Below, one piece after another: positions 1 through 51,845 of a stretch of DNA of 51,845 bases. This DNA is from Thioalkalispiraceae bacterium (GTDB lineage: Bacteria; Pseudomonadota; Gammaproteobacteria; UBA6429; Thiohalophilaceae), in assembly GCA_050116415.1 (NCBI GenBank), contig JASFOS010000001.1:1-51845 (forward strand). The letters run 5' to 3'. Both the position numbers and the translations under genes were made by a program. The notes beneath the pieces were generated by a model, which was not told the origin of the DNA, did not search any database, and saw only the letters and a list, made by a program, of their open reading frames with translations. Positions within the stretch are counted from its first letter, which is position 1; every line of letters begins with the position of its first letter.

Positions 1-2
1 CC

Positions 3-1634
3 TTATTCGTCGGTGAGGCGGGGGTAGGAAAAACCGCCCTGGCTGAAGGCCTGGCCAAGAAAATTGTTGATGGTGAAGTACCGGAGATCCTGTCTGACTA
101 CGTCATTTATTCGCTGGATCTGGGGGCGCTCCTGGCCGGTACCAAGTATCGTGGTGATTTCGAAAAGCGTCTGAAAGCCGTCCTGGCCAAGTTGAAAAAA
201 GAGCCCCATTCGGTTTTATTCATCGATGAGATTCATACCATCATCGGGGCAGGTGCCGCCTCAGGTGGCACCATGGATGCGTCTAACCTGATCAAGCCGG
301 TGCTGGCCAGTGGTGAACTCAAGTGCATCGGTTCCACCACTTACCAGGAATACCGGGGTATTTTTGAAAAAGATCATGCGCTGGCACGGCGTTTCCAGAA
401 GATCGATGTCAACGAGCCGAGTGTTGAAGAATGCGTACAGATACTTGAAGGTCTGAAGTCACGTTTCGAGGAACATCACCAGGTCAAGTATACTCACCCG
501 GCGATTCGAGCCGCGGCTGAAATGGCAGAACGTTATATCAATGACCGTCATCTGCCGGATAAGGCGATTGATGTAATCGACGAGGCTGGTGCCAACCAGC
601 GTATGCAGCCGCCTTCCAAACGTAAGAAAACCATTGGCGTCAAGGAAATCGAAGCGATTGTCGCCAAGATTGCGCGTATTCCACCGAAAACGGTTTCTGC
701 AGATGACATGGAAGTGTTGCGTAACCTGGAACGTGATCTGAAGATGGTGATTTACGGTCAGGATGAAGCTATCGAGAACCTGGCCAGCGCCATCAAGCTT
801 TCCAGGGCAGGGTTAGGGCATGAGCAAAAACCCATTGCCTCGTTCCTGTTTGCGGGTCCTACCGGGGTCGGCAAGACCGAGGTGACGCGCCAGCTGGCGC
901 GAATCATGGGCATCGAGCTGGTCCGTTTTGACATGTCCGAATACATGGAAAGACACACCGTGTCGCGATTAATCGGTGCACCACCGGGCTATGTCGGCTA
1001 TGACCAGGGCGGGCTGCTCACCGAGGCCATTAACAAGAACCCGCATTCCGTGTTACTGCTGGATGAAATCGAAAAGGCCCATCCTGACGTGTTTAACCTG
1101 TTACTGCAGGTCATGGATCACGGTACCCTGACGGATAATAATGGTCGCAAGGCGGATTTCCGCAACGTGATAATCGTGATGACCACCAATGCCGGGGCGG
1201 AAATGCTAAGCCGGGCCTCGATTGGTTTTGCTGCGCAGGATCATTCCTCGGATGGCATGGAAAGTATCAAGAAGACCTTCACGCCGGAATTCCGCAACCG
1301 CCTGGATGCCATCGTGCAGTTCAAGCAATTGACCGCTGACGTGATTGGCCACGTGGTGGATAAATTCATTTTCGAGTTCGAAACCCAGCTGGCCGACAAG
1401 AACGTCACGGTTTCCATTGATGACGAGGCACGTACCTGGCTGGCGGTGCATGGTTATGATGCACAAATGGGGGCACGCCCCATGGCGCGGCTGATCCAGG
1501 AAAACATCAAGAAACCGCTGGCGGAGGCCCTGTTATTCGGCGAACTGGCCAACGGTGGCCACATCAACATCACCGTCAAAGATGATAAGCTGGCGTTTGA
1601 TTTGAAAGGGAAGAATGAGCTGGTTACCCAGTAA
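3..1634 (+). CDS. clpA: ATP-dependent Clp protease ATP-binding subunit ClpA (5' end truncated by window edge)
   Basis: The frame is open from the window edge. The first codons read LFVGEAGVGKTALAEGLAKKIV (AAA+ D1 Walker A). The second module has GPTGVGKTEV (Walker A) and LLLDEIEKAHPDVFN (Walker B). infA follows, as in E. coli. Confidence 0.95.
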   Translation, partial: LFVGEAGVGKTALAEGLAKKIVDGEVPEILSDYVIYSLDLGALLAGTKYRGDFEKRLKAVLAKLKKEPHSVLFIDEIHTIIGAGAASGGTMDASNLIKPVLASGELKCIGSTTYQEYRGIFEKDHALARRFQKIDVNEPSVEECVQILEGLKSRFEEHHQVKYTHPAIRAAAEMAERYINDRHLPDKAIDVIDEAGANQRMQPPSKRKKTIGVKEIEAIVAKIARIPPKTVSADDMEVLRNLERDLKMVIYGQDEAIENLASAIKLSRAGLGHEQKPIASFLFAGPTGVGKTEVTRQLARIMGIELVRFDMSEYMERHTVSRLIGAPPGYVGYDQGGLLTEAINKNPHSVLLLDEIEKAHPDVFNLLLQVMDHGTLTDNNGRKADFRNVIIVMTTNAGAEMLSRASIGFAAQDHSSDGMESIKKTFTPEFRNRLDAIVQFKQLTADVIGHVVDKFIFEFETQLADKNVTVSIDDEARTWLAVHGYDAQMGARPMARLIQENIKKPLAEALLFGELANGGHINITVKDDKLAFDLKGKNELVTQ

Positions 1635-1660
1635 GCAGGATATCAGCTCATATTGCAGGG

Positions 1661-1879
1661 TTATTTGCCGCGGAACACGATACGCCCCTTGCTCAGGTCA
1701 TAAGGGGTCAATTGTACGGTGACGGTATCACCGGTCAGGATGCGGATATAGTGTTTGCGCATTTTGCCTGAAATATGGGCGGTCACAACGTGTCCATTTT
1801 CCAGTTCAACACGAAACATGGTATTGGGTAAGGTTTCAATGACCGTACCGGTCATTTCGATGTGTTCTTCTTTAGCCAT
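1661..1879 (-). CDS. infA: translation initiation factor IF-1
   Basis: 72 aa with the IF-1 S1-fold pattern [40 protein letters not shown]...PYDL.KGRI..R. Confidence 0.97.
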
Positions 1880-2036
1880 TCAGTCTAATTAACCCTCGGT
1901 AAATGCGTGTTTGATAAAAAACCAGCGCGAATAATGCCCTAAATCACGCCATTTTTCAAAGTTAAAGGCTAAAGAAAATGCCGAGCTAGCTGCTCCCGGC
2001 GGGAGTAGGTGGGCGAGACGTTACCGTTTTCACGCG

Positions 2037-2273
2037 TTATACAGCAATCGCAGCATGCCATTCGGCACTTGACCAGGCCACATGCGGCTGGGTCAGTTCT
2101 GAATCCAGCACGATTTCCATGCCCAGTAATTGGTTCAATGCATCCAGATCCCTGATATTTGCCAGTTGTGATTTAAGTTGCTGGAAGTGCTGGTGATTAA
2201 GGTAAAGTACATTAGGGCGAAAGCCGTGTTCACGCTCGAACATATTGGTCATACGATACAGGAAGCTTAACAT
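2037..2273 (-). CDS. hypothetical small protein (78 aa)
   Basis: Start chosen at ATG 2273, because AGGAGG lies 5 nt upstream (reverse complement GGAAAGGAGGTTACGATG). The longer track ORF (to 2291) lacks an RBS. No recognisable motif. Confidence 0.5.
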   Translation of the reverse strand: MLSFLYRMTNMFEREHGFRPNVLYLNHQHFQQLKSQLANIRDLDALNQLLGMEIVLDSELTQPHVAWSSAEWHAAIAV

Positions 2274-2428
2274 CGTAACCTCCTTTCCCATGAGGGCGTT
2301 TAGTTAAGTTCGACATTTAGCAGCTGTAGCTACTAGCTGTCCTGTTACTTCTATTATCGGCCATTTCCCTATGGCTTTTAAGAAATTATAGACCAGTTTT
2401 TGTTACATATTTGTTAAATTATCACGTG

Positions 2429-3157
2429 TTAGCTGACCACCTGCCAGTTCATGTTCCGGTATATCTCATGCGGGTGGTATTCATTTTTATAAGACATCTT
2501 TTGGCAGTCCGGGTTCCAGTAGCCCAGGTATAACCAGTCCTTGCCTGTTGTTCTGGCCCGTTCGATTTCATATAAAACGGCATAGCGGCCCGGACTGCGT
2601 GTCGCGTAATCAGGATGAAAAAAAGTATAGACGGCAGAGAGCGCATTTTTGAATTCATCTACCACGGCAACGGCGACCAGTTTACCGTTATCACGAAATT
2701 CATAGAGCAGGGTATCGCTCCAGGATGAAGTTATTACACGTTGGTAAGCATCCGGATCATCCTGGTCCATACCACCACCGGGATGTCGTGACTGCATATA
2801 GGTCCGGTATAAGTGGTAATGCTCTTCAATGTAATGACTGTTGAGAATTGAGACTGATAAAGCCTGGTTTTGCACCCAGTTGCGACGTTGATTGCGGCGT
2901 GGCCTGAATTGTGCGACAGGGATCCGCAAGGGGATACATTGTTGGCAGGTTTCGCAGGCAGGACGATAGACGTTTTCACCACTGCGACGAAAACCGGCTT
3001 CCAGCAAGATCCCGTAGTCGTGCATGGTCAGCGTTGCAGCAGGATCCACAAACAGGGTGCGTGCGACCTGTTGTTCAAGATAACTGCAGGGGTGTTCCGG
3101 AGAAATGTAAAACTGGTATTTCTGGAATACCTGTTGCAACGCGGTTTCGTGATTCAT
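2429..3157 (-). CDS. bpt: arginyl-tRNA--protein transferase family / aspartate-glutamate leucyltransferase (Bpt)
   Basis: 242 aa. ATE-family N-terminal Cys-rich region (HPCSYL ... CETCQQC) followed by a C-terminal domain. The start overlaps the aat stop as ATGA (3154-3157). Confidence 0.85.
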
Positions 3158-3897
3158 TTTCCGTGTTCAATAATGTTGCTGCTATCGTATTCACACTGCC
3201 ATTGATGTTCAGGCATGCTATCACAAAGCCGCTGCAGTTTTTTAATGAACTTGTTGCGAGGAATGTTTGTTGCGCCCAGGCTGGCGAGATGCTCGGAATA
3301 GACCTGGCAGTCAATCAATTCATAGCCCCAGTGTTGTAACTGGCGAGCAAGATAAACGAAAGCGATCTTTGAAGCATCGGTTTTCCTGGCAAACATGGAT
3401 TCACCAAAAAATACTTTGCCAATGGCTACACCATATAGTCCGCCGAGTAACCGCTGATCTTGCCAGTATTCAACAGAGTGGGCGTAACCTGCCTCATGTA
3501 AACCGAGATAGGCCCGTTTCATTTCATCCGTAATCCAGGTGTCATCCGTGTAATCTCGAGGTGCACGGCATTGTTCGATGACCTGGGCAAAAGCCGCATC
3601 GAAGGTCACCTTGTAATCCTGTTTGCGTAAACGTTTCCGCAGACTCCTGGAAATGTGTAAGTCTTCAGGGAATAATACCATGCGAGGATCCGGTGACCAC
3701 CACAGGATAGGCTGATCATCACTATACCAGGGAAAAATGCCCTGACGATAGGCGGCTAACAGGCGACGCTGTGAAAGATCACCACCAACGGCCAGCAGGC
3801 CATCGGGCTCACGTAATGCCAGTGATACGTCCGGGAAGTTTTCCGGTTGCCGGTTGTCCAGCCAGAAAGGTGCGCTTGTTTGTCGATATTCACTCAT
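3154..3897 (-). CDS. aat: leucyl/phenylalanyl-tRNA--protein transferase
   Basis: 247 aa with [21 protein letters not shown] and GESMF motifs typical of Aat. Sits next to infA and clpA as in E. coli. Confidence 0.92.
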
Positions 3898-5032
3898 CGT
3901 TTGTTTTGAAAGGTGAATGTTCTGCTAATGCTTTTATATAGTGTTGCATACCGTTGGTTTCCTGGCGCAGGAACTGCTGGATACCGTGCCTGAATTCCGG
4001 GTTGGCGATCCAGTGCGCCGACCAGGTCGCGGTGGGTAGAAAGCCACGGCTGATTTTATGTTCTCCCTGTGCGCCTGGTTCAAAGCGTTGCAAGCCGTGG
4101 TTAATGGCATACTCCAGCCCCTGGTAATAACAGGCCTCGAAATGCAGGCTGTGAAATTCAGCCAGGCAACCCCAGTGTCGACCAAACAGCGAGCGTGCCC
4201 CACGAACGTTGAAAGCGCTGGCCACATACTGATTATTATAGTCTGCCATCACCAGTACGATATTTTCTGGCATGGTTTCACCAATTTCCTGGAAAAAAGA
4301 CTTAGAAAACGTCGGGATGCCGCTCTTGCGAGCAAAGGTCGAGGTATAAAACTGATGGTAGGTGTCCCATTGTTGTTCTGATATCTCGTTACCGGACAAA
4401 ATTTTCAGGCCAATGTTTTGCTCCTGCACGTACTTGCGTTCACGACGGATTTTTTTTCGTTTGCTGGAACGAAACGATTCCAGGTAGTGTTCAAAACTCT
4501 GGTAGCCCTGGTTGTGCCAGTGAAACTGGCAACCCAACCGCATCATGAAATCGGGGTGTTGCTTGAAGAGTTGAGTATCCGTCTCGTCGGTAAACAGCCA
4601 GTGCAAGGAAGAAACGCCAAGCTTTTGCGCATGCTGCAGGGCATGCTCCACCAGTGCGCCGGCAATTACCTTGCGATCATGCCCAGGATGAATAAACAGG
4701 CGGTTTCCGGTTGCCGGCGTGTAAGGGATGGCAACCACCAGCTTGGGATAATAATCCAGCCCGTGGCGCGCGTAGGCATCGGCCCACGACCAGTCAAACA
4801 CAAACTCGCCGTAGGAATTATCCTTCAGGTACATGGGGGCGGCGCCGACCAGTAGATCATCCTGGTAGGCCAGTAAATATTGTGGAATCCAGCCAAATTG
4901 TTCACCCACCGCGCCATGTTTTTCCATGGCAGATAAAAACTCGTGGCGCGCAAAAGGGTTGTCGTCGCCAATCAACCGGTTCCAGTCAGCGGCATTGATA
5001 TCCTTTAACGTATCACTGACCGTGATATTCAT
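3890..5032 (-). CDS. DUF482 / FemAB-like GNAT-fold protein (COG3146-type)
   Basis: 380 aa. The N-terminus (INAADWNRL...[19 protein letters not shown]...GW.PQYLL) matches my recollection of the DUF482 family. Its stop overlaps the aat start by 8 nt. Confidence 0.7.
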
Positions 5033-5038
5033 AAGCTA

Positions 5039-6997
5039 TTACGGGAGTTGAGGACCTTTACGGATGCGGTACCAGCTAATCGCCTGGGCAGCCCGGTAGT
5101 AACGATTCAGTTCGGCGATATGATGTTCTTGCTCCGGATTTTCAGATAATGGAAATGCGCTCTTACCCGTGTAAAAGTAATGTGCATCGAGGAAATAACC
5201 GGCTCCAATCGCGGGCGCGGTAATAGTGTTATCCAGCAGGTTATTGCCGAGCGCGTAATATTCAAAGCCTTCGGGTGCGGCCAGTTCATACAGGGTAGGC
5301 AAGATATCAATATGACTGCCAGGTCTGCCAGGTTGGGCGGTTCGTGGCAATACATCTGGGCCATAAAGAATGAAGGGTACCGCGGTATGTTCAAATATAT
5401 TCTGCCCGGGAAACTTTAGCTTCAGACGCGAGGTGTGATCGCCGGTAATGGCAAACAATGGCTTATCCAGCTTGTTGACCATGCGTTTAACAAACTGGCC
5501 AGTCTGCTGGTCGCTGTACCACAGGTGGCCGAGGGTGGTCAGACTATCGTCCTTGGTTTGCTTGATATCCTCACGTAGCGTGTGACCGCTGAAACCAATT
5601 TTCTCCAGGTCCAGATCATAGGGCGGGTGGTTGCTGGTGGTTAATACCAGGTTGAAACTGGGGGTGTCTTTATCCAGGTTATTCTCAATATATTCGAACA
5701 GGTACTCATCATCGACGCCCCATTCATTGGTCGGCTTGTCTTCACCGATATGACCGGCACCGTAAATTTCGTCAAAACCCTGGGCGCGCATGAAATTATC
5801 AACACGTTGCCAGCCCAGGTAACCACCATAAAAAAAACGTGTCCGGTAGCCCATACGTTTAAATGTATCGGCTATGGAGAACGGGTAGGTTTTCAATGCC
5901 GAAGGTTCGTAATTGACGTTAAGCCCGGAATAGGGCATGCCGGTAATCAGGGCATTAAAAGTTGGCATGGTACCGGTGCCTGAAGGAATGAAATGTTGGA
6001 AATAAATTCCTTCATCAGCCAGTTTTGACAGTTGCGGTGAGAAATCCATATCACGATATTCTGGCCAGACCGTCCAGCCGCTGTGACTTTCCAGCAGGAT
6101 CAGGAAAATATGTTTGGGCCTGGATACATTAGGCTTTTCAACACGATGCATGATCGCCTGGTCGATGTCATTAACCTGCTGTTTGTCAGTAACCAGTGAC
6201 AGGGCCTGTTGTAAATCCTTTTCCGGCCAGAGTCGCGCGAGTGCTTCATCACCCTGCATCCACATGCGCTTTTGTATGGCATAACGTAAAGCGGTAAATG
6301 GATTAAGAATGGTTTTATTGAGAAATACATCCTTGCTGGCAAAAGCGTGATGCTGGCGTAATGGTTGAGTGGATAAGGTTGAACCACGTACCACAAACAC
6401 AAAGCCGAGAAAGATAGTGAGTATTATAACGGCACGACTTGAAACATGCCTGGCTTTCGGTGTTGAAGGCTTGTCGCAAAATGCCGGGGAGTAACGCATC
6501 CAGCGAAGAAACAGAAAACGTAACGCCAAAAAAGCAACCGTGGCGAGCAATACGAAGCGAACCGGGTGATATTCTTTCCAGATCGTAATCAGGATGGCGC
6601 GGGTATCATCATCAGCGATACCAAACAGCGTCTGGTTAAACTGGTCACCATACTCATAGAAGAACACCAGGTCGACACCAAATATTAAAACGGCGACTAA
6701 TATATACAGCTGACCCAGCGAGGTTCTTATTTTATGCAAGGTTTCTCCCCAGTTGATAAAAGCCGTGCTAATACTGGCGAGAAACAGCATTGCGACCCAG
6801 ATGGCAGCTGTTGAGCCATCAAAGCGCAAGCCCATCAGGATGGTGGTAAAAAAATCATTGAGACCACTATCAGTATGAATTTGATCGCTGAAGCTGGTAA
6901 TTAATACCAGGCGAAATGCAAACAGGGAGAGGGTGATAAAGAACCAGAGCTGGAAATCTTTAAACCAATGATATCGTAATGCTGACCAGCCTTTCAT
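5039..6997 (-). CDS. LTA synthase / phosphoglycerol-transferase-like membrane sulfatase family protein
   Basis: 652 aa. N-terminal multi-TM region followed by a sulfatase-type domain (IFLILLESHSGW..., TGDHTS). Confidence 0.75.
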   Translation of the reverse strand: MKGWSALRYHWFKDFQLWFFITLSLFAFRLVLITSFSDQIHTDSGLNDFFTTILMGLRFDGSTAAIWVAMLFLASISTAFINWGETLHKIRTSLGQLYILVAVLIFGVDLVFFYEYGDQFNQTLFGIADDDTRAILITIWKEYHPVRFVLLATVAFLALRFLFLRWMRYSPAFCDKPSTPKARHVSSRAVIILTIFLGFVFVVRGSTLSTQPLRQHHAFASKDVFLNKTILNPFTALRYAIQKRMWMQGDEALARLWPEKDLQQALSLVTDKQQVNDIDQAIMHRVEKPNVSRPKHIFLILLESHSGWTVWPEYRDMDFSPQLSKLADEGIYFQHFIPSGTGTMPTFNALITGMPYSGLNVNYEPSALKTYPFSIADTFKRMGYRTRFFYGGYLGWQRVDNFMRAQGFDEIYGAGHIGEDKPTNEWGVDDEYLFEYIENNLDKDTPSFNLVLTTSNHPPYDLDLEKIGFSGHTLREDIKQTKDDSLTTLGHLWYSDQQTGQFVKRMVNKLDKPLFAITGDHTSRLKLKFPGQNIFEHTAVPFILYGPDVLPRTAQPGRPGSHIDILPTLYELAAPEGFEYYALGNNLLDNTITAPAIGAGYFLDAHYFYTGKSAFPLSENPEQEHHIAELNRYYRAAQAISWYRIRKGPQLP

Positions 6998-7045
6998 AAT
7001 GGGTAAATACTTGGCCGGGGACTGAATCCCCGGCTTTAGACAGTC

Positions 7046-8008
<963 letters not shown>

Positions 8009-8156
8009 TTAAACTCCAAATGAACCCCGCTATTTAACAGGGGGAATTCCTTAGGTTAAAAAATTATCAAATTCTAGGACTATTGAACTCGAGACGAGTT
8101 CATTTTGTCGAAATTGTGGGTAATGGTACGTAATGCAGCTTAAAGGGTAAAGCTTG

Positions 8157-9218
8157 ATGATGAAAATTGGAATTCCGAAGGAAATTAAACCACGTGAAGG
8201 GCGGGTTGCCCTGATCCCCGATGCGGTTGCAGAACTGGTCCACCACGGTCACACGGTGTTCCTCGAGCAGGATGCCGGCAAGCTCAGTGGCTACTGTGAT
8301 GTGGATTATGAAAACGCCGGCGCCACCTTGTGCCCGGATGCCGCCTCCCTGTATCAATCTGCCCAACTGATCGTCAAGGTCAAGGAACCCCAGGAAAGTG
8401 AACTCCAGTATCTTAGAACCGACCATGTGTTATTTTCCTATCTGCACCTGGCGGCGATCCCCGAATTGACCCGGCAATTATGCCAGGTGGGTTTGACCGC
8501 GATCGGTTTTGAAACTGTTCAGGAACACGGGGCCTTGCCGCTACTGGCGCCCATGAGCGATATCGCCGGGCGCCTGGCGACCCAGCTCGGCAGCCATTAC
8601 CTGCACTTGCCCCAGGGCGGGCGCGGGATCCTGCTGGGGGGCATCCCCGCGGCCGAGCGCGGTAACGTGGTGATACTCGGTGCCGGTTCTGCCGGGGGAA
8701 ACGCGGCAGTGATGGCGGCAGCGATGGGCGCCAACGTGACGATTTTCGATCCAAACCGCGACAAGCTGGCGCACATGCGCGCGCTGGGTAACAATGTCAC
8801 CGGTTTACACCCCTTCAAGAAGTCAATTCATGAGGCGGTGGTTGAGGCGGACTTGTTGATCGGGGCCGTGTTGATCCCCGGCGCGAAAGCGCCGCACCTG
8901 GTCAGCGCGGACACCGTGCGCGAGATGAAAAACGGCAGCGTGATCGTGGACATATCGGTGGATCAGGGGGGATGTATCGAGACCACCCGGCCGACGGACT
9001 ACAATAACCCGACCTTTATCTGGGAAGGGGTGGTGCATTTTGGCGTGACCAACATGCCCGGTGCTGTCCCCAGAACAGCCTCGCAGGCATTGTCGGCCGC
9101 CCTGGTTCCCTATATCCTGCGGCTGACTTCGCGTGACTGGGAGTCGGATGCAGCGCTGGCAGCGGGGATTAATGTCCAGGCCGGCCAGGTCGTACATCCG
9201 GCATTGCGTGACACCTGA
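8157..9218 (+). CDS. ald: alanine dehydrogenase family protein
   Basis: MKIGIPKEIKPREGRVALIP N-terminus and the VVILGAGSAGGNAA Rossmann motif. Length is typical of the Ald/PNT family. The start is ambiguous among TTG 8154, ATG 8157 and ATG 8160. Confidence 0.8.
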   Translation: MMKIGIPKEIKPREGRVALIPDAVAELVHHGHTVFLEQDAGKLSGYCDVDYENAGATLCPDAASLYQSAQLIVKVKEPQESELQYLRTDHVLFSYLHLAAIPELTRQLCQVGLTAIGFETVQEHGALPLLAPMSDIAGRLATQLGSHYLHLPQGGRGILLGGIPAAERGNVVILGAGSAGGNAAVMAAAMGANVTIFDPNRDKLAHMRALGNNVTGLHPFKKSIHEAVVEADLLIGAVLIPGAKAPHLVSADTVREMKNGSVIVDISVDQGGCIETTRPTDYNNPTFIWEGVVHFGVTNMPGAVPRTASQALSAALVPYILRLTSRDWESDAALAAGINVQAGQVVHPALRDT

Positions 9219-9279
9219 AATTGAAATTATCCATTATATTTAGTAAGTTACATTATTATTTTAATAAAGAAGTTTAAAA

Positions 9280-11586
9280 TTGGCTCAGGCAAAACAAAAA
9301 TCCGATCAACGCACGCCACTGGGTAGCCACCTGCACCGGGGGCTACGGGAAGGTGCGCTTTTTATCTTTGGCTTTACCGCGGTTTATTTTCTCATCGCGC
9401 TGGGCAGTTATAACCCGGCCGATCCGGGCTGGTCGCAAAGCGGCCTGTCGGAGGCCCCCATCTCCAACCTGGGTGGCCCGACCGGTGCCTTGTTTGCCGA
9501 TGTGTTCCTGTTCCTGTTTGGCTACCTGGCGTATTTATTCCCCATCATGGTGGCCTACGCGGGCTGGCTGATCTACCGCGATCGGCGCAGTGAAGCCAGT
9601 TTTGATGGGCGTGCCTTTGCCATTCGCAGTATCGGCTTCCTGCTGACACTGGGGGCAGGCTGTGCCCTCGCCAGCTTGCACGATACCTCGGCGGTCAGCC
9701 AATTGCCGGTGAATGCCGGTGGCGGGTTAGGGGATGTCATTGGTGGTGGCATGGAAGGCGCGCTGGGCTTTCTGGGTGCCACCATTCTGCTGCTGGCGTT
9801 GTTTTTTACCGGTGTCACCCTGTTTACCCACCTGTCGTGGCTGGCGTTGATGGACAGCGTCGGCGGCCTGACCCTGTCATTCCTCGACTGGTTGCGTGGC
9901 CGGCTGGCGGCATTACATGGCTTCTACGAGGACCGCAAGGCACGCAAGGCGCGTGAAGCCAAGTTCAAAGTCACGGCGCAACGTGAAAAAGTCAAACAGG
10001 TCAGCCGTAAACCACCCAAGATCGAGGTTGCGCCGCCACCTAAAAAGCCCAGTGAACGGGTGCAGAAGGAGAAACAGGTCCCCCTGTTTGTCACGCCCTC
10101 GGATACGGCGCTACCCCCCCTGGCCTTGCTGGATGAGGCGGAACCCAACAAGCATCGTATGTCCGATGAATCGCTGGAGGCCATGTCCCGGCAGGTGGAA
10201 CTGAAACTTCAGGACTTCAACATCGAAGCGGAAGTGGTGGCAGTACACCCCGGCCCGGTTATTACGCGTTACGAGTTACAGCCCTCACCGGGCACCAAGG
10301 CCAGCAAGATCACCGCCATCGCCAAGGACCTGGCGCGCTCCCTGTCGGCAATTAGCGTGCGCATCGTGGAGGCCATCCCGGGTAAGACCACCATCGGCCT
10401 GGAAATTCCCAACGAGCACCGTGAAATGGTGCGCCTGAGTGAAACCCTCAAGTCTGCCGAGTTTGCCGATGCCAAGTCGCCGCTCACCCTGGCGCTGGGC
10501 AAGGATATCAGCGGCCTGCCGTCTGTGGCCGACCTGGCCAAGATGCCGCACCTGTTGGTGGCCGGGACCACTGGGGCCGGCAAGTCAGTGGCATTGAATG
10601 CCATGATTCTCAGCCTGCTTTATAACGCCATGCCCAAGGATGTGCGTTTGATCCTGATCGATCCCAAGATGCTGGAACTGTCTGTCTATGACGGTATTCC
10701 GCATTTATTGGCGCCGGTGGTGACGGACATGAAAGAAGCGGCCAATGCCTTGCGCTGGTGCGTGGCGGAAATGGATCAGCGTTACAAACTGATGTCGGCG
10801 TTGAAGGTACGCAACATCACCGGCTTTAACCGCAAAATTGCCGAGGCGAAAGCCGCCAAGCAGCCGATCATGGATCCATTCCATCCTGCCGACTCAGAAT
10901 TGCCGGCCCAGGAGTTGCAACCCCTGCCTTATATTGTTGTCGTAGTCGATGAGCTTGCCGACATGATGATGCTGGTGGGCAAGAAAGTGGAAGAACTGAT
11001 TGCCCGCCTGGCGCAAAAAGCGCGTGCCGCGGGGATTCACTTGATCCTGGCAACACAACGGCCCTCGGTGGATGTGTTGACCGGTTTAATCAAGTCTAAT
11101 ATCCCGACGCGTATTGCCTTCCAGGTTTCATCGCGCGTGGATTCAAGAACTATCCTGGACCAGATGGGGGCAGAACAGCTACTTGGGCATGGAGACATGC
11201 TGTACCTGCCACCAGGCAACGCGATACCAACACGTATCCATGGCGCATTCGTCGATGATCACGAAGTACATAACGTGGTTGAAAATTTGAAACAAAGTGG
11301 CAAGCCGCAATACCTTGAAGAAGTTTTACAAGGGCCTGCTGAAGCAGATGGTGGTACATATGGAGAAATGCCGGAAGATACCGAACAGGATACCTTGTAT
11401 GACCAGGCGGTGCGCATCGTGACCGAATCCCGACGTGCTTCGATCTCGGGTATCCAGCGACGTTTGAAGATCGGCTATAACCGTGCCGCACGCATGGTCG
11501 AGGCCATGGAAGCGGCCGGTATTGTCGGACCTGTCGAAGGAAATGGGCAACGAGAAGTATTGGCGCCACCGCCACCTGAAGATTAA
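9280..11586 (+). CDS. ftsK: DNA translocase FtsK
   Basis: 768 aa. N-terminal TM helices, a Pro/Lys-rich linker, the motor domain (GTTGAGKSV Walker [13 protein letters not shown] Walker B) and a C-terminal gamma winged-helix ([22 protein letters not shown]). TTG start. Confidence 0.95.
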
Positions 11587-11596
11587 GAAGGTTTCA

Positions 11597-12199
11597 ATGT
11601 TTAGACATTTTCTCTTTGTTAGCGGATTACTGGTTGCATTTTCTGTTAATGCAGTCGAGCTGAAAAGTTATTTCGAAGGTTGGCACGGCCTGCAGGCGGA
11701 TTTTGAACAACGTGTTTATGATGCGGACAACAAGTTACAGGAGCTGAGCAAGGGCCAGGTAACGATCAGTATGCCATCACGCTTCAAGTTTAAATATACC
11801 AAGCCGTTTGAACAGCTATACCTTGCCGATGGTGAAAAACTCTGGTTTTATGATACCGATCTTGAACAGGTGACGGTCAGTCAACAAAAAAACATCCTGG
11901 CCCATACCCCGGCGATGATCCTGAGTAACCCCAAACAACTGGACAAACATTACCTGATAAAGCAGCTGGCCAATTCAGATCATGCGACGGCGTTTGAATT
12001 GACCCCCAAACAAAAAGATAGCCAGTTCGAGACTATCCGTTTAGGCTTTATTGATGGCAAGCTGAAACACATGGAGTTGCGTGACAGTTTCTCGCGCATC
12101 ACGTTTCTTGAATTCAGTAACCTGAAAAAAAATCCAGGACTGGCCAAGGACGAGTTTGTGTTTGTGCCGCCCAAAGGTGTTGATGTCATTCAACAATAA
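11597..12199 (+). CDS. lolA: outer-membrane lipoprotein carrier protein LolA
   Basis: Start moved to ATG 11597 ([19 protein letters not shown] signal peptide). The track ORF start at 11483 would overlap ftsK. Position ftsK-lolA-rarA matches E. coli. Confidence 0.9.
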
Positions 12200-12203
12200 C
12201 CCC

Positions 12204-13550
12204 ATGACTGATCTATTCAGTAACCGTAGTGACAACCAGGAGCATAGCTGGCAACCGCTCGCGGATCGCATGCGGCCACAAACACTGGATGAAATTGCCG
12301 GACAACAACATCTGCTAGGTAAAGACAAACCGTTACGCCAGGCCATCGAAGGTGGCCACTTGCACTCGATGATTTTCTGGGGGCCACCGGGTACCGGTAA
12401 AACCACCTTGTCACGCATGATCGCCAATTACTGCGATGCGGAATTCATCAGTCTTTCCGCGGTGCTCTCCGGCGTCAAGGATATTCGCCAGGCCGTCGAG
12501 CAGGCGCGTGAAATCAAAACCGTGAGTAACCGCGCCTCGATATTGTTTGTCGACGAGGTACACCGGTTTAACAAGTCACAACAGGATGCGTTTTTACCTC
12601 ATATCGAAGACGGTACGATTACCTTCATCGGTGCCACTACCGAGAACCCGTCGTTTGAACTGAATAACGCCTTACTCTCCCGTGCCCGGGTCTACGTTCT
12701 CAAGTCACTGACTGAAACCGATATCATGGCAGTATTGAAAAGCGCGTTAAGCGACGAGGTGCGTGGACTCGGAAAACAACATTTGCATATCGCCGATGAG
12801 CACTTGTTGCGACTGGCACAGGTCGCCGATGGTGATGCGCGACGCGCATTGAACCTGCTGGAAATCGCGGCGGAACTGGCTGAAGGTGACACCCAGCCAA
12901 CGATTACTGAACAGGTATTGAACGAAGTATTAAGCGGCGGTCTGCCACGGCGATTCGACAAGCACGGCGAAGCATTTTATGACCAGATTTCCGCGTTGCA
13001 TAAATCCGTGCGTGGCTCATCGCCGGATGCGTCTCTGTATTGGCTGGCGCGCATGCTGGATGGTGGTTGTGATCCCTTGTATATCGCGCGACGCGTGGTG
13101 CGCATGGCATCGGAAGACATCGGTAACGCGGATCCACGTGCCTTGACGTTGGCATTAAATGCCTGGGATGTGCAGGAACGCCTGGGCAGCCCGGAAGGGG
13201 AACTGGCCATTGCCCAGGCCATCAGTTACATGGCCTGCGCCCCCAAGAGTAATGCCGCCTACATGGCCTATAACGCGGCAATGAAAAGCGCCCAGCAACA
13301 TGGTTCACTGGAAGTGCCGATTCACTTGCGCAATGCACCGACAAAACTGATGAAAGAACTGGGTTACGGGCATGCGTATCGCTATGCCCATGATGAACCC
13401 CATGCTTACGCGGCGGGTGAAAAATATTTTCCTGACGAGATGGCTGAAGAAGTTTATTATCATCCTGTTGAGCAGGGACTGGAAATCAAGATCAGGGAAA
13501 AACTGCAGTTTCTGAAATCGCTTGATAAAAAAGCGCGCAACAAGAAATAA
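12204..13550 (+). CDS. rarA: replication-associated recombination protein A (AAA+ ATPase RarA/MgsA)
   Basis: [31 protein letters not shown] (Walker A), [12 protein letters not shown] (Walker B). Start chosen at ATG 12204. ATG 12183 is an alternative. Confidence 0.93.
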
Positions 13551-13567
13551 AAAATACCGGGGAACGT

Positions 13568-13942
13568 GTGCTGAATATTATTGCAATTGCAGGTGGCGGC
13601 GCGATCGGCGCCTTGCTGCGTTACTGGATGTCAGGCTGGGTCTATAGCCTGGCGGGACGTGATTTTCCTTACGGCACCCTGGCGGTAAACGTGATGGGCT
13701 CTTTCATGATGGGGCTACTGTTCATCCTGCTGGATGAGCGTTTTAACCTGGGTCCCCAATGGCGCGCATTATTATTGATCGGCTTGCTCGGCGCGTTCAC
13801 CACTTTTTCCACCTTTTCCATTGAAACGTTGAATTTATTATTGTCGGGTGAAGCGGGCAAGGCCGTGCTGAATATATTGTTAAGTGTGAGTATTTGTATA
13901 TTCGCTACCTGGCTGGGGATACTGATAGGGAGACAGGTCTGA
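13568..13942 (+). CDS. crcB: fluoride ion channel CrcB/FluC
   Basis: 124 aa with 4 TM segments. GGAIGALLRY and GAFTTFSTFS motifs. GTG start. Confidence 0.9.
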   Translation: MLNIIAIAGGGAIGALLRYWMSGWVYSLAGRDFPYGTLAVNVMGSFMMGLLFILLDERFNLGPQWRALLLIGLLGAFTTFSTFSIETLNLLLSGEAGKAVLNILLSVSICIFATWLGILIGRQV

Positions 13943-14250
13943 TGCAAGAAGTCACCATGGTGCGTATTTACCTGAATGAAGGTGAAGGACAGCTAAAGGG
14001 TTTTCTCAAGCGACTGCATGACTGGGAAAAAGTCAGGGGTGTCACGGTATTCAGGGGCATCAGTGGTTTCGGTGATTCGGGGGTCGTGCATGATACCTCG
14101 TTGATGGACCTGTCATTGAATTTACCGGTGGTGATCGAGTTTTTCGATGTGCCTGAAAAGGTCGAGGCCATTTTGCGGCACCTGGATAGTGAGATAAAAC
14201 CGGGTCATATGGTAAAATGGGCGGCTTTCGTCAATGATGACAACACTTAA
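13942..14250 (+). CDS. DUF190 domain protein (commonly paired with crcB)
   Basis: ATG 13942 overlaps the crcB TGA (TGATG). The sequence MVRIYLNEGE...L...GVTVFRGI.GFG fits the DUF190 pattern. The track start at 13894 lies inside crcB and was rejected. Confidence 0.75.
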   Translation: MQEVTMVRIYLNEGEGQLKGFLKRLHDWEKVRGVTVFRGISGFGDSGVVHDTSLMDLSLNLPVVIEFFDVPEKVEAILRHLDSEIKPGHMVKWAAFVNDDNT

Positions 14251-14271
14251 TAAAGAATAACTGGTTTTTGA

Positions 14272-15721
<1,450 letters not shown>

Positions 15722-15744
15722 ACGTTTTACAACCTCCTGAATTT

Positions 15745-15776
15745 AAAAAGCCCCGCCCGGGTTAACGGCGCGGGGC
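15745..15776 (-). terminator. rho-independent terminator downstream of the BI-1 family gene
   Basis: GCCCCGC...GCGGGGC stem (15750-15756 / 15770-15776) with extra inner pairs. On the minus strand it is followed by a T-run (AAAAA at 15745-15749 on the plus strand). Confidence 0.6.
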
Positions 15777-15799
15777 TGATTTTATGGTGTGATGGTTAA

Positions 15800-16465
15800 T
15801 TAATCATCACCACTGAACGCACCCAGGATGTGTAACAGGGCCTGGAACAGGTTCAGGATAGACAGGAACAGGCTGGCGGTGGCCATGATGTAGTTGGTTT
15901 CGCCACCATGGATGATGGAGGAGGTTTCATACAGGATGAAGCCACTCATGATCATGATGATGGCGGCGTTGATGACCAGGAACAACACTGGCATAGCCAG
16001 GAAGATGTTCAGCAGGGCGGCACCCAGCACCACGAACAGGCCAACCATCAGGAAGCCCCCCATAAAGCTGAAATCCTTACGCGTGGTCAGGGTATAAGCG
16101 GAAAGCCCGAGGAAGATCACACCGGTACCACCCAGTGCGGTCATGACAATACTTGGGTTGACCGACAGGTAATAGCTCAGAATTGGACCAAGGCCCAGGC
16201 CTAGCAGACCGGTAATGGCAAAAATCACCGGGATACCCGTTGCAGAATTGGCCGTGCGAGGCAGGACAAACCACAACATGACAATGGCAACGATGTCAGC
16301 AATCAACGCTGTGCCGTGACCGATTTGCATGGCTATACCAGTGAATGCCATCAGGCCACTGAAAATAAGCGTCATGGAAAGCAGGGCATAGGTATTGCGT
16401 AGTACCTTGTTGGTCGCTAATACCGACTCCGCTGAGCGCGTCACGACGGATGAGTCTTGATACAT
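15800..16465 (-). CDS. Bax inhibitor-1/YccA family membrane protein
   Basis: 221 aa with 7 predicted TM segments. The N-terminus ...VLATNKVLRNTYALLSMTL is typical of the YccA/BI-1 family. Confidence 0.88.
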   Translation of the reverse strand: MYQDSSVVTRSAESVLATNKVLRNTYALLSMTLIFSGLMAFTGIAMQIGHGTALIADIVAIVMLWFVLPRTANSATGIPVIFAITGLLGLGLGPILSYYLSVNPSIVMTALGGTGVIFLGLSAYTLTTRKDFSFMGGFLMVGLFVVLGAALLNIFLAMPVLFLVINAAIIMIMSGFILYETSSIIHGGETNYIMATASLFLSILNLFQALLHILGAFSGDD

Positions 16466-16621
16466 TTGGGTTTTCCTCTCTGATTGTTTTGGTCAACTTC
16501 TATGACCATAGCATAAGGATTCAGTTCATAATTTCAAGACTTTATATTTTCATTTAGGGGTGGATAAATGGCGCACTATCAGGTAATCTGCGCCCCGTTT
16601 TCGACATACGAAATCTTTACC

Positions 16622-16711
16622 GGAGAGGTGGCAGAGCTCGGTCGAATGCACCGGTCTTGAAAACCGGCGAACCGAAAGGTTCCGTGGGTTCGAATCCCAC
16701 CCTCTCCGCCA
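16622..16711 (+). tRNA. tRNA-Ser (anticodon UGA)
   Basis: GGAGAGG/CCTCTCC acceptor stem, anticodon loop CTTGAAA, long variable arm, GTGGG-TTCGAAT-CCCAC T-arm, encoded CCA. Confidence 0.95.
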
Positions 16712-16719
16712 TATCACAG

Positions 16720-16742
16720 GCCACCCACCAGGGTGGCTTTTT
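16720..16742 (+). terminator. rho-independent terminator after tRNA-Ser
   Basis: GCCACCC-ACCA-GGGTGGC hairpin followed by TTTTT. Confidence 0.75.
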
Positions 16743-16966
16743 CGTTCGAGCTGACGAAAAATACCGCAATCTCACCCCTTTGGATGATTCCATAGAGCCG
16801 AAATCCTGTCATAATGCTGCAAATAACATACTGAATATAAAGACTATTCTGATTTCTAAAAATCCATTGGCATGGCATGGCCTACAACCGTAGGATATTG
16901 ACTACAAATATGGGCTTAACTACGCTAAGGTTAATAGATGTTCTCAAAACTTGACGGTAATAATGC

Positions 16967-17614
16967 ATGATTAAAGTCCTGCTGGTAGATGACCATGACC
17001 TGGTCAGAACAGGGATAAAACGGTTACTGGACGACATTGATGATATTGACGTAGTGGGTGAAGCCACCTGTGGCGAAGATGCACTCAAGCTCGCGGCTCA
17101 GCATAGCCTGGACGTGATCCTGATGGATATCAACATGCCGGGGATGGGAGGCCTGGAGGCGACGCGTAAACTGCAGTCCAGCAACCCGGACATGAAAATC
17201 ATTATCGTCACCATGCATGAAGATGACTTGTTTGCGCAACGCTTGTTAAAAGCCGGTGCCACCGGCTACCTGACCAAGGGGGCCGGGGTTGATGAGATCG
17301 TGCATGCGATCCGGGAAGTCAATATGAACCGCCGCTACATCAGCCCTGATATTGCCCAGCAACTCGCATTGGCGCAGTTCCCTGATCATGAGGGCTCACC
17401 CTTTGATTCTTTGTCTGAACGCGAGCTGCAGGTCATGATGTTACTGATGGATGGCATGAAGGTGAATGAAATTTCCGACAAGTTATGCCTGAGCCCGAAA
17501 ACGATCAGCACCTATCGTCACCGCCTGTACGACAAACTCAATGTGCAAAACGATATCGAACTAACGCGCCTGGCCATGGTGCACGGCGTGATTGAGAACA
17601 ATATCCCGGTCTAA
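16967..17614 (+). CDS. uvrY: two-component response regulator, UvrY/GacA (NarL/FixJ) family
   Basis: 215 aa. REC domain (VLLVDDH, DVILMDINMPGMGG, K in TKG) plus a LuxR-type HTH (LSERELQVM..., LSPKTISTYR). Lies upstream of uvrC as in E. coli. Confidence 0.9.
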   Translation: MIKVLLVDDHDLVRTGIKRLLDDIDDIDVVGEATCGEDALKLAAQHSLDVILMDINMPGMGGLEATRKLQSSNPDMKIIIVTMHEDDLFAQRLLKAGATGYLTKGAGVDEIVHAIREVNMNRRYISPDIAQQLALAQFPDHEGSPFDSLSERELQVMMLLMDGMKVNEISDKLCLSPKTISTYRHRLYDKLNVQNDIELTRLAMVHGVIENNIPV

Positions 17615-17699
17615 ATCTTTCCAGGGGAAATCATTTTCTGTTCTGTGAGTGATTCGAGTACACTCATGTTTTAAGTTAACCAACATGAAGTGTGACTCG

Positions 17700-18344
17700 A
17701 TGAGTAATTGGCCCAACGATATTTTCGATGTTGATTGTCACCAGTGTAAGCGGCTATCCGATTTTCTGCGCACGGTGAAAAAGGACTACCCGGATTATCA
17801 TGCACGCCCGGTGGCGCCCTATGGCGTAAAGCATCCCCGCTTACTGGTTGTCGGTCTTGCGCCCGGCATGCATGGCGCCAATGCCACCGGTCGCCCGTTT
17901 ACCGGCGACTATGCCGGTATTCTGCTTTACGAAACTTTGCATAAGTTCGGTTTCAGTAATAAACCCGAGTCGGTAGCGCTGGATGATGGTTTGAAGTTGA
18001 AGAACTGTCGTATCACCAATGCGGTAAAGTGTTTGCCACCACAGAATAAACCCACCACAGCAGAAATTAATACGTGCAACCGGTTTCTCAAAAATGAAAT
18101 TTCAAGTCTTAAAGCAGGCTCGGTAATCCTGGCGCTGGGCGGGATCGCGCATAACGCGGTTTTAAAAGCGCTTGACTTGAAAAAGTCAGGCTACAAGTTT
18201 GCACATAACGCCGACTTTTCATTACCCGGGGGTTATCACCTGGTCAGCTCTTATCATTGCAGTCGTTACAATACCCAGACCCGGCGCCTGACTGAGAAAA
18301 TGTTTCATGACGTGTTCAGGAAAATCCAGCGTAAATTGAAATAA
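17700..18344 (+). CDS. uracil-DNA glycosylase superfamily protein, family-5-like (Fe-S type)
   Basis: GLAPGMHGANATGRPFTGD motif. Cys residues at CHQC, VKC and NTC are consistent with a 4Fe-4S cluster. Start chosen at ATG 17700 (MSNWPN...). Upstream alternatives are 17649 and 17685. Confidence 0.75.
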   Translation: MSNWPNDIFDVDCHQCKRLSDFLRTVKKDYPDYHARPVAPYGVKHPRLLVVGLAPGMHGANATGRPFTGDYAGILLYETLHKFGFSNKPESVALDDGLKLKNCRITNAVKCLPPQNKPTTAEINTCNRFLKNEISSLKAGSVILALGGIAHNAVLKALDLKKSGYKFAHNADFSLPGGYHLVSSYHCSRYNTQTRRLTEKMFHDVFRKIQRKLK

Positions 18345-18345
18345 A

Positions 18346-20211
18346 ATGACACAGCAATCAAGCTTTGACCCGAAACCATTTTTAAAAACCGTGCCCCGGC
18401 AGCCCGGTGTATATCGTATGCTGGATGCTGACGGTGTGGTTATTTACGTGGGCAAGGCAAAAGTCCTGAAAAACCGTTTATCCAGTTATTTTCAAAAGAA
18501 CCTGGACAGCCCTAAAACACGCTTGCTGGTCTCAAAAATTGACCGGGTTGAGTACACGGTCACCAATACGGAAAACGAGGCGTTATTACTCGAAAATAAC
18601 CTGATCAAGCAACTGAAGCCGCGTTACAATATTTTGTACCGGGATGATAAAAGTTATCCCTATATCTACCTGTCCAATGATCCCTTTCCCAGGATCACCT
18701 TGCACCGTGGCGCGCAACGGAAAAAAGGCCGCTACTTTGGTCCGTATCCCAGTGCCGGTGCGGTCAGGGAGACGCTGAACCTGCTACAGAAACTGTTTCG
18801 CATTCGTCAATGTGAAGACTCGTTTTTCAAGAACCGCTCCAGGCCTTGCCTGCAATACCAGATTAAACGCTGCACCGCGCCCTGTGTTGGCCTGGTCAGC
18901 GAAGAAGATTACCGGGAAGATATCCGCCATGCGGTGATGTTCCTGGAAGGCAAAAGTAGCCAGGTCATCGATGAACTGGTTAAACGCATGGACAGTGCAT
19001 CGAATAGCCTGAACTTCGAACAGGCGGCACTGTTTCGCGATCAAATTGTCAGCCTGCGTCATGTGCAGGAAAAACAATACATCAGTAGCGGTAGCGGTGA
19101 TATCGATATCATCGAGGCCATTTGCCTCAGTGGCCTGTGTGGTATCCAGTTATTCAGCATTCGCGGCGGCCATAACCTGGGCAACAAAAGCTATTTTCCC
19201 AAGCAGGCCGAACTGGAGTCGGATGATCTTGGCGCCCTGGTGGAGCGTTTTATTGCTCAGCACTATCTGCATGCCAACAGCACGATTTCAACCCGCCTGA
19301 TACCGGAAGAAATCCTGTTGTCGATCAAGCTGGAGAATAAAGCGCTGCTGGAACAGGTGCTGGCACAACAGGCCAGCCACAAGGTCAAGCTGACGGTACC
19401 CAGCCGTGGACGCAAGCTCAAGTGGCAGCAAATGGCACAACAGAATGCGCGCCAGGCGATTCAGACCCGGCTCAACAGCCAGGCGACGGTGTTACAGCGT
19501 TTCGAGGCGCTGCGCGAGGTGTTTGACCTGGATGAGATGCCGCAACGCCTGGAATGTTTTGATATCAGTCACACCCAGGGCGAGGCAACCGTCGCATCCT
19601 GCGTGGTATTTGACACCCAGGGGGCTGTAAAAGCCGATTATCGGCGTTTCAATATCACGGGCATCACGGAAGGCGATGACTATGCGGCCATGCACCAGGC
19701 GCTGACACGCCGTTTCAAGCGTCTTAAGAATGGTGAGGGCAAGCGACCGGATATCCTGTTCATCGACGGTGGTAAAGGCCAGTTATCGCAGGCCAGGGAA
19801 GTGCTGGAGAGCCTCGCGCTCGATAATATTTTTATGATTGGGGTGGCCAAGGGACCGGAGCGAAAAGCGGGCGAAGAGACCCTGATCCTGTCTGATCCCT
19901 TGTCCGGGCAATACCGCGAGATTATACTGCCAGCCGATTCAACGGCTTTGCACCTGATACAGCAAATCCGGGATGAATCGCATCGATTTGCGATAACCGG
20001 CCACCGGCAACGTCGCCAGAAAGCCAGAAATACCTCGGTACTGGAAACGATTCCCGGGCTCGGGGCAAAACGAAGACAAAAGCTTTTGCAACAATTTGGT
20101 GGCTTGCAGGAAGTCGCCCGGGCCGGGGTGGATGACCTGGCCAGTGTAAATGGAATTAGTCGTCAACTTGCACAACAGATATATGATGTTTTTCATGCGG
20201 ATGTGAATTAA
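18346..20211 (+). CDS. uvrC: excinuclease ABC subunit UvrC
   Basis: 621 aa. GIY-YIG N-terminus (PGVYRMLD...VIYVGKAK), a UVR domain and a C-terminal (HhH)2 (IPGLGAKRRQKLLQQFG). Confidence 0.97.
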   Translation: MTQQSSFDPKPFLKTVPRQPGVYRMLDADGVVIYVGKAKVLKNRLSSYFQKNLDSPKTRLLVSKIDRVEYTVTNTENEALLLENNLIKQLKPRYNILYRDDKSYPYIYLSNDPFPRITLHRGAQRKKGRYFGPYPSAGAVRETLNLLQKLFRIRQCEDSFFKNRSRPCLQYQIKRCTAPCVGLVSEEDYREDIRHAVMFLEGKSSQVIDELVKRMDSASNSLNFEQAALFRDQIVSLRHVQEKQYISSGSGDIDIIEAICLSGLCGIQLFSIRGGHNLGNKSYFPKQAELESDDLGALVERFIAQHYLHANSTISTRLIPEEILLSIKLENKALLEQVLAQQASHKVKLTVPSRGRKLKWQQMAQQNARQAIQTRLNSQATVLQRFEALREVFDLDEMPQRLECFDISHTQGEATVASCVVFDTQGAVKADYRRFNITGITEGDDYAAMHQALTRRFKRLKNGEGKRPDILFIDGGKGQLSQAREVLESLALDNIFMIGVAKGPERKAGEETLILSDPLSGQYREIILPADSTALHLIQQIRDESHRFAITGHRQRRQKARNTSVLETIPGLGAKRRQKLLQQFGGLQEVARAGVDDLASVNGISRQLAQQIYDVFHADVN

Positions 20212-20213
20212 CT

Positions 20214-20792
20214 ATGCCACTGAATGTACCGATGATACTGACACTACTGAGAATCGCACTGATTCCGGTGTTCGTGTTGGCCTTTTATATCCCCCTGTTC
20301 GGGATCAATAACTATGTCGTTACCGTGATCTTTTTCATTGCCGGGATTACCGACTGGTTTGATGGCTACCTGGCCAGAAAGTGGAATCAACAGTCCAAAT
20401 TTGGCGCCTTCCTGGATCCGGTGGCCGACAAGCTCATGGTTGCCACGGCGCTAGTATTGCTGGTTAGTAAACATCCGACTCTGTGGCTGGCGATACCCAC
20501 GGTGATTATCATTGGTCGTGAAATCACCATTTCCGCATTACGCGAATGGATGGCGAACATCGGTGATAATACCAAGGTGGCGGTTTCCATTATTGGTAAA
20601 ATCAAGACGGCGGCACAAATGTGGGCCATCGGCTTCCTGTTGTTCGAAGTCCCGCTGTTTGACGTGTCGACCCTGGCGATTGGTTATCTTTTGCTCTATA
20701 TGGCGGCAATTTTAACGTTGTGGTCGATGGTGATTTATCTGCAAGCTGCCTGGCCCAGCCTGACTTCACAAACTGACTCAAATAAGGGTTGA
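20214..20792 (+). CDS. pgsA: CDP-diacylglycerol--glycerol-3-phosphate 3-phosphatidyltransferase
   Basis: 192 aa with the CDP-alcohol phosphatidyltransferase motif D.FDG.LAR....S.FGAFLDP.ADK. uvrC-pgsA-tRNA synteny. Confidence 0.95.
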   Translation: MPLNVPMILTLLRIALIPVFVLAFYIPLFGINNYVVTVIFFIAGITDWFDGYLARKWNQQSKFGAFLDPVADKLMVATALVLLVSKHPTLWLAIPTVIIIGREITISALREWMANIGDNTKVAVSIIGKIKTAAQMWAIGFLLFEVPLFDVSTLAIGYLLLYMAAILTLWSMVIYLQAAWPSLTSQTDSNKG

Positions 20793-20816
20793 CACTCGAG
20801 CATGTGTCGCTAAAAT
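20789..20816 (+). promoter_or_regulatory. sigma70-type promoter for the tRNA-Gly/Cys genes
   Basis: TTGACA (20789-20794, overlapping the pgsA TGA), a 16-nt spacer, TAAAAT (20811-20816), then a GC-rich discriminator ACGCGC. The tRNA starts at 20832. Confidence 0.6.
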
Positions 20817-20831
20817 ACGCGCTCCTTATCT

Positions 20832-20907
20832 GCGGGAATAGCTCAGCTGGTAGAGCACAACCTTGCCAAGGTTGGGGTCGCGAGTTCGAATCTCGTTTCC
20901 CGCTCCA
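20832..20907 (+). tRNA. glyW: tRNA-Gly (anticodon GCC)
   Basis: GCGGGAA/TTCCCGC acceptor stem, anticodon loop TTGCCAA, GTTCGAATC T-loop, encoded CCA. 76 nt. Confidence 0.95.
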
Positions 20908-20917
20908 AACATCAAAA

Positions 20918-20941
20918 CCTCGGCTCATGCCGGGGTTTTTT
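20918..20941 (+). terminator. hairpin plus T-run between tRNA-Gly and tRNA-Cys
   Basis: CCTCGG-CTCATG-CCGGGG (one G-U pair) flanked by AAAA/TTTTTT. Confidence 0.45.
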
Positions 20942-21014
20942 GTATCGGCTTCAACAACAGGTTGGTAACTATCAGAGTGGTATCCAATCGCAGGGTCGAG
21001 TAAAATAAAATTAT

Positions 21015-21088
21015 GGCTGGGTGGCAGAGTGGCTATGCAGCGGATTGCAAATCCGTGGACCTCGGTTCGACTCCGGGCCCAGCCTCCA
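21015..21088 (+). tRNA. cysT: tRNA-Cys (anticodon GCA)
   Basis: GGCTGGG/CCCAGCC acceptor stem, anticodon loop TTGCAAA, GGTTCGACTCC T-arm, encoded CCA. 74 nt. Confidence 0.93.
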
Positions 21089-21129
21089 TTTTCTATTTCC
21101 GATATCACTGCAAATTTAAAATCATGTTG

Positions 21130-24100
21130 TCACTGGCACGTGGCAAGGTTGCTTATCCAGTCCCTGATAACCGATATTGCCTGGGTGTCTACAATTGATG
21201 TAGCAAGGGGTGGCATTCGATTTTGTCCGAGGTCCTCCATACGTAATACCAGTATCGAGTTATCCGGGTCACCCGGCGCGACGATCATCGGGTCGCTGAG
21301 TCCCAGTGTATCGCTCAGTGGCGCATGATTACATATTCCTGTATTCGCCAACGAAGTTGCCATTCGCAGATCCATATTGCCACCACCGGGTCCACCCGGC
21401 TGATGACAGTTGGCACAATTGGAATGCAAATAACTGCGTGCACGTCGTTCCGATGAATAGGCGATATCATCGATTGCATAGAAAGTCGTGGATTTTTCAG
21501 CGTCGCTTAATGCGCGACTTAAAACGTTAATATCTTCAAGGGTGATCAACTGATTCGCCTCAATACTCGTGGTTGGATAAAAAAGGGAACGGTTGAGTTG
21601 ACCAATCTCCGGGCCAAGGGTAAAGCCGGCAATGGTGGTATGACAGGAATCACATTGTGCTCGACTGGGGTAGTGCCAGGTCTGTGTCTGGCTATTGACG
21701 TCAAAATCCTTGTCCTTGCTCGTGGTGAGTAAGGTGGCATCGGTGTGCGTGTCGTTCCATTCATAGCTGTATCCTTTCCAGCCATGTGGCGCTTCATGGT
21801 GAAGTAATAGACGGGTTTCAATCAATTGACCGTCAAGCCAGAAATGTTTGCCAACCACGCTGCCGACCGGTAAATCAAAACGGCCCTCGCCATCGATGTT
21901 GATTGTCGTGCCATCAGGGATGGCCATGAAGCGTTCTTTATTGGCAAAGTCTGACCACAGCAAGGCATTAATGTTATAGGGGATAACGTTATCGGAAAAT
22001 AACGTGGTATCAGTTGACTGGAAACAGCCCCAGTCAGATAGCTGGGTAGGGATAATGCCCGTCTGGCTACTGCTGTCAGCCACAATCTTACTTATTCCAC
22101 CATACAGGTTGATCACATAGAGTTCACCATCATGATCTTCAGCAAAGGATGCGATATTCAGGCTGGTATCTAACAGTTCAGTCGAGGTGTACTGGCTGGC
22201 CCCGGTTTTTTGCAAGGCCCAGATTCTACCGATACTGAAGTCACCATAAATGTATTGACCATATAAAAAGCCAAGATTGGAGCCACGATAGACATAGCCA
22301 CCGGTGATAGATTGTCCCAGGCTGCGTTCATAGCCTCCGACCGGTAAGGTCAAGCCGGTCTGGTTACAACCTGCGGTGACACAGTTAGGGCCTTCCATAA
22401 TCGGCCAGCCATAGTTGGCACCCTTGGTAATGATATCGATTTCTTCATAACTACCCTGGCCCACGTCACCCGCCCAGATATCACCTGTCTGGCGATCGAA
22501 ACTCCAGCGCCAGGGGTTGCGTAATCCATAGGCAAAGATTTCAGGTGCACCACCACTGGCAGCAAAGGGGTTATCGGGTGGAATGGTATAACTGCCCGAG
22601 GAACCATCACCCACGTCAATGCGTAGCAAGGCACCCAGCAGGGTATCGGTATTTTGACCATTGGCATAAGTGTCGTATGAGCCGCCACCATCACCCAGCC
22701 CGATATACAGATAGCCGTCTGGACCAAACATGATCTGGCCTCCGTTATGATTAGTGCTCGGCTGAGTGAGAGTGAGAATGATGACCTCGCTACTCGGATC
22801 GAGCACATCGCCCACTCTGGTGAAGCGGGAAATGCGCGAATCGCGGCCTGAATCTGTGTTGTTATAGGAAAGATAAACATAACCGTTGTTGGCATAATCT
22901 GGATGAAATGCCATCCCCAGCAAGCCCATTTCTCCGTAATATTCAACCCTGTCACTGATATCAATAAAGGTCGTGGTGGAGTTCACAGCAGGATTATTTG
23001 CGAACCTGATCACCTGCCCGGTTTGTTGTACCACGTACCAGTAACTGGAATCTCCCGGCGCCATGTACATGGCCAGCGGAGTATTCAATGCCGGCAGGTT
23101 TGGGTAGGGATTCTCTAGTAGAATACTTGATGCCACAGGCGGCGAAGGCGGGGCAATACACTCGGTTGCATTGGCAGGTCGCATAGACAGGCCCGGAGAG
23201 CCTGCTGCCTTCAGGTTGACTGTGATAAGAAGGTTATCGGTGGCTGCTTCAGAATTACTGGTTGCTTCTACGCCAAGTTCATAGCTGCCAATCTCGGTAA
23301 ATGACACCGAGGTCTGAGCGGCACTGGCATCGGTAAAATTGGCAATCCCGGGTCCTGAAACCTGTGTCCATGAATAGGTTACTGTGCCTTGAGGTGGTTG
23401 ACCGTTTTCAGTCGCAATGGCATTAAGGTTCGCTGCGTCAGCTAGAACGATTGTCTGGTCAGAACCCGCGTCAACGTTGAGTGAAGTTGGTCTGGCATTG
23501 ATACTGACTGCACCTGAATAATTGGGTACTTCGTCATAGGTAAAAATACTGTAGTAATAGGTCGTGCCATTGGTAAGGCCTGAATCAGTGATGCTGCTAC
23601 CGGCACCGTTATACACTTCTGTTCCGTCGCTAATGCTGGCAGGATTGCCCGAGGTCGAGCGGCGTATGATAACGCCGGCGAAATCACTGTCGCCCGGGTT
23701 ATTCCAGCTTAGGTTTATGCTTTGATCTTGCGCAGTTGCGGTAAAATTACTGACTACAGCCGGCGGCGTAGTGTCGGCTGGCGTGGCATTGGCACTGACT
23801 ACGCCTGAATAATTGGGCACCGCATCATAGGCAAAAATACTGTAGAAATAGGTCGTGCCATTGGTAAGGCCTGAATCAGTGGTGGTAGTACTTGCACCAT
23901 TGTAGACTGCGATGCCGTCAGTGACGCTGGTGGGGTTGCCCGAGGTCGAGCGGCGGATGATAACGCCGGCGAAGTCACTGTCGGCCGGGTTATCCCAGTT
24001 GAGGTTTATACTTTGATCTTGTGCTGTTGCGGTAAAATTGCTGACAGCAGCCGGTGGTGTGGTATCACCAGCTGTCGGCGCAACAGGTGTGGCATCTAGA

Positions 24101-24558
24101 CTTGCTGCGCCAGAGTAATTGGGCACTTCGTCATAGGCAAAAATACTGTAGTAATAGGTCGTGCCGTTGCTAAGGCCTGCATCAGTGGTGGTAGTCCCGC
24201 CACCATTGTAGACTGCGCTGCCGTCAGTGGCACTGGCAGGATTGCCCGAAGTTGAACGGCGGATGATGACACCGGCGAAGTCACTGTCGGCCGGGTTATT
24301 CCAGCTTAAGTTGACCGATTGATCGATTGCGACCGCGCTAAAGCCGCTGACAGCGGCTGGCGGCGTGGTATCAACTGGTTGCTTGTTGTCTGAATCATCA
24401 TCAGAGCCCCCTCCACAAGCGGTTAATAGAATTAACAGGCATGGTATGAGCCACCACGCACATGGCGATTTTCTGCTGCGAGGCAACGGGCTAATTTTCC
24501 CTGCGAACATTGATTCCATCCATGAATCCTTCTTTCTGATAATTTGGGGTGCTGACAA
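21130..24558 (-). CDS. large multidomain lipoprotein: 3x FN3-like repeat, PKD-like domain, PQQ-type soluble glucose/sorbosone dehydrogenase beta-propeller, C-terminal double-CxxCH domain
   Basis: Lipobox LLTA|CGGG. Three ~100-aa repeats (TTPPAAVS.F...W.NP.DSDFAGVIIRRSTSGNP...). VDAGSDQTI...YSWTQVSGP is PKD-like. GLLGMAFHPDY...HNGGQIMFGPDGYLYIGLGDGG...YGLRNPWRWSFD is sGDH-like. CDSCH and CANCH lie in the last ~200 aa. The likely true start is ATG 24519 (AAGGA 7 nt upstream). The longest ORF starts at 24558. Confidence 0.8.
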   Translation of the reverse strand: MSAPQIIRKKDSWMESMFAGKISPLPRSRKSPCAWWLIPCLLILLTACGGGSDDDSDNKQPVDTTPPAAVSGFSAVAIDQSVNLSWNNPADSDFAGVIIRRSTSGNPASATDGSAVYNGGGTTTTDAGLSNGTTYYYSIFAYDEVPNYSGAASLDATPVAPTAGDTTPPAAVSNFTATAQDQSINLNWDNPADSDFAGVIIRRSTSGNPTSVTDGIAVYNGASTTTTDSGLTNGTTYFYSIFAYDAVPNYSGVVSANATPADTTPPAVVSNFTATAQDQSINLSWNNPGDSDFAGVIIRRSTSGNPASISDGTEVYNGAGSSITDSGLTNGTTYYYSIFTYDEVPNYSGAVSINARPTSLNVDAGSDQTIVLADAANLNAIATENGQPPQGTVTYSWTQVSGPGIANFTDASAAQTSVSFTEIGSYELGVEATSNSEAATDNLLITVNLKAAGSPGLSMRPANATECIAPPSPPVASSILLENPYPNLPALNTPLAMYMAPGDSSYWYVVQQTGQVIRFANNPAVNSTTTFIDISDRVEYYGEMGLLGMAFHPDYANNGYVYLSYNNTDSGRDSRISRFTRVGDVLDPSSEVIILTLTQPSTNHNGGQIMFGPDGYLYIGLGDGGGSYDTYANGQNTDTLLGALLRIDVGDGSSGSYTIPPDNPFAASGGAPEIFAYGLRNPWRWSFDRQTGDIWAGDVGQGSYEEIDIITKGANYGWPIMEGPNCVTAGCNQTGLTLPVGGYERSLGQSITGGYVYRGSNLGFLYGQYIYGDFSIGRIWALQKTGASQYTSTELLDTSLNIASFAEDHDGELYVINLYGGISKIVADSSSQTGIIPTQLSDWGCFQSTDTTLFSDNVIPYNINALLWSDFANKERFMAIPDGTTINIDGEGRFDLPVGSVVGKHFWLDGQLIETRLLLHHEAPHGWKGYSYEWNDTHTDATLLTTSKDKDFDVNSQTQTWHYPSRAQCDSCHTTIAGFTLGPEIGQLNRSLFYPTTSIEANQLITLEDINVLSRALSDAEKSTTFYAIDDIAYSSERRARSYLHSNCANCHQPGGPGGGNMDLRMATSLANTGICNHAPLSDTLGLSDPMIVAPGDPDNSILVLRMEDLGQNRMPPLATSIVDTQAISVIRDWISNLATCQ
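23482..24369 (-). repeat. three tandem in-frame coding repeats (306 + 291 + 291 nt) encoding FN3-like modules
   Basis: Repeat units run 24369-24064, 24063-23773 and 23772-23482. Long stretches are near-identical at the DNA level, for example GGCGAAGTCACTGTCGGCCGGGTTAT around 24278, 23968 and (with 2 changes) 23677. Confidence 0.85.
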
Positions 24559-24897
24559 TAATAAAATTTTAGTGTTTCACGATGAATACCTGATTTCAGG
24601 TATTTTAGTACCTCGATAATTTACACTGACTGGTTAAAAAATAACCACCCAGCAGGCTCTGCGATACTGAGAACGACTTGTCTTGAACGGTACCCAGGGC
24701 GCCAGAATACACATTTTGAAATCACTGGAAGTAAACCCATCATCCGTGTATGATGCGCGGCTGTTGGGAAACAGGCTGTTTGTCAGGAATACTTGATACT
24801 ATAGACAGTAAATACCCAATTAGGCAAGCCACCATTTTTCAATGCAAAATGGTAATTAATAAAATACAGGAATATTTCATTCCTTACATTAAGAAAG

Positions 24898-24984
24898 GCC
24901 CGGGTGGCGAAATTGGTAGACGCAAGGGACTTAAAATCCCTCGGTGGCAACACCGTGCCGGTTCGATTCCGGCCCCGGGCACCA
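24898..24984 (+). tRNA. leuZ: tRNA-Leu (anticodon UAA)
   Basis: GCCCGGG/CCCGGGC acceptor stem, anticodon loop CTTAAAA, long variable arm, GCCGG-TTCGATT-CCGGC T-arm, encoded CCA. 87 nt. Confidence 0.93.
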
Positions 24985-25021
24985 TTCTTATCAGACAATC
25001 CTGATACATTAATATTCTGCC

Positions 25022-25042
25022 AAGCATTTTGGAATGCTTTTT
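25022..25042 (+). terminator. rho-independent terminator after tRNA-Leu
   Basis: AAGCATT-TTGG-AATGCTT hairpin followed by TTT. Confidence 0.6.
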
Positions 25043-25126
25043 AGTCTTTGTGCGAATATATTTCATCATACACATCGTGTAATCTCTATTACAATCAGTA
25101 TTGACAGGGTATTTGAGGTTTTTCGC

Positions 25127-25636
25127 ATGCATTTAGTGAAGACTGGTTTTACAGTTTCAACGATTTTTTTTGTGACGTTGTTTCTGGTTTCACAAGCCAC
25201 CTATGCAAAGCACGTGGTGGGCTGGGTAGAAAAAGTTTCAATCCATCCGGGAAACCTGGATGTTAAAGCCAAAATTGATAGTGGTGCCAGAACATCCTCG
25301 TTACATTGTGACTGTATCCAAATAAAAGAAAAAGAAGGAGAGAAATGGGTCAGTTTTACCGTGACTAATTTCAAGGGTGAACAGGTACGCCTGGAGCGCA
25401 AGATACAGCGAATGAGTAAAATCAAGCGGCATTTTGGAGAGTTACAAGAACGGATTGTGATTAAACTTGGTGTGTGTCTTGGGAATGTGTATAAAGACAT
25501 TGAAGTCAACGTGGTTGATCGAACAGGTCTGAATTATCCAATGTTAATAGGTCGCAATTTTTTATCAGGTGATTTTCTGATAGACACGGGCGCTACTTAT
25601 ACAAAAAATCCACGCTGCAAGGTGGATGAAAAATAG
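25127..25636 (+). CDS. retropepsin-like aspartic endopeptidase (DUF785 / formerly 'putative ATP-dependent zinc protease'), secreted
   Basis: Start moved to ATG 25127 (MHLVKTGFTVSTIFFVTLFLVSQATYA signal peptide). VGWVEKV...KAKIDSGARTSSLH contains a DSGA aspartic-protease motif, and MLIGRNFL is also present. Confidence 0.7.
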   Translation: MHLVKTGFTVSTIFFVTLFLVSQATYAKHVVGWVEKVSIHPGNLDVKAKIDSGARTSSLHCDCIQIKEKEGEKWVSFTVTNFKGEQVRLERKIQRMSKIKRHFGELQERIVIKLGVCLGNVYKDIEVNVVDRTGLNYPMLIGRNFLSGDFLIDTGATYTKNPRCKVDEK

Positions 25637-25645
25637 TTAATTCTT

Positions 25646-25867
25646 ATGAGTAATAAGTCAATTACAGGTAAAATTCACTTCTTGATAGCAGTTATCGGAG
25701 TTTTTTGTATTGTTTTGTTTACTTTGCAAAATTCTGAAGTCGTGAGTGTTAATTTCTTATGGTGGAAATTGGAAATGTCTCGCGTGTTATTAATACTTAT
25801 TACGTTCCTTGTGGGCTTTTTAACAGGGTATATAACGCGTAGTAGTCGTAAAAGTAAACGTCCCTGA
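25646..25867 (+). CDS. LapA/DUF1049-domain small inner-membrane protein
   Basis: 73 aa with two TM helices. The pattern ...QN...V.V.F..W......LLIL..FL.G.L.G.. plus a basic tail is typical of the LapA domain. Confidence 0.65.
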   Translation: MSNKSITGKIHFLIAVIGVFCIVLFTLQNSEVVSVNFLWWKLEMSRVLLILITFLVGFLTGYITRSSRKSKRP

Positions 25868-25928
25868 AAGCATTCAACATCCTGTTAAATAATAGTCGCT
25901 GTTTTCTTATTCAGCGAACCTGGCATTT

Positions 25929-26594
25929 ATGAAATTATTTTCAGCTTACATTCCACCACCAGATGTCGGGCTCGATATTGCCTATCAAGACGATTTCTTG
26001 CTTGCAATTAATAAACCAGCAGGTTTATTAACTACGCCAGGCCGGGGAACGGATAAACAGGACTGTTTGTTTGCGCGTGTCCAACAAGAATTTCCACAAG
26101 CAGAAGTAGTGCACCGATTGGATATGGCCACATCCGGTTTGCTACTTTTTGCCTTGAATAAATCACTGCAAGGCAAACTAGGCAAGTTGTTCCAGCAGCG
26201 CCAGATAACGAAGCGATATATGGCTGTGGTGGAAGGTCAGCTAATCAAGAAACGGGGCAAAATCGATTATCCATTAATAACCGACTGGCCAAATCGACCC
26301 TTACAAAAAATTGATTATGAAACAGGCAAGAGCGCGTTAACATATTATGAGCTAGTGGCGTATGATGAAAAAAAACATGTTAGTCGGGTTGCGCTTAAAC
26401 CTGTAACTGGCCGTACTCATCAGCTAAGGTTGCATATGAAGGAAATTGGCCATCCCATTGTGGGTGATAATCTATATTCATCAGATACAGGATCAACGCC
26501 TGCCACACGGTTATTGTTACATGCTTGCTCACTGGAGTTCGAGCACCCGGTGACGTCGCTTCCCATGATCATTGATAGTAAACCTGAATTTTAG
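25929..26594 (+). CDS. rluA: RluA-family pseudouridine synthase
   Basis: 221 aa. The catalytic HRLDMATSGLLLFA motif and HQLRLH. The size matches RluA. Paralog assignment is not certain. Confidence 0.85.
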   Translation: MKLFSAYIPPPDVGLDIAYQDDFLLAINKPAGLLTTPGRGTDKQDCLFARVQQEFPQAEVVHRLDMATSGLLLFALNKSLQGKLGKLFQQRQITKRYMAVVEGQLIKKRGKIDYPLITDWPNRPLQKIDYETGKSALTYYELVAYDEKKHVSRVALKPVTGRTHQLRLHMKEIGHPIVGDNLYSSDTGSTPATRLLLHACSLEFEHPVTSLPMIIDSKPEF

Positions 26595-26725
26595 CCTGAT
26601 CAGCTCAACGCATTATTGCCATAAATAGTAGGGTAATTTATTGATATTAAAGAATTTACCCATCAGGCCGTTAAATTTATTATACATGATGTAATTATAC
26701 ATATAAATATTATAAGTCATTGATA

Positions 26726-27904
26726 ATGAAGATAAAAATTACCGCTCAACCGTGGGTGATTGTGGCGATCCTGTTGCTGGGATTGTTCGTCGTTGAGATA
26801 ACCAGTGCCAATACCATCATCAGATGGGGAGTCGAACTGTTATTGCTTGGCAGCCTGTTGCTGTTATTCAGGAAGAGGTTTGCTAGCAAGGAAAACATCA
26901 AAACACCCGTTACTTTAGAGATATCAGAGCTTGATACCTATCGTGAGGTAACGGCAGAGCTTGATGAGTTACGTAAAAATGAAGTGTCAGGTGTTTCAGA
27001 TGAGGTGTTACGCGTTAAAAAATTGATTGCTGAAGCAATCGTTGAGATGAATAGCAGTTTTACAGCCCTGAATAGTCTTTCCAGCCAACAAAGTCAGCTC
27101 GTTTCCGAAATCATCAGCAAGTCATCAAAGGAGGATGGCACGGTAAACGTCGAACATTTTGCAATGCATACTAGCAAGTTGATGGAAAACTTCATAAGTA
27201 TCATGATCTCAATAAGCGAACAAAGCGTTAAGACGGTTTATAATATTGACGATATGGTTGAACATATTGATGGGATTTTCAAACTCATTGAAGATGCCAA
27301 ATCAATTGCAGATCAAACAAATTTGCTTGCTTTAAATGCCGCTATCGAGGCAGCTCGAGCAGGTGAGTCTGGAAGAGGTTTTGCAGTCGTTGCTGATGAA
27401 GTAAGAAGTTTGTCTATACGTTCAACAAACTTTAATGACCAGATCAGGGAAAGAATCAATGAAACACGAAATGCAATAAATACGGTAAGAGAAACTGTTG
27501 GTGAGATGGCATCTCGCGATATGAATGAAACCATAAGTGCCAAGGAAGAAGTTAACAAGCTTCTCGTTGAACTTGGTGAAATGGATAATTTCTTCCATAA
27601 AAAAGTTGAGGAAGTCAGTAGTGTTGGTGATTTGCTTAATAATTCCGTTGCCCAGGCAGTAAGGGCTTTGCAGTTTGAGGATATAGCCAATCAATCACTT
27701 CTTAGTGCGGAGCAACATATTGAGCGTTTCCAGATTATCCAGGGCGAACTGGATGATTTGCATGTCAATCCAGGCAAGCTGAATCATGATGAATTAATTG
27801 CTTTAAAAAACAGCATTAAGAACAAGTATCAGGAAAAGATAACCAGGAAAGACAAGCCAGTCTCGCAACAGTCAATGGATGAAGGTGATGTTGAATTGTT
27901 CTGA
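26726..27904 (+). CDS. methyl-accepting chemotaxis protein signalling-domain protein with a two-TM anchor and no periplasmic sensor domain
   Basis: The highly conserved MCP hairpin tip [37 protein letters not shown]. The N-terminus has only two closely spaced hydrophobic helices, and I recognised no HAMP domain. ATG 26726 is preferred over TTG 26720. Confidence 0.85.
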
Positions 27905-27928
27905 ACATGTTTTTCGCATGGTGATAAA

Positions 27929-28231
27929 ATGACAGTAGAGTCTCGCTTATCAAATGATGGTGGTGTTCTGACAATAAAAGTGTCAGACACTTTTAACTTT
28001 GCTTTACAGCAAGATTTCAGGAATTCATATAAGGACGTTATCGATGCTTCACAGATAAAGCTGGATTTAAGCATGACATCCTACATGGATAGTTCCTCGC
28101 TGGGTATGTTGTTACTTCTTAAAGAACATGCTGATAAATATAAGATCAGAATCGAAATCACCAATCCATCAGAGCCAATAAGGCGCATACTGGAAACGGC
28201 AAACTTTGATAAAATTTTTCCGATAAGCTAA
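27929..28231 (+). CDS. STAS-domain anti-sigma-factor antagonist (SpoIIAA/HsbA/SypA-like)
   Basis: 100 aa. LDLSMTSYMDSSSLGMLLLL contains the DSSxLG phosphorylatable-Ser motif. Followed by ...ITNPSEPIRRILETANFDKIF. Confidence 0.85.
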   Translation: MTVESRLSNDGGVLTIKVSDTFNFALQQDFRNSYKDVIDASQIKLDLSMTSYMDSSSLGMLLLLKEHADKYKIRIEITNPSEPIRRILETANFDKIFPIS

Positions 28232-28267
28232 ACACGGACTTTTTTTGATATATATTGGTTCGTTGAT

Positions 28268-29995
28268 ATGAGTACACAAGGCAGGGGTTTAGCGTTAATT
28301 GTTGATGACAATAAAACTAACAGGGTAATACTCGAGGCTTTATTAATTAAAAACGGGTTTGGTGTAATACTAGCTGAAAACGGCAAGCAGGCAGTAGAGC
28401 TTTTCAGAAAAAACAAAATAGATATTATTTTTATGGATGTCATGATGCCAGAGATGGATGGCTATCAGGCAACACAAGTAATAAAGTCTATTTGCAAAGA
28501 AAAAAACATATTCATCCCGGTTATATTTCTTACCGCTCTAAATGATGAATCATCATTATCCAAATGTATAGAAGTTGGTGGCGACGATTTTATATCGAAG
28601 CCCTATAATATAACTATCCTTAAATCGAAAATTATCGCCATGGAGCGTGTGCGTGACTTGTGGCGCCAACTGAATGCCATGTATGCACGACTTCAGAGCG
28701 ATGAAGAAGTTGCTGAAAAAGTCTTTAGTAGCGCGGTTCTGGCTGATAACATCCAGAACAGGGAAATCAGGAGTATTGTAAAATCCGCTGATATTTTCAG
28801 TGGTGACATGTTTGTTACTGCCTACAGTCCTTCAAGAGATCTCAATATATTATTAGGTGATTTTACCGGTCATGGATTGGCTTCGGCACTAGGAGCGCTG
28901 CCTGCATCTGAAGTTTTCCGTGCGATGACCGCAAAAGGTTACTCACTTTCTGATATATTAAAAACAATCAATAAAAAACTGTCTAATTTGTTACCAACGA
29001 ATATGTTTATGGCATGTGAGGCAATAAGTATTGACAGTTCTTTAAAGCATGTCACAGTTTGTAATTGCGGTATGCCACCTGTGTTTATTTTATCTGATAA
29101 GAATATTTCCTCAATCAAGTCAACCTGTTTGCCGCTTGGTATAGATATTAATCAGGAATATATCGAACATTTACAATTTATTGATACTGAGATCAATGAC
29201 AGGATAATTTTGCTAAGTGATGGTGTCGTCGATGCGCGAAATGAAAATAATGAAGAATTTGGTGAAATACGATTGCTAGAAAAGTTCAACCAGACACCTG
29301 GGGATGATGATTTTATTATTGATGATGTTATTGAAAGCCTTGAACATTATACATTTGAGATACAGCAATCCGATGATGTGTCGATGGCGGAGATTCGCCT
29401 TCGTCCAGGACTTTTACCAAGCTGGAACATTGCTTCGATATCGAAAGAAAAGGCAAATGATTTAGAATTAAAACCATATATACAAGAAGATAGCAGTTGT
29501 ACAGAGTTATCAATACAAACTTGTGGCTATAACATAAAAAAAATTGATCCAATACCTCAAATCATAAATAATATTGAACAGATTATAATGACTAACAGGC
29601 ATTCCCAGTCTCTGTTTACAATATTAACTGAACTTTATGTTAACGCGATTGATCACGGTGTGCTTGGACTGGATTCAAGAATGAAGGAATCGGCTGATGG
29701 TTTTTCACAATATTTTAGAAAAAGGGAACAAAAACTAAACCAATTGACCGACGAACACATTAAGATTGGTATCAAGATCAAAGAGTACAAAGATAAGTAT
29801 TTGATTTTTATAAGAATTGAAGATAGTGGTAACGGGTTTGATATCAATGCTATATCTTCGGACGAGATTAGCAAAAAAACCATGGCTTTTGGAAGGGGGA
29901 TTTCCCTGGTTAAAAATCTTTGTGATTCGCTACACTATGAATTACCTGGAAACGTCGTAGATGCTATATATGTGTGTCACCGTGATGCGCAATAA
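28268..29995 (+). CDS. fused response regulator / PP2C (SpoIIE) phosphatase / RsbW-like Ser kinase (HsbR-type architecture)
   Basis: REC domain (ALIVDDN, DIIFMDVMMPEMDG, K in SKP). PP2C domain (SGDMF...LLGDFTGHGLASA...ILLSDGVVDA...SDDVSMAEI). GHKL ATPase boxes (ELYVNAIDHG, EDSGNGFD, GRGISLV). Confidence 0.85.
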   Translation: MSTQGRGLALIVDDNKTNRVILEALLIKNGFGVILAENGKQAVELFRKNKIDIIFMDVMMPEMDGYQATQVIKSICKEKNIFIPVIFLTALNDESSLSKCIEVGGDDFISKPYNITILKSKIIAMERVRDLWRQLNAMYARLQSDEEVAEKVFSSAVLADNIQNREIRSIVKSADIFSGDMFVTAYSPSRDLNILLGDFTGHGLASALGALPASEVFRAMTAKGYSLSDILKTINKKLSNLLPTNMFMACEAISIDSSLKHVTVCNCGMPPVFILSDKNISSIKSTCLPLGIDINQEYIEHLQFIDTEINDRIILLSDGVVDARNENNEEFGEIRLLEKFNQTPGDDDFIIDDVIESLEHYTFEIQQSDDVSMAEIRLRPGLLPSWNIASISKEKANDLELKPYIQEDSSCTELSIQTCGYNIKKIDPIPQIINNIEQIIMTNRHSQSLFTILTELYVNAIDHGVLGLDSRMKESADGFSQYFRKREQKLNQLTDEHIKIGIKIKEYKDKYLIFIRIEDSGNGFDINAISSDEISKKTMAFGRGISLVKNLCDSLHYELPGNVVDAIYVCHRDAQ

Positions 29996-30009
29996 ACTAA
30001 GCTGATCCA

Positions 30010-30969
30010 ATGCTTGATACATACCCATTACTAACGCAAACAAAATCATTTCCACAGATACAGAGGGGCAAGATTGATACATTACAGGTCAACCTGGGTT
30101 ATGTATGTAATCAGCAATGTACACATTGTCATGTGAATGCAGGTCCCAAACGTCAAGAAGTAATGAGAAAAAACGTAATAGATAATGTTATCGATTTCAT
30201 AATAAAAAACCCGATTAAAACTATCGATTTGACTGGCGGCGCGCCAGAGATGAACCCTCATTTCACATACCTGGTTGAGCGTGTAGCACCGCATGTCGAT
30301 AAAATTATAGATAGATGTAACCTGACCATTCTCGACGAAGAAAGCTATGAGGGGTATATCAGTTTATTTGTCGAAAATAACATCGAGATAGTTGCCTCTT
30401 TGCCCTGTTATACGGAGCAAAATGTAGACTTGCAGCGTGGCAAGGGTGTGTTTGAAAAAAGTATTCGGGTTATCAAATTGCTCAACCAGGCAGGGTACGG
30501 TGACCACGAATCAAAGCTTAAGCTTAATTTTGTTTACAATCCAGCAGGACCTTTCTTGCCACCCGAACAAGTACAATTAGAAAATGAATATAAAGAACTT
30601 CTCGGTAAGAATTTTGGTATAAAGTTCAATAGCTTGTATACAATTACCAATATGCCAATCAAGCGATTTGGAAGTTACCTGTTATCAAAAGACAGGTTCG
30701 ATGAATATATGTCTCTATTGAGAACATCTTTTAATCCTGGCAGTGTCAAGTCATTAATGTGTCGAAATATGCTTAGCATTGACTGGCAGGGCTATGTTTA
30801 TGACTGTGATTTCAATCAAATGCTTGGTATGAAAATTACCAACAAAAGTTTGCCTTTACATATTGCTGACCTATGTATAGATAATCTTCCCTCGCAAATA
30901 AATGTTGCTGAACATTGTTATGGCTGTACGGCCGGGCAAGGCAGTAGCTGTGGTGGTGCGCTTGTATAA
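30010..30969 (+). CDS. radical SAM/Cys-rich-domain protein (ArsS / TIGR04167-type)
   Basis: CNQQCTHC (a CxxxCxxC radical-SAM cluster motif) and a C-terminal Cys-rich tail CYGCTAGQGSSCGG characteristic of this family. Confidence 0.8.
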   Translation: MLDTYPLLTQTKSFPQIQRGKIDTLQVNLGYVCNQQCTHCHVNAGPKRQEVMRKNVIDNVIDFIIKNPIKTIDLTGGAPEMNPHFTYLVERVAPHVDKIIDRCNLTILDEESYEGYISLFVENNIEIVASLPCYTEQNVDLQRGKGVFEKSIRVIKLLNQAGYGDHESKLKLNFVYNPAGPFLPPEQVQLENEYKELLGKNFGIKFNSLYTITNMPIKRFGSYLLSKDRFDEYMSLLRTSFNPGSVKSLMCRNMLSIDWQGYVYDCDFNQMLGMKITNKSLPLHIADLCIDNLPSQINVAEHCYGCTAGQGSSCGGALV

Positions 30970-30972
30970 GCT

Positions 30973-31641
30973 ATGCTATCAATCATCATACCAACATTGA
31001 ATGAACAGGACACAATATCTTCTGTGATTGATCATATCCAGTCTGTCATTAGTAAAACAGAATACGAAATAATCGTGGTGGATGCTGGCAGTCATGATGC
31101 TACATGCCGTATTGCTGAGAGCATCGCTGATCAGCTTATACTATCACCAGCTGGACGTGGCCTGCAGATGAATCGAGGCGCGAAAATGTCTAATGGTGAT
31201 ATCCTGTTATTCTTACATGCAGATACAATTCTTCCGGTAAACTTTGATCAGCATATTATTCACTGCCTGAAAGATGGAAAAAAATGGGGCAGGTTCAAGG
31301 TGAAGTTGTCAGGTCAGCGGTTTATATTCCGGTTTATTGAATTCATGATGAATATACGTTCACGTTTAACCTCGGTTTGTACTGGTGATCAAGCCATATT
31401 TGTTACAAGAGACTTGTTTGAAACATCAGGCGGCTTTCAGAATATTTCGCTAATGGAAGATATTGAAATATCAAAACGGCTCCGAGGACACGGTCGGCCA
31501 GCGATAATAAATCAACCTGTAATTACTTCATCACGAAGATGGGAAGAAAACGGTATTCTAAGAACTATTTTGCTGATGTGGTGGCTGCGTTTTCTCTATT
31601 TCATCGGGGTTAGTCCGGATACTTTGTGTCGCAAATATTAA
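30973..31641 (+). CDS. family-2 glycosyltransferase-like protein (rSAM/selenodomain-associated transferase 2 type)
   Basis: LSIIIPTLNE, VVDAGSHDAT and LFLHADT are GT2 hallmarks. Placed between the rSAM and DUF2064 genes as in the conserved three-gene cassette. Confidence 0.75.
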   Translation: MLSIIIPTLNEQDTISSVIDHIQSVISKTEYEIIVVDAGSHDATCRIAESIADQLILSPAGRGLQMNRGAKMSNGDILLFLHADTILPVNFDQHIIHCLKDGKKWGRFKVKLSGQRFIFRFIEFMMNIRSRLTSVCTGDQAIFVTRDLFETSGGFQNISLMEDIEISKRLRGHGRPAIINQPVITSSRRWEENGILRTILLMWWLRFLYFIGVSPDTLCRKY

Positions 31642-31650
31642 AATCCTAAA

Positions 31651-32301
31651 ATGATCATGAAGTCATCAAATTCTAGTTGCATACAGATATTTTCCAAGGC
31701 CGCAATAGAAGGGTATTGTAAAACACGGCTTATACCTGAAATTGGTAATGCTCTGACATTGTCATTACACAAGCAGATGCTAAACAAAACGGTTGAAACC
31801 TGCTCGAAAATTTCGCAGGTGGATATACAGTTATGGTGTACACCCACAACAGACCATCCTTATTTCAGGTATTTATATCGTAATTATTCATTGCAACTCC
31901 ATCAGCAGCAGGGCAGTAACCTGGGTGAGATAATGAATCACGCGTCTCATCAGGCATTTACTGATGCTGGATATGATAATGTCGTACAAATAGGAACTGA
32001 TTGTCCATACATGACCAGTGAATATATTGAAAGAGCTATAGACGCACTTGGTGATGAAGATGCATGCGTTATCGGTCCCGCAACGGATGGCGGTTACGTG
32101 CTGTTTGCTATGAATAGAGAGCGTCCTGAAATATTAGATAAAATTCAGTGGGGTACGAGATATGTGCTGCAGAAGCTCGAGGACAATTTACAGTTATACA
32201 ATGTAAAATACAGCTGTCTGGAAGCGTTGAACGATATTGATACTTATTCTGACTATGAAGAATGGATGTTAAGTCAAAGACAGATATTCAGGCATTATTA
32301 A
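31651..32301 (+). CDS. DUF2064 / rSAM-selenodomain-associated transferase 1 (TIGR04282-type)
   Basis: IQIFSKAAIEGYCKTRLIPEIG matches the DUF2064 N-terminal K.P..G..KTRL motif. IGTDCP and DGGY are also present. Confidence 0.7.
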   Translation: MIMKSSNSSCIQIFSKAAIEGYCKTRLIPEIGNALTLSLHKQMLNKTVETCSKISQVDIQLWCTPTTDHPYFRYLYRNYSLQLHQQQGSNLGEIMNHASHQAFTDAGYDNVVQIGTDCPYMTSEYIERAIDALGDEDACVIGPATDGGYVLFAMNRERPEILDKIQWGTRYVLQKLEDNLQLYNVKYSCLEALNDIDTYSDYEEWMLSQRQIFRHY

Positions 32302-32465
32302 AAAATATTTGAAGCAATTTCATTGATGAATTTACAGTAAAAATAAGGCTGTGCTGTCTATATCCTAATGAAGTATCCTGTTAACTGGAATAATTAAAAA
32401 TGACATTCACCATATGGTTTATTGGAATCAAGCTATGAATCAATCCAATTCATACAGGATTCGTT

Positions 32466-33356
32466 TTATGATGGAAAGAAATCAATTGGATATGTCACAA
32501 CTTCAGTATCTACGTCCTTGGCAGCGAAACGCATCAGCTTAACGCGTGCAATAATCTTGCTTTCCAGGCTTTTATTGCCAAGTTCACTGGATAAAATTTT
32601 ACAAGCGGTAACCTGACCAGAGGGGCTTATAGTCAACTCAATGGTTACACGACCCTGGATCGTGGGATCTCTCCTTAAACTCCGGTTATACATCGAGTAG
32701 AAAGAGCCTTTGTATTTCTGGAATACTGCTTCAATTTCTTCCCGGGTACGTCGCGCTTTTCCAGTCTGTCTGTTGTATCTTGTCTTGGCGACGGTTATGT
32801 TACTGGAGACTGAAGATGTTGCATGGCTATCAAGTTTCTGTTCAACAGTAGCAGAAGTCAGACGACTTTTATCCACGCCGCCGCTAAGTTTTTTAGCTGA
32901 ACTTGAAATCAGTTTCGATGCATTATATTTCTTAACCTGCTTGTTGACGGTCTGTGTTTTATCTATTTTCCCCAGGTCAAACGATTCACGTAAATCTGCA
33001 AGATCATCACTGAGCGCTAATAGACCTGATTGCTCAATCTTCTTTTTGACAGGTTTTTTGGCTTCTTTTTTGGCAGTTTTCTTTTCGGTTTTTTTTCTGA
33101 TTTCTTTCTTTGGCTCTTTTTTGATTATTTTCGGTTTCTTCTTCTCCTGTTTTTTCTTGACGATAAGCTTTGCAAGTCTTGGCGAAACCTGGTTAAGTTG
33201 CTTTTTTTCGGCTTCAGGAACCGGAAGAAAAGGTATAATTATGCCAAGTATGCAGAATGCAATAATTGAGCGGCGTAATATTTTCTTGAAATTCTTATCA
33301 TCATTCGTCTCGTACCAGGGAAATGATGCGTCGTAGTAAAAACTGCTATTCTGCAT
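32466..33356 (-). CDS. TonB-like energy-transducer with Lys-rich spacer and TonB/AgmX-type C-terminal domain
   Basis: One N-terminal TM (IIAFCILGIIIPFL). Residues ~66-106 are almost pure K/E/P/T. The C-terminus (GRVTIELTISPSGQVTACKILSS...) has a TonB_C-like beta-alpha-beta pattern. Last gene of the ExbB/ExbD operon. Confidence 0.7.
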   Translation of the reverse strand: MQNSSFYYDASFPWYETNDDKNFKKILRRSIIAFCILGIIIPFLPVPEAEKKQLNQVSPRLAKLIVKKKQEKKKPKIIKKEPKKEIRKKTEKKTAKKEAKKPVKKKIEQSGLLALSDDLADLRESFDLGKIDKTQTVNKQVKKYNASKLISSSAKKLSGGVDKSRLTSATVEQKLDSHATSSVSSNITVAKTRYNRQTGKARRTREEIEAVFQKYKGSFYSMYNRSLRRDPTIQGRVTIELTISPSGQVTACKILSSELGNKSLESKIIARVKLMRFAAKDVDTEVVTYPIDFFPS

Positions 33357-33360
33357 ACGT

Positions 33361-33837
33361 TCAACCTTCTGATTTCTTCAGTACAGCGAATGATATATTC
33401 TGAACGTTCGTAGCGGCTACGCTTAGCATAATACTCTTAAGAACAGAGTAGGGAATGGATTTATCACCCATGATCGTCACACTACGTTTTTGTTTTTCAA
33501 GCTTATCAATGCCACGAGATTTGAGCTGCGTGTTTATAAATTTACCAATGCGTTTCTCATCAAGTTTGTTAACATCAATCGCAATGCTCTTGCCAAGTAA
33601 CTCTACCTTGTTATTATTTACAACGATAACAATGTTCTGTTTTGGCGTTTTTGTGGCGATTGACTCAGGCAATGCTATATTTTTTGGTTGAGATACGACC
33701 TGGCTCTCACTTGAAGTAACAAGCAGGAAAAATACCAAAATTGTGAAAATATCCATTAAGGAAACCATGTTGAGTGAAAATGATTTCTCTTTTGAGCGGC
33801 GATGATGCCTGGCCATTCTGTTAGCTTTTACCGACAT
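33361..33837 (-). CDS. ExbD/TolR-family protein (paralog b, TM Asp retained)
   Basis: 158 aa. LNMVSLMDIFTILVFFLL aligns to ExbD INVTPFIDVMLVLLIIF, with Asp29 (GAT, 33751-33753). Confidence 0.85.
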   Translation of the reverse strand: MSVKANRMARHHRRSKEKSFSLNMVSLMDIFTILVFFLLVTSSESQVVSQPKNIALPESIATKTPKQNIVIVVNNNKVELLGKSIAIDVNKLDEKRIGKFINTQLKSRGIDKLEKQKRSVTIMGDKSIPYSVLKSIMLSVAATNVQNISFAVLKKSEG

Positions 33838-33846
33838 AATTGCATC

Positions 33847-34341
33847 CTAGGGTGCGTCACCTAATGAAATTGAAGGGAACAACTCAACCTCAACATATTC
33901 ACCGTCTATATTCGTTTTATATGAACGCGATGCGTCCATCGTCGAGATTATTTCATCATATTTGATGTTCTTGTCAGATAAAATGTTGACTGCGGTAACA
34001 TAAGGTATCTTTTCTTTTATCTGAACAAGGTATTTTTTAAGCAGGTTATTAGTATCCTTATGTTTTTTATCTATTTTACCAATAACATTACCGGTACTAT
34101 CGCTTAATACAATGGTATTATTTTTGAGTATGACGTTGATGTGAGTGATCTTTTTTTCATTTTTCTTAGTCGTTGATTTTGAAGCGGAATCAGGCAAATT
34201 CAACTCAATAATTGTCAAATGTGAAAATACAGCAGTCATGAGCAAGAATGGCACGAGAACGACCATCAGGTTCATAAATGCAGTGATATTCAGCTCTGCC
34301 TGCTGTATGCCTGTACGTTTTATTTTATGCTTTCTTCGCAT
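33847..34341 (-). CDS. ExbD/TolR-family protein (paralog a, TM Asp replaced by Asn)
   Basis: 164 aa. LNITAFMNLMVVLVPFLL has Asn24 (AAC, 34270-34272) at the position of the conserved proton-relay Asp. Confidence 0.85.
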   Translation of the reverse strand: MRRKHKIKRTGIQQAELNITAFMNLMVVLVPFLLMTAVFSHLTIIELNLPDSASKSTTKKNEKKITHINVILKNNTIVLSDSTGNVIGKIDKKHKDTNNLLKKYLVQIKEKIPYVTAVNILSDKNIKYDEIISTMDASRSYKTNIDGEYVEVELFPSISLGDAP

Positions 34342-34346
34342 TGCTG

Positions 34347-34979
34347 CTATGCCTTGGTGTTGTGCATCAGGATATTCGCAAATTTAACAGTTGCCATTTC
34401 CAGGCTATCAATGACTTCCGTGGTTTTTGTTTGTAACACGGCATAAATAAGCAGAAGGGGGATTGCTACCATTAACCCGAAGGCAGTGGTGTTCATCGCG
34501 ACCGATATACTGGTTGATAATATTTCTGCTTTTAGAGCAGGATCTACTTGAGCAACAGCGGTGAAGGCCTTGATAAGACCAATAATAGTACCAAGCAGCC
34601 CGAGTAATGTTGCAATATTTGCAAATGTGGCAAGATAGTGAGTTCTTCTTTCAAGACGAGGAATAACTTCAAGCATACTTTCTTCCATTGCGCTTTCAAT
34701 ATCTTCGCGTGATTTTGAGGTCTTGTAGCGCATCAAACCCTGGTAAAGCATTTTGTTAACCGCATGGTTTGATTTTGAAACCACGGAGTAGGCTTTTTGC
34801 ATATCACCCGACTGTAACAACTGTAATATCGTGTTTAATGATTTTCTGTTGTTTTTTCTGACCAGGGTAAGATAAAAATACCTTTCAATTGAAATTGCGA
34901 CACCTAGTGCCAGCACCAGCATTATGGGGTACATAAATGCACCACCATCATTAAAAAAGTTCACAATACTCGCATACAT
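34347..34979 (-). CDS. MotA/TolQ/ExbB proton-channel family protein
   Basis: 210 aa with 3 TM segments. LATFANIATLLGLLGTIIGLIKAF and AMNTTAFGLMVAIP are typical ExbB/TolQ motifs. Confidence 0.9.
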   Translation of the reverse strand: MYASIVNFFNDGGAFMYPIMLVLALGVAISIERYFYLTLVRKNNRKSLNTILQLLQSGDMQKAYSVVSKSNHAVNKMLYQGLMRYKTSKSREDIESAMEESMLEVIPRLERRTHYLATFANIATLLGLLGTIIGLIKAFTAVAQVDPALKAEILSTSISVAMNTTAFGLMVAIPLLLIYAVLQTKTTEVIDSLEMATVKFANILMHNTKA

Positions 34980-34994
34980 TTTAATACTCCGATA

Positions 34995-35261
34995 TTATTG
35001 GTATCTCTGGTGATTTTCGATTCTTTTTAAAAAAACATTCCGGTCAACAGGCAGCAGCTGGCTTTCTATGAGCGACTCATGAAGTTCCGGGTTTAAATTA
35101 GGCTGTGGTGTTTTTTTCCAGGGAACGATATAGAGCACATTAGGCATCTCGCTATTGCCGATTACAGCCGTACCATCCATGATAAGTTTTTCTTTTTCTT
35201 GTGCAGATAAAGGCTGCACGAGAATTGACAATGAAAACATCATTAGCAGTAATAATCTCAT
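34995..35261 (-). CDS. small secreted protein (88 aa)
   Basis: Start at ATG 35261 (GGAGAG RBS; ATGA overlap with the upstream stop). Signal peptide MRLLLLMMFSLSILVQPLSA|QE. Confidence 0.6.
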   Translation of the reverse strand: MRLLLLMMFSLSILVQPLSAQEKEKLIMDGTAVIGNSEMPNVLYIVPWKKTPQPNLNPELHESLIESQLLPVDRNVFLKRIENHQRYQ

Positions 35262-35854
35262 TTTGCTCTCCTTGTTACTTCGACAATCCATTTGTCGATA
35301 TTTTGGTCATTTCCAGCCAACTGCTTGTATTTTTCATAGTAGGGCAGAGCTTTATTCGCATTGTTAAGGTAGATATCATACAGGATGGCTATGTTCAAAT
35401 AGGCATCCGGATACTTGCCGTTATTTGCTATCGATGTGTTGTAGGCGGCAATGGCCTCATCAAATTTGCCAATTTTTCGCAATATCACACCATGAATATT
35501 TTGTGACTGGTAATTTCCAGGTCGTATTGAAATACTTTTCTCTATATATTCCTTTGCTGTATCAAGTTTTGCCTTATGCAAATAAATGATAGCCATATTG
35601 GTATAGAGGTCTGGATGCGTATACTCAGGTTCCAGGGCTAAAAACACCTCGGAAGCTTTGTCATAATCCTCACGCTTCATTAATTCGATTGCATAGTTAT
35701 AGCGCGGCGGCCTTTTATCATCGTTAATTATTGTACTGGAGCCACTGTTATCAACAGGTGAAGATGTACAGCCATATGATAATATGGCAAAAACGAGAAG
35801 GAATAACCAGCCTGTTTTTGTGAACTTATTCAACATAATGAACAAATCTCTCAT
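35258..35854 (-). CDS. TPR-repeat lipoprotein-like protein
   Basis: 198 aa. The signal peptide ends in ...AILSYG|C (lipobox-like). Several 34-aa TPR units follow (YDKASEVF..., LDTAKEYIEKSISIRPGN, FDEAIAAYNTSIANNGKYPDAY). Confidence 0.75.
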   Translation of the reverse strand: MRDLFIMLNKFTKTGWLFLLVFAILSYGCTSSPVDNSGSSTIINDDKRPPRYNYAIELMKREDYDKASEVFLALEPEYTHPDLYTNMAIIYLHKAKLDTAKEYIEKSISIRPGNYQSQNIHGVILRKIGKFDEAIAAYNTSIANNGKYPDAYLNIAILYDIYLNNANKALPYYEKYKQLAGNDQNIDKWIVEVTRRAK

Positions 35855-38594
35855 GTTTGTTGTAGCGGGCGGGTTGTAATTTACTTAGCGTATCAAGACT
35901 TCTTGATATCCATTTATTGATCCCGCCTTGCCTAGCGAGGCTAATATTCTTTTCATGTATATCTATCGATTTTTCTTCAAATGGATAGGCCTGGTCCTCA
36001 AGAATAATCGTGTACTGCATATACTCATCATCACTTAAACCAGGCGGGCGTTCTGAGGTCAGGATATCTTTTGATAATGCATAGTAAATATTGGCAATAT
36101 TATAGGTGGCCTCGGTGGTTAATTTGAATTCTCCCGCATCAATTGCTTGCTCATATTTCTTAAGTACATTTTGCATTAATGATTTCTTGCGCTTCAACGA
36201 TTTCTTTAACGGCTTTGTTAACTTGACTGCCTTGAATTTCTGGTAATCAAAATACGCGTATCTCAGGTTTGCACGCGCTACTGTATAATTAACATCTTTG
36301 GGTAGTGTCTTGTATGTTTTTTTCAGGGCGATGATCTTGTCTAACCAGTATTTTTCATTTTTTTGATTTTTTGTGTCCTGATAATAGCTTGCAATTTCGA
36401 AAACAGTATCAGCGTAATCGTTTAGTGGGATCTTGTAGACTTTCGCATATTCCTTCTGGATATTGACTGCTTTATCCCGGTTACCACCTTTTTTGTATAG
36501 ATCGGCAATATTGAGCAATATCTCACGCTTCGTTTCACGATCTTTTTCCTGGTTATAGATATATACAAACTCATCCGCGGCTTTTGTGTACTGTTTTTTA
36601 TTCAGGTAAATAAATGCGAGTTTTTCGTGTAAATTTTTCTTGTCAAACCCTTTAGAGCGGTTGTTCTTCAGGCTGATCAGTATGCTTTCTGCCTGATTAT
36701 TATCATTTTGCTTCATCAACAAGCTTGCAGCATCAAAGCTGGCAGTACCCGCGATTTCAGTACCTCCGTATGCTTTACCGACTCTGGTGAGCTTTTGTAT
36801 GGCTACAGCAGGGTTTGTATTAAATAGGCGCTTGGCATCAAGATAAGCAGCGGCAGCGGCTTTTTTCCATAGATCATTTTTCAGCCTGGGTTCAGAAATG
36901 GCATGGGCTTTTCTGTACCCATTTTCTGCTTCGGGATAATTTTCCAGTTCGAATGCAGAATGCGCAAAAATTAAAATCGCGGATGCATAAACCTTTTTGT
37001 CCTGGTTGTTTTTATTTACTAAAATTGATGAGGACGAATAAGCGGCCTGATATTCATGATCATCATATTGGTATTGCGAAGCTTTAAGTAAGACTTTATC
37101 GGCTTGTGGGTGCGAACCGAACTCATAGTAAAATTTCAAATGAGCGTTCTTTAGCCGGTTGCGCCAACGATGATCCCTGTTTCCTGGTTTTTCATATAGC
37201 GATATAGCCGCGTATGCTGCTTTAGAGTTTTTTGGGTTGTATAAGTAAGCTGTTTTTTCATACTCGTCTATAGCTTTTTTGTATTGTTGATTGTCATTAA
37301 GTAATTCTGCCAGTCTGAAATTGAGGCCCTGTGCCCGTGGTTGGGTTGCATAATGTGTCAGGTAGTACCTGTACCAATGTTCAGCTCGTTTACTGTTGGT
37401 TTTCTTCTGTTTGCCTTTACTATATGCGTGATAATATGTTGCCAAATCAATGACATTGTTTTCAATGGACTTGTTAAGACTATCCCATTCTTCTTTATCA
37501 ATATTTTTCTGATAGTGTGTACCTGGCCCAAAATTGTTGATAAACCTGACTTTTTCCGGGACAATTTGTTCACTTAAACCAGCCACCTGGTAGAGTGAGA
37601 TAATATTCTGATGGAATTTATAAGCATGTCGTGACTGCTTGTGCTTGTTTATAAATTCACGATAGGTGTCGATGGCGTCAACATAGCGTTTCTTGTTTTT
37701 GTAAAGTGTAGCAAGACTTGAATATAGTAACGGGGTATAGGGCCTGTTTCTGGTATATTTCACAATGTGTTGTGAGCCGCCCATGTAACTGAAAGAAAGA
37801 CTAATCGCACGCAAGACATCAGTAATCGCTTCCTTTTCTCCTTTGCTGACAGAGCTGGTAATTTGATAATCCGTTACCTGGTTGTTTTTGTAATAAAAAT
37901 CGACAAGTTTCATGAAGTGCTCAACAGAGATGCCATATCTTTCCTGCTTGAAATTTACCCACGCATATTTATACAGTGTTTTATTGAATAAATTCGTTTT
38001 TTTGTACTTTTCAGATAGTATCGTTTTATAGGCGTTTCCTGAGTCATGAAAGTTTCTTGTCGTGAACAAATATTCGCCACGTCTGAACTGTGTTTCCTGG
38101 AAATAGCTGCTTCCGCTATAATTATTAACCAGGTAGGTCAAGTACTGGAATGAGGTAGCGGGTTTCTCGATCAGTTCGTAGCCTCTGGATATTTGATAGA
38201 TGATGTAATCGTTATCAGGATCAGAAGGAAATTTAGAAACATAAAGCTTGTACGTGTTGATTGCATCGTCGATCATCATTTTGCCAGTACGATAATCTTC
38301 TCTATTAGTAGATACAATGAGACGTTCACCTTTGTCGATAAGCAGGTCACCATAGCGCCTTAAAACCTGTTTTTTATTTTTGGTATTAAGCTTCTCGTCA
38401 AGAAGATCGCGATATTTCGCTATAACAATATCTTCGTTCAAAGGCGTGCTGAATGTAGCTATGCTGAGCTCCTGGCCCAGGTTTGACTCAATATTATCGA
38501 TTTCACCAATTTTATCGTACTTGTATGAAGAACACCCATGCAGTAAAAGCAAGCCGGTAAAAAAAGTAAAAGTTAATTTATTCTGAAAAATCAT
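35826..38594 (-). CDS. very large TPR/BamD-YbgF-like repeat lipoprotein-like protein (922 aa)
   Basis: Signal peptide with LLLHG|C. Repeated Y..A...Y..F...YP helical-repeat pattern throughout. The start overlaps the upstream stop as ATGA (38591-38594). Confidence 0.7.
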   Translation of the reverse strand: MIFQNKLTFTFFTGLLLLHGCSSYKYDKIGEIDNIESNLGQELSIATFSTPLNEDIVIAKYRDLLDEKLNTKNKKQVLRRYGDLLIDKGERLIVSTNREDYRTGKMMIDDAINTYKLYVSKFPSDPDNDYIIYQISRGYELIEKPATSFQYLTYLVNNYSGSSYFQETQFRRGEYLFTTRNFHDSGNAYKTILSEKYKKTNLFNKTLYKYAWVNFKQERYGISVEHFMKLVDFYYKNNQVTDYQITSSVSKGEKEAITDVLRAISLSFSYMGGSQHIVKYTRNRPYTPLLYSSLATLYKNKKRYVDAIDTYREFINKHKQSRHAYKFHQNIISLYQVAGLSEQIVPEKVRFINNFGPGTHYQKNIDKEEWDSLNKSIENNVIDLATYYHAYSKGKQKKTNSKRAEHWYRYYLTHYATQPRAQGLNFRLAELLNDNQQYKKAIDEYEKTAYLYNPKNSKAAYAAISLYEKPGNRDHRWRNRLKNAHLKFYYEFGSHPQADKVLLKASQYQYDDHEYQAAYSSSSILVNKNNQDKKVYASAILIFAHSAFELENYPEAENGYRKAHAISEPRLKNDLWKKAAAAAYLDAKRLFNTNPAVAIQKLTRVGKAYGGTEIAGTASFDAASLLMKQNDNNQAESILISLKNNRSKGFDKKNLHEKLAFIYLNKKQYTKAADEFVYIYNQEKDRETKREILLNIADLYKKGGNRDKAVNIQKEYAKVYKIPLNDYADTVFEIASYYQDTKNQKNEKYWLDKIIALKKTYKTLPKDVNYTVARANLRYAYFDYQKFKAVKLTKPLKKSLKRKKSLMQNVLKKYEQAIDAGEFKLTTEATYNIANIYYALSKDILTSERPPGLSDDEYMQYTIILEDQAYPFEEKSIDIHEKNISLARQGGINKWISRSLDTLSKLQPARYNKHERFVHYVE

Positions 38595-40423
38595 TTTTTA
38601 TTCAACACGATCCGATCAGATACGCGCGCCACATCGAACTTGAAGGCGCGGTAATACGAGTCAATATTTTTGAATCGCTTATCCAGTTCAGCGGCAGCTG
38701 TTTTAATTAACTGTTCTTTAAGATTAACTGTAGTAGTTTCTAGTCGAGCATCCAGCTTCTTAAGCCTCGAGTAGAGCGAATCGATTGTGTTTTTATGCAT
38801 TGAATAGTTAAATTCCGAATTAGCAGAAACCTTGAGCGAAGCAATTTGTTCATCGAGTGCTTTTAGATGTTTGCGCGACTGTTTGAGGTTACTTTCTGTT
38901 TCCCAAATCCTGGTGTGATATTGCTGTGCGGCATTCCAGTAATTGATTCCCTTCATGAGATCAACTTTGTATTCATAGTCACCAAGATCTTCGTGTTTTT
39001 TAAGTTTTGTAATTGTGTCGGAAACATAGTTCAGGTCTTCTGAATACTCGGTCTCAGACTGCGTGTAAAGGCCTTCCACATCATGCGTAGCATTTATTTT
39101 ATTGAATTTTATCTCAAGTTTACCCAGTTTTTCGGCATAATCATTTCGTATATCACTATATTTAGTAGTGGAAATGGCTTTCTTCTTCTGCTTGAAGTGT
39201 TTGTCACGCTCTTTTAGCATGATATAAAATTCGGGTATCTGATTTTTCCAGTGGTTGACTGTCTCGCGCAGATTAAGCAGATCGATATAATGATTATAGA
39301 GTCCTGAGAAGTCCCTGTTGAAAGAAAGTTCAGCGAGTAAATATTTGTACTGTGGGCTAACAATGGTTATCTCGCCATTCTCATCTTTCCTGAAGTTATC
39401 AAAAAATAACTGGCTTCTTATTTTTTTGATCAGTTCATCCAGTTCTTTTTTTGTGTGCTGTATACTGACTACGCCATCATTCAGGACTTTTAGTGAATCT
39501 TCCAAATTACCATTCTGCTCAAGAATACGTGCGATCAATAAAATAGAATAAAATTGATAGATATCTTTCGATTCTCTTGTTTTAAGTTTGTTCAGCAATG
39601 AAAAAGCACGTTTGCTGTTGCCTGACATGGAATGGGCGAGGGCAGACAGGTATATCGCACTTTCCGCGAATAAACCATCAGCATTCATGTCATCGATATA
39701 TTTTATCGTGGATTTGTAGTCCTCGTTTTTGAAATGTAAATTAGCGAGGTGAAGCCTGGCTTTGTCTGCAATGCTGGCTTGCTCAATGTTTTCCGGTTTA
39801 TCTTCAGTCAACTTGATCAGGTATTTTTTTCCTTTTTCCGGGTTATTTTGTTTTAAATGAGCAATAGCAAGATTGAACAGGATATATTGATAGTTTGCAG
39901 AATCAGGGTTCGAGTTTTCTAACATGCGCTCAAGTTTAACTAAATTGTTATTGTGCACGTATACGTTAGATAGAATATTGGTTTTTTCCAATTTTCTGGT
40001 GCGGGGGAATTGTTCGCTGATTCTTTCGAGAGCAGCAGCAGAGTTGTTATAGTCGAAGTTGCGATAAAAGTCCCGACCGATATAAAACCAGATGATATTC
40101 CTTAATTCTTCATCCAGGCTGTCTGTGTTAATATTTTCAAATATCGTTTTTGCATCATAGTTGAGCCCATATGCCAGATAAATGCCACCCAGAAGTAACT
40201 TGTTTCTGGGTTCGAGCGTACTATTGTTATATTTTTCGTTATTGATCATTGCCTTGCTGAGCGCAGTGATGTAATCGCCACTATAATAATGAAACAGGGT
40301 GTTTTTATAGAATAATTCATTGGTATCATCGTGCTTATTTTCTTCAGCAGGAAGTGATGAAAGCAGCATCATCTGAAGCATAGAGAATGCCAATAGAAAC
40401 AACACCTGTTTACGAGAAAGCAT
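38591..40423 (-). CDS. secreted TPR-like plus coiled-coil protein (610 aa)
   Basis: Signal peptide (LLAFSMLQMMLLSSLPA). The N-terminal two-thirds carries TPR-like repeats. The C-terminal ~250 aa is rich in heptad-like K/E/L segments. Confidence 0.65.
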   Translation of the reverse strand: MLSRKQVLFLLAFSMLQMMLLSSLPAEENKHDDTNELFYKNTLFHYYSGDYITALSKAMINNEKYNNSTLEPRNKLLLGGIYLAYGLNYDAKTIFENINTDSLDEELRNIIWFYIGRDFYRNFDYNNSAAALERISEQFPRTRKLEKTNILSNVYVHNNNLVKLERMLENSNPDSANYQYILFNLAIAHLKQNNPEKGKKYLIKLTEDKPENIEQASIADKARLHLANLHFKNEDYKSTIKYIDDMNADGLFAESAIYLSALAHSMSGNSKRAFSLLNKLKTRESKDIYQFYSILLIARILEQNGNLEDSLKVLNDGVVSIQHTKKELDELIKKIRSQLFFDNFRKDENGEITIVSPQYKYLLAELSFNRDFSGLYNHYIDLLNLRETVNHWKNQIPEFYIMLKERDKHFKQKKKAISTTKYSDIRNDYAEKLGKLEIKFNKINATHDVEGLYTQSETEYSEDLNYVSDTITKLKKHEDLGDYEYKVDLMKGINYWNAAQQYHTRIWETESNLKQSRKHLKALDEQIASLKVSANSEFNYSMHKNTIDSLYSRLKKLDARLETTTVNLKEQLIKTAAAELDKRFKNIDSYYRAFKFDVARVSDRIVLNKK

Positions 40424-40437
40424 AAAACCAGAAACCC

Positions 40438-40974
40438 TTATTCCCAGAATTTTGAATCAAAATACGGTTGTTGTTTACCTTCATTATCAGTGATTTTGAA
40501 CTCAACAAAGGTGGGGTCGGGCGATTTTGTGATTTTTATGCTGCTGCCACGGCGATAATCACGATTGTTTGGTCCCTGGCCGACGAAAAAAGCGACAATT
40601 TCGTGCTCACCAGAAGCAAGGTTACCAAGGTAAATACGTTGCACACCTCCCCGTTTTAGTGCCTCAGACTCACTCTGCGTATATAGATGGTTGGCGACAG
40701 TTTTGTCATCGATCTTGATTTGCACGGAATCAAGTGAAAAATATTCACCAATATCCATGGAAAGGAAAACGGAAAACTGAGTGTTTGCAGGAAACAGCAG
40801 GTCTTCTTCCAGTATGAAGAGCTCCTTGTTTAACTGGATAATTTCTTTCTTAATATCCTGTACGTCTTTTGTAAGTTTGCCGGGTTCTTGTTCAGAAGCC
40901 ATGCTGAATGCTGAAACAAACAAAAGTACTGGAATAAGAATGATTTTAAATAATGACCTGGTTAAAGTATTCAT
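40438..40974 (-). CDS. secreted protein of unknown function (178 aa)
   Basis: Signal peptide (ILIPVLLFVSAFSMA|SE), a short coiled-coil, then a beta-rich region. Tightly coupled to apbE (2-nt gap). Confidence 0.6.
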   Translation of the reverse strand: MNTLTRSLFKIILIPVLLFVSAFSMASEQEPGKLTKDVQDIKKEIIQLNKELFILEEDLLFPANTQFSVFLSMDIGEYFSLDSVQIKIDDKTVANHLYTQSESEALKRGGVQRIYLGNLASGEHEIVAFFVGQGPNNRDYRRGSSIKITKSPDPTFVEFKITDNEGKQQPYFDSKFWE

Positions 40975-40976
40975 AA

Positions 40977-42011
40977 TTATTTTGCGCTGTTAATGAGTCC
41001 ATTGGAAAATGATGCATGTCCGTCTGGGTAGACATAAATTGCATCATAGCCTTCGATTTTGTTAATAAGTTTTAGCCCATCTCGCTCGCCAAGAACGAAC
41101 AGGGTAGTGGAGAGGGCGTCGGTGTCAGTTGGTGACGAGCCCAATACAGTTACACTTACGCTCTTTTTTGCTGAACGACCGGTATCGGGGTTAAGTATAT
41201 GGTGATAGCGTTTTTCATCCTCGATGAAGAATCTTTCGTAATCACCAGATGTGGAAATGGCAAGATTTGAAACAGGGATGGCGATATTGTTTTTATCATG
41301 CCGGGGGTCTTTAATGGCAATAAACCAGGGCTTTCTATTTTTGGTGCCAATGGCGTAGCTGTCGCCACCTGCACTCAGATAGGCGTTGCTTATGCCATGA
41401 CCTTGTATAATTTCAATTCCTTTTTGCACGGCGAATCCTTTTGCAATACCACCCAGGTCGAGTTTGACATACTTGTTGGAAAATCTGACCGTTTTATTCT
41501 TGTTATCTAGGATTATTGCTTTGTAATTAATCTTATCGAGATTGTTTTGTATTTGTTGTTCAGAGGGTTTCTGTTTCAACCTGAAGTCATAATATTGTCC
41601 AATTGTACCGACAGTTATGTCAAATGCGCCATTCGACAATTCCGAGAAATAGATGGATTTCTCGAGCAGTGAAAAAAGCCGTTCTGGAACCTTGATCGGC
41701 CTGATCCCAGCTTCCTGGTTAACGATGGATAATAAGCTATCAGGCTTGTAATTACTCATCTCATTATTGATATCCCACATCAACTTAAAAACATCTTCTA
41801 TGGCCTGGTTAGCAACAAACGGATCAGGATGTTGCAGGTCAATGGATATCCTGGTACCCATGATTGCTTGCTCGGCGTGATACCAGTTGTTTGTGGATGT
41901 TTTCGCTGAGGCTAAAACAGGCAGAGCTGTGCAAATTAAAATCGCGCTCAGAAGCGTGCTAATTAAGGCAGAAAAGGAACGAGGGCATGCATATAACTGC
42001 TTGAAATACAT
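40977..42011 (-). CDS. apbE: FAD:protein FMN transferase (ApbE family), periplasmic
   Basis: 344 aa with a signal peptide. ApbE motifs LDLGGIAKGFAV, AISTSGDYERFF and YHHILNPDTG. Confidence 0.88.
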   Translation of the reverse strand: MYFKQLYACPRSFSALISTLLSAILICTALPVLASAKTSTNNWYHAEQAIMGTRISIDLQHPDPFVANQAIEDVFKLMWDINNEMSNYKPDSLLSIVNQEAGIRPIKVPERLFSLLEKSIYFSELSNGAFDITVGTIGQYYDFRLKQKPSEQQIQNNLDKINYKAIILDNKNKTVRFSNKYVKLDLGGIAKGFAVQKGIEIIQGHGISNAYLSAGGDSYAIGTKNRKPWFIAIKDPRHDKNNIAIPVSNLAISTSGDYERFFIEDEKRYHHILNPDTGRSAKKSVSVTVLGSSPTDTDALSTTLFVLGERDGLKLINKIEGYDAIYVYPDGHASFSNGLINSAK

Positions 42012-42063
42012 GTTGTTTTTACATCTTTATAATTTAACATAATATACATTATGCGCATATTTA

Positions 42064-43665
42064 TTATAGCGGCGCAAATGAGACCAGTTGATCGTAATTA
42101 CTGCCCAGGCCGTGATCGGGAAACTTATCTGCATTGGCAAACTGGCTAAGATCCCCATTCAAGGCCATGTAATTGAGCAGCATGGTATTGACCAGCAGGT
42201 TGACGTTGTTGGCGCATGGCGATGAACTGGTAACCACGTTGGCATCCGAGGTGTAATAACCGATTTGCTGGCGCAATTCCACGGGAATGCTGCCATCATC
42301 AATCAGTTGCGGGCGACCGCCTGGATTATAGACCAGGAAAAACGACGCCGCGGTACCCGAGTTATCACTGGTCCACTCGCCCTTGTTGCCGTTATAAATC
42401 CCGTTGGTATCCGTTGAGGTATCGACACGACCGTTACTGGAGACTGAGCCGTCACTGAATACGTACAGCATCAACGGGGTGTTTTTACGGCGGGCATATT
42501 CCAGGCAGGCGCCCATACAACGACCGGCCCGGTAATCACGTAATTCACCGGTAATACGATCACCGGTATGGTAATCAAAGCCACCCATGGTTATGGTACC
42601 GGCACCGGCATAACCGCTACAAACCAGTTTCATCACCGAGGCGGTCTTCCTGAATTCGGAATCGCTGTTATATTCCGTGGTGCTGAAAATGCCCGTGGCC
42701 CCGACGATATCCGGGTCGATGTCAGGATTCAAGGTGGTGGGGTCACCAAACTCGTTAACCAGGTCGGCACTTTTCACGTAACCGCAACGCACCATTTCCT
42801 TGATCACCGCGTCATTGGTCAGCTGGGTATTGACGTTACCGAGTTTTTTGTCACTCAGGCGCTGAATCGCTTCCATGACATGTACGGCCTGGTCGGTGGA
42901 AAACAGGTTGACCAGTTTGCCGGTATCCACCAGCCCCTGTACATCCGAGGGCCGGTCAACTTTTGTCGGTCTGACTGAAGCATCATACAGCGACATCGGC
43001 GCCATCGAATTGCCACCGGAGTCCGAGTTACGTGAGCCAATCAGGGTCAACAACCGGCCATCCTGCCCTGCTTTGTAGATCCCGTACATGGGGTTATGCG
43101 GGTTATTACCCGTGTCATTATCAGATCGTGCCGGGATCACCGTGCCATTGATAAAGTCCGCGGTACCGGCACTCAGGCTGGCTTTAATACCTTTGAGGAA
43201 ACCACTGTCAGAATGAAACGCCAGACCCAGTTCAGTGTTGATGAAATCATTGGTCGGGTTCATCGGGTCAGTCAGGTTCTGGATCGGCGGAATCATATCG
43301 CCAGGGATGCCGAGCTTGTCGTAACCGGCGGTACTGAGAAAATCCATTTGCCCACCTGCCCCGCCAACCAGTACATTGGAACCGGCAATGTTGGCGCCAC
43401 CTGCCAGGTCAAAACAGATAAACGGTATCTTGGTTGATGATGGTCGTCCACCACAATTGGTATTTAAAATATTTTCGATATCACCGGACAAGGCCGCTCT
43501 TGCCTCGCCGGGGTTGGTAAACAGACCAAACAGGCTGGGACCGGTCACCGCAGCCATACCTGAAAGAAAACCCTGTTGAATAAACTGGCGACGCGTGACG
43601 GGACGCGCGTGATCAGCATGCTTCAACGGTTCATTGGGATTAAGGTATTTTTTCTTCCTTGTCAT
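42064..43665 (-). CDS. Tat-signal protein, DUF1501-like (sulfatase/alkaline-phosphatase-superfamily-like)
   Basis: Start at ATG 43665 (14 nt after the upstream stop). Twin-arginine signal TRRQFIQQGFLSGMAAV...ARA. GGFDYHTGD resembles the DUF1501 GGWDTH motif. The family call is from memory. Confidence 0.55.
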   Translation of the reverse strand: MTRKKKYLNPNEPLKHADHARPVTRRQFIQQGFLSGMAAVTGPSLFGLFTNPGEARAALSGDIENILNTNCGGRPSSTKIPFICFDLAGGANIAGSNVLVGGAGGQMDFLSTAGYDKLGIPGDMIPPIQNLTDPMNPTNDFINTELGLAFHSDSGFLKGIKASLSAGTADFINGTVIPARSDNDTGNNPHNPMYGIYKAGQDGRLLTLIGSRNSDSGGNSMAPMSLYDASVRPTKVDRPSDVQGLVDTGKLVNLFSTDQAVHVMEAIQRLSDKKLGNVNTQLTNDAVIKEMVRCGYVKSADLVNEFGDPTTLNPDIDPDIVGATGIFSTTEYNSDSEFRKTASVMKLVCSGYAGAGTITMGGFDYHTGDRITGELRDYRAGRCMGACLEYARRKNTPLMLYVFSDGSVSSNGRVDTSTDTNGIYNGNKGEWTSDNSGTAASFFLVYNPGGRPQLIDDGSIPVELRQQIGYYTSDANVVTSSSPCANNVNLLVNTMLLNYMALNGDLSQFANADKFPDHGLGSNYDQLVSFAPL

Positions 43666-43679
43666 TTCAGCTAACCTGC

Positions 43680-46301
43680 TTATTGAATTAAGGTATTGGC
43701 ACCGGCAATCGCTGCGGTACACACGGCCTTGGTAACCAGTTGCGTCTGTTGGGCTGTATTGCACGTAGTAGCAACACATGCGTTCAAGTTGTCCATCAGG
43801 TGAATCAATTCACTTTTTGTTGTGAAGGTATCCCCTGTTGCATCAGGAACCGTACCACCTTCGGCAAACGCGCCATCATCCATCTGGTAGTCCATGCCGG
43901 TACCATTCACCGCGCTCAGTACTGGGTCAATGATGACAGAAGGATCGGCAAAGGCCACGGTGGGTGTCTGGCTAAAGTCAAAACTGCCGAACAGTGTTGA
44001 AGTGTCACCCAGGGTGGCATCGACCACAAGCGCCTGGCAATATTCCATCGCCAGCTGTGTCACACCAATGTTATGCGCGGTAACGAAAGTCTTGATATCC
44101 GGTGACGAAGGTAACTGTTGTTTTACCAGGTCATAGGTGGCGGGTATATCATAGTCATAATCATCATTGGCATGATCCAGTGCGGCTTGTTTGCTTACAC
44201 CCAGCATGCTGGAGAAAGTTTCATTGATTTCATCAAAAGTCTTGATGCCAATATCAGACGCCGGATCGGTATCGGCGGGTGTCCTGGCGGTATAGACTGG
44301 CTCCGTATAGGTTCTGGTCTCGGTACCTAACAGTTCAAAGGTCAGGAAGAATTCATCATCAGCCGAGCCTTTTTCCAGCGGGATCGTGGTGCCGATATCG
44401 GATAATAACTGCTCGTTAGCTGTTATCGTGGTATCGATATTGACATAGCCCTGGCCAACCGATGATTCCCTGGCATTGATGCCAATGCGCATTCCCTTGA
44501 TGGGAATACTGACAGAAGAAAGACCCGGATCCAGTGAAATATACCTGGGTTCGGTAAACAGGTAGCTGTAATCATCGAACTGGCTGACCAGGAACATGAT
44601 ATAGCTCTGTGCCGGTACGCCATCGATATGACTGATGTCGAATAACAGGAAGAATTTTTCACCGACACCGGCCACGAAGTTCTGGTTAATTTGCTCAGGG
44701 GTCAAGGCGCGGTTATGAATCGAGGCCATTTTAATCGTGCCTTTCCATAAATTATCATCATTACTGGCAGCCGGTTCGTTGCCCAGTACCAGTGAGAAAG
44801 TATTACTCCAGCTGTTCAAACTGCCACCCGCCTGCGCATCAGGGGCGGTTTGCAATACGCCATTGACATAAATTTTACGGCCTTCCGTGGTGGTATAGGT
44901 GGCGACTACATGTTGCAAGGTGGCTTGCAGCACTTCGGCGGCGTCCGGTGTTGACACCGCTGCTTCACCATTCAGGTCGGTCAGACTATTCCTGTTCTGG
45001 AAGTCATAATTATAAAGGGTCTGGCTCAGGCTGAAGTTACGATTACCCGGGCCGCCAGAGTAGTTGATGATCCGTGCCATTTCCTGTGTCACGTTATTGG
45101 GTGCCACCCAGGCTTCGAGTGAATATTCACCGGTAGCCTGTATCAGGTCATAGAGCTTGCCACTGCTGCTTGCACCGCCCTGGGCATAGCCACTACCGTT
45201 AATCTTGATGCCCCAGCCGCCTACCCAGCTGACATCCCCAACCAGTGACAGGTTGATGGGCTCACTGCCGCTGGTGTCATAGGCAATATTCCCCTGCCCG
45301 GTTTTGAATTCATAAAGCGCGATCTGGTTAGCTTCATAACGGGCACCACCACTGGCAACAATACCGTCTGGAATCTGCATGGCATTGCTGACCACGTTCG
45401 CCGAGGTGTCAATGGCATTGGTGGTAATACCCTGGGCAAACAAGGTAATGGCATTTTCCATGACGTTGGCGCTATCGGCACAATCATCGCCGGTATCGAA
45501 AGCCGGATCGGTGACATCCCAGCACTGATGGTTTTCGTTCCTGAGTTTTAACACCAGCCGGGAGTTACCGGGGTCATCCAGGTTGATCTTGGTCTGGGCC
45601 GCCTGGTAGGAAGAACTCAGGTTGGAGGGATCGGCAAACAGTGGATCACCCGGTCCGCTGGTATGACAAGTAGCACAAAATGGCACCAGGATCGGGTTAA
45701 AGATCAGTTCTTCGAAGCTGGTGCCGGGTCCCCCGGTGGTCGTCATGGCATCTGTCGGAAACTCCTTACCGCCACCCGGTGTACCTGAATTGGTGGGAGC
45801 GACAAGCTGGATTTCTTTGGAAAACTCTGCGGATTCACCTAACCAGGCTTCGATATAACCTTGTACTAGGTCAGCACAAACCTGGTCGCTGGCCCAGCAA
45901 TTATGACCATCCCCCTCAACCGACGGGTTACCTAATACTTGCTGAACAATTATTGATTGGGATGGGTTTTCAGCATCAATGAGACCATTGACCTCGGCGT
46001 AAGCCTGGTTGATATTCTGGTTCATGAAAAAAGGTGCCGTATCTTGCTGGTGACAGGTGGCACAATTACTTTGCAAGGTCGATTTATTCCAGAATTCAGT
46101 ACAGAAAGAATTAACATCGGCCGTGGCAGGTGCGGGATCAAGGCTACCACAACCCTGCACTACACCGGTGGTAACGTTTAAATTCGGGTTGGATGTCGTG
46201 CTTTCTCCCCCGCCACAGGCAACCAGCATGACCGCTGCAATTACCAGCAATAATGAATGTTTCAGTTTACCCAGCATCGTATTATTTATTGCGAATAACA
46301 T
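43680..46301 (-). CDS. lipoprotein with two CxxCH (planctomycete-cytochrome-like) modules and a LamG/concanavalin-like domain (873 aa)
   Basis: Lipobox MLVA|CGGG. CATCH occurs twice, each followed by H.CW and D.P..S motifs. The central region with EYSLEAWV...NFSLSQ... is LamG-like. Confidence 0.65.
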   Translation of the reverse strand: MLFAINNTMLGKLKHSLLLVIAAVMLVACGGGESTTSNPNLNVTTGVVQGCGSLDPAPATADVNSFCTEFWNKSTLQSNCATCHQQDTAPFFMNQNINQAYAEVNGLIDAENPSQSIIVQQVLGNPSVEGDGHNCWASDQVCADLVQGYIEAWLGESAEFSKEIQLVAPTNSGTPGGGKEFPTDAMTTTGGPGTSFEELIFNPILVPFCATCHTSGPGDPLFADPSNLSSSYQAAQTKINLDDPGNSRLVLKLRNENHQCWDVTDPAFDTGDDCADSANVMENAITLFAQGITTNAIDTSANVVSNAMQIPDGIVASGGARYEANQIALYEFKTGQGNIAYDTSGSEPINLSLVGDVSWVGGWGIKINGSGYAQGGASSSGKLYDLIQATGEYSLEAWVAPNNVTQEMARIINYSGGPGNRNFSLSQTLYNYDFQNRNSLTDLNGEAAVSTPDAAEVLQATLQHVVATYTTTEGRKIYVNGVLQTAPDAQAGGSLNSWSNTFSLVLGNEPAASNDDNLWKGTIKMASIHNRALTPEQINQNFVAGVGEKFFLLFDISHIDGVPAQSYIMFLVSQFDDYSYLFTEPRYISLDPGLSSVSIPIKGMRIGINARESSVGQGYVNIDTTITANEQLLSDIGTTIPLEKGSADDEFFLTFELLGTETRTYTEPVYTARTPADTDPASDIGIKTFDEINETFSSMLGVSKQAALDHANDDYDYDIPATYDLVKQQLPSSPDIKTFVTAHNIGVTQLAMEYCQALVVDATLGDTSTLFGSFDFSQTPTVAFADPSVIIDPVLSAVNGTGMDYQMDDGAFAEGGTVPDATGDTFTTKSELIHLMDNLNACVATTCNTAQQTQLVTKAVCTAAIAGANTLIQ

Positions 46302-46319
46302 AAATCAACTTCCCTATGA

Positions 46320-47579
46320 TCATGGCGTCGGAATCAAACAATATGCTGCTGCTTGAGCAAACGATTGTTTCAGGTTGTAACCACCGGTTTTAAACGCGGT
46401 CGTCATGTTCGAGACTTGTGTCCGGTCAGCACTGTTGGCGGGAGCACGTAGGCAGACGGTTTTGAATACTTTTTTCACCTGGCAACTGGCAAATTCATCT
46501 GAGCTAGCCAGTTCTGCCCCCAGCGATTTTGCACCGTTGCCGGATGCGGTAGCGCCATTCCAGCCGAGTACCGAGTTTGGCCCCTTGCGCCAGTAATTGG
46601 TCCAGCTGTCATCCGGTGTGGCAAAGCCCCACTTGAAGTTGTTGGCGTTAATCAGGTATTTGGGTTGAACACTGCCGGCGGTATAAACCAGTTGGCCGCT
46701 CTGGGCTTCAGGATCGCTGGTAGCGTCATATTGATAATCATAATAGGCGAAGGCCTGGGCCATGGGATCCATGCCGGCATGACAGCCCACGCAGTTATTC
46801 AGGTATATGCGGCTATCACCTCCGGGACTCCGTGAGACATCCTGGCGAATACGATCGGTGGCACCGGTCACATCCTTGTAATATTCAAGATCGTTACAAA
46901 AGTGGTTGAGGATGGTGAAGCGGAACATGGCGCGGTTGGTGCCATCCACGAAAAATGCCTTGGCGGCCGCGCGGGTGGTCATTACCCCTGCAGTTGCGGT
47001 TGAGGGTAGCCCCAGGGTATTGGGATTGGATTGCGTGGTTTGATACAGGTTGGCTTTTAAATCGATGCCATTTTGTTCGGCATCGGCATAATGATCGTTA
47101 TCTGTTCTTGAATAGGCAGGTAGACCGAATGGCGGTGTCGAATCCGGATTACCCACGGTATACAAAATATCGCCGGACAGAATTTGCCTGAAGTCGTGAT
47201 TATCGCGCACGATACCGATTACCGTCGCGGTGTAATCGTTAAGCGGATCAAAAATGGTTTGCGCTTCGTTGGTCCATGGCGTGACCATGTTTTTCAGGGT
47301 GACGTTATAAAATGCCGGATGATCAATGGCCACGTAGGCGGCAGCCTCGTATCCGGCTGGATGGTTTACCCCGTTATCATCGACATAGCCACTCGAGTAT
47401 GCGCTTTCCATGGCCTGCAGGGTGGCTTCGTCAGGATGCACACCGGTAATGCGGTCATGGATGCGCTTTAACTGGTCACGCGGCTCCTGCACGGCTCCCG
47501 CGGTGGTCAAAAACGTTAATATATACGAAAAAAGTAGTATTTTTATAAGTTGTTGATAACGCATCCATTCATGCCTCAA
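46320..47579 (-). CDS. secreted DUF1588-like CxxCH protein (419 aa)
   Basis: Signal peptide. CVGCHAGMDPMAQAFAYYDY resembles the C..CH...DP.G...E.FD motif of the planctomycete DUF1588/DUF1592 families. ATG 47564 is an alternative start (GAGG 9 nt upstream). Confidence 0.55.
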   Translation of the reverse strand: MRHEWMRYQQLIKILLFSYILTFLTTAGAVQEPRDQLKRIHDRITGVHPDEATLQAMESAYSSGYVDDNGVNHPAGYEAAAYVAIDHPAFYNVTLKNMVTPWTNEAQTIFDPLNDYTATVIGIVRDNHDFRQILSGDILYTVGNPDSTPPFGLPAYSRTDNDHYADAEQNGIDLKANLYQTTQSNPNTLGLPSTATAGVMTTRAAAKAFFVDGTNRAMFRFTILNHFCNDLEYYKDVTGATDRIRQDVSRSPGGDSRIYLNNCVGCHAGMDPMAQAFAYYDYQYDATSDPEAQSGQLVYTAGSVQPKYLINANNFKWGFATPDDSWTNYWRKGPNSVLGWNGATASGNGAKSLGAELASSDEFASCQVKKVFKTVCLRAPANSADRTQVSNMTTAFKTGGYNLKQSFAQAAAYCLIPTP

Positions 47580-47909
47580 GCCGTTGTGTCGGCTTTATTG
47601 TTTATTGGTTTAACTTTGAATGCTAATGGCGAAATATGCAAATATCGGTTAGCCATTTGGTGACAAGTCTCTCAAAAACAGCGACAAAAGGTAGTAATGT
47701 GATGATGGGCGTCAATTACCTTATTACTGTTCATGGTTAATAGCCAACACTATATAAATACAGCAAATTCTCCAACCAGAGAAAGATGTTTCGACCGCGG
47801 GTGAACACAGTCACAAATCACAAAATTAATACCATTCATCCGAATCGGCTGTTATACAATTTAAATACTGGTTAGATTCCATTTATTTAGATGGACATAG
47901 AAAATAAGA

Positions 47910-50555
47910 ATGCGAATGGACTTTATCAATACTTCAATTATCACTATCGCAAAACGTGCACTATTACTTGCCACTGTCTTGACAGTTTCAGCTTGTGGTG
48001 GTGGCAGTTCCGAATCAAGTAGCCTTCCCATTGTGCTGGATGCTCCGATTGCCTATGTAAAACGTCCCCTGCAGTATGATGATAACGGGGACCTGGTAAA
48101 TATTGATATCAGCGATCCTATTGCATTTAATCCCGGCGGTGATCTGTATCTGCGTGACCGGGCTGCGGCCAGCTCAGAAGAAATCAACATTACCTCGTCG
48201 TTCACCGGTGGCATGGGTGATGTCAAAGATGTCGAGTTTTCCTATGACGGCAGTAAGCTGGTATTTGCCATGCGCGCGCCCGATATCCCCAATGCACAGC
48301 CCGAAGATCAACCCAAGTGGGACATCTGGGAATATGATATTGTTACAGCCAGCCTGTCCAGGGTTATCGAGAGTGAAACCCTGGCGCAACAACACCAGGA
48401 TGTCGCGCCACACTACTTACCCGATGGACAAATTGTATTTGCCTCTACCCGCCAACGTGGTAACCAGATCACGCTGCTGGATGAAGGCAAAGGAATTTAT
48501 CCGGGTTTGACTGATAATCGTCAGCAACTGGCGCTGGTATTACACCGCATTGACCCGGACACTGGGGCGATTAGCCAGCTTTCCTATAACCAGAGTCATG
48601 ACTTTGACCCGGTGGTGCTTGATAGCGGGCGGGTCCTGTTCAGTCGCTGGGATAATGCCGGTGGCAGAAACGCGGTCAATCTTTACTCGATCAATCCGGA
48701 TGGCACTGATTTACAGCTTGTCTACGGCGCTCATAGCCATGATACCGGCAGTAACAACAGCATCATCCAGTTTCTTAAAGCCAGGGAGCTGGATAACGGC
48801 GAAGTGGTTTCGATACTGGCACCGTTTAACCGTCAAACCCCGGGCGGTATGTTGACGTCCATCGATATCAATAATTTTATTGATAACAGTACCCCAACCT
48901 GGGTCAACCAGGGACTGACTACCACGGCCCAAACTAACCTGGTTAATACCAACATTCAAACCGATGGCAGCCCCTCACCAGGCGGATTATACGGTGCCGC
49001 CTACCCGCTTCGCGACGGCACCAATCGTTACCTGGTGAGCTGGACGCAGTGCCGCCTGGAAAATACCAATGGGACGATTATTCCCTGTACCCAGGACAAC
49101 CTGGCCGATACCAGTAATGTTGAGGCACCGCCCCTGTTTGGCCTGTATATCTACGACGCCGCTAATAATACCCAGGTACCGGTCACCAGCCCGGTAGAAA
49201 ACATCATGTACACCGACATGGCGGCAGCCTCGCCACGTACCCCACCGGTTTACATCCAGGATAAACAGGCGGGTGATGGTTTAACCCAGGCTTATATTGA
49301 TGAAAATGTCGGGGTGCTTAATATCAAAAGCGTTTACGACATGGATGGTGTTGATAGTACCCCGGCGGGCATCGATGTCATGGCGGACCCGGCGTTAACC
49401 CCGCCAGCTAACCGTCCTGCCCGTTTCCTGCGTATCGTGAAAGCGGTATCGATTCCCGATGATACCTTCCTGGATCTGGATAACGATGCCTATGGAGTCA
49501 GTACCGCACAGGGTATGCGCGAAATCATTGGCTATGCACCCATCGAGCCCGATGGTTCGGTGAAAGTGAAAGTACCGGCTAATGTGCCACTGGCGATCAG
49601 TATTCTTGATGAGAATGGTAAACGGATCAGTCAGCGTCATCAGAACTGGATCCAGGTACAGAAAGGCGAAACGTTGACCTGCAATGGTTGCCATAACCAT
49701 GCCAGTGGCCAACCGCATGGCAGGCCTGATGGTCCACCTGCGGTAAATACCGGGCCACAACTGAATGGATATATTTTCCCGAATACGGATCCTGCGTTAT
49801 GGGCAGATATGGGCGAAACCATGGCCGAGGCCAGGACCCGTCACGATCCTGCGGCGATGACACCCAGCGTTGATATCGTGTTTGATGATGTCTGGACCGA
49901 TAATGACCCGATGGGTGCCAATTTACCAAAGGCTGCCAGTTTTGCTTATCGTTATGCTGACTTGACCACCGCTTCTGCACCCGTAAGCTCGGGGTGTCAA
50001 ACCACCTGGCGGAATATCGATATTTCCCCCGTCTGTCGTACCATCATCAACTACGAAGCGCATATTCATCCTTTATGGAGCCTGGATCGGGGTGCCAATA
50101 CCTGTATCAATTGCCATACTACGGCGGGTGGAACCCAGGTACCCCTGGGTAATACCCAGCTTGACCTGACCGATGGTATCGACCCAACCACGAACCGGGA
50201 AACCGCCTACCAGGAATTACTCGCGGCAGATAACCAGCAGGTGCTCAATGCGGGTACCCTGGAAGATCAACTGATCCAGGATCCGGATGAACCCTTCTTG
50301 CTGGATACCGATGGAAACCAGATTCTCGATACAGACGGAAATCCCATTCCTAACATGATACCGGTGCAAATAGGTCCTGCCATGTCAGCGAATGGTGCTA
50401 TCGCCAGCGCGACATTTTTCAACGTGTTTGAAACCGGTTCCCATGTTGGTTATTTGACCGAGGCCGAATTGAAACTGATCGCCGAATGGCTGGATATTGG
50501 TGCGCAGTATTACAATAATCCCTTCTCGGCCGATCCGGCCCGGTTTGTGAACTGA
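47910..50555 (+). CDS. lipoprotein with TolB/PD40-like beta-propeller and C-terminal double CxxCH region (881 aa; possibly 'HzsA-related' type)
   Basis: Lipobox TVSA|CGGG. PD40-like segments (FSYDGSKLVFAMRAP, YLPDGQIVFASTR, LFSRWDNAGG, YSINPDGTD). CNGCHNH and CINCHTT lie in the last third. Confidence 0.6.
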   Translation: MRMDFINTSIITIAKRALLLATVLTVSACGGGSSESSSLPIVLDAPIAYVKRPLQYDDNGDLVNIDISDPIAFNPGGDLYLRDRAAASSEEINITSSFTGGMGDVKDVEFSYDGSKLVFAMRAPDIPNAQPEDQPKWDIWEYDIVTASLSRVIESETLAQQHQDVAPHYLPDGQIVFASTRQRGNQITLLDEGKGIYPGLTDNRQQLALVLHRIDPDTGAISQLSYNQSHDFDPVVLDSGRVLFSRWDNAGGRNAVNLYSINPDGTDLQLVYGAHSHDTGSNNSIIQFLKARELDNGEVVSILAPFNRQTPGGMLTSIDINNFIDNSTPTWVNQGLTTTAQTNLVNTNIQTDGSPSPGGLYGAAYPLRDGTNRYLVSWTQCRLENTNGTIIPCTQDNLADTSNVEAPPLFGLYIYDAANNTQVPVTSPVENIMYTDMAAASPRTPPVYIQDKQAGDGLTQAYIDENVGVLNIKSVYDMDGVDSTPAGIDVMADPALTPPANRPARFLRIVKAVSIPDDTFLDLDNDAYGVSTAQGMREIIGYAPIEPDGSVKVKVPANVPLAISILDENGKRISQRHQNWIQVQKGETLTCNGCHNHASGQPHGRPDGPPAVNTGPQLNGYIFPNTDPALWADMGETMAEARTRHDPAAMTPSVDIVFDDVWTDNDPMGANLPKAASFAYRYADLTTASAPVSSGCQTTWRNIDISPVCRTIINYEAHIHPLWSLDRGANTCINCHTTAGGTQVPLGNTQLDLTDGIDPTTNRETAYQELLAADNQQVLNAGTLEDQLIQDPDEPFLLDTDGNQILDTDGNPIPNMIPVQIGPAMSANGAIASATFFNVFETGSHVGYLTEAELKLIAEWLDIGAQYYNNPFSADPARFVN

Positions 50556-50648
50556 ATAATCGGTAAAGATATCGCAAATATCTATTGACCTTTTAGATAT
50601 TGATTTTTAAGATATTTTTACCAGAACAACAATGATAAATAATACGCT

Positions 50649-51431
50649 ATGTTTGGTTTTGCCGTAAAACATACCAAACAGCCAATAATTGCCTCTCTAT
50701 TATATATAGCAATTAGTCTGTTTAGTATTTTTCCACAGATCGTGATGGCCAACGAGGCTGAGTTCCAGAAGCTTATCGTTGCCGATCCCTATATCGATAT
50801 GCATACCGGTCCGGGACGTGGCTATCCGATCTTCTACGTGGCGGAACGTGGCGCAGAAATCATCATCTTGAAGAGCAAAACCAGCTGGTACAAGATTCGC
50901 TTGAATAACAATAAGGAAGGCTGGGTGCATCGCGCTCAACTGGAACGCACCCTGACACCAGGTGGTGAGAAAAAAACCTTCAAGTCAGTACAACAGGAGG
51001 ATTATTTAGGTCGCAAGTGGGAAATTGGCGTGCTCAGTGGTGATGCCGATGGTTATGCCACCATGACACTTTATGGGGCCTATAACTTTAACGATGCCAT
51101 GGCGGCTGAATTTTCTGTTTCCCAGTTTCTCGGGGACCTGGCCAGTGGTTATTTATGGAGTATTGACCTGGTTTCGCAACCTTTTCCGGAATGGTGGGTG
51201 TCACCGTTTTTTGCACTGGGGACGGGCCAGATACAGATTACACCCAACACTACCCTGATCCAGTCGCCGGACATCAAGGATAACCAGGCGCATGTTGCAC
51301 TGGGAATAAAAAAATATATCGCGCAACGTTTTTTATTTAGAGCCGAATACCGAAGTTACGTGGTATTCCAGAGTCGCCCTGAAAATGAGGAAATAGAGGA
51401 ATGGAGAGCAGGATTCGCCTTCTTTTTTTAA
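50649..51431 (+). CDS. SH3-domain plus outer-membrane beta-barrel fusion protein
   Basis: Signal peptide (...FPQIVMA|NE). Bacterial SH3-like segment (YIDMHTGPGRGYPIFYVAERGAEIIILKSKTSWYKIRLNNNKEGWVH). Amphipathic beta strands end in ...GFAFFF, a terminal-Phe OMP signature. Confidence 0.65.
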   Translation: MFGFAVKHTKQPIIASLLYIAISLFSIFPQIVMANEAEFQKLIVADPYIDMHTGPGRGYPIFYVAERGAEIIILKSKTSWYKIRLNNNKEGWVHRAQLERTLTPGGEKKTFKSVQQEDYLGRKWEIGVLSGDADGYATMTLYGAYNFNDAMAAEFSVSQFLGDLASGYLWSIDLVSQPFPEWWVSPFFALGTGQIQITPNTTLIQSPDIKDNQAHVALGIKKYIAQRFLFRAEYRSYVVFQSRPENEEIEEWRAGFAFFF

Positions 51432-51845
51432 AGAGTGTTAAAAGTAGTATCGCGTTGTTGATCGCAGTCACCTGCTCAGTAACAGCCAACGCTGCTGAGC
51501 CGTTAACCCAGCGTAATGAACAGGTTATCGAACCCAAACTGGAACGGCGCCAGATAATCACGCCTAAAATTGATACCGAAGATTTTGAGGTGGGCGCTTT
51601 TTTCGGGTTTATGAGTGTTGAAGATTTTGGCGTAAATGCCGTTTATGGTGCCAACCTGACCTATCACATTACCGAAGATTTGTTTGTTGAAGGTCGTGTT
51701 GGCTTTACCAAGACAGAAAAAACCTCTTATGAACGCCTGAGTGGGACGGTCCAGGTATTGACCGATGATCAGCGTGATCTCACTTACTACAATATATCAC
51801 TCGGTTATAACCTGCTGCCCGGTGAAGGTTTCTGGAGTGAAAAGA
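51401..51845 (+). CDS. outer-membrane beta-barrel domain protein (3' end truncated by window edge), not in the ORF track
   Basis: The frame is open from ATG 51401 to the window end. Signal peptide MESRIRLLFLKSVKSSIALLIAVTCSVTANA|AE. Alternating-hydrophobic strands (FEVGAFFGFMSVEDFGVNAVYGANLTYHITEDLFVEGRVGF...YYNISLGYNLLPGEGF). Overlaps the previous gene by 31 nt. Confidence 0.55.
   Translation, partial: MESRIRLLFLKSVKSSIALLIAVTCSVTANAAEPLTQRNEQVIEPKLERRQIITPKIDTEDFEVGAFFGFMSVEDFGVNAVYGANLTYHITEDLFVEGRVGFTKTEKTSYERLSGTVQVLTDDQRDLTYYNISLGYNLLPGEGFWSEK

Follow-up and report, generated by a model that had tools for sequence, protein, structure and literature searches.

A probable Agl/Glt core complex operon adjoining genes for extracytoplasmic redox proteins in a Thioalkalispiraceae bacterium

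The window described here is a stretch of 51,845 nucleotides of DNA from a Thioalkalispiraceae bacterium (contig JASFOS010000001.1, GenBank assembly GCA_050116415.1). Ten minus-strand ORFs within it had been predicted, from the letters alone, to form an operon resembling the ancestral core of the Myxococcus Agl-Glt and Nfs machines. An ORF listing with Pfam and NCBIfam scans found all ten at the predicted coordinates and with the predicted domains. The features of the locus are as follows.

46320..47579, minus strand: 419-aa secreted protein with one CxxCH and a weak PSD2/DUF1585 match, first of a 13-gene run
43680..46301, minus strand: 873-aa lipoprotein with a LamG domain (Pfam Laminin_G_3, 72 bits) and two CxxCH motifs
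42064..43668, minus strand: 534-aa protein with the twin-arginine signal TRRQFIQ (mechanical ORF to 43779)
40977..42011, minus strand: extracytosolic ApbE (FAD:protein FMN transferase), 344 aa (Pfam ApbE, 265 bits)
40438..40974, minus strand: 178-aa secreted protein with a signal peptide, leading the conserved nine-gene unit
38591..40423, minus strand: GltC-like periplasmic protein of 610 aa with TPR and coiled-coil regions and a type I signal peptide (Pfam TPR)
35826..38594, minus strand: GltD-like large TPR lipoprotein, 922 aa, lipobox LLLHGC (Pfam TPR)
35258..35854, minus strand: GltE-like TPR lipoprotein, 198 aa, lipobox LSYGC (Pfam TPR_8, TPR_1, and others)
34995..35261, minus strand: 88-aa secreted protein with a visible signal peptide (98-aa ORF 34995-35291, ATG at 35261)
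34347..34979, minus strand: AglR-like MotA/TolQ/ExbB proton channel, 210 aa (Pfam MotA_ExbB, 108 bits)
33847..34341, minus strand: ExbD/TolR paralog 1, in the AglQ position, 164 aa (Pfam ExbD, 52 bits)
33361..33837, minus strand: ExbD/TolR paralog 2, in the AglS position, 158 aa (Pfam ExbD, 61 bits)
32466..33356, minus strand: GltG-like TonB-domain anchor, 296 aa (Pfam TonB_C, 26 bits; cutoff, 24.6)
47910..50555, plus strand: divergent 881-aa lipoprotein with an HZS_alpha middle domain (Pfam HZS_alpha, 59 bits)
50649..51431, plus strand: 260-aa protein with an SH3_3 domain (Pfam SH3_3) followed by a small outer-membrane beta-barrel
51449..51845, plus strand: OMP_myx_plus small outer-membrane beta-barrel, gene start only (window end)

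The gaps from ApbE to the TonB-like gene, recomputed from the ORF coordinates, are +2, +14, −4, −29, −4, +15, +5, +9, and +4 nt, as predicted (range, −29 to +15), and the ATGA stop/start overlaps at 38591-38594 and 35258-35261 are real. ApbE had been taken as the head of the operon; three further genes upstream (42064-47579) extend the tightly spaced, co-directional run to 13 genes, so ApbE is gene 4 and not the first. There are no terminator-like sites on the minus strand within 32466-47579, and the nine-gene unit (40974 down to 32466) is the distal part of this run in this lineage. The low G+C content that had been noted was borne out at ~38% across ~25-42 kb versus ~51% outside. Signal peptides are evident in the translations of the operon proteins, as are lipoboxes in the 922-aa and 198-aa proteins.

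At least 577 species genomes have a relative of the GltD-like protein. The scan retained the 80 loci most similar to the query family, which are therefore a biased sample of the 577. We surveyed 87 related loci, 67 of which had flanks long enough to score all nine genes. The complete set (178 aa, 610-aa TPR, 922-aa TPR, 198-aa TPR, 88 aa, ExbB, ExbD, ExbD, TonB-like) was present in 60 of the 67, with identical gene order in 58, a collinear recurrence above chance. Singly, the 88-aa gene was found in 85 of the 87 loci, the 610-aa gene in 84 (directly preceding the GltD-like gene, which it overlaps by 4 nt in most), the 178-aa gene in 83, and the 198-aa gene in 78. ApbE, present in 35/87 and placed upstream, downstream, or distant from the unit, is a variable accessory.

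Within the motor, the 210-aa channel is the best conserved core protein (median identity to the family, 57%); it matches ExbB and TolQ in the PDB (E, ~1e-9), and its top NCBIfam match is TolQ at 77 bits, under the cutoff. The two ExbD positions differ in the family alignment. At position 1, 49 of 73 proteins have Asn in the transmembrane Asp column and 24 have Asp, with Asn in the window; at position 2, all 73, including that of the window, keep the Asp. The anchor consists of a short cytoplasmic N-terminus with a conserved LPW...RFR motif, one transmembrane helix, a linker of 145 residues (35 Lys, 4 Pro), and a C-terminal domain of the AgmX/PglI type (NCBIfam NF033768, 74 bits; cutoff, 40). 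A match to the C-terminal part of the GltG equivalog model scores 58 bits, and TIGR01352 (tonB_Cterm) gives 38.5 bits against a cutoff of 27. No sequence relative of the anchor was found in the PDB, and no His or SHLS motif is conserved in its helix across the family alignment.

The TPR proteins matched neither a GltC nor a GltD family in NCBIfam. The 922-aa protein carries CpoB/YbgF-like and BamD-like repeats, and members of its family match tol_pal_ybgF (best E, 5e-34), CpoB, and OM_YfiO. Among the matches listed (142 in all, E ≤ 1e-5), it has only four close relatives, from metagenomes, at 64 to 71% identity; the others share 27 to 34%, which marks the lineage of the window as divergent. 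The 198-aa protein matches PilW, Tgl, and GltE weakly, all under the cutoff, with the 25 bits of the GltE model being typical of any TPR protein. Neither small secreted protein has a Pfam or NCBIfam family. Besides its signal peptide, the 178-aa protein has a long helix and a beta-sandwich of eight strands in an AlphaFold2 model (mean pLDDT, 82) with no significant PDB fold match; it has 2,855 homologues, with 55 to 82% identity among the 120 listed. Two of the homologue records are named "AraC family." The family of the 88-aa protein has the conserved motif L.G..I.GN.E.PK.LYIVPWK.

The comparative study behind the original prediction is that of Luciano et al. 2011 (PMC3169522), and it bears out what the prediction said of it. 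It describes a "core complex," a single functional unit plus one additional gene, that gammaproteobacteria, one betaproteobacterium, Geobacter, and Fibrobacter carry as a gene cluster with no assigned function. Carriers include Methylibium, and example loci are Maqu_1595-1601, CJA_3312-3315, and Sfri_1223-1230. The gammaproteobacterial order, GltC-GltD-GltE-additional gene-AglR-AglQ-AglS-GltG, is that of the window, and the sizes in Table S3 are nearly identical to those here: GltC-homologue, 624 to 692 aa (610 in the window); GltD-homologue, 939 to 1,016 (922); GltE-homologue, 162 to 263 (198); AglR, 217 to 242 (210); AglQ, 169 to 188 (164); AglS, 162 to 185 (158); and GltG-homologue, 321 to 334 (296). 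One locus tag is skipped between the AglR- and GltE-homologues in that table, and the position of the additional gene is that of the 88-aa gene. Both sets hold one TolQ-like and two TolR-like proteins, a TonB_C-type anchor with an AgmX/PglI domain, three TPR proteins, and a small extra gene between the GltE-like and AglR-like genes. The accessible parts of the paper do not list the conserved 178-aa first gene. Some names in the original prediction need correction, as GltE is AglT, GltG is PglI, AgmK is GltI, and AgmX is GltJ (Table 1), and GltF, which it had listed with the gliding machine, is not part of the published core.

Given the nine-gene unit, its match in order and size to the core, and an NF033768 score above the cutoff, the ancestral-core reading stands. 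We consider it likely (roughly 80%) that the nine genes encode a proton motive force-driven, envelope-spanning member of the Agl/Glt core complex family, most likely in partnership with a redox module. Here the GltC, GltD, GltE, and AglRQS assignments are putative and are based on the published table together with synteny and size. The system had also been put forward as uncharacterized, and our literature searches found no experimental data on any gammaproteobacterial core; it is less novel than had been assumed, since the operon belongs to an already published family. The core has been described as a stand-alone "basal transport machinery" (PMC3858216), and Luciano et al. state that the core by itself would not be expected to confer motility (PMC3169522).

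The Vibrio TonB2 cluster with TtpD offers a comparison case for a Ton energizer with an accessory TPR protein, and the ten genes might be an ordinary extra ExbB-ExbD-TonB set serving TonB-dependent receptors. The shared domain families (Pfam MotA_ExbB, ExbD twice, and TonB_C) and the TIGR01352 score would fit. This reading is nonetheless very unlikely: a Pfam scan of every large ORF confirmed the earlier statement that the window holds no TonB-dependent receptor, and none recurs in the Pfam-labeled neighborhoods or among the recurrent large neighbors of the 87 loci, so that the clusters are not consistently linked to receptors. The anchor lacks the His/SHLS motif by which the transmembrane helix of TonB and TolA binds the motor (PMC12204202), its linker is Lys-rich and not Pro-rich, and its C-terminal domain scores higher on the AgmX/PglI model than on TonB_C; neither paired ExbD paralogs nor five additional, fixed periplasmic proteins are features of Ton systems. 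The motor unit does not resemble a Ton system for nutrient uptake. A second, divergent system of the Tol-Pal type, acting in outer-membrane stabilization or constriction with the TPR proteins as CpoB/YbgF-like factors, is slightly less unlikely and still improbable. Common to Tol-Pal and the window are a TolQ/TolR-like stator powered by protons, an inner-membrane anchor ending in a TonB/TolA-like domain, and a large lipoprotein with CpoB/YbgF-like repeats; the channel and both ExbDs have TolQ and TolR as their top NCBIfam matches, and the Agl motor itself is TolQR-like (PMC3169522). Those matches, however, fall far under the equivalog cutoffs (77 versus 221 and 39 versus 127 bits), and Pfam PD40/TolB-propeller and OmpA/Pal-type domains are absent from all ten proteins, in agreement with the earlier view that the cluster is not Tol-Pal. 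Unlike TolQ-TolR-TolA-TolB-Pal-CpoB, the window has two TolR paralogs and five additional fixed periplasmic components, of which the 178-aa, 88-aa, and GltC-like proteins have no Tol-Pal counterpart. M. xanthus has a separate bona fide Tol-Pal system besides Agl-Glt (PMC3169522).

The fall in G+C content and the repeated horizontal transfer of the core inferred by Luciano et al. (PMC3169522) might instead point to an acquired island or an assembly chimera, with the ten genes unrelated to their neighbors; we regard this as extremely unlikely. The G+C boundary at ~42,000 lies between the Tat-signal gene and ApbE, which are likewise adjacent, and in the same order, in loci L001, L003, L004, and L006 (GltD-like proteins 31 to 71% identical to that of the window). 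In L001 and L003, too, the flanks exceed the cluster in G+C, and the unrelated genes on the low-G+C side (25034-32301) are syntenic in L003. Together these observations exclude a chimera. The family as a whole could have been transferred long ago, which would leave the identity of the cluster unaffected.

For the core complex reading, we propose that the AglR-like channel would house two different ExbD/TolR subunits, only the second carrying the proton-binding Asp, and that this motor would act on the GltG-like inner-membrane anchor. The AgmX/PglI-type TonB-like domain of the anchor would then reach across the periplasm to a periplasmic and outer-membrane scaffold, presumably formed by the GltD-like and GltE-like lipoproteins, the soluble GltC-like protein, and the 178-aa and 88-aa proteins. 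The motor unit most likely works with the adjoining outer-membrane and periplasmic redox module.

In this lineage the nine-gene unit is coupled genomically to an extracytoplasmic redox set comprising three CxxCH proteins, a Tat-exported protein, ApbE, and the paralogous barrel pair, thioredoxin, DUF4266, and DUF3570 of the divergent operon. The 534-aa Tat-signal protein has no Pfam or NCBIfam match, and its gene lies beside the unit in 37 of 87 loci. CxxCH motifs occur at residues 80 and 209 of the 873-aa protein (motif present in 34 of 35 family members) and at residues 591 and 732 of the 881-aa protein (gene in 43/87 loci). The 419-aa protein matches PSD2 at 21 bits, under the Pfam cutoff, and its family conserves the CxxCH and not the "TGAT." The divergent operon of close relatives reads HZS_alpha, SH3 barrel, OMP barrel, thioredoxin, DUF4266, and DUF3570; the window holds the first three genes, and the operon runs off its end. 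The 260-aa SH3 barrel protein shares 44.5% identity with a 261-aa protein of locus L011, and the OMP_myx_plus fragment shares 43.8% over 128 aa with a 208-aa protein of the same locus (tblastn); full-length relatives of the latter score 129 to 162 bits on TIGR04565 (cutoff, 60). The two barrels are paralogous (hhalign, 99.4%; E, 6.5e-22).

Scoring ApbE, HZS-like, PSD2-like, LamG, Tat protein, thioredoxin, DUF4266, DUF3570, and barrel genes as the redox set, we found at least one within 10 kb in 71 of 87 loci, in at least four different arrangements; the 16 loci with none are mostly non-gammaproteobacterial or on short contigs. The linkage is one of shared location, and co-localization alone would not prove a physical or functional tie. 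No description of it was found in the literature surveyed, and linkage to ApbE, DUF3570, thioredoxin, or heme-motif proteins is not listed in the available parts of PMC3169522. That the core complex adjoins genes for periplasmic and outer-membrane redox proteins is the new point here and gives a testable lead on its function. [quoted passage not shown] 2021 (PMC8238504); the window likewise has an extracytosolic ApbE, and its close relatives carry thioredoxin, DUF4266, and DUF3570. Unlike those clusters, the module here is embedded with HZS_alpha-like, LamG, and PSD2-like heme-motif proteins and an Agl/Glt-type core. ExbB and TolQ are absent from the main text of PMC8238504, which mentions TonB once, and the window showed no DsbD. 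Experiments have validated DUF3570 as a substrate of ApbE (PMC8238504), and 19 of 20 full-length DUF3570s of related loci keep a [ST][GS]A[ST] site; no protein family of the operon has a conserved [S/T]GA[S/T] site. ApbE probably belongs functionally with the DUF3570 flavinylation module and not with the motor core.

The M. xanthus Agl-Glt gliding and Agl-Nfs spore-coat machines share with the window an AglRQS-type motor of one channel and two TolR paralogs, a GltG-type TonB-domain anchor, and GltC-, GltD-, and GltE-type TPR proteins. Unlike M. xanthus GltG, the anchor here has no FHA domain, and it is half as long; the TPR proteins are shorter than theirs (922 versus 1,191 aa and 198 versus 471 aa). 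Pfam and NCBIfam scans found no counterparts of GltH, GltI, GltJ, GltK/CglC, or AglZ in the window. The 88-aa protein is, by position, size, and domain makeup, a candidate counterpart of GltF (89 aa, with a signal peptide and no domain; PMC3169522). The barrels are candidate counterparts of GltA and GltB, the neighboring paralogous pair appearing to recall GltB (275 aa) and GltA (256 aa). The motor may have its outer-membrane partners in the barrel pair and/or DUF3570; in M. xanthus, GltA and GltB bind GltC, a soluble periplasmic TPR protein of 673 aa (PMC4488436).

The cluster is probably a divergent new member of an already known, still uncharacterised kind of system, the core complex (Group B cluster) of the Myxococcus xanthus Agl/Glt machine, and does not represent a new kind. 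Ten co-directional ORFs were found on the minus strand at 32466-42011 in the ORF listing of the window, with lengths identical to those first predicted. Successive genes are spaced at +2, +14, -4, -29, -4, +15, +5, +9, and +4 nt, with both ATGA overlaps confirmed. Gene number, spacing, overlaps, and Pfam domains thus all agree with the original prediction. The genes of this region, including the upstream part of the run and the divergent operon beyond it, are as follows.

Genes of the co-directional run and of the divergent operon
46320-47579, minus strand: 419 aa protein with a conserved CxxCH and a weak PSD2 (PSD2/DUF1585-like) match
43680-46301, minus strand: LamG-domain lipoprotein of 873 aa carrying two CxxCH motifs
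42064-43668, minus strand: family-less protein with a twin-arginine signal
Within 32466-42011, minus strand: 344 aa ApbE, extracytosolic, with an N-terminal signal sequence (Pfam ApbE, 265 bits)
Within 32466-42011, minus strand: 178 aa protein, without a family in the Pfam scan
Within 32466-42011, minus strand: 610, 922, and 198 aa proteins with TPR repeats by Pfam
ATG at 35261, minus strand: 88 aa protein, translated from that ATG of a 98 aa ORF and also without a family in the Pfam scan
Within 32466-42011, minus strand: MotA_ExbB channel (Pfam, 108 bits)
Next to the MotA_ExbB gene, minus strand: two ExbD paralogs in adjacent genes (Pfam ExbD, 52 and 61 bits), the first at 33847-34341
Within 32466-42011, minus strand: 296 aa TonB-like anchor (Pfam TonB_C, 26 bits, barely over the cut-off)
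47910-50555, plus strand: HZS_alpha-like lipoprotein with two CxxCH motifs, first gene of the divergent operon
50649-51431, plus strand: SH3 and barrel protein
51449-51845, plus strand: small barrel gene, present as its start alone and cut at the window end

Signal peptides are visible in the translations, with the lipoboxes LLLHGC in the 922 aa protein and LSYGC in the 198 aa protein. The operon is not headed by ApbE, as had been assumed; the co-directional run extends upstream through three further minus-strand genes separated by short gaps. Together with ApbE, these three genes precede the nine-gene unit (178 aa gene to TonB-like gene) in the related loci L004 and L006, whose GltD-like protein is 31-33% identical to that of the window, and in the closer loci L001 and L003. 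The promoter and terminator scans, whose counts did not exceed those in shuffled sequence, serve here only to show that the 13-gene run (32466-47579) is free of minus-strand terminator-like sites. The mechanical ORF start of the Tat-signal gene, at 43779, gives a 100-nt overlap with the upstream gene; the Met 37 codons downstream (43668), just before the twin-arginine signal, is the likelier start.

The resemblance to the ancestral Agl-Glt/Nfs core put forward in the original prediction is supported by gene order, protein sizes, and a domain match. As in the Agl/Glt core complex, one MotA/TolQ/ExbB gene is followed by two ExbD/TolR paralogs, the GltC-, GltD-, and GltE-like TPR proteins come in the same order, and an extra small gene precedes the motor. 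For Marinobacter, Saccharophagus, Shewanella, Cellvibrio, and Hahella, the relevant entries of Table S3 of Luciano et al. (PMC3169522) give a GltG homologue of 321-334 aa, AglS of 162-185 aa, AglQ of 169-188 aa, AglR of 217-242 aa, a skipped locus tag, and then homologues of GltE (162-263 aa), GltD (939-1016 aa), and GltC (624-692 aa); the sizes in the window, in that order, are 296, 158, 164, 210, 88, 198, 922, and 610 aa and match these entries. The anchor, like the GltG homologue, carries a TonB_C / AgmX-PglI C-terminal domain: its C-terminal 90 residues score 74 bits against NCBIfam NF033768, "AgmX/PglI C-terminal domain" (cut-off, 40), and its C-terminus also matches the C-terminal end of the GltG equivalog model at 58 bits. 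M. xanthus GltG differs in having an N-terminal cytoplasmic FHA domain at residues 26-90 (PMC3169522), whereas Pfam finds TonB_C alone, without FHA, in the 296 aa protein of the window.

For the TPR proteins and the motor, synteny, size, and the published table support putative membership in the core. In NCBIfam the window proteins matched no GltC, GltD, or AglRQS family, and 17 family members matched solely YbgF, BamD, CpoB, and other TPR models. Searches of solved structures with the GltD-like profile gave generic TPR proteins and CpoB alone, the channel matches solved ExbB/TolQ at about 1e-9, and no PDB relative of the TonB-like protein was found. The Group A proteins GltA, GltB, GltH, GltI, GltJ, and GltK, which comprise an outer-membrane platform, a giant TPR protein, and AgmX, were not identified in the window by Pfam or NCBIfam scans. 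The novelty is lower than first assumed, since the cluster probably belongs to the very family named in the original prediction; gene aliases have been corrected as well.

The spread of the unit was surveyed in 87 loci, in which ORFs were called and then assigned by iterated HMM searches. The 922 aa protein has four close relatives at 64-71% identity, all metagenomic, and 142 relatives in all at E <= 1e-5, the others listed being 27-34% identical. The family is large: when one genome per species was scanned, at least 577 genomes carried a relative of this GltD-like protein, with a best identity of 33%, and the loci taken from the scan are the best 80 of these at least 577 genomes, none of them from the published genomes of Luciano et al. 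Gammaproteobacterial carriers include Thioalkalispiraceae, Chromatiaceae, Steroidobacteraceae, Woeseiaceae, Thiodiazotropha, Acidiferrobacterales, and Cellvibrionaceae; others are the betaproteobacterium Aquabacterium, Desulfuromonadales, Desulfobacterales, and bins labelled Nitrospirae and Gemmatimonadota. The 922 aa protein was unmatched in a plasmid collection searched by tblastn.

All nine genes are present in 60 of the 67 loci with enough flank and are collinear in 58, and most exceptions are ORF-calling artefacts. Median identity of the window protein to its family is 57% for ExbB, 54% for the 178 aa protein, 38-39% for the two ExbDs, 38% for the 88 aa protein, 36% for the TonB-like anchor, 31% for the GltD-like and GltE-like proteins, and 22% for the GltC-like protein. 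To the published core the survey adds a strongly conserved ninth component, the 178 aa protein, which has 2855 homologues (120 listed, 55-82% identical) and no NCBIfam family either. Its AlphaFold2 model (pLDDT 82) predicts a helix and an eight-strand beta-sandwich, for which Foldseek gave no PDB match at E <= 0.001, only generic beta-sandwiches at TM ~0.3. Two listed public records name this protein "AraC family transcriptional regulator" despite its signal peptide and beta-sandwich fold, and one 79%-identical homologue, on a 3.7-kb contig, is labelled Sedimentisphaerales. In three non-gammaproteobacterial loci (L007, L041, and L054), a giant ORF of 1011-1732 aa lies directly upstream of the 178 aa gene and replaces the redox genes; it has an OmpA domain in both of the loci scanned for one, L007 and L054. 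Among non-gammaproteobacterial loci lacking the redox set the TonB-like protein is usually longer; it is 481-515 aa long in L007, L029, L049, and L054, and a second ExbB gene follows in the latter three.

The survey also shows that Asp is often replaced by Asn in one of the two plugs of the stator. The transmembrane Asp of TolR/ExbD is essential; it is kept in the second ExbD in 73/73 sequences, and the first ExbD has Asn at this position in 49/73, the window included, and Asp in 24/73. These alignments suggest a heteromeric plug that would have a single protonatable site. In the TonB-like family, a cytoplasmic LPW...RFR motif and the C-terminal domain are well conserved in the alignment, from which a conserved His/SHLS motif in the membrane helix is absent. 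Through that motif TonB and TolA bind their motors (PMC12204202, a 2025 survey of TonB/TolA force transducers in which the Glt proteins go unmentioned). The TonB-like linker is Lys-rich, with 35 Lys and 4 Pro in 145 residues. The 88 aa protein has a conserved strand-like motif, LYIVPWK, and its gene lies in the position of gltF, which in M. xanthus encodes an 89 aa secreted, domain-less product by the description of that gene in PMC3169522.

An ordinary Ton system, in which the motor and anchor would energise a TonB-dependent receptor, is unlikely. Every large ORF of the window was Pfam-scanned and, as originally predicted, none is such a receptor; nor was one found in the Pfam-labelled relatives or among the recurrent large neighbours of the related loci, which are KefB-like, PEP carboxylase, M48 peptidase, cNMP/rhodanese, and OmpA-giant proteins. 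The anchor, moreover, has neither the helix motif of TonB nor a Pro-rich spacer. A second Tol-Pal system, for which the Tol-like motor and CpoB-like repeats would speak, is likewise improbable, in line with its dismissal in the original prediction: Pfam found no PD40/TolB or OmpA (Pal) domain in the ten proteins, and TolQ and TolR equivalog scores in NCBIfam are far under the cut-off.

The remaining rival is that the cluster came to this contig by chimeric assembly or as an unrelated island. G+C content is ~38% across roughly 25-42 kb and ~51% elsewhere in the window, so the low-GC DNA noted earlier is real, as is the housekeeping context (ClpB, FtsK, LolA, SerS, UvrC, PgsA, and others). The boundary at ~42,000, however, falls within the conserved operon, between the Tat-signal gene and ApbE, and synteny runs across it in relatives, which excludes a chimera or unrelated island. 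Because four genes keep the same arrangement before the unit in L001, L003, L004, and L006, the G+C step is not an assembly join. A smaller G+C drop occurs at the equivalent place in L001 and L003. Protein composition or ancient transfer is a possible cause of the 17-kb low-G+C block.

The Agl/Glt-type unit shows recurrent genomic coupling with an ApbE/DUF3570/thioredoxin flavinylation module, heme-binding-motif proteins, and a small outer-membrane barrel pair. At least one gene of this redox set lies within 10 kb in 71/87 loci, in at least four arrangements, and the 16/87 loci without redox genes are mostly short contigs or non-gammaproteobacterial. Since the genes stay close to the unit through several rearrangements, a functional link is argued for, though not proven. 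The PSD2-like, LamG, Tat-signal, and HZS_alpha proteins are kept beside the unit in about 35-43 of the 87 loci. In the window, the PSD2/DUF1585-like, LamG, and Tat-signal proteins (42064-47579, minus strand) and the HZS_alpha protein (47910-50555, plus strand) are planctomycete-style proteins on a gammaproteobacterial-looking contig.

ApbE had been taken as integral to the cluster and proved to be a variable accessory. It occurs in 35/87 loci, where it may precede the unit, follow the TonB-like gene, or lie farther off beside an HZS_alpha-like gene. No conserved [S/T]GA[S/T] flavinylation site was found in any operon protein family; the DVTGAT of the 419 aa protein, tried as a target within the operon, is unconserved, and relatives have TRPP there. 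The likely ApbE target is the DUF3570 protein of the divergent operon. In the close relatives L088 and L090, whose SH3 protein is 85% and 69% identical to that of the window, this operon continues with an OMP barrel, thioredoxin, DUF4266, and DUF3570; the window ends at 51845, inside the operon and before the thioredoxin, DUF4266, and DUF3570 positions of the relatives. Loci of other lineages are collinear from ApbE through HZS, lipoprotein, SH3 barrel, barrel, thioredoxin, and DUF3570 to the 178 aa gene and onwards. Among related loci, 19/20 full-length DUF3570s retain an [ST][GS]A[ST] site. [quoted passage not shown] Neither ExbB nor TolQ appears in the main text of that paper.

The SH3 barrel and the barrel next to it are paralogs (hhalign, 99.4%, E 6.5e-22), and the second belongs to TIGR04565, "OMP_myx_plus", with full-length sequences at 129-162 bits (cut-off, 60). 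In M. xanthus, GltC is bound by two paralogous OmpA-like barrels, GltB (275 aa) and GltA (256 aa) (PMC4488436), a suggestive parallel by which the pair may resemble GltA/GltB.

The role of the ancestral Agl/Glt core in non-gliding bacteria has been a standing question since 2011, in the passages on the core in PMC3169522 and PMC3858216. The former describes it as clustered in gammaproteobacteria, Geobacter, Methylibium, and Fibrobacter, with no function assigned; the latter, as stand-alone machinery in many gammaproteobacteria that may be a basal transport machine. Locus-tag and keyword searches of the literature returned nothing on its function in gammaproteobacteria. We tentatively propose, with a probability of roughly 0.3, that the Agl/Glt-type core supplies both energy and a scaffold to an outer-membrane redox module. 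The TonB domain of the GltG-like anchor, together with the TPR scaffold, would engage the paralogous OMP_myx_plus barrel pair, the flavinylated DUF3570, or both, and proton-motive force would be coupled to an extracytoplasmic electron-transfer chain of heme-motif proteins, ApbE-installed flavins, thioredoxin, and DUF4266. On this hypothesis, GltB/GltA would have an overlooked counterpart in the barrel pair, and the "ancestral core" would already have included an outer-membrane platform and served a redox-linked function other than motility. This turns an unassigned function into a concrete hypothesis, testable in the culturable Cellvibrio japonicus, Marinobacter, Peristeroidobacter agariperforans (locus L016), and Aquabacterium sp. 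A7-Y (locus L087).

Other genes lie near the operon. Directly downstream and convergent with it is a trio encoding radical SAM/DUF3641, family 2 glycosyltransferase, and DUF2064 (CofC-like) proteins (30010-32301, plus strand), which is syntenic in L003; DUF2064- and glycosyltransferase-like ORFs are also near the unit in L057. Inside the low-G+C block, and again syntenic in L003, a partner-switching-type set (26720-29995, plus strand) comprises an MCP-signalling-domain protein, a STAS protein, and a response regulator that carries SpoIIE phosphatase and HATPase_c_2 domains. The segment 21130-24558 (minus strand), situated at the other G+C boundary, encodes a 1142 aa secreted protein with glucose/sorbosone dehydrogenase, fibronectin type III, and PKD-like domains.
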